Assembly (NCBI GenBank): GCA_002269645.1 | Contig: NIVC01001848.1 | Coordinates: 124,001 to 188,000 of the forward strand | Direction of reading: 5' to 3' | DNA: 64,000 nucleotides | Source of the DNA: Macrostomum lignano | Taxonomy: Eukaryota | Translations under genes and position numbers: made by a program | The notes under the pieces: model-generated | Databases searched by the model: none | What the model saw: only the letters and a program-made list of their open reading frames with translations | Told to the model about the DNA's origin: nothing | Part shown: one piece after another, positions 1 to 64,000 of the stretch | Layout of the letters: each line of letters begins with the position of its first letter | Numbering within the stretch: position 1 is the stretch's first letter

Positions 1-300
1 AAGGGAGAGATGAGAAGTGAGTGAGGAAAGAGGAGGGAAGGGGAGAGAATCGAGAGGACAGGGAAAATTGGTGAAAAGGAGGGAGGAGAAGAAAGAAGGG
101 AGAGATTAGAGAGAAGAGAGATGGGACACAGGAGAGAGCAGAGAGATGAGAGGAGAGAGCAGAGAGAAGGGGGACAGCAGAAAGAAATGAGAAGAGATAA
201 GAGAGGAGGAAGGAGATATGAGAGACAAGAGACGGGAGAGAAGAGAGGTAACAAAAGAGTAGATAGAAGTTTCAAAGGATCCAAGGGACATAGCCCATAG
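1..300. repeat. GA-rich low-complexity tract
   Basis: Purine-only AG/GGA/GAA motifs from the window edge to ~300. ORF 106..456(-) is its L/S-rich shadow. Confidence 0.8.
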
Positions 301-1598
301 GGAGAGGCAGAGGTAGAGGCCAGAGTTTGCCTGACATTCTGCGTAGCAGCCAACAATATCAATGCTTGCTTGAAATCCTAATTTTACATAAATGTACTCT
401 ATTTTGTTTAACTCTATCCTAATGATTAACAAACTTTTGTTCAAGTTTGACCTCAAATTTTAAAATACATGCAAAAATAATTCTGGGAAATGGAGTTCCC
501 CGGGTTCAAAATCCGCGGGTTTCAATAGCTTGTATGCCATTAAAAAGTAAAATTAATACGTTGCGTCGCGCTGCATAGATATTTCCTTGTCGCGTTGCAC
601 CATACTGCACCATGTCGCGCCACCGTGCGACTTCCCGCGCCGCCACACGACCTCCAGCGCTGCGTTGCGCCGCTGCGCGCCGCACTGCGCCGCAACCTGG
701 CTGTTGTATATTGCAAAGGCATGCAATGCATAGGGATAGTTTGTGGACAGGGTTTCTAGAAACTTCTACAGCAGGACTTGTTTATGCATAGTTCCAGAAG
801 TTTCCTCTCCCGGTCTTTCTAGAACTTTCCTTCCTCGTGTGCATAAATATATAAGCTGCCCTCCTATTGGCCAAGCCCTGTTTGCTGCTACTGGGCACAC
901 GGATAATTATCTATCTTGCTTCTGCATTTGTTAATTCAAGAACAGAATACTGGCTACAGCCGCGCGTGCTGCGCCGATCTGAAATTTAAAAAATGTGCTG
1001 GATGCATGTCCATGAAAATGTCACTTTTTCCATTAGGGAGAAATAGGAATTAACTTTAACTTTTAACTTTTCAGAAGTTAAATTTTTGGCAAAAGTTAAA
1101 TATTTAACTAGTTACAGTTAATTTTTTTTCAAGCAATTGAATTAACTTTTTAACTTTTAACAAGTTAAAAAAATTGATTAATGTGCCTAGCACTGTCAAA
1201 AACAAGAAAGAAGAAATCATTACATTATTGAATGTCAAAAATGGCTTTTTATTTGAGTTCCTCCTTTTGTTGCAGACTTGTAGCCTCAATCGCTCAATGG
1301 CATGTGTAGGCCTACAATTTTTTGTGTTCATAGAATGAACTAGGCCTATAGTTATTCATAGGCTATACATAGTTCTATTGTCCATTGTCTACTACTAGGC
1401 CTAGGCCTATTGGACTTCTTGAACTTTAGTTAGGCCTACGACTATATAAATTATTTGTAATTTGATAGGATCATAAGTTGTCTATAGCCTATAGGCTATA
1501 TAGGTTTTTGATAGTATTGATTTCAAATTAAAGCTTCATTTTTTGTAGACTAAGGCCAACCAATAGGACATGGAGAATAGAAGTTTTAGGATAGAAAC

Positions 1599-1768
1599 AT
1601 GCATGTGCAACCTTGGGAATCACTCAGCCATTTCTATTGGCAACACATAGATGTAAGTTGCTATTGGCTGATAGTAGTCACATGATTACTCTTCCATCCA
1701 ATAGCGACTTACATGTGTGTGTTGCCAATAGAAACAGCCAGGTGAATCCCTTGGTTGTGCCCAAGCAT
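1599..1768. repeat. ~170-bp imperfect foldback (long inverted repeat)
   Basis: Arm ttctattggcaacacatagatgtaagttgctattgg (1632-1667) pairs with ccaatagcgacttacatgtgtgtgttgccaatagaa (1698-1733). Pairing extends outward to caacc/ggttg (1608/1757). Confidence 0.85.
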
Positions 1769-2676
1769 AGATAGAAAGAGAATCTTAATGGGGAGGTTAG
1801 CAATAGCATAAAATTTTTTTGAATATTAGATAGATAAACTCTAAGACCAGGGTCAGGGAGGTCTAAAGGGTGCCACCAAATTCATTAATATCTAATTTAT
1901 CAACTCTATTGATGAATTCAATTTATCTTACTATGCATTGTTGACAAATTTGGTTGCTTGACTAAATACTGTTAACTAATCTTAAAAATTAAAAGACAAA
2001 GCCTATTAAGATAAGAATATGCATATAAGATAACAAAGGCAAATGTTTTTTAATTAGGCCTAGGCCTAATATATATTTATTAATTATTTTTACACGCTGT
2101 TAAAACCTCAGAATTTTAAACTTTTTGAATTTTAATCCTAGAACTATAGGATTTATCTTTTTAATATCAAAATTTTCTCTTATTTATATCAACATCTATA
2201 ATCATTTAAAATAAATAATGTGATCTTATTAGGATAAAGTAGCATACTAAAATAAACATTAATAAAATAGCAATTATAAACAATTATAAATTATAAAATT
2301 ATGGTTGCTTAATTTTTTCAATGTAATGTATTTTATCAAAGGCCATTATTTTAAAGTCAATGTGTATTTTGCATATGAAATAAATTATATAAAATTAAAA
2401 AGGCCTAGGGCCTATATAATCTAAAGAGCTAATCAGAGACAGATTAAGTATATTGCATAAAAGTTAATTGTTAATTAATAGACTCCCTCTCTTTTTTCTC
2501 CCTCCTTTCTTTTCCTATTCTCTTCCTCTCCTTTCTTTCTTCTCCCAATTTTTTATTTTTTGCATTTTTTATTTTGCAAATTACTTTGGCCGGCAGCCAT
2601 TTCACCTGTCTAGTTTGGATGGGTCAGATAAGTATTGGGCATGTATGCATTAAGGACAGATATGATATTAGAAACC

Positions 2677-2954
2677 CCTATTGCAGCGCATGGCTTAAGT
2701 ACGCCAGACGCCTACACAACCTGCGCCACGCTGTGAAATGACTTACCTATGAAAGAAACTCTAAAGCAAAATTAACGCAGTTTTGGGTAAACGGCAGGAG
2801 TAACTATGACTGTCTTATCAAGCCTAAATGCCTCGGCATCTAATTAGTACCGCGCCGCGCCGTACTAATCGCCAAGCGCCGTACGCGCCGCGCCGCGCCG
2901 TATTAGATCCGCGCCGGACGCCGTCCGCCAAAATGCCCATGCGCTGCAATCAGG
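2677..2954. mobile_element. Non-autonomous TIR DNA element (MITE-like) with 9-bp TSD, carrying a 28S rRNA fragment
   Basis: Left end cct-attgcagcgcatggc matches the reverse complement of the right end, cctgattgcagcgcatgggc. Direct repeat ttagaaacc at 2668-2676 and 2955-2963. The element is a GC-rich island in AT-rich DNA. Confidence 0.8.
2785..2855 (+). pseudogene. 28S (LSU) rRNA fragment, helix 69-71 region; non-functional copy
   Basis: gggtaaacggcaggagtaactatgactgtctta-tcaagcct-aaatgcctcggcatctaattagt versus recalled eukaryotic consensus gggtaaacggcgggagtaactatgactctctta-aggtagcc-aaatgcctcgtcatctaattagt: 53/56 identical outside the central 8 nt. No flanking rDNA is present. Confidence 0.85.
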
Positions 2955-3742
2955 TTAGAAACCATTTAAAAAATAAAGATAGATAAAAAGCCTGTACTAG
3001 AAAATGAAAGAAAATAAAGTTGTCAATGCACAATTTGTTTAGAAAAAAACTATTTAATTGCTTTATAAAAGTTTTTCTTTCACATTACTAAGTATATCAA
3101 GTATATTAAAAAAATATAATAGATTTATAGCAAACAATAAATTAAATTGTTTCAAAAGCAGATGACCATTTTTAATTCTATGACTACTATGATTTTATTT
3201 TTCTGATATCCCAGTTGTAACAGATTTGTCTCCCAATTTTTCAACATTTAAAATTTGAGAATTAGTTCTATTTTAGCTTTATCCTTAATGCATGCAAGAG
3301 AAGAGATCTTTATTGTTCTTTTCTTAAATTTCAATGCAAAGGCTAAAAGTAATGAGTAGTAATAGTGAGTTGAAAGTGTCCACTTCTTGTGGATATACCC
3401 AAGAAATATTTTCTTGTTTAAAGTAATTTAAAATACAAAACTACAGTATAAGAAAAACTTGAAACTAACAAACTGGTATTTCTATAGTTGTAGCCACTGG
3501 AGCAGAATCTGCTTTAGATTTTAGCATAGTTACCATAGCAATTACCTATTGCCAATAGTTAAAATTAGAACACAAATATTAGTTAGACTTATTGTGACTA
3601 TGAGACCATTTAACTCTACACAAGAAAAAAACTAGACATTTACAAGAATCATATAAATATTGGCTTTTATGCATGCTTGTATATTATCTGTATAAGCAAT
3701 TAGTTCGATTACTAGCTTAATAAATAAAACAACCAACTAGCC

Positions 3743-6580
3743 ATGAGCGGCAGTGCAGCAGTGGCAGCCTCAGCCGAGCCAGAGAAGCCAGCAGAGCCCA
3801 AGGAGGCCGAAGCCGATTCTGGAGCTGTTCGTAAGCCGAACGATTCTCGATTTCATCAGCAGAGGCTGCCCGCATGGCAACCGTTGCTAACGGCCAAGCC
3901 CGCATTCTGTCTGTTCTTCATCATCGGTATTGTGTTCGTACCATTGGGCGCGTTTTTGTTGACAACTTCTCAATCGGTTGAAGAGATCAAAACTGACTAT
4001 ACAAATTGCAAGAATGGATCCAGCTTCTGTCTGGCACTGGTAAGATATTAGCATTTGTCTGTTAGGTTCCCTGAGGCTGTAAGGCAGAGTTTTCTTTGTT
4101 GGAGGCGCCATTTCACTTGATTAGGCGCCATTTCAATTGACTAGGTGCCATTTCACTTGATTAGGCGCCATTTCACTTTGACTAGGCGCTATTTCAATTG
4201 ATTAGGCGCCATTTTATTTCACTAGGCGCCATTTTATTTGACTAGGCGCCATTTCACTTGACTAGGCGCCATTTCATTTCACCAGGCGCCATTTCATTTG
4301 ACTAGGCGCCATTTCACTTGACTAATCGCTCACGAAACAAAATATCACGATGATCTTCATTGTTTTATGCTTTCAAAGCTTGTGTCATTGAATGGTCTCT
4401 GCTGGTACAACCTAGCTGGTGTCCTTAGTTGACCTCTGTTGTTGCAACATGCTTATGTCCTGAAATGACCTTTTCCGGTATTAAAGCTGCTAATTGCCCA
4501 CTGATTTCATTCCAGGTGAGCACGCCAGAATACTACGCCAACTTCCAGAGCTGCCAGTGCATGGTGGACATCAAACTGCCCAACAACCTGACTGGCCAGG
4601 TGTACGCCTATTACGCCCTGACTAATTTCTATCAGAATCATCGGCGCTACGTTAAAAGCCGGGACGACGGCCAACTGCAGGGCACAAAGATGGACAACCT
4701 GCTGGATGACTGCAATCCCTATAGGCAGAGCCCGTCTGGCCAGTGGTACGCTCCCTGCGGCGCCATCGCTAATAGCCTATTCAACGACACGTTCCAGCTG
4801 TTCTACAACCGGCCAGACGGCTCCGGCCGGGTAGCCGTGCCCTGGACCTCGACCGGCATAGCCTGGGACAGCGATCGGGCCCGCAAATTTGCTCGCATCA
4901 GTTCGTGGAATAATACCGTTAAGCCTGTGAATTGGCCCAAGTCGGCTAAGGAGAGGAATGCCGACGCTTATCAGGTTAGGGTTGGCAACTTGACGAGGAG
5001 ATCGGGTCCTTAAATGACCTTTCATATCAGTGACGCTTGTTTTGAAGTTTGTATGATTTTCGAGCCGGTGTCCTTGAATGACCTCTACAGGTGCAACTTG
5101 CACTGTGTCCTTGAATGACCTCTACAGGTGCAACTTGCACTGTGTCCTTGAATGACCTTTACAGGTGCAACTTGCACTGTGTCCTTGAATGACCTTTACA
5201 GGTGCAACTTGCACTGTGTCCTTGAATGACCTTTACAGGTGCAACTTGCACTGTGTCCTTGAATGACCTTTACAGGTGCAACTTTCACTGTGTCCTTGAA
5301 TGACCTTTACAGGTGCAACTTGCACTGTGTCCTTGAATGACCTTTACAGGTGCAGCTTTCACTGTGTCCTTGAATGACCTTTACAGGTGCAACTTGCACT
5401 GTGTCCTTGAATGACCTTTACAGGTGCAGCTTTCACTGTGTCCTTGAATGACCTTTACAGGTGCAGCTTTCACTGTGTCCTTGAATGACCTTTACAGGTG
5501 CAACTTTCACTGTGTCCTTGAATGACCTTTACAGGTGCAACTTGCACTGTGTCCTTGAATGACCTTTACAGGTGCAACTTGCACTGTGTCCTTGAATGAC
5601 CTTTACAGGTGCAACTTGCACTGTGTCCTTGAATGACCTTTACAGGTGCAACTTGCACTGTGTCCTTGAATAGCCTTTACTTTACCAGGCACTACTTCAA
5701 CTTATGCGGTGTCTTTGAAAAATGTTTTTAAAGTTCAATTTAGGCTTCTGTCATTAAAAGACCAATTTCTGGATCTACTTAAAATGGTTACAGGTATTCC
5801 CGCCTTCCTGATGGACCTACATACACGGTTGTAGATTTTACTGGTGTCCCTAATAATAATAATTGATTACACCTGCCCTATTGGGCCAGATGTGCAACCG
5901 ACAGCTCAGCCGCAGCTATTGCGCGGCGAATCTGAAGGCTGCGTACGGCTGTTCAGTCCAAGGACTGGGGTCTCGCCGCACACACCCTCAATTGCCCCAG
6001 CTAATGCTGGCACCCATTTTACAACTGGGTGAACTGGAGCAATGCAGAGTTAAGTGTCTTGCTCAAGGACACAAATTGTTCCAGTGGGATCGGGAATCGA
6101 ACCCCCGACGCTCTAACCACTAGGCTACATCCCATGGTGTCCCTAGATGACCTAAATTACCTGCTTAGTGTCTTTAAATGGTCTCTTTTCCACTGCAACA
6201 TAGGCAAATCGATTGTCCTCAAATAAGCTTATGTTTCGGCTTCCTTAACCCGTGCCCTTTAGGGTGACGAAGAGCTAATAGTCTGGATGCGAACCGCCGC
6301 CTTGCCATCGTTTCGCAAGCTGCACCGCATCATACAGCACGATTCGGCTGCAACGAATCTGTTCAAAGACGGCCTGCCTGCCGGCAACTATTCGCTAGTG
6401 GTTAACTACGCCTACCCTGTCAGCTCGTTTGCCGGCACCAAGTCTTTCATATTGACAACTTCAACTTGGCTGGGCGGCCGGAATCCCGCTCTCGGCATTA
6501 TCTACCTGGTTGTTGGCTCTCTGCACGTTATTCTTGGCATCATCTTTGTGGGAGTTTTTCTCTACTCGAGAAAGAAGTGA
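3743..6580 (+). CDS. TMEM30A: CDC50/LEM3-family P4-ATPase flippase beta subunit (cell cycle control protein 50A-like), 3 exons, ~357 aa
   Basis: Exons 3743-4039, 4516-4974 and 6263-6580, all GT-AG, phase 0. Family motifs include QQRLPAWQP, YYALTNFYQNHRRYVKSRDD.QL, PCGAIANSLFNDTF, EELIVWMRTAALPSFRKL and WLGGRNPALGI. Two predicted TM segments lie near the termini. Confidence 0.95.
4103..4325. repeat. 20-bp minisatellite (aggcgccatttcacttgact), ~11 copies, CDC50 intron 1
   Basis: Tandem units read directly from the sequence. Confidence 0.92.
5068..5680. repeat. 37-bp minisatellite (gtgtccttgaatgacctttacaggtgcaacttgcact), 16 copies plus a partial, CDC50 intron 2
   Basis: Unit starts at 5068 and 5660 are 16 x 37 bp apart. 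Confidence 0.95.
5853..6134 (-). mobile_element. tRNA-head SINE with CORE (MIR-like) domain, in CDC50 intron 2
   Basis: Minus strand: A box tagcctagtgg and B box ggttcgattcc, then gtgtccttgagcaagacacttaac...gtaaaatgggtg resembling the MIR/CORE core, then an (ATT)n tail at 5851-5863. An 11-bp TSD tggtgtcccta lies at 5842-5852 and 6135-6145. Confidence 0.85.
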
Positions 6581-6670
6581 GTTAAATTATTTCTGGTTTT
6601 TTACCTTTTCCATTAACCCATTTGCGCTTCTGAATTCTTCAGATAAGCTTTTTATCTAAGATAAAATTTG

Positions 6671-8222
6671 TCCAAGAATCCCTCCTCTTGGTTCTCTAAG
6701 AATCGAATCGCCCCTCCTAACTCTCCAAGAATCCCTCCTCTTGGTTCTCTAAGAATCGAATCGCCCCTCCTAACTCTCCAAGAATCCCTCCTCTTGGTTC
6801 TCTAAGAATCGAATCGCCCCTCCTAACTCTCCAAGAATCCCTCCTCTTACATGTAGTCCTCCAAGAATCGCCCCTCTTAACTCTCCAAGAATCGCCCCTC
6901 TTAGCTCTCTAAGAATCGCCCCTCTTAGCTCTCCAAGAATCACCCCTCTTAGCTCTCCAAGAATCGCCCCTCTTAGCTCTCCAAGAATCGCCCCTCTTAA
7001 CTCTCCAAGAATCTCCCCTCTTAGTTCTCCAAGAATCGCCCCTCTTAACTCTCCAAGAATCGTTTATCTTAGCTCTCCAAGAATCGCCCCTCTTAGCTCT
7101 CCAAGAATCGCCCCTCTTAACTCTCCAAGAATCTCCCCTCTTAGTTCTCCAAGAATCACCCCTCTTAGCTCTCCAAGAATCGCCCCTCTTAACTCTCCAA
7201 GAATCGCCCCTCTTAACTCTCCAAGAATCGCCCCTCTTAACTCTCCAAGAATCGCCCCTCCTAACTCTCCAAGAATCGCCCCTCTTAACTCTCCAAGAAT
7301 TGCCCCTCTTAACTCTCCAAGAATCGCCCCTCTTAACTCTCCAAGAATCGCCCCTCTTAACTCTCCAAGAATCTCCCCTCTTAGTTCTCCAAGAATCACC
7401 CCTCTTAGCTCTCCAAGAATCACCCCTCTTAGCTCTCCAAGAATCGCCCCTCTTAACTCTCCAAGAATCTTCCCTCTTAGTTCTCCAAGAATCGCCCCTC
7501 TTAACTCTCCAAGAATCGTTTATCTTAGCTCTCCAAGAATCGCCCCTCTTAGCTCTCCAAGAATCGCCCCTCTTAACTCTCCAAGAATCGCCCCTCTTAA
7601 CTCTCCAAGAATCGCCCCTCTTAGTTCTCCAAGAATCACCCCTCTTAGCTCTCCAAGAATCACCCCTCTTAGCTCTCCAAGAATCGCCCCTCTTAACTCT
7701 CCAAGAATCGCCCCTCTTAACTCTCCAAGAATCGCCCCTCTTAGCTCTCCAAGAATCGCCCCTCTTAACTCTCCAAGAATCGCCCCTCTTAGCTCTCCAA
7801 GAATCGCCAATCTTAACTCTCCAAGAATCGCCCCTCTTAACTCTCCAAGAATCGTTTATCTTAGCTCTCCAAGAATCGTTTATCTTAGCTCTCCAAGAAT
7901 CGCCCCTCTTAGCTCTCCAAGAATCGCCAATCTTAACTCTCCAAGAATCGCCCCTCTTAACTCTCCAAGAATCGTTTATCTTAGCTCTCCAAGAATCGTT
8001 CATCTTAGCTCTCCAAGAATCGCCCCTCTTAGCTCTCCAAGAATCGCCCCTCTTAGCTCTCCAAGAATCGCCCCTCTTAGCTCTCCAAGAATCGTCCATC
8101 CTAGCTCTCCAAGAATCGCCCCTCTTAGCTCTCCAAGAATCGCCCCTCTTAGCTCTCCAAGAATCTCCACTCTTAGCTCTCAAAGAATCGTCCATCCTAG
8201 CTCTCCAAGAATCTTCTCTCTT
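6671..8222. repeat. 24-bp minisatellite (ctctccaagaatcgcccctcttag), ~60 copies, just 3' of the CDC50 stop
   Basis: 8-aa periodic ORFs on both strands (LQESPLLA / WRAKRGDS). The first ~170 bp has a ~53-bp derived unit three times. Confidence 0.95.
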
Positions 8223-9526
8223 AGTTGGCCTTTATAAGTAATGCACGATCGTGTTTTGTTTAGATGATTATGCTTGTGCGTACTATAAGCATGGTTTATA
8301 AGTTATAATTTAACCCAAAATCAATTATTACGGTGCTTGATAAGGATACTCTATCTAGCCAATGGACTGAATTATTAATTTGAATGCTGTTATGCGTAAT
8401 TGCAACCCAGGCCTCTAGTGGCTGAAATCGGCATGGATTAGGTAATGATAAATATATATCTGTCAAATTGGTAATGATAGTCAGTCTGCTTTCGCATTTT
8501 ATTGGCATCTTACAATGACTGAATTTGCACTATACTAAATCAGGCGTAAATTCCATTGAAAACGGTTACCGTGACCAGAAGCGCTAAAGAATCATTACAA
8601 ACAACTCACTAGCGACTCTGTGACGCTTCTCAGTCTGGGTACCGTTTTCATCGGGAATGCCGAATGTTTATCCATGCATCGCCTACTCTCTGCTCCGTAA
8701 TGCTTTATTGTTATGTAGCCATTCTGCCGCTTTTGAGTACGCCATGAACAGAAATCATCAATAGCGCCACATTATTGCTATAGTAGCTACTTATAGTAGC
8801 AAGCAGTATTTGCTAAAAGGCAAAAAAGAGGAGGGAATGCAATTCAATGTCTGTTTTACTACACTGTACTTTTATATTGTTTATCTCATTGCACGCATCT
8901 GTTAGAGACAGGATTTAGAATCAACTCCGTCAAGGCTTAAGATAATGTCTGGACAACAGCAGCACAGTACACTGCCGCAGTGATTGTTAGTGTGTCGGTT
9001 TATAAATATTGACAATTACATGTTAGTTCGCTTTGTTTGATCACGTAGTAGATACTATATTAGACATTAGCTTGCTAGTGCTGTGATTATATGTACCCCT
9101 ATCTATAGGTGTACTACTATAAGTAGAGGGACGCTGCACTCGAAAATACTGACTAAGCTGCCCGTATTTCAGGATGAAATAGGATAAACGAGCCCCAGAA
9201 GTTGGTACCCTGCCAGTGTGACCCACCAGATTCCGGGGATTATTGACATTCGAGCGTGTTCAGCGCCGTAGTGACATGCTCTCACCTGTTTGCAAGCATT
9301 ACTTTTAACAACAAGCACAACTTCACGCTTAAAAAACTGCCATGCTCAAAATACCGAGATATGTTTTTCTAAACGGGTTGTGCAATTAGACAATTTGGTC
9401 GAGAGAATCAACGCATTTCAAAAAAACAATCGCAATTTACATAATTTGTGAGCATAGCGTCTCTTTACTTATTGTAGCTGTCCGTGCATCTGTACATGAA
9501 TGCGTTCTGTTCAGCACAGCCTGAAT

Positions 9527-10275
9527 CAGGGGTCGGCAATGTTTTTACCTCAAGGGCTAGATAGAGAACTTGGCGCATGACTGCGGGCCGGAGGGGGAGA
9601 GAGGAGAGATGAGATAGGAGAGGTGAAGGGAGAGAAGAGAAGGAGAGGTAAGAGAAGAGGGGTGAGAAATGAGATAGGAGAGGTGAAGGGAGAGAAGAGA
9701 AGGAGAGGTAAGAAAAGAGGGGGGAGAGATGAGATAGGAGAGGTGAAGGGAGAGAAGAGAAGGAGAGGTAAGAGAAGAGCGAGGAGAGGTAAGAGAAAAG
9801 GATGGGAGGTAAGAGAAAAGAAGGAGGAGAGGTAAGAGAAAAGAAGGAGGAGAGGTAAGAGAAGAGAGAGGAGAGGTAAGAGAAGAGAAGGAGAGGTAAG
9901 AGAAGAGAAGGAGAGGTAAGAGAAGAGAAGGAGAGGTAAGAGAAGAGAAGGAGAGGTAAGAGAAGAGAGAGGAGAGGTAAGAGAAGAGAAGGAGAGGTAA
10001 GAGAAGAGAAGGAGAGGTAAGAGAAGAGAGAGGAGAGGTAAGAGAAAAGGATGGGAGGTAAGATAAAAGAAGGAGGAGAGGTAAGAGAAAAGGAGGAGAG
10101 GTTAGAGAAGAGAGAGGAGAGGTTAGAGAAGAGAGAGGAGAGGTAAGAGAAGAGAAAGGAGATTAGAGAGAACGCAGCTGAGAAGAGACACAAACCTTGA
10201 GCGGGCCGGATTGCTATTGTGAAGTTGAAAAGCACGGATAGAGAGGCTTTGCGGGCCTGGGTTTGCCGACCCCTG
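9527..10275. mobile_element. hAT-like (Charlie-type) non-autonomous element with GA-rich interior
   Basis: Perfect 13-bp TIR caggggtcggcaa (9527-9539) / ttgccgacccctg (10263-10275). Subterminal gcgggcc motifs are present. The 8-bp flanks gcctgaat and gcgctaaa match only 4/8, so there is no clean TSD. Confidence 0.7.
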
Positions 10276-10639
10276 GCGCTAAATCCTTTCAAATTGACTG
10301 TTTTGTTAAATTTGCGTGCACAATTGATGATGACTGTCGTCAGCTGTAGTTTGTATCGCAGAGCTAGATGTCTCGCGCTTGGCAACTGTAAGCTATCGAT
10401 CGACTGTCTTTCAGGTTAGTCGCCAGCGTCAGTCTGTGGGGTCGGAACAATGCCGCATTTAGCCGGCGGATCAGCCCTAACCAATCACTTTTCTAGCGGG
10501 ATCCGTTTCGGTTGGTGGACCGAGGAAGTGGTTATTTTATATCATGCATGTTTCCTTGCTTCAAAACTAAAATGCAAGTCTATGTGACTAAGTAAATAAC
10601 TAAATTCACGCTCCTGCTAATGAAAATTGTGGTAAAACA

Positions 10640-11965
10640 GATTTGGCTGACAGCTGGCATTGAGCGGGGCGGGTTTTGAGTCAGACCAGATTGATTGGCT
10701 GACAGCTGAAATTGGGCAGAGTGGGTTGGTTTTGAGTCAGACCAGATTTGATTGGCTGACAGCTGAAATTGGGCAGAGTGGGTTGGTTTTGAGTCAGACC
10801 AGAATTGATTGGCTGACAGCTGAAATTGGGCAGAGTGGGTTGGTTTTGAGTCAGACCAGATTTGATTGGCTGACAGCTGAAATTGGGCAGAGTGGGTTGG
10901 TTTTGAGTCAGACCAGATTTGATTGGCTGACAGCTGGCTTGGGCAGAGTGGGTTGGTTTTGAGTCAGACCAGATTTGATTGGCTGACAGCTGGCTTGGGC
11001 AGAGTGGGTTGGTTTTGAGTCAGACCAGATTTGATTGGCTGACAGCTGAAATTGGGCAGAGTGGGTTGGTTTTGAGTCAGACCAGATTTGATTGGCTGAC
11101 AGCTGGCATTTGGCAGAGTGGGTTGGTTTTGAGTCAGACCAGATTTGATTGGCTGCCAGCTGGCTTTGGCAGAGTGGGTTGGTTTTGAGTCAGACCAGAT
11201 TTGATTGGCTGACAGCTGGCTTTGGCAGAGTGGGTTGGTTTTGAGTCAGACCAGATTTGATTGGCTGACAGCTGAAATTGGGCAGAGTGGGTTGGTTTTG
11301 AGTCAGACCAGAATTGATTGGCTGACAGCTGGAATTGGGCAGAGTGGGTTGGTTTTGAGTCAGACCAGATTTGATTGGCTGACAGCTGAAATTGGGCAGA
11401 GTGGGTTGGTTTTGAGTCAGACCAGATTTGATTGGCTGACAGCTGGCATTGGGCAGAGTGGGTTGGTTTTGAGTCAGACCAGATTTGATTGGCTGACAGC
11501 TGAAATTGGGCAGAGTGGGTTGGTTTTGAGTCAGACCAGAATTGATTGGCTGACAGCTGGAATTGGGCAGAGTGGGTTGGTTTTGAGTCAGACCAGATTT
11601 GATTGGCTGACAGCTGAAATTGGGCAGAGTGGGTTGGTTTTGAGTCAGACCAGATTTGATTGGCTGACAGCTGGCATTGGGCAGAGTGGGTTGGTTTTGA
11701 GTCAGACCAGATTTGATTGGCTGACAGCTGAAATTGGGCAGAGTGGGTTGGTTTTGAGTCAGACCAGATTTGATTGGCTGACAGCTGGCATTGGGCAGAG
11801 TGGGTTGGTTTTGAGTCGGACCAGATTTGATTGGCTGCCAGCTGGCTTTGGCAGAGTGGGTTGGTTTTGAGTCGGACCAGATTTGATTGGCTGACAGCTG
11901 GCATTGGGCAGAGTGGGTTGGTTTTGAGTCAGACCAGATTTGATTGGCTGACAGCTGGAATTGGA
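10640..11965. repeat. 57-bp minisatellite, ~23 copies
   Basis: Unit tgattggctgacagctgaaattgggcagagtgggttggttttgagtcagaccagatt. The ORF track shows 19-aa periodicity. Confidence 0.95.
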
Positions 11966-12536
11966 CAGATTTGATAGGCTTTCAGATTTCAACCAATCAG
12001 TATTTATAGTTGTCACTCATTTTTGTCGTCGTCGTTTTTCTTTTTTACTTTTGGAATTTAATTGTTTATTTTTGCCAAATTTAATTGAAAAAATGGCGCT
12101 AAAATTTGTACTCTGAATCGTACGAGTCTGTATCTATTTTTTAAGTCAGTTCAATTAAAAAATAATCTAAATCAACTTTTCAGGCACAAAGTGACCCTCA
12201 CGAACTTCTGATACCTTTCTGGCACGAGATTGGCTGGCGAAGAGTTTCCTAAAAAGAAAAAGTTCTGCACCCACTTTTGAATTTGTTTTAACTTGATCTG
12301 CTTATAATTTGAGAACTGATCTATTTTTTTATTGTCACACTGGAAAGGCCTACTTAATATTTTTTGCCACAAATGTTCCTATCTTGTGAATACAAGAATT
12401 TGAATACGGCAAATTTTTCTTTCTATATCCTACTCTCTTATTCCATTCTCTTTGTCTCTTTCGATTGTTTTTTAAAAGCTTCTCTGTGACATTGTGTGAG
12501 TGTAATGTTACTGTATTGTATGTCTACTCTGCACCA

Positions 12537-12942
12537 CACAGATACTTGATGGGCCACTCAACACATTTGCGTGTAAGCTACTTTCAGTTCAGTAGTAAGT
12601 TAAATAGAAGCATTTTCATGTATTTTTAAAGCCAAGGCTTATTTATTGGCTCCCACCCCCAGCTTAAACCCTCCAACCACGCCTTTCCACACTACCCCCC
12701 CCCCCGCGACCCGCCCCAATTTTTATTGCCTTTCTCGGAATTCTAGCCTAGTAAGCTGCCATGTACATTTCAGTGGACTGGCTAATGTACATTATTGCTG
12801 AACCAATTAGCTTATCAAAGTCAGTTCAGCTGCCTTTATAAAATAGCTTATGCATTCTTCTTTGCTACTGAACTGAAAGTAGAAAGCTGTTTTACTAAGT
12901 ATGTATGCCTGTGCAGCCCATCTAGTTATTTTAGTATCTGTG
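12537..12942. mobile_element. Degenerate long-TIR element (possible old MITE)
   Basis: Perfect 18-bp inverted repeat at 12578-12595 / 12865-12882, plus an outer pair cacagatact (12537-12546) / agtatctgtg (12933-12942). No TSD was identified. Confidence 0.45.
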
Positions 12943-12964
12943 CTCTACACTAGATAGATAGAGT

Positions 12965-12970
<6 letters not shown>

Positions 12971-13002
<32 letters not shown>
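12971..13002. repeat. (TG)16 microsatellite
   Basis: Read directly from the sequence. Confidence 0.95.
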
Positions 13003-13005
<3 letters not shown>

Positions 13006-13556
13006 AATCTATGAATATAGAAGGCTTATTATCATAGATTTTTGCACATTCCTTACTGCACCGTATTTCAGCAGCTGTGTGTAACATTAGTTTGTGTGCA
13101 AACTACAACTTTACTTAACGGATAATAATAATAATACTTTTGTAATTAAATATTAAGAACAGTTATATTCCAGATAAGCTATAACTAAGTAATTATTATT
13201 ATCAATTTTATATTTCTTTATACCAGTAATATCTTTTGCGTTTTTTCAGTTGTTGTTTACCCGGCTGTGTCCGCTTCTATTACTCTCTGTTTTAGTATGA
13301 CAAAATGCCTATTTCTTATATACTGTTTCTAATGGTGGCGTTATGTCACAATCTTATGCCCATGTTAGTAATTATAGCATGGAATTAATTATTAATATAA
13401 CTGGCGATTGTAAAATTCATATTAATCCATTTTATTTGGCTGGCAAAAGCCTTTGTTGTTTTATCTATTTTTTTATTGAATCTTAGAATAGGAATTCGTT
13501 TTTATTAAATTATCTTATTCTGATTAACATAAACCTCATTAAGGTATTTTCTAATA

Positions 13557-14903
13557 ACCCAGTGTGTTACTGCTGATAGCCCAGTGTGTTACTGATAGCC
13601 TAGTGTGTTACTGCTGATAGCCCAGTGTGTTACTGATAGCCTAGTGTGTTACTGATAGCCCAGTGTGTTACTGATAGCCCAGTTTGTTACTCATAGCCCA
13701 GTGTGTTACTGATAGCCCAGTGTGTTACTGCTGATAGCCCAGTGTATTACTGATAGCCCAGTGTGTTACTGATAGCCTAGTGTGTTACTGATAGCCCAGT
13801 GTGTTACTGATAGCCCAGTGTGTTACTGATAGCCCAGTGTGTTACTGATAGCCCAGTGTGTTACTGATAGCCCAGTGTGTTACTGCTGATAGCCCAGTGT
13901 GTTACTGATAACCCAGTGTGTTACTGATAACCCAGTGTGTAACTGATAGCCCAGTGTGTTACTGCTGATAGCCCAGTGTATTACTGATAGCCCAGTGTGT
14001 TACTGATAGCCTAGTGTGTTACTGATAGCCCAGTGTGTTACTGATAGCCCAGTGTGTTACTGATAGCCCAGTGTTACTGATAGCCTAGTGTGTTACTGAT
14101 AGCCCAGTGTGTTACTGATAGCCCAGTGTGTTACTGATAGCCCAGTGTGTTACTGATAGCCTAGTGTGTTACTGATAGCCCAGTGTGTTACTGATAGCCC
14201 AGTGTGTTACTGATAGCCTTGTGTGTTACTGATAGCCCAGTGTGTTACTGATAGCCCAGTGTGTTACTGATAGCCCAGTGTGTTACTGATAGCCCAGTGT
14301 TACTGATAGCCCAGTGTGTTACTGATAGCCCAGTGTTACTGATAGCCCAGTGTGTTACTGATAGCCCAGTGTGTTACTGATAGCCCAGTGTTACTGATAG
14401 CCCAGTGTGTTACTGATAGCCCAGTGTGTTACTGATATCCCAGTGTGTTACTGATAGCCCAGTGTTACTGATAGCCCAGTGTGTTACTGATAGCCCAGTG
14501 TGTTACTGATAGCCCAGTGTGTTACTAATAGCCCAGTGTGTTACTGATAGCCCAGTGTGTTACTGATAGCCCAGTGTTACTGATAGCCCAGTGTGTTACT
14601 GATAGCCCAGTGTTACTGATAGCCCAGTTTGTTACTGATAGCCCAGTGTTACTGATAGCCCAGTGTGTTACTGATAGCCAGTGAGTTACTGATAGCCCAG
14701 TGTGTTACTGATAGCCCAGTGTGTTACTGATAGCCCAGTGTGTTACTGATAGCCAGTGAGTTACTGATAACCCAGTGTGTTACTGATAGCCCAGTGTGTT
14801 ACTGATAGCCAGTGAGTTACTGATAGCCCAGTGTGTTACTGATAGCCCAGTGTGTTACTGATAGCCCAGTGTGTTACTGATAGCCAGTGAGTTACTGATA
14901 GCC
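13557..14903. repeat. 19-bp minisatellite (ctgatagcccagtgtgtta), ~70 copies, upstream of UBAC2
   Basis: Tandem units with 17- and 22-bp indel variants. Confidence 0.95.
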
Positions 14904-15075
14904 AATGGTCACGTGACTAGACCTATTTCAAAGTGCGTGCTTGGTCGTGCTGTCAGTAGAACCGATGATTCCCTAGGTCGCTATTACGCACCATAGCGTC
15001 ATTGCAATCCTAATAAAAAGTGCAACATGTACTTTATTGTTTATTCGTTTCGCTATGCCTGAAATTCATGCGCCG

Positions 15076-15605
15076 ATGTTCTCGCCGCACAGTCACTCCG
15101 GCTTCCATCAGGCCACGGTGTCGAAGTGCCTGCTGGCCACCGTGGTGGTGTCGACCATCCTCCTCAGCCTGCCCCTTCACGCCTATCGCAATTATTTCAT
15201 CAACGCTAGCAAGGCATCCCCAGCCTATACTTACGTCACCTCCAAGCTGGTGTTCCTCGACACCAAAGACCTCATCCCCGGCGCTCTGCTGCTCTATTAT
15301 TTTCGAATATTCGAACGACGCTACGGTCAGAGAAAATTCTGCGCCTTCCTATTGTTTAGCCTGGCCTGCGGCCTGGCCCTGGAGGCCCTGGTCTTCAGCT
15401 TGCTGCAGGCCTGGGTGGGGGGCCTGGGGTCGCCCTGCGGCCCTGTGGCTCTGGTCTTCTCGCTGTTTGTGCCGTTCTACGTTGAGGTGAGGGGCTCTGG
15501 CACCTGACTGACTGACTGACTGACTGACTGCCTGACTGACTGAATGACTGACTGACTGACTGACTGACTGTCTGACTGACTGACTGACTGACTGACTGAC
15601 TGACT

Positions 15606-15648
<43 letters not shown>

Positions 15649-16674
15649 TGACTGACTGACTGACTGACTGACTGACTGACTGACTGACTGACTGACTGAC
15701 TGACTGACTGACTGACTTAAGTGAGTGGGTGACTGACTGACTGACTGACTGACTGACTGACTGCCTGACTGACTTGAGTGAGTGGGTGACTGACTGACTG
15801 ACTGCCTGACTGACTTGAGTGAGTGGGTGACTGACTGACTGACTGCCTGACTGACTTGAGTGAGTGGGTGACTGACTGACTGACTGCCTGACTGACTTGA
15901 GTGAGTGGGTGACTGACTGACTGACTGCCTGACTGACTTGAGTGAGTGGGTGACTGACTGACTGACTGACTGACTGACTGACTGACTGACTGACTGACTG
16001 ACTGACTGACTGACTGACTGTCTGACTGTCTGACTGACTGACTGACTGTCTGACTGACTGACTGACTGACTGACTGACTGACTGACTTGAGTGACTGACT
16101 GACTGACTGACTGACCCCAAGAGTCATCAGTTCCCAACCAATCGCTTACAACTCCGTCCGCCAGGTGCCCCGAGTCGAATTCGCTCACATCCTTGGCGTG
16201 CCCGTCACAGGCAAATCGTTCGTCTATTTGCTGGGCCTGCAGCTCGGCTCCAGCGGCTGGGGCGCCGCCCTGTTAGCCGCCTGCGGCCTCGCCACCGGCG
16301 CCGCCTGGCAGCGCTGGTCTGGCGCCATATTCCGTTGTCTGGCGCCGCCCAAGCCAGTCTGTCGATTCGCCGCTTGCTGGCTGGACCCGCTGCTCAGGTC
16401 GAGCCCGCCGGCTGGCCGTCACACGGGCGCCACTCTGGAGCTGCAGCGCCAGGAGCAGATGGAGCACTGGGAGCAGCAGATGCGGTCCCGCTGGATGACT
16501 GGCGGCGCCGCCTCCTCAGCAGCTGGCGACAATGCGATGTCGCCTGACCCGACCGAGGAGCACATTACCCGCCTGACTGACATGGGGTTTCCCCGGCAGA
16601 GTGTTGTGCAAGCCCTTCGATTGAGCAATAACAATTTGCCTATGGCTATGAATGTGCTGCTGCAGGAGGTCTGA
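15076..16674 (+). CDS. UBAC2: Ubiquitin-associated domain-containing protein 2 (rhomboid-like N-terminus, C-terminal UBA), 2 exons, ~306 aa
   Basis: Exons 15076-15486 (alternative ATG at 15055) and 16165-16674, GT-AG, phase 0. Motifs FRIFERRYGQRKF, VFSLFVPFY..PRV, GATLELQRQEQME and UBA ITRLTDMGFPRQSVVQALRLSNNNLPMAMNVLL match recalled UBAC2. Confidence 0.92.
15506..16114. repeat. (GACT)n microsatellite with an internal 41-bp higher-order unit, filling the UBAC2 intron
   Basis: ttgagtgagtgggt interruptions recur at 41-bp spacing (15774, 15815, 15856, 15897, 15938). Confidence 0.95.
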
Positions 16675-16789
16675 ACATGCGCTGCTTTTGGGGATTCACC
16701 TTTAAAGTTCTCTAGTAAAGTTATTACTCAGAAATCGGAATGTCCCTTAGAATTTGGCTTTGGGTTTCCATTGAATTTTCCTCGGTTTT

Positions 16790-17110
16790 TCTTTTGGGAT
16801 TTCCCTCGGGTTTTCCTTCGGGATTTCCCTCAAATTTTCCCTTGGGATTACCCTCAAGGTTTCCCTTGGGATTTCCCTCTAGGTTTCCCTTGGTATTTCC
16901 CTCAAGGTTTCCTTTGGGATTTCCTTCAAGGTTTCCCTTGGGATTCCCCTCAAGGTTTTCCTTGAGATTTCCCTCAATGTTCCCTTGGGATTCCCCTCAA
17001 GGTTTCCCTTGGGATTCCCCTCAAGGTTTCCCTTGGTATTTCCCTCTAGGTTTCCCTTGGTATTTCCCTCTAGGTTTCCCTTGGGATTCCCTTATGGTTT
17101 CCTTCGGGAT
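16790..17110. repeat. Degenerate ~24-bp repeat (ttcccttgggattcccctcaaggt), 3' of UBAC2
   Basis: FPLGFPSR-like 8-aa periodicity in the ORF track. Confidence 0.85.
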
Positions 17111-18517
17111 TTCGCAATTTATTTTGGGATATTTTCCTGTTTGTTAGGTTTAAATTTCCTGAAGTGAAGTGGCTGTTACTATTTTCAGACAGAGTTCAAA
17201 GGCCAATCAGGCAGCGACCGATATTCATTAGCCAGAGGCAGAGTTTAGTGAGTTATAGAACTTTGCGTATTAACTCCATGTATTACCTACACCCCGTGCA
17301 TTCACCTTAGGCGAATGGGAATCTGCTTGTTGTTGTTTATTTGTTTTGAGTTCTGCCACTGCCGCCACCCCTCCACCACCCCCGCTGTTGCTTTTGTCGA
17401 TTTTATTATTCGTGAATTTTACTTAAGGTAGTTGCTAGGCTGAATAGCACTTGCACTTTTTGCAAGTGCAGAATCGCAATTCTCTCATTCTGTGCGCTGG
17501 TTTATCCTCATCGGCTACCCGATCGCCTATACGTCATACCCGTTGAAAGCGTTACCGTGACCGTGACTCTGGGGGCGATTGTTGTGACTTTTTAACGGCT
17601 CAAACGACTGCAATGCTACGGAGAGGCGGCTGTTGGGTCACGAGCGCTTCAAAAGTCGTCGAAAAGTCATTGTGTTGTTAGCGTCAAAAGAGCTTAACTG
17701 TCTACTAACTCAAGTAGACTAAGTAGAGTTGTTATACATGTAAATGCGAAATGCTGGGCTTTAGACGCAACTCAGTTACAGAGTCGCAGACAATGAAACG
17801 CCTCAAATTGACTCTTAGGAGACTCGTTGGCGACTTGACGACCGTGACAGAGTCTAAATATGAATAAATATACATACGAATATATATTTGATGTCAACTA
17901 AATAATGCAAGCACTCATTCACTCTACTTTGCCATTTGACGATATGCAAATCGACATGTTTGATTTCAGTTTGGTTCTTCAGTTTAGAAAATCGAGTTAA
18001 AAGCCACAGCGCCCCTGACTTTCTTCTCACCGTCAGGCGCATTTGCGCACACTGTGCCTTGGGGGGGGGCTGGCCACTCGGCCCCCGTACGATACTACTT
18101 ACAAGCGCATATTGTAGGCAAAAATCACAGGAAATCTGTAGGCTCCGAGGATAAGCAGCGCTCGTATCTCTAATTAATCTTTCAGTGTGGATTACTGCAC
18201 TGCTGTCCGTAGTAGATAGCTGGCCTGCGTTGCTAGGGATATTAAATTGCTTGGCTGCCTGGGAATAATCAGTTGTGCAGCACATGCATTGTTAGAACAG
18301 TGTGTTTATAACCTGGCTTATTCCCCTCTTGCTTTGGCCTTAACTACCTCTCTGCACTGTTCTAGCTTATCCACCTTTCAGTCATGTCTATACAGTAGGT
18401 GCATGGAGGCGGGACTTGGCGAAAACTGTAAACAAATGGCTTACAGATCAATATTAGAGACTATGCAAATAGTTGTAATAATACAGGCAGACGGGCAGTC
18501 ACTTTGACACTAAAATT

Positions 18518-18602
18518 GACAGGCAGGCAGACAGACACTAAGACAGACAGACAGACAGACTCTAAGACAGACAGACAGACATACAGACAAACATACAGAT
18601 AC

Positions 18603-18644
<42 letters not shown>

Positions 18645-18660
18645 GGATAGACGGACAGGC

Positions 18661-18696
<36 letters not shown>

Positions 18697-18744
18697 GGAT
18701 AGACGGACAGACAGACAGAGGGATAGACGGACAGGCAGGCAGGC

Positions 18745-18787
<43 letters not shown>

Positions 18788-18904
18788 TAGACGGACAGGC
18801 AGGCAGGCAGACAGACAGACAGACAGGCAGACAGACAGACAGACGGATAGACGGACAGGCAGGCAGACAGACAGACAGACAGACGGATAGACGGACAGGC
18901 AGGC

Positions 18905-18936
<32 letters not shown>

Positions 18937-18982
18937 GGATAGACGGACAGGCAGGCAGACAGACAGAAAGACAGACAAACAG
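18518..18982. repeat. Compound (GACA)n microsatellite
   Basis: GACA/GGCA units with a recurring cggatagacggacagg interruption. Confidence 0.95.
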
Positions 18983-19791
18983 GACAACTGATGACATGCC
19001 GTGAGCGCATTTGCATGTACTGTGTAGACATGTATGACTCTGGCCCGTGTTCGCCATGCAGTTGCTTAGCAAAATGAGAACGCTTTATGCCACACTGCAT
19101 GCGCAGCAAGAGCTTATATCAGATGGATTGTATTTTGTATGCTTGCAAAGCTTTACTTGTAATTTTAAAAGAAGCGAAATCTGCTATTCATCCGCACAGA
19201 ACAGCCCGGATGCGCCGGGTCTTATCGCCGTGCGCTTTTGGTAGGCCGCTAAGATACGAGTCTGATGCTGCACTACAGGGTACCTACTAGTAGGAGGTGC
19301 GATGGCTCGCCCTGATCCAGTCAGTTATTTCAGTCCAGATGGGGGAAACTTCCCTGTCCTTAGAACCCTTTCTATAGCATCTCTCTCTCGCACTTGCATT
19401 TTTATTCTCGATCCCCTTTCTTCCCCCCCCCACCCCCTTGTAGCTCGATGCTGCTGGCTCTCCCTCTCTCCGTCTGCCTCGCCTTCACTTCTAAATGGAA
19501 TCGCGGCAGACCTTGGACAGCTGTGCTATTCCAACTAGCAGTATCTTAGGCCTTCATTACCGGCTTGGCTTAGATATAAGTTAAGGCAAGGTGAAGGCTG
19601 CATGGCCTAATTTCCCCAGTTATTATTCTTCATTCCTCCTCCGAGAAAAGCCATCTGCTCCCCAGTGCAGTCCTGTGTCCAAGCCGGCCTGCTGTAAAAA
19701 TAAAAGCAACGGGTCCGCCAAGTGTCCCGTCTCCGGCCCCGCGTGCACTGACGCGTTCTTGCCACACGTATTTCCGTGTGACTGATAGCTG

Positions 19792-20612
19792 AGTGTTCCA
19801 TGATCCCTAGAGTGTTCCAAGATCCCTAGAGTGTTCCATGATCCCTAGAGTGTTCCATGATCCCTAGAGTGTTCCAAGATCCCTAGAGTGTTCCATGATC
19901 CCTAGAGTGTTCCATGATCCCTAGAGTGTTCCATGATCCCTAGAGTGTTCCATGATCCCTAGAGTGTTCCATGATCCCTAGAGTGTTCCATGATCCCTAG
20001 AGTGTTCCATGATCCCTAGAGTGTTCCATGATCCCTAGAGGTTCCATGATCTTTAGAGAGTTCAAAGATCCCTAGAGTGTTCCAAGATCCCTAGAGTGTT
20101 CCATGATCCCTAGAGGTTCCATGATCCCTAGAGTGTTCCATGATCCCTAGAGTGTTCCAAGATCCCTAGAGTGTTCCAAGATCCCTAGAGTGTTCCAAGA
20201 TCCCTAGAGGTTCCATGATCCCTAGAGGTTCCATGATCCCTAGAGGTTCCATGATCCCTAGAGTGTTCCAAGATCCCTAGAGTGTTCCAAGATCCCTAGA
20301 GTGTTCCATGATCCCTAGAGTGTTCCATGATCCCTAGAGTGTTCCAAGATCCCTAGAGTGTTCCAAGATCCCTAGAGTGTTCCAAGATCCCTAGAGGTTC
20401 CATGATCCCTAGAGGTTCCATGATCCCTAGAGAGTTCCAAGATCCCTAGAGGTTCCATGATCCCTAGAGGTTCCATGATCCCTAGAGAGTTCCAAGATCC
20501 CTAGAGGGTTCCGTTATCCCTTGAGGGTTCCATTATCTTTAGAGGGTTCCATTATCCCTAGAGGGTTCCATTATCCCTAGAGGATTCCATTATACCTAGA
20601 GGTTTCCAAGAT
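19792..20612. repeat. 19-bp minisatellite (gatccctagagtgttccat), ~43 copies
   Basis: Tandem units that degenerate towards the 3' end. Confidence 0.95.
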
Positions 20613-21292
20613 CCTCTTCTCTCTCTGATATCACTCTCTCTCTCTCTTCCCCACTGCTTGTCCCTCTTCTGACCCTCTCTTTAACCTAGTGGGTTTTACA
20701 ACTTTTGCATAATAATTTGTTTTTTATCTCCTTTATTCACCATTGTCTGCTGCAGAGCCAACTATCGGTTGCCCCAGCTCATCTGCTCATTATTGTGTTT
20801 AGCCATTGAAGCGGGCAGCTGGTCCTTGTCCCGAATGATGGCACTCAATACTTTTTTTATTTTAGTAAGGAATAACAGGCTCGATTCCGCTCGAGTCTTT
20901 AACTGCTTCATCTATTATTGAGAACATCCCAGCCGGGTGCCAGAAATGGTACACGGAAATCCTCTTTATCCCTTCTTAGTAAGTTCAGTCTAGCAGCCGA
21001 AGCTCGAGGCACTGGGTGCTGTCTGGCGTGTCTTCCTGGTTTTGCCTCTGCCTTTCATTTAGTCTTTAGCTACTCCCGTCTATTTTGGCAGCGCCGCGTC
21101 AGAACTTTTTCTTTGCTCAGCGGAGCACACTTGTGAGTTGAGCAGTTTCCCTTCCATTTTTAGAGGAAAAAACTCCCTGTACCCCAGCCCCACTTGCCAC
21201 ACCAGATCCCCAAATTTCGGTCAGATGAGGGGAGTGCTCTGGAACAAGTCCTCGTGCTTGTCCTACTTCCCCCTCGCTTTTTTGCCTCGTCC

Positions 21293-21420
21293 CTGATTGG
21301 CTGAGGGCTGGGGGGGGGGGGGTTCATCACCAAGTGAGGGGAGGCCCCACTGATCCGGCTTTGGCTGGAAGGCCGCAAATCCCAGGCAGGCAGCAGCAGC
21401 AGCAGCAGCAGGTATAAGAG
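21293..21420 (+). promoter_or_regulatory. Putative Pol II promoter-like segment (reverse CCAAT box, G-run, TATA-like)
   Basis: gattggctga at 21295-21304, a G13 run, (CAG)n, tataag at 21413-21418, and a downstream strong donor tcg|gtgagt at 21648. Motif-based only. Confidence 0.3.
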
Positions 21421-21956
21421 CCGAGCCTCCATCCCGCACTCTCACCCTCACGCGACTCTCTTCTCTGTCGTTATGGCTCAGTTCGCTTTCAAGATTTAAG
21501 CTTAAAGCCTGAACCCTAGTTTCTCATATTGCATCTGTCAAAGAGAAAGGTTTTGCCGCAAGGAGGTCGCGCCTGAGTTAGAGAATAAAAGAAGCCGGGA
21601 GGTCGAGCAGGAACCGCATCATCAAAGAGAGAGAGGAAAAAATTTCGGTGAGTCGGCAATTTTGTCATATCAGTTTTTTTTCTTCTTAATTAAGCTCTTT
21701 CTTCTCCTATTCTTTGTGATCAAGCGCGCTTGCTTGATCTAGTGGCGTTTCTAAAAATCTTTTTTTTATTAAAGCAACTTGCTTCCAGGCAAAGCAAAGT
21801 AGCAGGTGAGAGAGTTGATACAAATGAATATCTAGGGGGGGGGGGTTCATGAACAGGCAATTGCCTTCATTGAAGCTTTCTATCGTTGGCTTGAAAACTA
21901 ATTTTATAAATTTGTCTCATTCCTGAGATTTCAAATTAACTGATTTATCATGTGTT

Positions 21957-22500
21957 TGGGTTTATAGAGTGACTGGTTTGTAGAGTGACTGGTTTATGCA
22001 GTTACTGGTTTATAGAGTGACTAGTTTATAGAGTGACTGGTTTATGCAGTGACTGGTTTATGAAGTGACTGAATTATGGAGTGATTGAATTATGGAGTGA
22101 CTGGATTATGGAGTGACTGGTTTGTAGAGTGACTGGTTTATAGAGTGACTGGTTTATGCAGTTACTGGTTTATGCAGTTACTGGTTTATAGAGTGACTGG
22201 TTTATGGAGTGACTGTTTTATAGAGTGACTGGCTTATGCAGTTACTGGTTTATGGAGTGACTGGTTTGTAGAGTGACTTTTATGGAGTGACTGGTTTATA
22301 GAGTGACTGTTTTATGGAGTGACTGGTTTATAGAGTGACTGTTTTATGGAGTGACTGGTTTATAGAGTGACTGTTTTATGGAGTGACTGGTTTATAGAGT
22401 GACTGTTTTATGGAGTAACTGGTTTATAGAGTGACTGGCTTATGGAGTGACTGTTTTATAGAGTGACTGGTTTATGGAGTGACTGGTTTATAGAGTGATA
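21957..22500. repeat. 16-bp minisatellite (gagtgactggtttata), ~34 copies
   Basis: Tandem units with variants. Confidence 0.9.
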
Positions 22501-22759
22501 CGTTTATAATTTCTGTTGCAACAGGTGATCCTGCTGAGGGACAGCTGACAAGACTACAGAGTAAAAAGTTCCCTGAAAGCTGTGAACTACAAATTAGCTG
22601 GCTTTTTCACGCTTTACACTCCATGCGACTTGAAAAGGAGAAAAAGTAGCGCTGGTTTCTTAGAAATCGTATCCGCAAATCGATACTTGATAAAAAGTTC
22701 ATCAAAGTAGGTTTTTTAGAGTTATAAAGGCTGAGATTTAGGAAATAAAGTCCAATGAG

Positions 22760-24240
22760 GTGAGATTTTGGAACATAAGTCTAAAGGTGAGATTTAGTAG
22801 TCAAACTCTAAGGGATGAGATTTGCGTGCTGAAGTCTAAAGGTGAGATTTTGAAGTAAAACTCGGGTGAGATTTTGAAGCAGAACTCTAAGGGGTGAGAC
22901 TTTGAAGTAGAACTCTAAGGGGTGAGATTTTGAAGTAGAACTCTAAGGGGTGAGACTTTGAAGTAGAACTCTGAGGGTGAGAAATTTTGAAGCAAAACTC
23001 TAAGTTGTGAGACTTTGAAATCGAAGTTTGAGGGGTGAGTAGAACTCTCAAGGGTGAGATTTGATTACCAAACTCTAAGGAGTGAGATTTGATTACCAAA
23101 CTCTAAGGAGTGAGATTTGATTACCAAAGTCTAAGGGGTGAGATTTGATTACCAAACTCTAAGGAGTGAGATTTGATTACCAAACTCTAAGGAGTGAGAT
23201 TTGATTACCAAAGTCTAAGGGTTGAGATTTGATTACCAAACTCTAAGGAGTGAGATTTGATTACCAAACTCTAAGGAGTGAGATTTGATTACCAAACTCT
23301 AAGGGTTGAGATTTGATTACCAAACTCTAAGGAGTGAGATTTGATTACCAAACTCTAAGGAGTGAGATTTGATTACCAAACTCTAAGGAGTGAGATTTGA
23401 TTACCAAAGTCTAAGGGTTGAGATTTGATTACCAAACTCTAAGGAGTGAGATTTGATTACCAAACTCTAAGGAGTGAGATTTGATTACCAAACTCTAAGG
23501 AGTGAGATATGATTACCAAACTCTAAGGAGTGAGATTTGATTACCAAACTCTAAGGAGTGAGATTTGATTACCAAACTCTAAGGAGTGAGATTTGATTAC
23601 CAAACTCTAAGGAGTGAGATTTGATTACCAAACTCTAAGGAGTGAGATTTGATTACCAAACTCTAAGGAGTGAGATTTGATTACCAAACTCTAAGGAGTG
23701 AGATTTGATTACCAAACTCTAAGGAGTGAGATTTGATTACCAAACTCTAAGGAGTGAGATTTGATTACCAAAGTCTAAGGGGTGAGATTTGATTACCAAA
23801 GTCTAAGGAGTGAGATTTGATTACCAAACTCTAAGGAGTGAGATTTGATTACCAAACTCTAAGGGGTGAGATTTGATTACCAAAGTCTAAGGAGTGAGAT
23901 TTGATTACCAAACTCTAAGGAGTGAGATTTGATTACCAAAGTCTAAGGGGTGAGATTTGATTACCAAAGTCTAAGGAGTGAGATTTGATTACCAAACTCT
24001 AAGGAGTGAGATTTGATTACCAAACTCTAAGGGGTGAGATTTGATTACCAAAGTCTAAGGAGTGAGATTTGATTACCAAAGTCTAAGGGGTGAGATTTGA
24101 TTACCAAACTCTAAGGGGTGAGATTTGATTACCAAAGTCTAAGGAGTGAGATTTGATTACCAAAGTCTAAGGGGTGAGATTTGATTACCAAAGTCTAAGG
24201 AGTGAGATTTGATTACCAAAGTCTAAGGGGTGAGATTTAA
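22760..24240. repeat. 28-bp minisatellite (gagtgagatttgattaccaaactctaag), ~43 homogeneous copies plus a degenerate left flank
   Basis: Period of 28 confirmed (23281 to 23309). Confidence 0.95.
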
Positions 24241-24896
24241 AATCGCTAAAAATTTCCAGTAAAATTATTCCGCTGTGCATCGAAGCATAGCGAGCCGAGT
24301 TCTCGGAGCACAGAGGCTTGCCACCTCATCTTCCCGTTGCCAGGCCGCAGTTTCCATTCTGAGCTAATAATTTCAACATTCCTTTAAATCAACTTTGAGC
24401 TGAGATTTTCCCAGTCTCCCCTCGGAATGTTCAATCGAATTGCAGGCTCAGTCAGTTTTTCAAGTTTAAGCCGTAAGCCCAGCAGGCAACCGCTAATCCT
24501 GCCCAAGCCTGCTAGGGGGAGATAATCCCCGCCCGAGGAGGGAGAAGTGCATGGGGAATGTCCACCGGTTCAGCCGAGCAATCCAATTCCCAGGCTCAGA
24601 CTTTGGAACATAGAAATTAATTAGTTGCCAGGTGCGAAGCAGTTTCTAATCGTCATCGAAATGAGCTTGTAAAGCGAGGCTGCACCTGTTCCCTTTATGC
24701 GGCTAAATATGAACTCCCGGGACTGAAGGGGGGCGCGAAAATTGGAGAAAATTTTGGGATCGGGTTCGAGATCGAGGAGAGATTGGGAAAATTCACCGCA
24801 TCAGTCTGCCATCGGCTTCGGCTTTAGTTCATGGCCTGAGATGAGGCTGGTGATAAACAGGACAGGTGCAAGACTGGAAAGAAGGGGAACGGGGAA

Positions 24897-27800
24897 GACA
24901 GACAGAGATCAGACAGGGGCAGACAGAAAGACAGACAGAAATCAGACAGGGGCAGACAGAAAGACAGACAGAGATCAGACAGGGGCAGACAGAAAGCCAG
25001 ACAGAAATCAGACAGGGGCAGACAGAAAGACAGACAGAGATCAGACAGGGGCAGACAGAAAGACAGACAGAGATCAGACAGGGGCAGACTGACAGACAGA
25101 CAGAGAACAGACAGGGGCAGACAGACAGACAGACAGATATAAGACAGGGGCGGACAGAAAGACAGACAGAGATCAGACAGGGGCAGACAGAAAGACAGAC
25201 AGAGATCAGACAGGGGCAGACAGAAAGACAGACAGAGATCAGACAGGGGCAGACAGAAAGACAGACAGAGATCAGACAGGGGCAGACAGAAAGACAGACA
25301 GAGATCAGACAGGGGCAGACAGACAGACAGAGACAGGCAGGGGCAGACAGGCATGGGGCAGACAGGCATGGGGCAGACAGGCAGGGGCAGACAGGCATGG
25401 GGCAGACAGGCATGGGGCAGACAGGCAGGGGCAGACAGGCATGGGGCAGACAGGCATGGGGCAGACAGGCATGAGGCAGACAGGCAGGGGCAGACAGGCA
25501 GGGGCAGACAGGCAGGGGCAGACAGGCAGGGGGCAGACAGGCAGGGGCAGACAGGCAGGGGCAGACAGGCAGGGGGCAGACAGGCAGGGGGCAGACAGGC
25601 AGGGGCAGACAGGCAGGGGCAGACAGGCAGGAGCAGACAGGCATGGGGCAGACAGGCAGGGGGCTGACAGGCATGGGGCAGACAGGCATGGGGCTGACAG
25701 GCATGGGGCAGACAGGCATGGGGCAGACAGGCAAGGGATACAGGCAGGGGCAGACAGGCAGGGGGCTGACAGGCATGGGGCAGACAGGCAGGGGGCTGAC
25801 AGGCATGGGGCAGACAGGCAGGGGCTGACAGGCAGGGGGCAGACAGGCAAGGGATACAGGCAGGGGCAGACAGGCAGGGGCAGACAGGCAAGGGATACAG
25901 GCATGGGGCAGACAGGCAGGGGGCAGACAGGCAGGGGATACAGGCATGGGGCAGACAGGCAGGGGGCTGACAGGCATGGGGCAGACAGGCAGGGGGCTGA
26001 CAGGCAGGGGCAGACAGGCAGGGGATACAGGCATGGGGCAGACAGGCAGGGGGCAGACAGGCAAGGGATACAGGCAGGGGCAGACAGGCAGGGGGCTGAC
26101 AGGCATGGGGCAGACAGGCAGGGGGCTGACAGGCAGGGGGCTGACAGGCAGGGGATACAGGCATGGGGCAGACAGGCAGGGGGCAGACAGGCAGGGGATA
26201 CAGGCATGGGGCAGACAGGCAGGGGGCTGACAGGCATGGGGCAGACAGGCAGGGGGCTGACAGGCAGGGGGCAGACAGGCATGGGGCAGACAGGCAGGGG
26301 GCTGACAGGCAGGGGGCTGACAGGCAGGGGATACAGGCATGGGGCAGACAGGCAGGGGGCTGACAGGCATGGGGCAGACAGGCAGGGGGCTGACAGGCAG
26401 GGGGCAGACAGGCATGGGGCAGACAGGCAAGGGATACAGGCAGGGGCAGACAGGCAGGGGGCTGACAGGCATGGGGCAGACAGGCAGGGGGCTGACAGGC
26501 AGGGGCAGACAGGCAGGGGATACAGGCATGGGGCAGACAGGCAGGGGGCAGACAGGCAGGGGATACAGGCATGGGGCAGACAGGCATGGGGCAGACAGGC
26601 AAGGGATACAGGCAGGGGCAGACAGGAAGGGGCTGACAGGCATGGGGCAGACAGGCAGGGGGCTGACAGGCAGGGGCAGACAGGCAGGGGATACAGGCAT
26701 GGGGCAGACAGGCAGGGGGCAGACAGGCAGGGGATACAGGCAGGGGCAGACAGGCAGGGGGCTGACAGGCAGGGGATACAGGCATGGGGCAGACAGGCAG
26801 GGGGCTGACAGGCATGGGATACAGGCAGGAGCAGACAGGCAGGGGGCTGACAGGCATGGGGCAGACAGGCAGGGGGCTGACAGGCAGGGGGCTGACAGGC
26901 AGGGGATACAGGCATGGGGCAGACAGGCAGGGGGCTGACAGGCATGGGGCAGACAGGCAGGGGGCTGACAGGCAGGGGGCAGACAGGCATGGTGCAGACA
27001 GGCAAAAGATACAGGCAGGGGCAGACAGGCAGGGGGCTGACAGGCATGGGGCAGACAGGCAGGGGGCTGACAGGCAGGGGCAGACAGGCAGGGGATACAG
27101 GCATGGGGCAGACAGGCAGGGGGCTGACAGGCATGGGGCAGACAGGCAGGGGGCTGACAGGCAGGGGGCAGACAGGCATGGGGCAGACAGGCAGGGGGCT
27201 GACAGGCAGGGGGCTGACAGGCAGGGGATACAGGCATGGGGCAGACAGGCAGGGGGCTGACAGGCATGGGGCAGACAGGCAGGGGGCTGACAGGCAGGGG
27301 GCAGACAGGCATGGGGCAGACAGGCAAGGGATACAGGCAGGGGCAGACAGGCAGGGGGCTGACAGGCATGGGGCAGACAGGCAGGGGGCTGACAGGCAGG
27401 GGCAGACAGGCAGGGGATACAGGCATGGGGCAGACAGGCAGGGGGCTGACAGGCAGGGGATACAGGCATGGGGCAGACAGGCAGGGGGCTGACAGGCATG
27501 GGGCAGACAGGCAGGGGGCTGAGAGGCAGGGGGCAGACAGGCAGGGGGCTGACAGGCAGGGGCAGACAGGCAGGGGATACAGGCATGGGGCAGACAGGCA
27601 GGGGGCAGACAGGCAGGGGGCAGACAGGCAAGGGATACAGGCAGGGGCAGACAGGCAGGGGGCTGACAGGCATGGGGCAGACAGGCAGGGGCTGACAGGC
27701 ATGAGGCAGACAGGCAGGGGCTGACAGGCAGGGGGCTGACAGGCAGGGGATACAGGCATGGGGCAGACAGGCAGGGGGCTGACAGGCATGGGATACAGGC

Positions 27801-30800
27801 AGGAGCAGACAGGCAGGGGGCTGACAGGCAGGGGGCTGACAGGCAGGGGATACAGGCATGGGGCAAACAGGCAGGGGGCTGACAGGCATGGGGCAGACAG
27901 GCAGGGGGCTGACAGGCAGGGGGCAGACAGGCATGGGGCAGACAGGCAAGGGATACAGGCAGGGGCAGACAGGCAGGGGCTGACAGGCATGGGGCAGACA
28001 GGCAGGGGGCTGACAGGCATGGGGCAGACAGGCAGGGGATACAGGCATGGGGCAGACGGGCAGGGGGCAGACAGGCAGGGGATACAGGCATGGGGCAGAC
28101 AGGCAGGGGGCTGACAGGCATGGGGCAGACAGGCAGGGGGCTGACAGGCAGGGGGCAGACAGGCATGGGGCAGACAGGCATGGGGCAGACAGGCAGGGGG
28201 CTGACAGGCAGGGGGCTGACAGGCAGGGGATACAGGCATGGGGCAGACAGGCAGGGGGCTGACAGGCATGGGGCAGACAGGCAGGGGCTGACAGGCAGGG
28301 GGCAGACAGGCATGGGGCAGACAGGCAAGGGATACAGGCAGGGGCAGACAGGCAGGGGCTGACAGGCATGGGGCAGACAGGCAGGGGGCTGACAGGCATG
28401 GGGCAGACAGGCATGGGGCAGACAGGCAGGGGGCTGACAGGCAGGGGGCTGACAGGCAGGGGATACAGGCATGGGGCAGACAGGCAGGGGGCTGACAGGC
28501 ATGGGGCAGACAGGCAGGGGGCAGACAGGCATGGGGCAGACAGGCAAGGGATACAGGCAGGGGCAGAAAGGCAGGGGGCTGACAGGCATGGGGCAGACAG
28601 GCAGGGGGCAGACAGGCAGGGGGCTGACAGGCAGGGGGCTGACAGGCAGGGGATACAGGCATGGGGCAGACAGGCAGGGGGCTGACAGGCAGGGGCAGAC
28701 AGGCAGGGGATACAGGCATGAGGCAGACAGGCAGGGGGCAGACAGGCAGGGGATACAGGCATGGGGCAGACAGGCATGGGGCAGACAGGCAAGGGATACA
28801 GGCAGGGGCAGACAGGCAGGGGGCTGACAGGCATGGGGCAGACAGGCAGGGGGCTGACAGGCAGGGGCAGACAGGCAGGGGATACAGGCATGGGGCAGAC
28901 AGGCAGGGGCAGACAGGCAGGGGATACAGGCATGGGGCAGACAGGCAGGGGCTGACAGGCATGGGGCAGACAGGCAGGGGGCTGACAGGCAGGGGGCAGA
29001 CAGGCAGGGGGCTGACAGGCAGGGGGCTGACAGGCAGGGGATACATGCATGGGGCAGACAGGCAGGGGGCTGACAGGCATGGGGCAGACAGGCAGGGGGC
29101 TGACAGGCAGGGGGCAGACAGGCATGGGGCAGACAGGCAAGGGATACAGGCAGGGGCAGACAGGCAGGGGCTGACAGGCAGGGGCAGACAGGCAGGGGAT
29201 ACAGGCATGGGGCTGACAGGCAGGGGATACAGGCATGGGGCAGACAGGCAGGGGCTGACAGGCATGGGGCAGACAGGCATGGGGCAGACAGGCAGGGGGC
29301 TGACAGGCAGGGGGCTGACAGGCAGGGGATACAGGCATGGGGCAGACAGGCAGGGGCTGACAGGCATGGGGCAGACAGGCAGGGGGCTGACAGGCAGGGG
29401 GCAGAAAGGCATGGGGCAGACAGGCAAGGGATACAGGCAGGGGCAGACAGGCAGGGGCTGACAGGCATGGGGCAGACAGGCAGGGGGCTGACAGGCAGGG
29501 CAGACAGGCAGGGGATACAGGCATGGGGCAGACAGGCAGGGGGCAGACAGGCAGGGGATACAGGCATGGGGCAGACAGGCAGGGGCAGAAAGGCAAGGGA
29601 TACAGGCAGGGGCAGACAGGCAGGGGGCTGACAGGCATGGGGCAGACAGGCAGGGGGCTGACAGGCAGGGGCAGACAGGCAGGGGATACAGGCATGGGGC
29701 AGACAGGCAGGGGGCAGACAGGCAGGGGCTGACAGGCAGGGGGCAGACAGGCAGGGGCTGACAGGCAGGGGGCAGACAGGCATGGGGCAGACAGGCAAGG
29801 GATACAGGCAGGGGCAGACAGGCAGGGGGCTGACAGGCATGGGGCAGACAGGCAGTGGGCTGACAGGCAGGGGCAGACAGGCAGGGGATACAGGCATGGG
29901 GCAGACAGGCAGGGGGCTGACAGGCATGGGGCAGACAGGCAGGGGGCAGACAGGCATGGGGCAGACAGGCAGGGGCTGACAGGCAGGGGCTGACAGGCAG
30001 GGGATACAGGCATGGGGCAGACAGGCAGGGGGCTGACAGGCATGGGGCAGACAGGCAGGGGGCTGACAGGCAGGGGCAGACAGGCATGGGGCAGACAGGC
30101 AAGGGATACAGGCAGGGGCAGACAGGCAGGGGGCTGACAGGCATGGGGCAGACAGGCAGGGGCTGACAGGCAGGGGATACAGGCATGGGGCAGAAGGCAG
30201 GGGGCAGACAGGCAGGGGCAGACAGGCAGGGGGCTGACAGGCAGGGGGCAGACAGGCATGGGGCAGACAGGCAGGGGCTGACAGGCAGGGGCTGACAGGC
30301 AGGGATACAGGCATGGGGCAGACAGGCAGGGGGCTGACAGGCATGGGGCAGACAGGCAGGGGCTGACAGGCAGGGGCAGACAGGCATGGGGCTGACAGGC
30401 AGGGGCTGACAGGCAGGGGATACAGGCATGGGGCAGACAGGCAGGGGGCTGACAGGCATGGGATACAGGCAGGAGCAGACAGGCAGGGGGCTGACAGGCA
30501 TGGGGCAGACAGGCAGGGGGCTGACAGGCAGGGGCTGACAGGCAGGGGATACAGGCATGGGGCAAACAGGCAGGGGCTGACAGGCATGGGGCAGACAGGC
30601 AGGGGCTGACAGGCAGGGGGCAGACAGGCATGGGGCAGACAGGCAAGGGATACAGGCAGGGGCAGACAGGCATGGGGTACACAGGCATGGGGCAGACAGG
30701 CAGGGGGCTGACAGGCAGGGGGCTGACAGGCAGGGGATACAGGCATGGGGCAGACAGGCAGGGGGCTGACAGGCATGGGGCAGACAGGCATGGGGCAGAC

Positions 30801-33800
30801 AGGCAGGGGATACAGGCATGGGGCAGACAGGCAGGGGGCTGACAGGCATGGGGCAGACAGGCAGGGGGCTGACAGGCAGGGGGCAGACAGGCATGGGGCA
30901 GACAGGCAAGGGATACAGGCAGGGGCAGACAGGCAGGGGGCTGACAGGCATGGGGCAGACAGGCAGGGGGCAGACAGGCAGGGGGCTGACAGGCAGGGGG
31001 CTGACAGGCAGGGGATACAGGCATGGGGCAGACAGGCAGGGGGCTGACAGGCAGGGGACACAGGCATGGGGCAGACAGGCATGGGGCAGACAGGCAAGGG
31101 ATACAGGCAGGGGCAGACAGGCAGGGGGCTGACAGGCATGGGGCAGACAGGCAGGGGCTGACAGGCAGGGGCAGACAGGCAGGGGATACAGGCATGGGGC
31201 AGACAGGCAGGGGCAGACAGGCAGGGGATACAGGCATGGGGCAGACAGGCAGGGGGCTGACAGGCATGGGCAGACAGGCAGGGGGCTGACAGGCAGGGGG
31301 CAGACAGGCATGGGGCAGACAGGCAAGGGATACAGGCAGGGGCAGACAGGCAGGGGGCTGACAGGCAGGGGCAGACAGGCATGGGGCAGACAGGCAGGGG
31401 CTGACAGGCAGGGGATACAGGCATGGGGCAGACAGGCAGGGGCTGACAGGCATGGGATACAGGCAGGAGCAGACAGGCAGGGGGCTGACAGGCATGGGCA
31501 GACAGGCAGGGGCTGACAGGCAGGAGGCTGGCAGGCAGGGGATACAGGCATGGGGCAAACAGGCAGGGGGCTGACAGGCATGGGGCAGACAGGCAGGATG
31601 CTGACAGGCAGGGGGCAGACAGGCATGGGGCAGACAGGCAAGGGATACAGGCAGGGGCAGACAGGCAGGGGATACAGGCATGGGGCTGACAGGCAGGGGA
31701 TACAGGCATGGGGCAGACAGGCAGGGGGGCTGACAGGCATGGGGCAGACAGGCAGGGGGCTGACAGGCAGGGGGCAGACAGGCATGGGGCAGACAGGCAA
31801 GGGATACAGGCAGGGGCAGACAGGCAGGGGGCTGACAGGCATGGGGCAGACAGGCAGGGGCTGACAGGCATGGGGCAGACAGGCAGGGGGCTGACAGGCA
31901 GGGGATACAGGCATGGGGCAGACAGGCAGGGGGCTGACAGGCATGGGATACAGGCAGGTGCAGACAGGCAGGGGGCTGACAGGCATGGGGCAGACAGGCA
32001 GGGGCTGACAGGCAGGAGGCTGGCAGGCAGGGATACAGGCATGGGGCAAACAGGCAGGGGGCTGACAGGCATGGGGCAGACAGGCAGGGGGCTGACAGGC
32101 AGGGGGCAGACAGGCATGGGGCAGACAGGCAGGGGATACAGGCATGGGGCAGACAGGCAGGGGGCTGACAGGCATGGGGCAGACAGGCATGGGGCAGACA
32201 GGCAGGGGATACAGGCATGGGGCAGACAGGCAGGGGGCTGACAGGCATGGGCAGACAGGCAGGGGGCTGACAGGCAGGGGCAGACAGGCATGGGGCAGAC
32301 AGGCAAGGGATACAGGCAGGGGCAGACAGGCAGGGGGCTGACAGGCATGGGGCAGACAGGCAGGGGCAGACAGGCAGGGGGCTGACAGGCAGGGGGCTGA
32401 CAGGCAGGGGATACAGGCATGGGGCAGACAGGCAGGGGGCTGACAGGCAGGGGACACAGGCATGGGGCAGACAGGCATGGGGCAGACAGGCAAGGGATAC
32501 AGGCAGGGGCAGACAGGCAGGGGCTGACAGGCATGGGGCAGACAGGCAGGGGGCTGACAGGCAGGGGCAGACAGGCAGGGGATACAGGCATGGGGCAGAC
32601 AGGCAGGGGCAGACAGGCAGGGGATACAGGCATGGGGCAGACAGGCAGGGGGCTGACAGGCATGGGGCAGACAGGCAGGGGGCTGACAGGCAGGGGCAGA
32701 CAGGCATGGGGCAGACAGGCAAGGGATACAGGCAGGGGCAGACAGGCAGGGGGCTGACAGGCAGGGGCAGACAGGCATGGGGCAGACAGGCAGGGGCTGA
32801 CAGGCAGGGGATACAGGCATGGGGCAGACAGGCAGGGGGCTGACAGGCATGGGATACAGGCAGGAGCAGACAGGCAGGGGGCTGACAGGCATGGGGCAGA
32901 CAGGCAGGGGGCTGACAGGCAGGAGGCTGGCAGGCAGGGGATACAGGCATGGGGCAAACAGGCAGGGGGCTGACAGGCATGGGGCAGACAGGCAGGATGC
33001 TGACAGGCAGGGGGCAGACAGGCATGGGGCAGACAGGCAAGGGATACAGGCAGGGGCAGACAGGCAGGGGATACAGGCATGGGGCTGACAGGCAGGGGAT
33101 ACAGGCATGGGGCAGACAGGCAGGGGGCTGACAGGCATGGGGCAGACAGGCAGGGGGCTGACAGGCAGGGGCAGACAGGCATGGGGCAGACAGGCAAGGG
33201 ATACAGGCAGGGGCAGACAGGCAGGGGGCTGACAGGCATGGGGCAGACAGGCAGGGGGCTGACAGGCATGGGGCAGACAGGCAGGGGGCTGACAGGCAGG
33301 GGATACAGGCATGGGGCAGACAGGCAGGGGCTGACAGGCATGGGATACAGGCAGGTGCAGACAGGCAGGGGGCTGACAGGCATGGGGCAGACAGGCAGGG
33401 GGCTGACAGGCAGGAGGCTGGCAGGCAGGGGATACAGGCATGGGGCAAACAGGCAGGGGGCTGACAGGCATGGGGCAGACAGGCAGGGGGCTGACAGGCA
33501 GGGGCAGACAGGCATGGGGCAGACAGGCAAGGGATACAGGCAGGGGCAGACAGGCAGGGGCTGACAGGCATGGGGCAGACAGGCAGGGGGCTGACAGGCA
33601 TGGGGCAGACAGGCAGGGGGCTGACAGGCAGGGGCAGACAGGCAAGGGATACAGGCAGGGGCAGACAGGCAGGGGCAGACAGGCAAGGGATACAGGCATG
33701 GGGCAGACAGGCAAGGGATTCAGGCAGGGGCAGACAGGCAAGGGATACAGGCAGGGGCAGACAGGCAAGGGATACAGGTAGGGGCAGACAGGCAAGGGAT

Positions 33801-36800
33801 ACAGGCAGGGGCAGACAGGCAAGGGATATAGGCAGGGGCAGACAGGCAAGGGATACAGGCAGGGGCAGACAGGCAAGGGATACAGGTAGGGGCAGACAGG
33901 CAGGGGCAGACAGGCAGGGGCAGACAGGCAAGGGATACAGGCAGGGGCAGACAGGCAAGGGATACAGGCAGGGGCAGACAGGCAAGGGATACAGGCAGGG
34001 GCAGACAGGCAAGGGATACAGGTAGGGGCAGACAGGCATGGGGCAGACAGGCAGGGGCAGACAGGCAGGGGCAGACAGGCAGGGGCAGACAGGCAAGGGA
34101 TACAGGCAGGGGCAGACAGGCAAGGGGCAGACAGGCAGGGGCAGACAGGCAGGGGCAGACAGGCAGGGGCAGACAGGCAGGGGCAGACAGGCAAGGGATA
34201 CAGGCAGGGGCAGACAGGCAAGGGATACAGGTAGGGGCAGACAGGCATGGGGCAGACAGGCAGGGGCAGACAGGCAGGGGCAGACAGGCAAGGGATACAG
34301 GCAGGGGCAGACAGGCAAGGGATACAGGCAGGGGCAGACAGGCAAGGGATACAGGTAGGGGCAGACAGGCATGGGGCAGACAGGCAGGGGCAGACAGGCA
34401 GGGGCAGACAGGCAGGGGCAGACAGGCAAGGGATACAGGCAGGGGCAGACAGGCAGGGGCAGACAGGCAAGGGGCATACAGGCAGGGGCAGACAGGCAGG
34501 GGCAGACAGGCAGGGGCAGACAGGCAGGGGCAGACAGGCAAGGGATACAGGCAGGGGCAGACAGGCAAGGGATACAGGCAGGGGCAGACAGGCAAGGGAT
34601 ACAGGCAGGGGCAGACAGGCAAGGGATACAGGCAGGGGAAGACAGGCAGGGGGCTGACAGGCATGGGGCAGACAGGCAGGGGGCTGACAGGCATGGGGCA
34701 GACAGGCAGGGGGCTGACAGGCAGGGGATACAGGCATGGGGCAGACAGGCAGGGGCTGACAGGCATGGGATACAGGCAGGAGCAGACAGGCAGGGGCTGA
34801 CAAGCATGGGGCAGACAGGCAGGGGGCTGACAGGCAGGAGGCTGGCAGGCAGGGGATACAGGCATGGGGCAAACAGGCAGGGGCTGACAGGCATGGGCAG
34901 ACAGGCAGGGGGCTGACAGGCAGGGGGCAGACAGGCATGGGCAGACAGGCAAGGGATACAGGCAGGGGCAGACAGGCAGGGGCTGACAGGCATGGGGCAG
35001 ACAGGCAGGGGCTGACAGGCATGGGGCAGACAGGCAGGGGCTGACAGGCAGGGGGCAGACAGGCAAGGGATACAGGCAGAGGCAGACAGGCAGGGGCAGA
35101 CAGGCAAGGGATACAGGCATGGGGCAGACAGGCAAGGGATTCAGGCAGGGGCAGACAGGCAAGGGATACAGGCTGGGGCAGACAGGCAAGGGATACAGGT
35201 AGGGGCAGACAGGCAAGGGATACAGGCAGGGGCAGACAGGCAAGGGATACAGGCAGGGGCAGACAGGCAAGGGATACAGGCAGGGGCAGACAGGCAAGGG
35301 ATACAGGTAGGGGCAGACAGGCATGGGGCAGACAGGCAGGGGCAGACAGGCAGGGGCAGACAGGCAAGGGATACAGGCATGGGGCAGACAGGCAAGGGAT
35401 TCAGGCAGGGGCAGACAGGCAAGGGATACAGGCATGGGGCAAACAGGCAGGGGGCTGACAGGCATGGGGCAGACAGGCAGGTGGCTGACAGGCAGGGGGC
35501 AGACAGGCATGGGGCAGACAGGCAAGGGATACAGGCAGGGGCAGACAGGCATGGGGCAGACAGGCATGGGGCAGACAGGCAGGTGGCTGACAGGCAGGGG
35601 CTGACAGGCAGGGGATACAGGCATGGGGCAGACAGGCAGGGGGCTGACAGGCATGGGGCAGACAGGCATGGGGCAGACAGGCAGGGGATACAGGCATGGG
35701 GCAGACAGGCAGGGGCTGACAGGCATGGGGCAGACAGGCAGGGGGCTGACAGGCAGGGGGCAGACAGGCATGGGGCAGACAGGCAAGGGATACAGGCAGG
35801 GGCAGACAGGCAGGGGGCTGACAGGCAGGGGCAGACAGGCATGGGGCAGACAGGCAGGGGGCTGACAGGCAGGGGATACAGGCATGGGGCAGACAGGCAG
35901 GGGGCTGACAGGCATGGGATACAGGCAGGAGCAGACAGGCAGGGGGCTGACAGGCATGGGGCAGACAGGCAGGGGGCTGACAGGCAGGAGGCTGGCAGGC
36001 AGGGGATACAGGCATGGGGCAAACAGGCAGGGGGCTGACAGGCATGGGGCAGACAGGCAGGATGCTGACAGGCAGGGGCAGACAGGCATGGGCAGACAGG
36101 CAAGGGATACAGGCAGGGGCAGACAGGCAGGGGATACAGGCATGGGGCTGACAGGCAGGGGATACAGGCATGGGGCAGACAGGCAGGGGGCTGACAGGCA
36201 TGGGGCAGACAGGCAGGGGGCTGACAGGCAGGGGGCAGACAGGCATGGGGCAGACAGGCAAGGGATACAGGCAGGGGCAGACAGGCAGGGGGCTGACAGG
36301 CATGGGGCAGACAGGCAGGGGGCTGACAGGCATGGGGCAGACAGGCAGGGGGCTGACAGGCAGGGGATACAGGCATGGGGCAGACAGGCAGGGGGCTGAC
36401 AGGCATGGGATACAGGCAGGTGCAGACAGGCAGGGGGCTGACAGGCATGGGGCAGACAGGCAGGGGGCTGACAGGCAGGAGGCTGGCAGGCAGGGGATAC
36501 AGGCATGGGGCAAACAGGCAGGGGCTGACAGGCATGGGGCAGACAGGCAGGGGCTGACAGGCAGGGGGCAGACAGGCATGGGGCAGACAGGCAAGGGATA
36601 CAGGCAGGGGCAGACAGGCAGGGGGCTGACAGGCATGGGGCAGACAGGCAGGGGGCTGACAGGCATGGGGCAGACAGGCAGGGGCTGACAGGCAGGGGGC
36701 AGACAGGCAAGGGATACAGGCAGGGGCAGACAGGCAGGGGCAGACAGGCAAGGGATACAGGCATGGGGCAGACAGGCAAGGGATTCAGGCAGGGGCAGAC

Positions 36801-39800
36801 AGGCAAGGGATACAGGCAGGGGCAGACAGGCAAGGGATACAGGTAGGGGCAGACAGGCAAGGGATACAGGCAGGGGCAGACAGGCAAGGGATATAGGCAG
36901 GGGCAGACAGGCAAGGGATACAGGCAGGGGCAGACAGGCAAGGGATACAGGTAGGGGCAGACAGGCAGGGGCAGACAGGCAGGGGCAGACAGGCAAGGGA
37001 TACAGGCAGGGGCAGACAGGCAAGGGATACAGGCAGGGGCAGACAGGCAAGGGATACAGGCAGGGGCAGACAGGCAAGGGATACAGGTAGGGGCAGACAG
37101 GCATGGGGCAGACAGGCAGGGGCAGACAGGCAGGGGCAGACAGGCAGGGGCAGACAGGCAAGGGATACAGGCAGGGGCAGACAGGCAAGGGGCAGACAGG
37201 CAGGGGCAGACAGGCAGGGGCAGACAGGCAGGGGCAGACAGGCAGGGGCAGACAGGCAAGGGATACAGGCAGGGGCAGACAGGCAAGGGATACAGGTAGG
37301 GGCAGACAGGCATGGGGCAGACAGGCAGGGGCAGACAGGCAGGGGCAGACAGGCAAGGGATACAGGCAGGGGCAGACAGGCAAGGGATACAGGCAGGGGC
37401 AGACAGGCAAGGGATACAGGTAGGGGCAGACAGGCATGGGGCAGACAGGCAGGGGCAGACAGGCAGGGGCAGACAGGCAGGGGCAGACAGGCAAGGGATA
37501 CAGGCAGGGGCAGACAGGCAGGGGCAGACAGGCAAGGGGCATACAGGCAGGGGCAGACAGGCAGGGGCAGACAGGCAGGGGCAGACAGGCAGGGGCAGAC
37601 AGGCAAGGGATACAGGCAGGGGCAGACAGGCAAGGGATACAGGCAGGGGCAGACAGGCAAGGGATACAGGCAGGGGCAGACAGGCAAGGGATACAGGCAG
37701 GGGAAGACAGGCAGGGGGCTGACAGGCATGGGGCAGACAGGCAGGGGGCTGACAGGCATGGGGCAGACAGGCAGGGGGCTGACAGGCAGGGGATACAGGC
37801 ATGGGGCAGACAGGCAGGGGGCTGACAGGCATGGGATACAGGCAGGAGCAGACAGGCAGGGGGCTGACAAGCATGGGGCAGACAGGCAGGGGGCTGACAG
37901 GCAGGAGGCTGGCAGGCAGGGGATACAGGCATGGGGCAAACAGGCAGGGGGCTGACAGGCATGGGGCAGACAGGCAGGGGGCTGACAGGCAGGGGGCAGA
38001 CAGGCATGGGGCAGACAGGCAAGGGATACAGGCAGGGGCAGACAGGCAGGGGGCTGACAGGCATGGGGCAGACAGGCAGGGGGCTGACAGGCATGGGGCA
38101 GACAGGCAGGGGCTGACAGGCAGGGGGCAGACAGGCAAGGGATACAGGCAGAGGCAGACAGGCAGGGGCAGACAGGCAAGGGATACAGGCATGGGGCAGA
38201 CAGGCAAGGGATTCAGGCAGGGGCAGACAGGCAAGGGATACAGGCTGGGGCAGACAGGCAAGGGATACAGGTAGGGGCAGACAGGCAAGGGATACAGGCA
38301 GGGGCAGACAGGCAAGGGATACAGGCAGGGGCAGACAGGCAAGGGATACAGGCAGGGGCAGACAGGCAAGGGATACAGGTAGGGGCAGACAGGCATGGGG
38401 CAGACAGGCAGGGGCAGACAGGCAGGGGCAGACAGGCAAGGGATACAGGCATGGGGCAGACAGGCAAGGGATTCAGGCAGGGGCAGACAGGCAAGGGATA
38501 CAGGCATGGGGCAAACAGGCAGGGGGCTGACAGGCATGGGGCAGACAGGCAGGTGGCTGACAGGCAGGGGGCAGACAGGCATGGGGCAGACAGGCAAGGG
38601 ATACAGGCAGGGGCAGACAGGCATGGGGCAGACAGGCATGGGGCAGACAGGCAGGTGGCTGACAGGCAGGGGGCTGACAGGCAGGGGATACAGGCATGGG
38701 GCAGACAGGCAGGGGGCTGACAGGCATGGGGCAGACAGGCATGGGGCAGACAGGCAGGGGATACAGGCATGGGGCAGACAGGCAGGGGGCTGACAGGCAT
38801 GGGGCAGACAGGCAGGGGGCTGACAGGCAGGGGGCAGACAGGCATGGGGCAGACAGGCAAGGGATACAGGCAGGGGCAGACAGGCAGGGGGCTGACAGGC
38901 ATGGGGCAGACAGGCAGGGGGCAGACAGGCAGGGGCTGACAGGCAGGGGGCTGACAGGCAGGGGATACAGGCATGGGGCAGACAGGCAGGGGCTGACAGG
39001 CAGGGGATACAGGCATGGGGCAGACAGGCATGGGGCAGACAGGCAAGGGATACAGGCAGGGGCAGACAGGCAGGGGGCTGACAGGCATGGGGCAGACAGG
39101 CAGGGGGCTGACAGGCAGGGGCAGACAGGCAGGGGATACAGGCATGGGGCAGACAGGCAGGGGATACAGGCATGGGGCAGACAGGCAGGGGGCTGACAGG
39201 CATGGGGCAGACAGGCAGGGGGCTGACAGGCAGGGGCAGACAGGCATGGGGCAGACAGGCAAGGGATACAGGCAGGGGCAGACAGGCAGGGGGCTGACAG
39301 GCAGGGGCAGACAGGCAGGGGATACAGGCATGGGGCTGACAGGCAGGGGATACAGGCATGGGGCAGACAGGCAGGGGGCTGACAGGCATGGGGCAGACAG
39401 GCAGGGGCTGACAGGCAGGGGGCAGACAGGCATGGGGCAGACAGGCAAGGGATACAGGCAGGGGCAGACAGGCAGGGGGCTGACAGGCATGGGGCAGACA
39501 GGCAGGGGGCTGACAGGCATGGGGCAGACAGGCAGGGGGCTGACAGGCAGGGGATACAGGCATGGGGCAGACAGGCAGGGGGCTGACAGGCATGGGATAC
39601 AGGCAGGTGCAGACAGGCAGGGGGCTGACAGGCATGGGGCAGACAGGCAGGGGGCTGACAGGCAGGAGGCTGGCAGGCAGGGGATACAGGCATGGGGCAA
39701 ACAGGCAGGGGGCTGACAGGCATGGGGCAGACAGGCAGGGGGCTGACAGGCAGGGGCAGACAGGCAGGGGCAGACAGGCAAGGGATACAGGCAGGGGCAG

Positions 39801-42427
39801 ACAGGCAAGGGATACAGGCAGGGGCAGACAGGCAAGGGATACAGGTAGGGGCAGACAGGCATGGGGCAGACAGGCAGGGGCAGACAGGCAGGGGCAGACA
39901 GGCAGGGGCAGACAGGCAAGGGATACAGGCAGGGGCAGACAGGCAGGGGCAGACAGGCAAGGGGCATACAGGCAGGGGCAGACAGGCAGGGGCAGACAGG
40001 CAGGGGCAGACAGGCAGGGGCAGACAGGCAAGGGATACAGGCAGGGGCAGACAGGCAAGGGATACAGGCAGGGGCAGACAGGCAAGGGATACAGGCAGGG
40101 GCAGACAGGCAAGGGATACAGGCAGGGGAAGACAGGCAGGGGCTGACAGGCATGGGGCAGACAGGCAGGGGGCTGACAGGCATGGGGCAGACAGGCAGGG
40201 GGCTGACAGGCAGGGGATACAGGCATGGGGCAGACAGGCAGGGGGCTGACAGGCATGGGATACAGGCAGGGGCAGACAGGCAGGGGGCTGACAGGCATGG
40301 GGCAGACAGGCAGGGGGCTGACAGGCAGGGGCAGACAGGCAGGGGGCAGACAGGCAGGGGCTGACAGGCAGGGGGCTGACAGGCAGGGGATACAGGCATG
40401 GGGCAGACAGGCAGGGGGCTGACAGGCAGGGGATACAGGCATGGGGCAGACAGGCATGGGGCAGACAGGCAAGGGATACAGGCAGGGGCAGACAGGCAGG
40501 GGGCTGACAGGCATGGGGCAGACAGGCAGGGGGCTGACAGGCAGGGGCAGACAGGCAGGGATACAGGCATGGGGCAGACAGGCAGGGGATACAGGCATGG
40601 GGCAGACAGGCAGGGGGCTGACAGGCATGGGGCAGACAGGCAGGGGGCTGACAGGCAGGGGCAGACAGGCATGGGGCAGACAGGCAAGGGATACAGGCAG
40701 GGGCAGACAGGCAGGGGGCTGACAGGCAGGGGCAGACAGGCAGGGGATACAGGCATGGGGCTGACAGGCAGGGGATACAGGCATGGGGCAGACAGGCAGG
40801 GGGGCTGACAGGCATGGGGCAGACAGGCAGGGGGCTGACAGGCAGGGGCAGACAGGCATGGGGCAGACAGGCAAGGGATACAGGCAGGGGCAGACAGGCA
40901 GGGGGCTGACAGGCATGGGGCAGACAGGCAGGGGGCTGACAGGCATGGGGCAGACAGGCAGGGGGCTGACAGGCAGGGGATACAGGCATGGGGCAGACAG
41001 GCAGGGGCTGACAGGCATGGGATACAGGCAGGTGCAGACAGGCAGGGGGCTGACAGGCATGGGGCAGACAGGCAGGGGGCTGACAGGCAGGAGGCTGGCA
41101 GGCAGGGGATACAGGCATGGGGCAAACAGGCAGGGGGCTGACAGGCATGGGGCAGACAGGCAGGGGGCTGACAGGCAGGGGCAGACAGGCAGGGGCAGAC
41201 AGGCAAGGGATACAGGCAGGGGCAGACAGGCAAGGGATACAGGCAGGGGCAGACAGGCAAGGGATACAGGTAGGGGCAGACAGGCATGGGGCAGACAGGC
41301 AGGGGCAGACAGGCAGGGGCAGACAGGCAGGGGCAGACAGGCAAGGGATACAGGCAGGGGCAGACAGGCAGGGGCAGACAGGCAAGGGGCATACAGGCAG
41401 GGGCAGACAGGCAGGGGCAGACAGGCAGGGGCAGACAGGCAGGGGCAGACAGGCAAGGGATACAGGCAGGGGCAGACAGGCAAGGGATACAGGCAGGGGC
41501 AGACAGGCAAGGGATACAGGCAGGGGCAGACAGGCAAGGGATACAGGCAGGGGAAGACAGGCAGGGGGCTGACAGGCATGGGGCAGACAGGCAGGGGCTG
41601 ACAGGCATGGGGCAGACAGGCAGGGGCTGACAGGCAGGGGATACAGGCATGGGGCAGACAGGCAGGGGCTGACAGGCATGGGATACAGGCAGGAGCAGAC
41701 AGGCAGGGGGCTGACAAGCATGGGGCAGACAGGCAGGGGGCTGACAGGCAGGAGGCTGGCAGGCAGGGGATACAGGCATGGGGCAAACAGGCAGGGGGCT
41801 GACAGGCATGGGGCAGACAGGCAGGGGGCTGACAGGCAGGGGCAGACAGGCATGGGGCAGACAGGCAAGGGATACAGGCAGGGGCAGACAGGCAGGGGGC
41901 TGACAGGCATGGGGCAGACAGGCAGGGGGCTGACAGGCATGGGGCAGACAGGCAGGGGGCTGACAGGCAGGGGATACAGGCATGGGGCAGACAGGCAGGG
42001 GGCTGACAGGCATGGGATACAGGCAGGTGCAGACAGGCAGGGGGCTGACAGGCATGGGGCAGACAGGCAGGGGGCTGACAGGCAGGAGGCTGGCAGGCAG
42101 GGGATACAGGCATGGGGCAAACAGGCAGGGGCTGACAGGCATGGGGCAGACAGGCAGGGGGCTGACAGGCAGGGGGCAGACAGGCATGGGGCAGACAGGC
42201 AAGGGATACAGGCAGGGGCAGACAGGCAGGGGGCTGACAGGCATGGGGCAGACAGGCAGGGGCAGACAGGCAAGGGATACAGGCAGGGGCAGACAGGCAG
42301 GGGCAGACAGGCAAGGGGCAGACAGGCAGGGGCAGACAGGCAGGGGCAGACAGGCAGGGGCAGACAGGCAAGGGATACAGGCAGGGGCAGACAGGCATGG
42401 GGCAGACAGGCATGGGGCAGACAGGCA
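24897..42427. repeat. ~17.5-kb G-rich complex satellite (gacaggcagggg/gacaggcatggggca/gacaggcaagggata monomers) with higher-order duplications
   Basis: Continuous 11-15-bp related monomers. The first ~430 bp is a 33-bp unit. Rare markers recur at ~3.07-kb and 1.425-kb spacings. Confidence 0.97.
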
Positions 42428-43103
42428 CAGTTCGTTAAGCCTACGCACAGAATGGCAGAGGCAAGGAGAGCAGCGGAAGCGCTACCACTGAATGCAGAGA
42501 AGGACCCGAAAGCTCTGTGCATGGCTAAATGACTGGGTTCGAAAATCTCCACAGAGAAGAGAGGAAAAAGGGATGAAGAGAGAGAGAGAGGGACAGAATG
42601 CCATTCATCAAAGCTTAATGGTGTCTAAAAGTTCAACTACCACTGAAAACGTGAGCCAATTTGGAGCCGAAGCGGATGAAGGGAAGGGGCAGCTGAGGGC
42701 GGGAGAGAGGAATGGCTGGCAGGGCCATTGTGCGCGCAGCAATGCAATCGATCACGGAGGGGAGTCCCCAGCCAGCCTGCCTGTGCAGATTGGGGAAGGC
42801 GAATACGAGCTACTCGCTTCCCGTGGAAAATTATTCGATCATAAGCCCGGTGCTGCCCAGGCCTCGGAGCACACGCAGTGCTCATTGGGAGCTGGGAGCT
42901 TCTGAGTGACTGCCTGCCTGTCTGTCAACCGTTTTCATCTGCCTTCGGCCCAATCAGTCACGTTTCATTCTGCTTGGGGCAGCGCTGTGCTCGAGGTCCG
43001 GCTCGTTCTCCCCTCATTTTGCTCTTTTCCCAGCTCGTTGTCCCGTTTTCTTTTTCTCATTTCCGCGTCCTGAGCGGTCATTCTCCTCTATATGAACTCT
43101 CTA

Positions 43104-44050
43104 GTCTGTCTGTTCTGTCTCGCTGTGATGTATCTGTGTCTGTTCTGTCTCACTGTGATGTATCTGTGTCTGTTCTGTCTCGCTGTGATGTACCTGTATC
43201 TGTTCTGTCTCACTGTGATGTATCTGTGTCTGTTCTGTCTCGCTGTGATGTACCTGTGTCTGTTCTGTCTCGCTGTGATGTACCTGTGTCTGTTCTGTCT
43301 CGCTGTGATGTACGTGTGTCTGTTCTGTCTCGCTGTAATGTACGTGTGTCTGTTCTGTCTCGCTGTGATGTACATGTGTCTGTTCTGTCTTGCTGTGATG
43401 TATGTGTGTCTGTTCTGTCTCACTGTGATGTACGTGTGTCTGTTCTGTCTCGCTGTGATGTATCTGTGTCTGTTCTGTCTCGCTGTGATGTACGTGTGTC
43501 TGTTCTGTCTCGCTGTGATGTACGTGTGTCTGTTCTGTCTCGCTGTGATGTATGTGTGTCTGTTCTGTCTCGCTGTGATGTATGTGTGTCTGTTCTGTCT
43601 CGCTGTGATGTACCTGTGTCTGTTCTGTCTCGCTGTGATGTATGTGTGTCTGTTCTGTCTCGCTGTGCTGTATCTGTGTCTGTTCTGTCTCGCTGTGATG
43701 TATCTGTGTCTGTTCTGTCTCGCTGTGCTGTATCTGTGTCTGTTCTGTCTCGCTGTGATGTACGTGTGTCTGTTCTGTCTCGCTGTGATGTATGTGTGTC
43801 TGTTCTGTCTCGCTGTGATGTACATGTGTCTGTTCTGTCTTGCTGTGATGTATGTGTGTCTGTTCTGTCTCACTGTGATGTATCTGTGTCTGTTCTGTCT
43901 CGCTGTGATGTACGTGTGTCTGTTCTGTCTCGCTGTGATGTATCTGTGTCTGTTCTGTCTCGCTGTGCTGTATCTGTGTCTGTTCTGTCTTGCTGTGATG
44001 TACCTGTGTCTGTTCTGTCTCACTGTGATGTATCTGTGTCTGTTCTGTCT
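43104..44050. repeat. 30-bp minisatellite (tgtctgttctgtctcgctgtgatgtatctg), ~31 copies
   Basis: 10-aa periodic ORFs on both strands. Confidence 0.95.
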
Positions 44051-44899
44051 CTGTTCCATCATAATCAACCTCACTCACTATTCACAGAAAGTGCAGTAGT
44101 CAAGCAGCCTTTCACGGGACATCTCCCGTGTTGTTTATTATCCAGCCCAGCCTCTCGAATGCAGTTCTGTCTTTAGCCAAGCTTCTTCAACTTTTCCTAT
44201 CTCTCTCCAAATTCCTTCGCAGCCAGAAGCAGACAGAAGCGCATTGAGAGCAGAGAGAACATGCAGCTGGATGAATACCTGTACCTGCGCCCCCCCCTTC
44301 TCCTCCGCGTGGCAGCTGCTGCCTCGCGTGCTGCTTGGCATTACAGCTGCTTTGCCTGCCTGCCAGCTTTGTGTCTTGCCGTCTTTTTTCCCAGCCCGGC
44401 GAGCAAGGGCGACACTTGTTGCTCTTCTTTATCCCCTGTGGCAGCCCACACGTTTCTTGGCGTTTTTTTCGCCTTTTTTCTGTCATAAAAATTCATATTT
44501 GGACTGAAATTCCCATTCAAATGATTCCCCAATGCACTCTTGCCGAGCGCAGTATGCTTTGCTTTGCCTTGTTCGACTCTCTTCCCAGCTGTTGCGTGGG
44601 CATTGCTAAATCCGACTCCTTGTTCTCTCTTTCTCTCCTGCCAGTTCTTCCCCTTTTATTTCTTACCCCAAGTCTCTGCTAGCGGATTCTTTAGCGAACG
44701 ATAAGAAAGTTCTTAAGAATGGCAAAACTAGTCGATTCTTATAAAGCACGTTTATATTTCTAGGAAACAATAGAAAAAACCTGTCAATTTTTTAGAAAAA
44801 CCGACTAAAACCATGTCTGTTTTTTCGAAGCATGAGCAGATCCGTGTGACTTTCAGAGCAACAGGCCTATTTTTGTGTTTGTTTGTTTCTTAGAAGCAT

Positions 44900-45450
44900 G
44901 AGCAAAGTCACGTCGCTTTCTAAGAAAAACAGTTAGATTCACGTCGCTTTCTTAGAAAACGGTTAGATTCACATCGCTTTCTTAGAAAACGGTTAGATTC
45001 ACGTCGCTTTCTTAGAAAACGGCTACATTTATGTCGCTTTCTTAAAAACGGTTAGATTTATGTCGCTTTCTTAGAACAAACGGTTAGATTCACATCACTT
45101 TCTTAGAAAAACGGTTAAGATTCGCTTCGCTTTCTTAGAAAAACGGATAAATTCACGTCGCTTTCTTAAAAACGGTTAAATTTATGTCGCTTTCTTAGAA
45201 CAAACGGTTAGATTCACATCGCTTTCTTAGAAAAACGGTTAAGATTCGCTTCGCTTTCTTAGAAAAACGGTTAGATTTATGTCGCTTTCTTAGAAAAACG
45301 GTTAGATTCGCGTCGCTTTCTTAGAAAAAAACGGTTAGATTCACATCGCTTTCTTAGAAAAACGGTTAGATTCACATCGCTTTCTTAGATAAACGGTTAG
45401 ATTCGCTTCGCTTTCTTATAAAAACGGTCGTATTCACGTCGATTTCTTAA
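44900..45450. repeat. Degenerate ~30-33-bp minisatellite (tttcttagaaaacggttagattcacgtcgc)
   Basis: About 17 variable units with A-run length variation. Confidence 0.9.
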
Positions 45451-46339
45451 AAAAACTTTACATTTTCTTGAGAAACAGGCAAATTTCTTAAAGAATAAAC
45501 CTGAAAAATACTTTCGTAGCAAGAATTCCGGAAAGTACACGGTTCATTGCTTGTTGTCGAATTTTTCCTGGTGTGTCTGTTTTGCTAAGCCTCTCTGACA
45601 CTCACCTTTACTTGAGTCGTTGCTACCAGCATTGAAGTCATGTGCCTACCGTGACAACAGGATTCAGAAAGCCTCACAAGCCAGCTCCTCCTCCTTGTAT
45701 CGACCGCCACAGCTGCAGCTGCTATGAGCCAAGGACCCTCATCTTAACTGACAGACTTGTTCTCCGTCACATCGACCTGCTGAGACGAAGAAGAATGAGG
45801 AAGGCTCTTAGCCCAGGTTGGGTTGCCAATTTTGGATCCCAATTGTCAAGTGGCTCCTGGCACACCCCGCCTGTCTTCGTGACTGCAGCGTCTTGCGTTC
45901 TCATTTTTCAGCCTCATCGCGTCCGCAGGGAATCGTGTTTTTTGTCTCAGCTGGCCGGAACACAATTTATTCATTTTTCTTTTTTTATCCACTGTTCCCC
46001 TCGAAGGGGTGAGCCGATCAATCAGTCTAAAACAGGTTTTTGCGTGTTTATTATCAGATATAAAAGGTATATGGACGTCAGTATTTTTTTTTAAATTGAG
46101 AAGCTTAATTATTTTTAACAAATTCACGGCTGATAAAAGCCTGAAATGCTGATTGACGCGATATGACGAATCTGCAGCTAAACCCCGGAGACCATGCTGG
46201 TTGTGCGTTTGTCGCTTATGACTATCGTCTGTTTCTTTGAAAATCTTCTATTGCTGGGCGATAGGCCTCCCTCCCATGAGGTTTGTGAGATTCGTTTTTG
46301 ATAGACAGAAAGGAGACTTTGTTACTAGAGAGTTTAACT

Positions 46340-47837
46340 CAATGATTAGATATCGGAGAGAATGACTCACTGATTAGATATCGGAGAGATTGACTCAATG
46401 GTTAGATATCGGAGAGAGTGACTCAAAGATATCGGAGAGAGTGACTCACTGATTAGATATCGGAGAGATTGACTCAATGGTTAGATATCGGAGAGATTGA
46501 CTCAATGATTAGATATCGGACAGATTGACTCAATGATTAAATATCGGAGAGAGAGACTCAATGATTAGATATCGGAGAGAGAGACTCAATGATTAGATAT
46601 CGGAGAGAGTGACTCAATGATTAGATATCGGAGAGAATGACTCAATGATTAGATATCGGAGAGATTGACTCAATGATTAGGTATCGGAGAGAGTGACTCA
46701 ATGATTAGGTATCGGAGAGAGTGACTCAATGATTAGATATCGGAGAGAGAGACTCAATGATTAGATATAGGAGAGATTGACTCAATGATTAGATATCGGA
46801 GAGAGAGACTCAATGATTAGATATCGGAGAGAGTGACTCAATGATTAGATATCGGAGAGAGTGACTCAATGATTAGATATCGGAGAGATTGACTCAATGA
46901 TTAGGTATCGGAGAGAGAGACTCAATGATTAGATATCGGAGAGAGTGACTCAATGATTAGATATCGGAGAGAGTGACTCAATGATTAAATATCGGAGAGA
47001 TTGACTCAATGATTAGATATCGGAGAGAGTGACTCAATGATTAGATATCGGAGAGAGTGACTCAATGATTAGATATCGGAGAGAGAGACTCAATGATTAG
47101 ATATCGGAGAGAGACTCAATGATTAGATATCGGAGAGATTGACTCAATGATTAGATAATGGAGAGAGGGACTCAATGATTAGATATCGGAGAGAGACTCA
47201 ATGATTAGATATCGGAGAGAGTGACTCAATGATTAGATATCGGAAACAGTGACTCAATGATTAGATATCGGAGAGAGAGACTCAATGATTAGATATCGGA
47301 GAGAGTGACTCAATGATTAGATATCGGAGAGAGTGACTCAATGATTAGATATCGGAGAGAGACTCAATGATTAGATATCGGAGAGAGTGACTCAATGATT
47401 AGATATCGGAGACAGTGACTCAATGATTAGATATCGGAGAGAGAGACTCAATGATTAGATATCGGAGAGAGTGACTCAATGATTAGATATCGGAAACAGT
47501 GACTCAATGATTAGATATCGGAGAGAGAGACTCAATGATTAGATATCGGAGAGAGTGACTCAATGATTAGATATCGGAGAGAGTGACTCAATGATTAGAT
47601 ATCGGAGAGAGACTCAATGATTAGATATCGGAGAGAGTGACTCAATGATTAGATATCGGAGACAGTGACTCAATGATTAGATATCGGAGAGAGAGACTCA
47701 ATGATTAGATATCGGAGAGAGAGACTCAATGATTAGATATCGGAGAGAGTGACTCAATGATTAGATATCGGAGAGAGTGATTCAATGATTAGATATCGGA
47801 GAGCGTGACTCAATGATTAGATATCGGAGAGAGAGAC
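46340..47837. repeat. 28-bp minisatellite (gactcaatgattagatatcggagagagt), ~53 copies
   Basis: Period of 28 confirmed (46921 to 46949). Confidence 0.95.
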
Positions 47838-48871
47838 AAAGGCTACACCGATAGGAGAGAGTGGGGTTAAGCCAGAGACACCGATTCACTCAAGTGAGCC
47901 TAGCTAAAGCTGATGACAGTATATTCTGCGTCCTTTGTCTTTCCCAGTCTAATGAGGAGCTAGTCGTGCCCATGTACTTCTATCACAAAAGCTCCACAAC
48001 ACGCCTGTTGCTGGCTTATCCAGCTTTGCACTTTTGGCACGAAAAGTCCTCACCCTCAATTATCTGGAGAGAAGCACCTGCCCTGTAGCAGCTCTGTCAG
48101 TTTTGAGCATCAGCTGAAGCATCTGGACTAATTAACCAACCTGGTCTTTTGTCCCTCTCTGCCTCGAGTCACGAAGTGCTTCACGTTCGTTGAGTCAATC
48201 TCTTGCTCTCCTCCAACCCCTCTAGAAGTCGGTCTTCCCCACTCAAAATTTTGTCCGTGGGTGGACAACTTTATACAAATCAATAATACAATAATATATT
48301 TGCGAGATTCACCAGATACTGTACGCAGGCCGGCACTCACACACACACTCACACAGGGTGTATAGGGCCCGTTGTTGACTTTCTATAAATAGTCAGATAT
48401 GTCACACTTTCTGTGCCTTAGGGGTTGGTGTAAATCGCTTGACAACCTTATTTCTGTGCACAAGTCTGATTTTTTTAGTCAGACGCGTTCTACTGCTGAG
48501 CTTCGTGGTGGAGAACCCAGCCAGCAACCCGAAAATGGAAAGCTGATCCTTGGGAAGCCAGAGTTGAAGCAAACTTGATTTCAAACATCTGCCTAAAAAG
48601 TTGCCCTATGCGAGAAATTTGACACCCGCACCTCATCGCGGCCAGCCTCACCCAATCTTTTTCTGTTTCATTTTTCGCCTTTGCTTATCGCTTCCTCGTA
48701 CAATGCTCGTACTTTTTCATGCTTTTACTTGTGCAAAGGTAAAGAGGAGCTTACTAGGGGGACACCGGGAGGGGAGAGCTTGGCAACAAAAAGATGAGCT
48801 GAAGGGAGATTCAAAAAGTAAAAAATTGTCATTGAATTCCAGATACTGAATTTTAAAGCAGTGTCTTGGGA

Positions 48872-49305
48872 AGTTCCGGTGTGAGATTCAATGCAGTTCC
48901 GGTGTGAGATTCAATGCAGTTCCGGTGTGAGATTCAGTGCAGTTCCGGTGTGAGATTCAGTGCAGTTCCGGTGTGAGATTCAATGCAGTTCCGGTGTGAG
49001 ATTCAATGCAGTTCCGGTGTGAGATTCAATGCAGTTCCGGTGTGATATTCAATGCAGTTCCGGTGTGAGATTCAATGCAGTTCCGGTGTGAGATTCAATG
49101 CAGTTCCGGTGTGAGATTCAGTGCAGTTCCGGTGTGAGATTCAGTGCAGTTCCGGTGTGAGATTCAATGCAGTTCCGGTGTGAGATTCAATGCAGTTCCG
49201 GTGTGAGATTCAATGCAGTTCCGGTGTGAGATTCAGTGCAGTTCCGGTGTGAGATTCAGTGCAGTTCCGGTGTGAGATTCAGTGCAGTTCCGGTGTGAGA
49301 TTCAA
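48872..49305. repeat. 23-bp minisatellite (ccggtgtgagattcaatgcagtt), ~18 copies
   Basis: Period of 23 confirmed (48901 to 48924). Confidence 0.95.
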
Positions 49306-49924
49306 GGTTCTCCATGGCTCAATGTTTTCGAGACTTAAAGAAAGATAATCGCAACAGTGACTATTCGCAGGCAATTAGCAAGCCCTAATCATGCGTTGGT
49401 CCTAATTAGGCATCAGCGCAGCGTGTCGTGAATCCTGACTCGCAAAATTGTCGAGTCGCATGCAGACTAATCCGGACAGGCCATGGCTGATCCAGAAGTG
49501 AGAAGTCCAGAAGTGAGACGGGAAAACAGGAGAGAAAGGAGACAGATAATAAGGGTGACTGATGCCTCGCATTAGCCCCTCAGCTGCTCCAGCCTGTGGC
49601 CCAAATATCCGACTTACCGTCAGGCCGAGTTGCCTTCTTTTAAAAAATCCTCTACCATCCCGTAGGTCTGAGCACAGATTAAAAGTACAGACTAGAGCTA
49701 TAATCCCGTATTAGCCAAACACACGGGTGCAGTGATATTTGACCGGAACTTAATGCGCTGTCATTCTATCTGAATAACAGATGGATATTGTGACACTGGG
49801 ATGTGTTGACCCCTGCAGTCTCCATTATTCTAAGAGATACTGGCCTCTACTCTTTTCCCTCCTCTTCATCATGCCCTGCTTCCCTTTTCTCATTGCCATT
49901 CCATGAGGTACCTTTCTCACCAAT

Positions 49925-50462
49925 CTCTCTTCTCTTCCCGGATCTCTCTTCTCTCCCCTCTGATCCCGGATCTCCCTTCTCTCCCATCTGATCCCGGATC
50001 TCTCTTCTCTCCCATCTGATCCCGGATCTCCCTTCCCTCCCATCTGATCCCGGATTTCCCATCTGATCCCGGATCTCCCATCTGATCCCGGATCTCCTAT
50101 CTGATCACGGATCTCCCATCCGATCACGGATCTTCCATCTGATCACAGATCTCCCATCTGATCCCGGATCTTCCATCCGATCCCGGATCTCTCTTCTCTC
50201 CCCTCTGATCCCGGATCTCCCTTCTCTCTCATCTGATCCCGGATCTCACATCTGATCCCGGATCTCTCTTCTCTCCCATCTGATCCCGGATCTCCCTTCC
50301 CTCCCATCTGATCCCGGATCTCTCTTCTCTCCCATCTGATCCCGGATCTCCCTTCCCTCCTATCTGATCCCAGATCTCTCATCTGATCCCTGATCTCCTA
50401 TCTGATCACAGATCTCCCATCTGATCCCGGATCTTCCATCCGATCCCGGATCTCTCTTCTCT
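49925..50462. repeat. Modular repeat: constant catctgatcccggatctc core with variable CT-rich spacers
   Basis: About 22 cores separated by 0-13-bp pyrimidine spacers. Confidence 0.9.
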
Positions 50463-50916
50463 CCTGTCTCTTCCGATCGAACAGAACTTTTTTACCTGTG
50501 CCTTCAGTTGATGCTGAACAAGAAAGCACTGCGGCAAAGACGCGGGCAGAGTCGCAAGCCCGATTCCCCGTGTGCATTCCCCATTCCAATTAATTTGTGC
50601 ACACTGGTTGTCTAAGGCATAAAAAGGGATTGAATCCAATCTAATTAATTCAGCTGGGGACCCATCTTGAATCAGGCTCCCACCTGCATCTGATTCTGTG
50701 ACACTTCACGCTAGCAATGTTGTTTTTTGGAAGCAGAGCTGATCCGAAATTGCGTTGCTAACGAAATATTTGCCGATCAACTGAGCGCTACCGTTCTATT
50801 ATTCAAAATATCTAAATATACAGTAATATTATACTACTAGATAGTGTAGGTGCAGTAGTAGAAAAGCGTACGTGCATACGATCGTAATTTATTAAGTTAT
50901 GCTCGATAGGGATATA

Positions 50917-51175
50917 GAAGGGGATGTGAACTTAAGGCTCCAGAGGTCGGGTTAACCTCCGCTTCGTCGAGGTCGAAATCGTCTGCCTAAAATTCGTGAT
51001 ACGAACCCCCTTCTTGACGCTAGTTATGTCCCCATCAAGGCGGGGAAACACAATGAGAGCTGGGGTGGGGGATAGCATAAACATTTTGAGCATTTGAAGC
51101 TCCAAATCAGCCGTGGAGAAATCGGGACCCCATGATTCAGGCTCCATTCTGCAGTCTTAAGTTCACATCCTCTTT
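50917..51175. mobile_element. ~260-bp MITE with ~25-bp TIRs (TA- or TTAA-type target; Tc1/mariner- or Kolobok-like)
   Basis: Left gaaggggatgtgaacttaaggctccag versus right-end reverse complement aaagaggatgtgaacttaagactgcag. TA lies at 50915-50916 and 51176-51177. Confidence 0.7.
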
Positions 51176-51243
51176 TAAAAAGCCTCTATAAAACTCAAAT
51201 CGAAGACTTCTCTGTATTTTTCCTGCAACACTTCAGCCAGGCC

Positions 51244-54200
51244 ATGGCCTCCGCAGTCTTCGGCGAGCAAGTGGACAGTCGCCGCCGGCTCCCGGTGCGG
51301 CCGATCCTCATCAGCGCTCCCTCTCAGCCAGCCGAAGGCGAGGAGCCGTCGCAGCCACCGCAGCCGTCGCAGCTGCTGCAGCGTCAGCACCGCCAGTCGA
51401 TGTCCCAGGAGGCGCTGAAAATGGACGACTTCGACCTCTACTGCCGCATCGCCAACAGCCCGGCCAGCATGGGCAACAGCAGCCCGCTGCACAGCCCGGC
51501 TGGCTCGGCCATTGCCAAGGTGGACGAGTGGATTCGCAGCCTGGCCGGCCACGAGCTGGAGGCGCCTGACTTGTCCGGCCCCGGCCAGCAGCAGCCGCAG
51601 CAGCAGGGGGGCTTCCTGCGCGTGGAGCAGCCCGGCGGTTGCCGCATCAACAGGTACCGGTCCAAGTCGCACCGGCTGCGCCGGGAGCGCCACACGATGC
51701 TGCCAGCCTCGTCTGCAGCTGCCGCAGTTGCCCCGGCGGCCAGCCTAGGCGACAGCCTTCGCCGGCCGCGGCTGGGCAGCGCGGGGGGCGCAGAGGCCGC
51801 AGCAGCGGGCGCAGCAGCGACGGCGCCTGAGCCTCCGACGGAGACCCTGGTCCGGGTGCGCAGCTTCAGGCGGACCAAGCGCGGCCTGGTGAACCAAGGT
51901 GAGAAAGTGAAATGAATGTGACAGGGATATGATGGGGATATGACAGGGATATGATAGGGATATGATAGGGATATGATAGGGAGATGATAGGGATATGATA
52001 GGGATATGATAGGGATATGATAGGGAGATGATAGGGATATGATAGGGATATGATAGGGATATGATAGGGATATGATGGGGATATGACAGGGATATGATAG
52101 GGATATGATAGGGATATGATAGGGATATGATAGGATATGATGGGGATGTGATGGGATATGATAGGGATATGATAGGGATATGATAGGGATATGATGGGAT
52201 ATGATAGGGATATGATAGGGATGTGATGGGATATGATAGGGATAGGATGGGATATGATAGGGATATGATAGGGATATGATAGGGATATGATGGGATGTGA
52301 TGGGATATGATAGGGATATGATGGGATATGATGGGGATAGAATGGGATATGATAGGGATAGGATGGGATATGATAGGGATATGATGGGATATGATAGGGA
52401 TATGATGGGATATGATAGGGATATGATGGGATATGATAGGGATATGATGGGATATGATAGGGATATGATGGGATATGATAGGGATATGATGGGATATGAT
52501 GGGGATAGAATGGGATATGATAGGGATAGGATGGGATATGATAGGGATATGATGGGATATGATAGGGATATGCGGGCACGGGTTGTCCGCACTGGCTTAC
52601 GTGTGGAGTGGAAAAAAGACTTACCATTAAAAGTGCACATGAACTCCTGTCAATCCGAAGGCGACGCCACGGCCGTCGTCAAGGGCGCCCGCAGCAGCTG
52701 CAGCCTGCACAGTTCGGCTGCCAGCAGCGACCCGGAGCTCCGGCTGCATCAGCAGCAGCAGCAGCAGCAGCAGCAGCAATTTCTGCAACCAATCGATCCT
52801 CGTTTTATCGGACGGCGGCCCAGCTCAGCTGACCGAGATCACCGGTCCGCCTCGCCGCTGCCGCCACTGCCGCCCACCGGCCCGTCGCCTTCGCACGGGC
52901 CCGGCGGCTGCACGCGGCTCTGCCGGCGCTCCTGCCGGGTGCAGGTGGTCGGCGCGCCGCGCGTCGGCAAAACGTCGCTGTGCGCGCAGTTTCTGTCATC
53001 TGAGAGTCACGCGCTGAATGCGGCGGGTGAGCTGGCGGGTGGGGGGATCTGAAGGCCTCCTTCGCAACCTGGTCAGAAACAAAAACTTCATAACCCGAAA
53101 CCTAATATGAACCCGAAACCTAATATGAACCCGAAACCTAATATGAACCCGAAGCCTAATATGAACCCTAAACCGAACAAAAACCCGAAACCGAAAAAAA
53201 ACCCGAAACCTAATTTGAACCCGAAACCTAATATGAAGCCAAAACCTGATGTGAACCCGAAACCTAATAATAACCCGAAACCTAATAAGAACCCGAAACC
53301 TAACATGAACCCGAAACCTAATAATAACCCGAAACCTAATATGAACCCGAAACCTAATAAGAACCCGAAACATCGATATAGGGATAAACATCGTTACTAA
53401 ACCAAGTAAAAACTTAAAGTATAGCTTTAGAGCTTCAAAGCTACAGCTTCAAAGAAAAATGTTTTATAGAAACATTTATAAAATCATTGAAAGCATTCTC
53501 ATTGGCTACTAACAGTAGAATTGTGAGTTTTTGCTTTCGCCTCTTTTCGCAGCCGATATGCATTAATTTTTCTAATAAACCCACAGAAGATGAGCACGCT
53601 GACGTTACGGACGGCGAATCCAAAGAGCGCTACGTTACGGTGCTGCTGGACGGCGACGAGTATCACGTGACTTTCCTGGACACCGAGGGCCCAGAACTGG
53701 TAATGTACATTCCAGTACTAGTGACTTAGAGTTAAAGTACTTTACAATACCGATGCACTATGGCCTACCATGATTTTGTAGGGCGTGTACATCCTGGACG
53801 TTGACGCGTACATGGTAGTCTTTGCCATAGACAATAGACGCTCCTTCAACGCGGCCAAGCAAGTGCTGAACGAGCTGGTCAGCGAGGCTCGCAAAGCCTC
53901 CGCTCTGATTCTGGTGGCTAATAAAGCCGACCTGGTCAGGAACAAAGAGGTCACGCACGAAGGTGAGTGGTAGAGCTTGTTGATTCAGAAATAATCTTAT
54001 ATTCTTTACAAACACTCAAGACTAGTCTCTAAACTGACTCAGGACACCCACCTCACTCCAGACGCCCACCTCACTCCAGACACCCACCTCACTCCAGACA
54101 CCCACCTCACTCCAGACACCCACCTCACTCCAGACACCCACCTCACTCCAGACACCCACCTCACTCCAGACACCCACCTCACTCCAGACACCCACCTCAC

Positions 54201-54577
54201 TCCAGACACCCACCTCACTCTATACAACCACCTCACTCCAGACGCCCACCTCAAAATCAAAGATAAAACTCACCCACTATTTGCATCCAACAGAGGCCAA
54301 GAACTTGGCCGCAGTTTACGGCGCAATGTTCATGGAGGTGTCAACGGCGCTGCACCACCAGGTGGACGAGCTGTTGGTCGGCACGCTGAGCCAGGTTCAA
54401 GCCCGGCAGCGCCGTATGCAGAAGGAGAAAGAGAAGCTGCTCTGCTTGGAGCGGGATGGCGGCCGGGGACTGCGGGCCTCCCTAAGGCTGCGCTCGCCAA
54501 GGCGCATGGTTGGCGCCTTCATCAAGAAGCACTTCTCATCTAGGTCGTGCGAGAACCTCGACAAGGAGACCGCTTAA
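51244..54577 (+). CDS. Rgk: RGK-family (Rad/Rem/Gem-Kir-like) small GTPase with a long low-complexity N-terminus, 5 exons, ~532 aa
   Basis: Exons 51244-51898, 52661-53026, 53587-53699, 53782-53962 and 54294-54577 (1599 nt, phases 1,1,0,1, all GT-AG). Motifs: VRVRSFRRTKRGLVNQGD, P-loop GAPRVGKT, ILVANKADLVR (G4), EVSTALHHQVDELL (G5), and a basic C-terminal extension ending SRSCENL. Confidence 0.9.
51915..52572. repeat. 11-bp (atatgataggg) array grading into a 21-bp dimer (atatgatgggatatgataggg), RGK intron 1
   Basis: Read directly from the sequence; the 7-aa MMGYDRD periodicity lies in the 3' half. Confidence 0.93.
53091..53372. repeat. 18-bp minisatellite (aacccgaaacctaatatg), ~15 copies, RGK intron 2
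   Basis: MNPKPN periodicity in the ORF track. Confidence 0.92.
54044..54253. repeat. 18-bp minisatellite (cacccacctcactccaga), ~11 copies, RGK intron 4
   Basis: Tandem units read directly from the sequence. Confidence 0.93.
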
Positions 54578-54778
54578 ATTAATTGGCAATTTTTCTAATT
54601 CAAAGCTTGTCGCTAAATAGACTTGATCATTGAATTAATATAATTAAAGTGCTTAACACGCTGATTTTACTGTACAAAAATGTATGACTGTGTGACTCAC
54701 AGTGACTGTAGATACTAAGAAACTTGTGCAAGGCAAGCAACCTAATACATTTTATCGATTTAAACTTGCCATGCCATC

Positions 54779-55212
54779 CATTTCTAGCCCAAACCAAAAC
54801 GGGAAACAGTGTACATTTCCAGCCCAAACCGAGACAAGAAACAGTGTACATTTCTAGCCCAAACCGAGACGGGAAACAGTGTACATTTCTAGCCCAAACC
54901 GAGACAAGAAACAGTGTACATTTCTAGCCCAAACCGAGACGGGAAACAGTGTACATTTCTAGCCCAAACCGAGACAAGAAACAGTGTACATTTCTAGCCC
55001 AAACCGAGACGGGAAACAGTGTACATTTCTAGCCCAAACCGAGACGAGAAACAGTGTACATTTCTAGCCCAAACCGAGACGGGAAACAGTGTACATTTCT
55101 AGCCCAAACAGAGACGGGAAACAGTGTACATTTCTTAGCCCAAACAGAGACGGGAAACAGTGTACATTTCTAGCCCAAACAGAGACGGGAAACAGTGTAG
55201 ATTTCTAGCCCA
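54779..55212. repeat. 35-bp minisatellite (tacatttctagcccaaaccgagacgggaaacagtg), ~12 copies, 3' of RGK
   Basis: Alternating gacggg/gacaag variants in the first 7 units. Confidence 0.93.
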
Positions 55213-55511
55213 TATTTCCATATTTAGTTCGTGCACATTTCAATCGCATTCAATTTTTTCAAAAGATCTTTAACCTAAAAATTATTCCTTAATAATAATG
55301 ATAACGGTTAGTAACCTTCTCTAACAAAATATTCTGTATTTGCTGATCTCACTAAACGGATGAACTGCAGAAATTTGCTTTACAACTTTGGCTGTTTTTA
55401 ATAATATTCCATAGTTCGATAACAATATGATACTGATTGCACCAGAGGCTACCTTTTCTAATGATGCGATTATTTGTGCTTGACAAAATGTTTTAGTTTA
55501 CGTATTAAATA

Positions 55512-55550
55512 CAAGGACTTCTAGACTAACTTCTAGTCTAGAAGTCCTTG
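55512..55550. mobile_element. 39-bp minimal hAT-like element (17-bp perfect TIRs, 5-bp spacer, 8-bp TSD)
   Basis: attaaata|caaggacttctagacta-acttc-tagtctagaagtccttg|attaaata. Confidence 0.75.
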
Positions 55551-56497
55551 ATTAAATATTAAGTAAAGAAGTAAAGCTATTGTGAAAATTCTACCGTTCG
55601 TATTATATTGCGCACTGTAAATATTCAATTTTGTTGTGTTTCTATTGTCCTTGTTTATTCAGAAAAGCAAGACAGTTTTTTGCAAAAATAAAAACCCGGA
55701 ACATTTTTAACTATTTGCATTGTCTGCTGATTTTTCGAAATTAAAAGCTTCTTCAAATGCCTTTAAACTGCCCCAAATTGCTCCAAATTATATTAGCGCA
55801 GGGCAGTCGGGCCGCACATCTCTTCCTCCAAATTGCAATTTCATCGACCTTGCTCTCGTGAGCCATCTTTTTTTGGCAATCACTTTTTAATCCACTTTCT
55901 GTTCTCAGGGCTTTGTCTTCCGGCTTTGTTTCCCCGAGAATCACGAGCCCTCCGCGAACAATAGATCCGTGGGTGGGGGTTGCCGAGCCAACTGGTATCC
56001 AAACCTTTCATTTGATGCTTTTTGTAGCCTAGTCGCTGTTTTGCCTTGGCGTCTTGGTGACCGTTTCGTCTGCAGCCTCTCCCAGCCAGCCTAGGCCGGA
56101 TCGGGTTGGTGTAAGAGATTTTTGTGGAGTCGAAAGTGCCTTATTGTAGCTCTGGAATGGTTCGATTGAATCTGTTTGCTAAGGCTGGGGCCACAGGCAG
56201 ATGCTAATCTCCTGCTTCTCAGTGTCCCCGCTGCTGTGGAGGAGGAAAGCGAAAAATCCCGTCCGGAAATATCCCATCTCTCACAGTCGGGAGCTCAATG
56301 CAGATATTGCAATCCGCTCCCACTGGCTGACTATCCCTGTGTCAGGGACATTTTCAGCTGTCCGTGACATTTTCATTCGGATTCCGCTGCCGCTGATCTG
56401 GGAACTGGATATAGATCAGGGCTGAGTGTTTGCCGAACAAATTACATGCTGTGCTCAATGTATGCTGCTGAGTCTGCAATATGAATGCGGAATTTGC

Positions 56498-57401
56498 CAG
56501 TCAGTCAGTCAGTCAGTCAGTCAGTCAGTCAGTCAGTCAGTCAGTCAGTCAGTCAGTCAGTCAGTCAGTCAGTCAGTCAGTCAGTCAGTCAGTCAGTCAG
56601 TCAGTCAGTCAGTCAGTCAGTCAGTCAGTCAGTCAGTCAGTCAGTCAGTCAGTCAGTCAGTCAGTCAGTCAGTCAGTCAGTCAGTCAGTCAGTCAGTCAG
56701 TCAGTCAGTCAGTCAGTCAGTCAGTCAGTCAGTCAGTCAGTCAGTCAGTCAGTCAGTCAGTCAGTCAGTCAGTCAGTCAGTCAGTCAGTCAGTCAGTCAG
56801 TCAGTCAGTCAGTCAGTCAGTCAGTCAGTCAGTCAGTCAGTCAGTCAGTCAGTCAGTCAGTCAGTCAGTCAGTCAGTCAGTCAGTCAGTCAGTCAGTCAG
56901 TCAGTCAGTCAGTCAGTCAGTCAGTCAGTCAGTCAGTCAGTCAGTCAGTCAGTCAGTCAGTCAGTCAGTCAGTCAGTCAGTCAGTCAGTCAGTCAGTCAG
57001 TCAGTCAGTCAGTCAGTCAGTCAGTCAGTCAGTCAGTCAGTCAGTCAGTCAGTCAGTCAGTCAGTCAGTCAGTCAGTCAGTCAGTCAGTCAGTCAGTCAG
57101 TCAGTCAGTCAGTCAGTCAGTCAGTCAGTCAGTCAGTCAGTCAGTCAGTCAGTCAGTCAGTCAGTCAGTCAGTCAGTCAGTCAGTCAGTCAGTCAGTCAG
57201 TCAGTCAGTCAGTCAGTCAGTCAGTCAGTCAGTCAGTCAGTCAGTCAGTCAGTCAGTCAGTCAGTCAGTCAGTCAGTCAGTCAGTCAGTCAGTCAGTCAG
57301 TCAGTCAGTCAGTCAGTCAGTCAGTCAGTCAGTCAGTCAGTCAGTCAGTCAGTCAGTCAGTCAGTCAGTCAGTCAGTCAGTCAGTCAGTCAGTCAGTCAG
57401 T
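56498..57401. repeat. Pure (CAGT)n microsatellite, ~226 copies
   Basis: No visible interruptions over ~904 bp. Confidence 0.97.
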
Positions 57402-58562
57402 TTGAGTATTTAAGCAGTATTTGCTTACAGTAAATTTAACTACCATCTGCGCACCCAAAGTTTGCCCACAATTCATTAGTTGTACTTATTTAGCTGGGCT
57501 CAATCTGTTTATTTCTGTCCTCTGGGTTTAGTCCCGCTCTCTCAGTGTCTCTGCCTCAAATCAATACAGTCCCGTGGCAAGCAAGCGCGGAGCTGACAAG
57601 CTGAGCACAGCTGAGCTGAGGTCTCGCCAACTCGCCTAAAGCAGCTGAGTCGTGATTAGGTAGTGCGAGGCGCGCACATTACAGAAAGGGCCATTAGCGG
57701 TCTCGGGTTTCCTTGCGGCTGATGGGATTGGGATTTTAACAGCTCCAAAAGCAGCAACAATCAACCATTTTCCAGACTCAGAGCCGGCCTGCTAGCTCTC
57801 TGGAAACAAGAAGCTATTTTCTCTCCTGCATTCTTTCTTTTAAAGACAACGCCAGGAAACTGCTGCAGCAGCAGCAGTAGCAATAGAAGCAGCAGTGCGA
57901 AAGGTTTCCAGCCAGAAGCAGAGAGTCAGGCAAGCGGAGAGCAGTTGGATACAGAATTTAGCCAGCTTCCTGACTGCATGTTTCAGTCTGTATAGTGAAA
58001 CTGCCGGCTTGAGTGGTCATGCATGACACTGGGATGAGGACTCGACCCCCTGTAGAACTACTTTATCCTCAGTCGGCACGTGTAACGAGCTCTGTCGTCG
58101 GGAAGAGTTCCTCAAAAACTGGTCTTACTATCACTCCCCGCTTCCCGGCTACCCTGCATCGACTATGCAGGTCCAACCTTCCTTCTCTCTTTCTCCTCTT
58201 TCAATAGCTCCTCACCCTTCCGTCCGTCTTCTGCTGTGCGCCCAGTCCCTTCCAAACTGCCGCACGCTCTTCATCGGGAAAATTCTATTTTTCACCGCGT
58301 TTCCCGAACGGCGTCTGGTTTGCCTGGCTGGGAGGGGGGCGGCGGTGGGGAGAGGACTGCCGGGGCAAGGTACTTGCAAAAGGCCGAGGTCCGGATCGCG
58401 TATTTTGAGCAAGGCGGTCTAGCGACAAATACCAGAAACTTTTCTGTCTGAGCAGAGGAAATTGGAAAGCAATCAGCGCTACTGAGCACCTTTGAAATTC
58501 AGCAGTGGGAGCAGAAGCAGCAGCAGTAGAAGCAGAAGAAGAAGCAGGAGCAGAAGACCCAA

Positions 58563-59813
58563 ATGCTTCGAATACCCCGGATAAACCGAGTGGTGCCGCG
58601 GCCGGTTGTCCGCTTCGTCTGCCTGCTGGCCGCCGCCGCCGCCGTCCGCCTGCTGCTGGTCGATCGGCTGCCCTGGGCGAAGCTGTTGCCACTGCCGCCA
58701 GAGTCGGGCCAAACGCAGCAGCAGCTGTTGAATCTGTCGACGAAGTCATCCCTGCCGCAGTCAACGCAGCAGCGTCAGCAGCTTGAGCCGCTGCCCCGCC
58801 TGATCCACGTGACGGCGCACAACGAGATGCTCCGCGTCGAGTACCGGCCGGTGCTGCGCCAGTGGATGCTCGCCCAGCCCGAGCTGCAGCTCCGGCTCTG
58901 GCGCGACGTCGACGCTGACTGCCTCCTTCGGCTGAGCTACCCGGATCTGCTCAGCGGCTACCGGACCAGCCTGCAGACTCCGCTGGAGCGCTCCGACCTG
59001 ATTCGCATCTTGGCCCTGCACAGCATGGGCGGCATGTACCTGGACCTGGACACCGAGCCAGTGAGGAACATCAGCCACCTGTTCAGCAGCCCGCTGGCCG
59101 GCGCCATGATCGCCCTGGAGCCCGAGGAGCACGCCGTGCTGCTGTACAACCGGCCCAGCCTGCTGTCAAACGCGGTGATGCTGTCAGCGCCGAGGCATCC
59201 GTTTTATCTGTTCTACGCGGGACACATATTTGACAATTTGAGCAAGCAGCAGCAGCTGCAGCAGGGGCGGCGGCGGCTGGTGAGGCGTCTCAGGCGGAGG
59301 AACAATTACGCGGCGCCGCAGATCACTGGCCCGCTGGTGCTGCAGTCTGCCTACGAGGCCTACGCGGCCAGGGAGCACTGCAAGGCCGACGAGGATCCGC
59401 AGCGCTGCCAGGTGTACCTGTTCGAGCCGGAGGTGTTCAGCCCGCGCTTCGACCTCAGCCAGCGGTCCAACTTCCGGAAGACCTGTATGCGCTGGCGTCG
59501 GCGCCTTCAACAGCAGCGGCGACGGCGCCAGCAGGTGACCAGCAGCGCCATGGACGAGCGCAAAACCGCCGTGTGCAAACGGCTGGCCGCTCGCGGCTTC
59601 ACAGTCGGCTCCAACTCGAATGCCACTCTGGCTGTGCACCTGTTCCGCCACCTGACAACCTCAGGCGGTGGTGGCAAGCAGTCTCGGGGTCGGCTGAAGA
59701 AGCCGAAGCCGCCGGCTCGCCAGCAGGAGACGGTGTTCAACGCCACCGTCGAGTTTCCCCGGATGCTGATGCTCGCCCGCGAGCTGGGGTCCAAGTGCCG
59801 CGGGCCGGCGTAG
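58563..59813 (+). CDS. Intronless GT32-type (DXD sugar-binding, OCH1/SUR1-like) glycosyltransferase, type II membrane protein, 416 aa
   Basis: N-terminal hydrophobic anchor (FVCLLAAAAAVRLLLV) and motifs PRLIH, LW.D.D, ERSDLIRILALHSMGGMYLDLD, ALEPEEH, LSNAVMLSAPRHPF and TGPLVL. An in-frame stop at 58527-58529 fixes the start. GC-rich codon usage resembles the other exons. Confidence 0.88.
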   Translation: MLRIPRINRVVPRPVVRFVCLLAAAAAVRLLLVDRLPWAKLLPLPPESGQTQQQLLNLSTKSSLPQSTQQRQQLEPLPRLIHVTAHNEMLRVEYRPVLRQWMLAQPELQLRLWRDVDADCLLRLSYPDLLSGYRTSLQTPLERSDLIRILALHSMGGMYLDLDTEPVRNISHLFSSPLAGAMIALEPEEHAVLLYNRPSLLSNAVMLSAPRHPFYLFYAGHIFDNLSKQQQLQQGRRRLVRRLRRRNNYAAPQITGPLVLQSAYEAYAAREHCKADEDPQRCQVYLFEPEVFSPRFDLSQRSNFRKTCMRWRRRLQQQRRRRQQVTSSAMDERKTAVCKRLAARGFTVGSNSNATLAVHLFRHLTTSGGGGKQSRGRLKKPKPPARQQETVFNATVEFPRMLMLARELGSKCRGPA

Positions 59814-59949
59814 CGGTGACTGGAAAGGATTTTCGAATCCCCTCGGGCCAGTGTGGCCCGGTTCGTATTGTAAGCGGCCGCAACACGCGACAGTCCCTGC
59901 GATTAAATCTAGATAGAAACTCCTCACAGATAATCTGCATATGCTTTCC

Positions 59950-60450
59950 ATCCCTACCTCTTTCTAGCTCTAATCTATCTCTAATCTATCTCTTATCTAT
60001 CTCTAATCTATCTCTAATCTATCTCTAATCTATCTCTTATCTATCTCTTATCTATCTCTCATCTATCTCTCATCTATCTCTCATTCATCTCTCATCTATC
60101 TCTCATTCATCTCTCATCTATCTCTCATTCATCTCTTATCTATCTCTTATTAATCTCTCATCTGTCTCATCCATTTCTAATTTATCTCTAATCTATGTTT
60201 TCTATCCCTGTCTTTTTTCTAGCTCTCATCCTCATCTTTTATCTCATCTCTTATCACCATCATCCATCTCTCTATCTATCTCTCATCTATCTCTGATCCA
60301 TCTCTGTCACCTGTCTCTCATCTATCTCTCATCTATCTCTCATTCATCTCTCATCTATCTCTAACCTATCTCTAATATCTCTCTTTTCTATCTCTCCTCT
60401 ATCTCAGTTACCTTATCCATCTCTTATCTACAGTGTATCTCTCATCCATC
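59950..60450. repeat. Degenerate (ATCT)/CT-rich low-complexity repeat
   Basis: atctatctcta/atctatctctc units. Confidence 0.85.
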
Positions 60451-61225
60451 TTTCCTCCATCTCGCCAATGCAGTCGAATTGTTGCACCTTGGCATTATCA
60501 AGTCTCGCAAATAAATAATTCTGCCCCAGACACCCGGAGTCTCAAAGTTTCCACTCTAACCTGCTTGCCAATGTCTCAGCCTGATCAATACCGTCCACTT
60601 CGTAATCTACAAATCTGAACTTCGGTTTCTGTTTGCTGCTCTTTTGGCAGTATTTAATTGTGATGACCTCGGCATACAGTAGTACGCTCGTAATAAGCAG
60701 GACAACTGCGCTGTGCATTCAAATCAAATACAATGTGTGCTGATAGACTGTATTTCACTTTTATCGTCATCGTCTTTATTCGGCATTCCAAATTTGGAAG
60801 GTGATCTAAGCCTGCCTGTATAGATAATGACGGGCTGATGGCAAGGTTATATATAGCATGCTTCAGTGGGCTTGGCCCGGGAAACTTCAGGGCATGTATA
60901 AGGGATCAAATAATTAATGGGGCTGCAGCAGTCCCGCCTTCCTGCTGCTCGCATGCGAAGCCGCCCATGGAAAAGAAATTGCCTAGAAAGACTTGTGATT
61001 TACTGACTCTGTGCTCTGCTGCTGATCTGCGATGGCTGTGTCTCAGCTTAGCGATTCGAGCAGTTTCTGAGTATGAGAAGATTCATTTAATACCTGACAC
61101 ACTTGCTGCATCTTTAACTTTTCTGCACCAGTTTTTTAGGAATTTGAAACCTTTTTCAGAATTTACAAGTTCAGAAAATACAAATACTAGCTTGTAATAA
61201 TAGCATGCTTCAGAACAGACTTTAG

Positions 61226-62361
<1,136 letters not shown>

Positions 62362-64000
62362 AGTCTTGGTGTTGTTTAATTTTTGAAAAACACTTTGTAG
62401 GCTAACAAACTCGTAAATTAACGTAAATATACCCTACGTAAAGTAAAGTAACGTTAAGTAACGTTTATTTACCTAAAATCACGTTAATCAACCTTCAGGC
62501 TATTAGTTAATTAACCGCCCCAATACTAACCCTTGTTTTCAACGGGTTAAAATTAGTCACCAGCTGCTACTCATAGAATGGAGAAGTCAGGTTTCTATTT
62601 CTCCGCATGATAGACTTAACAAATTAAGGAAATTGGGAAAATTAGGAAATTTAGGTGAGTCTATATGCACAGTCAATACTCGGATACGCCATAGCCACTC
62701 ATGACTATTCATTAGAAGAAATGGAGTTTGCTCTGCTCCGAGCGGTGTGAAGCTCCAGTTTCTAATATGATTTTAATGAATAGCTGATAGAGTAAACAGA
62801 TCGTAACTGCGTGAGGTGGCTTTCATTCCCAGCAATAATTGTACCACCTGATTGTACTCCCTTTATTCTTAGTTCGGCTACTTACAGTAGACGGCAATGC
62901 TTCTGACGTGTTTATTTAATTTCCCCCCTTTTATTCGAGCAGTTTCTTTCGTTAAAAAAATTAACGCCACTATAAGTGGGTTGTGGAGCATTTTGAATGA
63001 TAATCAGTTGACTGCAGACTGTAGAATTTGTTTTACTGGAAAAATACAGACAGCAGGAGCTCATTGTCAACATGCGGAGCTGACTCTTCACTTCTCGCAA
63101 ATCTATTTCGCGGAATTTAGGAAATTTAAAACAGTGAAATTAGCATCAGAAAGTTTAAAGACTACTCAAGTAGAAGGGCGGGGAACTATACGTTGAAGAT
63201 AGGAAGTTTTCATGTTTTCAGCACAAAAATTGTTATTGCTTTCGATAGGAGGCAGACCCAATGTTCATATTTTGATATGCTGTGTCTGTCTTATAGCTTT
63301 ATTGATATTCATAAAGCTGTTGCTTCAGAAAATTAGGACTCTGTGTTGATTTTCGATTCTACGCACATTGTCTGTACCTAAAAATCATTAAAATGCATGG
63401 CACAGCTCCAATCTTTGGTGTTATGAATCTATTTTATCATCTCTGTTACACATATTGGTGCACAATCAGCTGAGAATGACAAAATAGATTCTTAAAACCA
63501 AGGAGCCGAGCCGTGCCATTTTAATTAAGGGCTTTTAGGCACATGACATGTTTAATTGTACATGCATGTAGAAATAGGATAAAAAATTAACATAAAATCC
63601 CAATTTTCCAAACAAAAAGCTCGATGAATATCGAGCTATAAGAAAGGCACAGCATATCAAAAGATGAACAATGGGTCTGCCTCCCATCGAAAGAAATAAC
63701 ATTTGGGCTGAAAAAATGAAAACTTCTTATCTCCGCAGTTCCGGTAAAACCTGCCTTCTAAAATTTTCCTAGAAACGTTGGTTTCCCGTTCTTCCACTTG
63801 AGTAGTTCTTGAGTAGTCACATGAGAAAGTTATGCGACAAAATTGTAAAGTAACGTTGCTGGTTGGAAAGCTGAAAGTTCTACTGTAAATTCTACATTGA
63901 ATTACAAAAAAGTTGAGACAAATAAAAATCAGTTCGTTTTTTTGTAAGTAGTGCGAGACGACAGTGGAAAAAGAGGTTTTAAGATTTAAAAAATCACACT

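Follow-up and report, generated by a model that had tools for sequence, protein, structure and literature searches.

A short site in 28S rDNA is a documented target of both endonucleases and transposons: I-PpoI recognizes CTCTCTTAAGGTAGC there (PMC3597653, PMC2602781), and Pokey and R2 are among the transposons that use the same site (PMC10946416). Pokey and mPok of Daphnia represent a family of DNA transposons with MITE derivatives, which is tied to this 28S hot-spot and has an rDNA-derived interior (PMC10946416). SINE28 is a dispersed element that contains a 28S-derived fragment, and a 2024 review of the interplay between rDNA and transposable elements (TEs) documents TEs with pieces of rDNA, giving SINE28 as the only one for 28S and Pokey as the one for IGS repeats (PMC10946416). 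Host fragments are also carried by non-autonomous MULEs and Pack-MULEs; MULEs generate target-site duplications (TSDs) of 8–11 bp, and the Curupira MULEs of flatworms are listed without terminal inverted repeats (TIRs) (PMC6446971). No family of MITEs or other TIR elements carrying the 28S core was found in the literature that we searched. The TIRs of MULEs often measure tens to hundreds of bp, which is typical and not universal. Merlin MITEs combine a TSD of 8–9 bp with short TIRs and with termini that start with GG, and hAT elements have an 8-bp TSD and a terminal YARNG motif.

The locus described here is a GC-rich block of 278 bp (2677–2954) set within AT-rich DNA, and it lies in a window (the whole stretch of DNA that was analysed) of 64 kb. 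We suggest that the block is probably a copy of a TIR transposon, non-autonomous and of class II, with an rDNA-derived passenger. MITE-like elements with a piece of a host gene inside them are already known; that this one is mobile as a family is something we infer from its anatomy alone, one copy being visible. Its parts are as follows.

2668–2676, no strand assigned: left TSD, TTAGAAACC, identical to 2955–2963
2677–2693, + strand: 5' TIR, CCTATTGCAGCGCATGG, with a perfect core at 2680–2693 (14/14 against 2937–2950; 17/18 when extended, with one indel)
2740–2784, + strand: weak upstream extension of the LSU similarity (model positions 2200–2245), of low identity in the Rfam alignment and absent from the BLAST alignment to the rDNA unit
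2785–2855, + strand: 28S-derived segment, H69–H71 region, decayed (BLAST, Rfam alignment and local alignment)
2810–2824, + strand: equivalent of the I-PpoI site and of the R2 and L1925 insertion point, CTGTCTTATCAAGCC against CTCTCTTAAGGTAGC, 8/15 identical
2843–2869, no strand assigned: internal palindrome, ATTAGTACCGCGC / GCGCCGTACTAAT, with 13-nt arms (2843–2855 and 2857–2869) that are 92% complementary and 1 nt apart
2850–2905, + strand: three subterminal direct repeats at a spacing of ~19 bp, each with GCGCCGTA (starting at 2857, 2876 and 2895), from repeat finding and a k-mer census
2937–2954, − strand: 3' TIR, CCATGCGCTGCAATCAGG, the 5' TIR in reverse complement
2955–2963, no strand assigned: right TSD, TTAGAAACC, identical to 2668–2676

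The case for a transposon starts at the borders of the insert, where the 9-bp direct repeat expected from the original prediction (8 bp under an alternative boundary) is present as two exact copies of TTAGAAACC. This 9-mer occurs twice in the 64-kb window, both times at the edges of the insert, against a chance expectation of 0.38. Directly inside the TSDs the insert starts with CCTATTGCAGCGCATGG and ends with CCATGCGCTGCAATCAGG, and the TIR core ATTGCAGCGCATGG (2680–2693) agrees with the reverse complement of 2937–2950 at 14/14 positions. When the TSD is read as 9 bp, CCT-ATTGCAGCGCATGG pairs with CCTGATTGCAGCGCATGG at 17/18 positions with one indel, and when it is read as 8 bp (TTAGAAAC) the TIRs agree at 16/18 positions without an indel; the TIRs that had been proposed are therefore real, and the length of ~19 bp first given for them was slightly overstated.

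Moreover, the entire 64-kb window was scanned for perfect inverted repeats with arms of 12 nt or more and a distance of 50–2000 bp between them. The scan returned 56, most inside satellites, and just one of the 56, that of the 278-bp insert, is bordered by a direct repeat of 7 nt or more located within 6 bp of the outer ends of the arms. The converse scan, proceeding from 8-bp direct repeats to inverted ends, again yielded this insert alone in the window, and in none of 60 Markov-1 simulated windows was an inverted repeat of 12 nt or longer combined with a direct repeat of 8 nt or longer.

Judged by its alignments, the segment at 2785–2855 is of 28S (H69–H71) origin. With Rfam no family reached the gathering score anywhere in the window; a permissive scan of 2550–3100 (551 nt) gave a single match, LSU_rRNA_eukarya (RF02543), at 2740–2855 on the + strand (26 bits, E 2.9e-4), which falls short of the gathering score of 50 and covers model positions 2200–2314 of 3401. 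When the insert was compared by BLAST with an actual eukaryotic rDNA unit (NZ_CP087163.1), the 71 nt of 2785–2855 aligned at 86% gapped identity (E 1e-15), and the remainder of the insert had no match in this 8-kb unit. Without gaps, 59 of the 71 positions (83%) are identical to 28S and 12 differ. Local alignment to a 28S consensus scored 50 for the insert, whereas the best of the other 400-nt pieces in the window reached 14 and the best of 500 shuffled inserts 17, so that the internal match of 64–71 nt to LSU helices 69–71 described earlier is confirmed as one of 71 nt, far above both the window and the shuffles.

The H69 stem of the segment contains two broken pairs that are not compensated, and therefore no rRNA constraint appears to act on it; H71 has one compensated pair and one broken. 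In the light of these alignments the segment is a decayed fragment and not a working RNA module, and a functional LSU rRNA gene (RF02543) was rejected on the score of 26 bits against 50, the partial coverage of the model and the broken H69 pairs.

The same 71-nt 28S stretch is matched by seven PLSDB plasmid records, NZ_CP087163.1 and NZ_CP050529.1 among them. NZ_CP087163.1 was deposited under the label of a bacterial plasmid, but its sequence is an entire eukaryotic rDNA unit (18S-5.8S-28S-5S, with the LSU at 1488–4868 according to Rfam) and presumably represents contamination or a mis-assigned contig. A bacterial, plasmid or phage origin of the insert was likewise rejected, the phage search being empty and the ‘plasmid’ matches being mislabelled eukaryotic rDNA.

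The original prediction regarded the segment as a captured R2/homing-endonuclease target, and here we depart from it, the usable form of that target being absent. Of the 12 positions that differ from 28S, seven lie in a single block of 8 nt, 2818–2825 (clustering P about 0.002, in a post hoc test), so that 7/8 nt of the block are changed; it is centred on the point where I-PpoI cleaves and where R2 and the L1925 intron insert, and outside it the segment is identical to 28S at 58/63 positions (92%). The 15 bases equivalent to the I-PpoI site retain 8 identities, the TTAA used by Pokey is lost, the GG^TA junction is replaced, and near-identity to 28S on either side of the core extends in runs of only about 30 nt. 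Because the core of the site is scrambled, the segment would not function as a target of R2, of I-PpoI-type endonucleases, of L1925 group I introns or of Pokey. As aligned to 28S, the insert keeps the surroundings of the rDNA-parasite target, and the target itself is destroyed.

With TIRs at its exact ends, a flanking TSD, a length of 278 bp and no transposase ORF, the insert has the anatomy of a MITE. Its longest ORFs are of 41–52 aa, leaving no coding capacity for a transposase. The 52-aa ORF (2828–2983) has no homologue among 1.84 billion representative proteins, and concatenated six-frame peptides of the non-rDNA parts had no match among the best 8000 candidates of 5.8 billion proteins, which is a weak negative. 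No tRNA-like part was found in the insert, and DNA and RNA folding of it gave only the TIR stem (z = −1.3 and −1.8).

Among the described systems, Pack-MULEs are approached in that the insert is non-coding with TIRs, has a TSD of 9 bp (or 8 bp) that lies inside the MULE range, and holds a host gene fragment; it differs from them in having TIRs of only 17–18 nt, rather than long ones, and in that its passenger is rRNA and not a fragment of a protein gene. Merlin would be similar in the length of the TSD and in its short TIRs, but the insert begins with CC where Merlin termini begin with GG. Pokey resembles the insert in its link to the same 28S hot-spot and in having rDNA-derived sequence inside; however, its duplications are TTAA and its rDNA-derived part consists of IGS repeats and not of a 28S core, whereas the insert has a 28S segment, a TSD of TTAGAAACC and a location outside the rDNA. 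A 28S fragment is also what the insert has in common with SINE28 and rRNA-derived SINEs, but SINEs are retroposons without TIRs.

Several assignments do not agree with the structure. An rRNA-derived SINE does not fit an insert with TIRs and a fixed-length TSD, with no A-rich or simple-repeat tail and with no tRNA/5S head; piggyBac/Pokey is contradicted by the TTAGAAACC flanks, with TTAA at neither junction; and hAT requires the 8-bp reading of the TSD and is at odds with the termini, which are CCCTA and CCTGA and not YARNG. The termini CC...GG fit none of the superfamily motifs compared. Taken together, the 9-bp TSD and the host-derived passenger would make the insert most like Mutator-type elements, with the short TIRs fitting less well, Merlin as a further candidate, and the length of a TSD alone giving no superfamily.

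The insert also stands out in composition, with a GC content of 54%, 30 CpGs and a CpG observed/expected ratio (o/e) of 1.49, against a GC content of about 30% and a CpG o/e of 0.08–0.49 in its flanks (0.49 upstream; 0.08, at 26% GC, in the DNA between the insert and the downstream gene). The perfect TSD and the CpG richness suggest that the insertion is recent, the CpG argument not being conclusive: because the exons in the window (CpG o/e 0.75–1.0) are without CpG depletion, CpG richness may mark the type of sequence and not its youth. Within the insert, the palindrome at 2843–2869 bridges the end of the 28S-like piece and the GC-rich right half, and the GCGCCGTA repeats are candidate transposase-binding motifs, such subterminal repeats being typical transposase-binding arrays in several superfamilies.

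A second short GC- and CpG-rich island in AT-rich DNA lies at 560–705 of the window (GC 58%, CpG o/e 1.55), and it is rich in GCGCCGC/GCGCTGC motifs, as is the right half of the insert. As a relative of the insert this island was rejected, since it scored 16 against a maximum of 15 for a composition-matched null and is without TIR or TSD.

Searches for relatives covered the window and external collections. In the 64-kb window there is no second copy (BLASTN with a word size of 7; TIR search with up to 2 mismatches), and no autonomous partner or further sequence with TIRs came to light there or in viral, metagenome and prokaryote collections. The TIR-pair pattern and the insert-specific 28S variant each had 0 matches in viral contigs and 0 in metagenome contigs, and both terminal 21–23-mers had 0 matches in viral contigs. 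A relaxed 11+11 TIR pair had 40 matches in 596 Gb of prokaryote genomes; these were discarded as chance matches in GC-rich bacteria, in which the repeat is not extended and the interiors are dissimilar. A search of full-text literature with the TIR sequence gave only unrelated primer matches.

Downstream of the insert lies a gene for CDC50/TMEM30, the beta subunit of P4-ATPases, which occupies 3743–6550 on the + strand and has at least three exons (about 3743–4090, 4507–4974 and 6263–6550, from TBLASTN with homologues). Its ATG is at 3743, placing the insert 780 bp upstream. The closest database relatives of the CDC50 exon are only about 52% identical, with trematodes leading, which points to a metazoan host and possibly to a flatworm.

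The window as a whole is unusually dense in tandem repeats, both minisatellites and microsatellites, with many units that are unrelated to one another (38 TRF rows), examples being the arrays at 4103–4324, 5068–5680, 6705–8224, 10672–11969, 13554–14903, 22866–24238, 46337–47837, 56498–57401 and 61226–62361, and the introns of the CDC50 gene, like those of a putative small-GTPase gene, are filled with such arrays. A 17-kb array at 25306–42427 consists of about 1200 copies of a 14–15-nt unit, CAGGCAGGGGCAGA, with a GC content of about 67% and very strong GC and AT skew; upstream of it, at 24895–25350, is a related 33-nt array. Exon-like ORFs at 53487–54577 on the + strand resemble a small Ras-superfamily GTPase by eye only (e.g. 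LILVANKADLVRNKEV) and are broken by an 18-nt minisatellite at 54043–54253. Additionally, a 416-aa ORF at 58563–59813 on the + strand (GC 67%) contains a GGMYLDLDTEP motif of the DXD type and resembles the glucosyltransferase domains of large clostridial toxins only faintly (E about 0.06). This ORF has no identical database entry, and a word-indexed protein search gave no homologues of it among the matches listed, where its Q/R-rich stretches possibly filled the candidates.

Considering other origins and roles for the 278-bp block, we regard it as improbable that it is no transposon at all and represents one-off filler DNA, containing rDNA, that was taken up when a double-strand break was repaired, or else the product of a local rearrangement, with the repeats coincidental. 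Such an origin would agree with the single copy and with the lack of relatives in the window and in viral and metagenome contigs, but the capture of filler would not make a perfect 14-nt TIR that lies 3–4 nt inside an exact 9-bp direct repeat, and nothing comparable in structure was met elsewhere in the window or in the 60 simulations. The location 780 bp upstream of the CDC50/TMEM30 ATG, where a 278-bp island with 30 CpGs (o/e 1.49) is followed by DNA with an o/e of 0.08, might be taken to indicate an exapted, promoter-proximal and CpG-rich regulatory module of that gene; many DNA transposons land near the 5' ends of genes, and we consider exaptation very unlikely given that the position also fits a neutral insertion. 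Scarcely credible is a function as a decoy, landing pad or source of small RNA against rDNA parasites, which the original prediction had entertained on the grounds that the segment derives from the 28S region used by R2, I-PpoI, L1925 introns and Pokey. For the present copy the scrambled recognition core argues against a decoy or landing pad (8/15 of the I-PpoI bases, TTAA lost and GG^TA replaced, with near-identity remaining in runs of ~30 nt), and there is no sign of multiple copies, one being visible, or of insertions into the segment.

The concentration of changes at the parasite site invites an explanation of its own. It is conceivable, if unlikely, that the block at 2818–2825 is a scar of repair or excision at the R2/I-PpoI/L1925 point that was carried along with mobilized rDNA, in which case the insert would go back to a DNA transposon living in or targeting the 28S hot-spot, or to an rDNA unit cut there, and not to random capture followed by uniform decay. 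That 7/12 differences lie in 8 nt exactly over the point of cleavage and insertion (P about 0.002), with the rest 92% identical, speaks for such a scar, as does the documentation of this 28S site as an endonuclease and transposon target (PMC2602781, PMC3597653, PMC10946416); it is opposed by the fact that the test is post hoc and concerns one block in one copy, and by the finding of neither a net change in length nor a remnant of the 8–9-bp duplication that is usual for an excision footprint of the hAT or MULE type. Quite improbable is the wider proposal that the 28S cargo of a mobile family preserves the trace of a hit at the universal rDNA-parasite site, either because the donor rDNA was cut at the I-PpoI/R2 point and imprecisely repaired before capture, or because only copies with a scrambled core survived active 28S-targeting parasites.

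Returning to the interpretation that we favour, a non-autonomous TIR transposon with an rDNA-derived passenger, we suggest that a transposase encoded elsewhere would bind the CCT(G)ATTGCAGCGCATGG termini, and perhaps the subterminal GCGCCGTA repeats as well, and would cut the target with a 9-bp stagger, so that the element is mobilized in trans by cut-and-paste. The insertion into AT-rich DNA upstream of the CDC50/TMEM30 gene would have been fairly recent. The 28S passenger may have come from rDNA into an ancestral element, one conceivable route being template switching while a gap was repaired, which has been proposed for transduplication of the Pack-MULE type; free of rRNA constraint, the passenger may later have decayed.

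Finally, taken as a single copy, the insert looks like any ordinary MITE that has landed near a gene, except for its unusual passenger, and the loss of the universal rDNA-parasite target within one confined block is an intriguing detail that can be assessed only across genomic copies. In annotation, copies of this kind can be mistaken for rDNA fragments or for off-target sites of rDNA-directed nucleases. If a family is present in the host genome, it would illustrate clearly how a TIR transposon disperses sequence from the most conserved part of 28S rDNA; and if the cargo of that family does record hits at the parasite site, its members would form a scattered fossil record of the conflict in which rDNA is engaged with its site-specific parasites.

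What the first reader, a model, noticed from the sequence alone, without database searches (positions are those of the whole stretch)
55504..55558. A 39-bp transposon: perfect 17-bp TIRs, 5-bp loop and exact 8-bp TSD
The structure is TSD-TIR-5 nt-TIR-TSD with no mismatches. An 8-bp TSD and CAAGG termini fit the hAT superfamily (established). The element is far smaller than typical MITEs and has no room for subterminal transposase-binding sites. It is either an extreme deletion derivative formed in place or an ultra-minimal mobile element. A similar motif (cagggtttctagaaacttcta) occurs at ~750.
Basis: partly seen in the sequence, partly recalled or inferred. Interest (0 to 1): 0.7.

Follow-up and report, generated by a model that had tools for sequence, protein, structure and literature searches.

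The report
Transposon excision scar, not a mini-transposon
The 55-bp structure is real and comes from a transposon, but it most likely marks the spot a cut-and-paste DNA transposon jumped out of in the flatworm Macrostomum lignano, and is not a 39-bp element that can itself move.

Summary
ATTAAATA (55504-55511), CAAGGACTTCTAGACTA (55512-55528), ACTTC (55529-55533), the perfect reverse complement of the 17-mer (55534-55550), then ATTAAATA again (55551-55558). The chance expectation for the palindrome and the repeat together is about 1e-9 per window.

The window is Macrostomum lignano. The site is intergenic and occurs once in the 64 kb. No relative turned up in the metagenome, prokaryote-genome or viral collections, or in the literature. 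The M. lignano genome itself could not be searched.

The layout (8-bp duplication, 17 nt, short insert, 17 nt, 8-bp duplication) matches published Drosophila P-element excision junctions. P transposase cuts 17 nt inside each terminal repeat, which leaves 17-nt 3' overhangs on the donor DNA. End joining then adds short inserts copied from nearby sequence.

The 5-nt "loop" looks like such an insert. ACTTC plus the adjoining TAG repeats positions 6-13 of the 17-mer, and only 4 of 1024 possible 5-mers would give this.

My best reading is an immobile, evolutionarily young excision scar of a P-type transposon, or one that cuts like P (about 0.5). The rivals are an extreme internal deletion of a hAT-like element (about 0.25) and a truly mobile micro-element (about 0.07). 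The "similar motif" near 750 is a heat-shock-element cluster and is unrelated.

The parts
55504..55511 (.). Left copy of the 8-bp target-site duplication, ATTAAATA
   Evidence: It is identical to 55551-55558, and the repeat does not extend beyond 8 bp.
55512..55528 (+). Left retained transposon terminus, 17 nt: CAAGGACTTCTAGACTA. Interpreted as the 17-nt 3' overhang left on the donor DNA.
   Evidence: (I1). The arm length equals the 17-nt stagger of P transposase.
55529..55533 (.). 5-nt junction insert ACTTC, interpreted as templated filler from end joining
   Evidence: ACTTC plus the adjoining TAG is an exact copy of ACTTCTAG, positions 6-13 of the 17-mer (D9). Only 4 of 1024 possible 5-mers give a copy of 8 nt or more. 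The mean insert at P{wa} junctions is 5.5 nt, and the inserts are usually templated.
55534..55550 (-). Right retained transposon terminus, 17 nt: the perfect reverse complement of the left one
55551..55558 (.). Right copy of the 8-bp target-site duplication, ATTAAATA

Best explanation
This is an excision footprint, a donor-site scar. A cut-and-paste DNA transposon once inserted at a single ATTAAATA in this intergenic stretch of the Macrostomum lignano genome and duplicated those 8 bp. The element had terminal inverted repeats of at least 17 bp beginning CAAGGACTTCTAGACTA.

Its transposase later cut it out with a long stagger, as Drosophila P transposase does: at the transposon tip on the 3' strand and 17 nt inside the repeat on the 5' strand. 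Each flank was left with a 17-nt 3' overhang of transposon sequence. The two overhangs are identical, not complementary, so alternative end joining joined them.

Before ligation one overhang primed on the other through the 3-nt microhomology CTA:TAG and copied 5 nt (GAAGT, which reads ACTTC on the top strand). The product is duplication-17-5-17-duplication. It is a dead relic and cannot transpose.

Shown: the anatomy, the statistics, that it is single-copy in the window, and the templated nature of the 5-mer. Inferred: the parent element, its superfamily and the repair pathway.
For: (1) Exact 8 / 17 / 5 / 17 / 8 anatomy with no mismatch.

(2) P transposase makes 8-bp duplications and cleaves 17 bp inside the TIR. 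This gives 17-nt 3' extensions (PMC7776569; PMC10983969).

(3) Sequenced P{wa} excision junctions have this same layout. One example is acccagacCATGATGAAATAACATA-TGT-TATGTTATTTCATCATGacccagac, and others carry 6-9-nt inserts between two intact 17-mers. The mean insert is 5.5 nt, and a template can almost always be found in the flanking sequence (PMC2895639).

(4) The 5-mer plus the next 3 nt copies positions 6-13 of the 17-mer, p of about 0.004.

(5) hAT, Transib and MULE cleavage forms hairpins on the flanking DNA and would leave no TIR sequence behind (PMC5499845).

(6) There is one copy in the window and the flanks are unique.

(7) All 50 symmetric positions are intact. This implies a young event, less than about 6% divergence at 95%.
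Against: - No parent element, P/THAP9-type transposase or second copy could be examined, because M. lignano DNA is not in any searchable collection.
- The 17-nt stagger has been shown only for the Drosophila P element. Zebrafish Pdre2 has only 13-bp TIRs.
- If the family's TIR happens to be exactly 17 bp, any tiny deletion derivative would also show 17-bp arms.
Confidence: 0.5

Rival explanations
1. Extreme internal-deletion derivative. A hAT-like element, or one from another family that makes 8-bp duplications, with a 17-bp TIR was cut and the gap was refilled from a sister copy. Synthesis aborted after about 17-22 nt from each end, and the nascent ends were joined at the TAG microhomology. 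Only the two TIRs and 5 nt of subterminal sequence remain. The product is immobile.
For: The 8-bp duplication is observed. From my own recollection, not checked here: the CAAGG terminus fits the hAT consensus YARNG, 17 bp is a normal hAT TIR length, and the T at position 2 of the duplication fits half of the hAT target consensus nTnnnnAn. Microhomology-mediated miniaturisation of DNA transposons is documented (PMC3814204, listed). The ACTTCTAG repeat (D9) could be a subterminal repeat of the parent.
Against: Both deletion endpoints would have to fall within 5 nt of the inner TIR boundaries. The spacer would also have to copy TIR positions 6-10 by coincidence (p about 0.004) or because the parent has a subterminal repeat. 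hAT cleavage leaves no transposon sequence at the donor site, so two very early aborts of repair synthesis are needed. No hAT relative was seen in the window.
Confidence: 0.25
2. Footprint of a transposon from a superfamily other than P whose cleavage chemistry is uncharacterised (for example Merlin, Zisupton or Novosib, recalled as having 8-bp duplications) and which happens to leave a long overhang.
For: The anatomical evidence is the same as for the best explanation. From memory, several superfamilies give 8-bp duplications, and their donor cleavage has not been mapped.
Against: No precedent exists. The only characterised eukaryotic transposase that leaves 17 nt on the donor is P.
Confidence: 0.12
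3. A truly mobile ultra-minimal element (micro-MITE). The 39-mer is moved in trans by a transposase that needs only the 17-bp TIR.
For: The TIRs and duplication are perfect. Nothing in the window excludes further copies elsewhere in the genome.
Against: There is a single copy in 64 kb, even allowing up to 3 mismatches. No copies were found in the metagenome, genome or viral scans. There is no room for the internal transposase-binding sites that P elements carry (Figure 4 legend) or the subterminal repeats that promote transposase binding in the MULE Muta1. That hAT elements also need subterminal sites is my recollection. From memory, 39 bp is also well below known MITE sizes. The spacer looks like a repair insert.
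Confidence: 0.07
4. Not transposon-derived. It could be a functional hairpin (miRNA-like or a regulatory cruciform), a Helitron-end hairpin or an assembly artefact.
For: The hairpin is strong. Rfam gives weak miRNA-like matches.
Against: The Rfam scores are far below gathering thresholds (26.9 against 67.5 bits). From memory, the stem is too short for an animal pre-miRNA. None of these readings explains the exact 8-bp flanking repeat. From memory of Helitron ends, there is no CTRR 3' end nearby and Helitrons make no duplication (sequence). The hairpin holds no canonical heat-shock element by the regular expression of PMC12801592.
Confidence: 0.06

Closest known systems
Drosophila melanogaster P-element excision footprints (end-joining junctions after P{wa} excision; PMC2895639, PMC7776569)
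   Same: Both copies of an 8-bp duplication are kept. Exactly 17 nt of each terminal inverted repeat is kept. A short insert of 0-9 nt (mean 5.5) sits between them and is templated from adjacent sequence. The product is immobile.
   Different: The terminal sequence differs (CAAGGACTTCTAGACTA against CATGATGAAATAACATA) and the phylum differs (Platyhelminthes). The target is AT-rich. No P-type transposase or parent element has been shown in this genome.
hAT-superfamily non-autonomous elements and MITEs
   Same: 8-bp duplication. From memory, the terminus fits YARNG and the TIR length is typical.
   Different: From memory, 39 bp is far smaller than any hAT MITE, and there are no subterminal binding sites. 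It is a single copy here. hAT excision leaves scars made of flanking DNA, not TIR remnants.
Tc1/mariner excision footprints
   Same: The principle is the same: a staggered cut leaves transposon nucleotides at the donor site between the two copies of the duplication.
   Different: From memory, these leave only 2-3 nt per end and have a TA duplication. Here there are 17 nt per end and an 8-bp duplication.
Microhomology-mediated miniaturisation of DNA transposons into MITEs (Aedes Tc1/mariner example, PMC3814204)
   Same: An internal deletion leaves only the ends, joined at microhomology.
   Different: Those products are longer, retain subterminal sequence and went on to amplify. Here only 17+17 nt remain and there is no sign of amplification.

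Membership tests
P superfamily (as an excision footprint of one) | 8-bp target-site duplication | tested here: met
   ATTAAATA on both sides, exactly 8 bp. The 8-bp duplication is documented for P and Pdre2.
P superfamily (as an excision footprint of one) | The donor site retains up to 17 nt of each TIR, because 5' cleavage falls 17 nt inside the repeat | tested here: met
   Both arms are exactly 17 nt. This matches. The match is only consistent with this chemistry. The cleavage itself was not observed.
P superfamily (as an excision footprint of one) | Parent elements with the same termini that encode a THAP / P-type (Tnp_P_element) transposase | not testable with these tools
   M. lignano DNA and gene calls are absent from the searchable collections. 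The window contains no transposase ORF.
hAT superfamily | 8-bp duplication and terminal consensus YARNG | tested here: met
   The 8-bp duplication is present and CAAGG fits YARNG. The consensus is recalled from memory.
hAT superfamily | Target consensus nTnnnnAn | tested here: inconclusive
   In ATTAAATA, T at position 2 fits and T at position 7 does not. The consensus is recalled from memory.
hAT superfamily | Excision through hairpins on the flanking DNA, so scars are made of flanking nucleotides and not of TIR | tested here: not met
   The material between the two duplication copies is transposon terminus. It is not a palindrome of ATTAAATA (mechanism in PMC5499845). This counts only against a hAT footprint, not against a hAT deletion derivative.
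hAT superfamily | Relatives that encode a hAT transposase with the same TIR | not testable with these tools
There are none in the window.
MITE / mobile non-autonomous element | Many copies, each with a different duplication | tested here: not met
   The window holds only the two arms of this one element, even allowing up to 3 mismatches. The 55 + 12 + 6 loci found in the public collections are unrelated single 17-mer matches, mostly one Streptococcus gene. The M. lignano genome itself was not searchable, so this holds only for the data at hand.
Helitron terminal hairpin | Hairpin about 10 nt upstream of a CTRR 3' end, insertion between A and T, no duplication | tested here: not met
   There is no CTRR downstream of the hairpin, and an exact 8-bp duplication is present. 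The defining features are recalled from memory.
microRNA precursor | Match to a curated family at its gathering score | tested here: not met
   The best match is mir-240 at 26.9 bits against a gathering score of 67.5.
Heat-shock element (the link to the ~750 motif) | nnTTCnnGAAnnTTC or its complement (regular expression of PMC12801592) | tested here: not met
   The 39-mer has TTCtaGAC and TTCtaGTC but no three-unit element. The ~750 region has three canonical ones. The similarity between the two is not above the null.

The most novel reading that the evidence does not exclude
The 39-mer is a working, trans-mobilised transposon. It would be the smallest eukaryotic TIR element known, made of nothing but two 17-bp transposase recognition ends and a 5-nt spacer. 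That would mean its transposase needs no subterminal sites.
Probability: 0.07. Interest if true: 0.75.

Novelty: new member of a known kind. Interest (0 to 1): 0.35.

Why it matters
If the scar reading is right, it is sequence-level evidence for two things. A cut-and-paste DNA transposon was active in the M. lignano germline recently. And the unusual 17-nt staggered cleavage, so far shown only for the Drosophila P element, may be shared by a transposase in a flatworm.

That would point to a native and possibly still active transposon-transposase pair in a regeneration model where transgenesis tools are in demand. It would also give a natural example of templated-insertion end joining outside flies and vertebrates.

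If the deletion-derivative reading is right instead, this is an ordinary dead relic. Either way it is not a new class of element.

Tried and rejected
1. More copies or longer relatives in the window. The 17-mer with up to 3 mismatches, a scan for TIRs with an 8-bp duplication and a self-BLAST of the window all found nothing beyond the element itself.

2. Exact 17-mer scans of metagenome, prokaryote-genome and viral contigs. All 73 loci are single chance matches. Most fall in one conserved Streptococcus gene with identical flanks, and none has an inverted partner.

3. Fetching other M. lignano or related contigs through neighbouring proteins. The 416-aa ORF is not on record and has no homologues in the indexed search. 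The CDC50 exon identified the species through a UniRef entry that has no contigs, and the next best hits are 54% identical or less. An empty-site or paralogue comparison was therefore not possible.

4. Literature searches for the terminal sequence on both strands found no papers. Searches for P/THAP9 or hAT elements in Macrostomum or other flatworms found nothing usable.

5. Kinship with the ~750 motif is rejected. That motif is a heat-shock-element cluster, and the alignment score is within the shuffled null.

6. Readings as an ncRNA, a terminator or a Helitron hairpin are rejected.

7. I did not search for P transposase in M. lignano with a remembered query.

Full report
**Observation.** The sequence at 55504-55558 reads ATTAAATA | CAAGGACTTCTAGACTA | ACTTC | TAGTCTAGAAGTCCTTG | ATTAAATA. 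The repeat finder reports arms 55512-55528 and 55534-55550 as 17 nt, 100% complementary, 5 nt apart (I1). My own scan confirms this, and confirms that the flanking direct repeat is exactly 8 bp.

At the window's composition, about 3e-5 perfect inverted repeats with arms of 17 or more and a loop of 10 or less are expected. An 8-bp flanking repeat has a probability of about 2.5e-5. The structure is therefore real and not a chance product. As single-stranded DNA it folds at -17.5 kcal/mol, z = -8.6.

**Context.** The window is eukaryotic and extremely rich in mini- and microsatellites. A CDC50-family exon at 4429-5010 is 100% identical to a UniRef protein of Macrostomum lignano, and the next best hits are 54% or less.

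The feature lies about 930 bp downstream of the last coding ORF of a Ras/RGK-like GTPase gene (ORF 54281-54577, + strand). It lies about 3 kb upstream of a 416-aa DXD glycosyltransferase ORF (58563-59813, + strand). It is therefore intergenic, or possibly in a 3' UTR. The 1.1 kb around it has no other copy in the window.

**Copy number and relatives.**
- The 17-mer occurs nowhere else in the window, even with 3 mismatches.
- A scan for any element with a TIR of 9 bp or more and an exact 8-bp duplication finds only this one.
- Exact scans of the metagenome, prokaryote-genome and viral collections return 73 loci. All are single, unpaired matches, and most fall inside one conserved Streptococcus gene with identical flanks, so they are chance matches.
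- M. lignano DNA is not in the protein-indexed contig collection.
- The terminal sequence appears in no paper in the library.

It remains the decisive step.

**What the anatomy says.** The numbers 8, 17 and 17 are distinctive. P elements make 8-bp duplications. P transposase cleaves the 3' strand at the transposon tip and the 5' strand 17 bp inside the inverted repeat (PMC7776569; PMC10983969). After excision, each donor flank therefore carries a 17-nt 3' overhang of transposon sequence. The two overhangs are identical, not complementary.

Chan, Yu and McVey sequenced such junctions after P{wa} excision (PMC2895639). The uncut ends are written acccagacCATGATGAAATAACATA ... TATGTTATTTCATCATGacccagac, which is duplication + 17 nt ... 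17 nt + duplication. Recovered junctions include both intact 17-mers separated by inserts such as TGT, ACATAA, TATACCG and TGTTATAAC. The mean insert in flies with wild-type polymerase theta alleles is 5.5 nt, and a template can almost always be found in the flanking sequence.

The window feature has exactly this layout: duplication-17-5-17-duplication.

**The 5-nt spacer.** ACTTC followed by TAG, the first three bases of the right arm, repeats ACTTCTAG, positions 6-13 of the 17-mer (D9). Only 4 of the 1024 possible 5-mers would create such a copy of 8 nt or more.

A simple route follows. The 3' end CTA of one overhang pairs with TAG (positions 11-13) of the other. Five nucleotides are copied, giving GAAGT, which reads ACTTC on the top strand. 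The end then dissociates and is joined to the other overhang. This is the synthesis-dependent, polymerase-theta-type end joining described. This step is inferred, not shown.

**Why not hAT as filed.** An 8-bp duplication and a CA... terminus do not separate hAT from P. From memory, CAAGG fits the hAT consensus YARNG, and a 17-bp TIR is typical of hAT, so a hAT parent cannot be excluded.

However, hAT, Transib and MULE transposases free the whole transposon end by forming a hairpin on the flanking DNA. Their scars are built from flanking nucleotides (PMC5499845). A hAT origin would need a different history: gap repair from a sister copy that aborted within about 17-22 nt at both ends. The spacer's match to the TIR would then be a coincidence or a subterminal repeat of the parent. 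That is possible but needs more coincidences, so I give it about 0.25.

**Why not a mobile 39-bp element.** There is no second copy in anything I could search. There is no room for internal binding sites. The spacer looks like a repair product. The reading is not excluded, because the genome was not searchable, so I give it about 0.07.

**Other readings.** Rfam gives only sub-threshold miRNA-like matches that come from the hairpin shape (best 26.9 bits against 67.5). The prokaryote-style terminator match is irrelevant in a flatworm. A Helitron end does not fit, because there is no CTRR and a duplication is present.

Its alignment score to the 39-mer is within the shuffled null. M. lignano is known to carry LTR retrotransposon families with such elements in their LTRs (PMC12801592).

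**Age.** All 34 arm positions and all 16 duplication positions are still symmetric. This bounds the divergence since the event at less than about 6% (95%), and most likely less than 2%. The event is evolutionarily recent.

**Verdict.** The best-supported explanation is an immobile excision scar made by a P-type transposase, or one that cuts like P, followed by templated end joining. I give about 0.5 to the P-type chemistry and about 0.8 to the broader statement that this is a relic formed in place by break repair and not a mobile element.

This is a new instance of a known kind. Its interest lies in hinting at recently active P-like transposition, and a conserved 17-nt stagger, in a flatworm. 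No step had to be referred.

Noticed in passing
window 748-855: Three canonical heat-shock elements (TTCnnGAAnnTTC at 754-766, 792-804 and 817-829) sit just upstream of a TATA box (~842-855). No heat-shock-protein ORF lies downstream. This may be a solo LTR of one of the heat-inducible LTR retrotransposon families described in M. lignano (PMC12801592), or an orphan heat-shock promoter.
   Followed up: partly
window 1608-1757: Foldback or MITE-like palindrome. The arms are 1608-1670 and 1695-1757 (63 nt, 81% complementary), with a perfect 17-bp core (1631-1647 and 1718-1734). CAGCCA directly flanks that core on both sides. It has no sequence similarity to the 39-mer.
   Followed up: partly
window 25306-42427: A 17-kb uninterrupted array (about 1200 copies) of a G-rich unit of about 15 bp, CAGGCAGGGGCAGA. 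It is 67% GC with strong strand asymmetry and could form G-quadruplexes.
   Followed up: no
window 56498-57401, 15504-16115, 18518-18982 and 61226-62361: Long tetranucleotide arrays occur in inverted pairs. A perfect (CAGT)x226 is matched by a (CTGA)n array 41 kb away, and (GACA)n by (GTCT)n. About 40 further minisatellite arrays fill most of the intergenic space.
   Followed up: no
window 58563-59813 (+): A 416-aa single-exon ORF with a DXD glycosyltransferase domain (Gly_transf_sug, E = 3e-8). It has no detectable homologue in the word-indexed search of 5.8 billion proteins. The sub-threshold TcdA_TcdB match (E = 0.0014, below the cut-off) is generic similarity around the DXD motif.
   Followed up: partly
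window 3743-5013, 15037-16674 and 51244-54577: Host genes on the + strand: CDC50/TMEM30A (100% identical to a M. lignano UniRef entry), a protein with a C-terminal UBA domain, and a Ras/RGK-like GTPase with a long low-complexity N-terminal region. Exons are large, and tandem repeats lie between them.
   Followed up: partly
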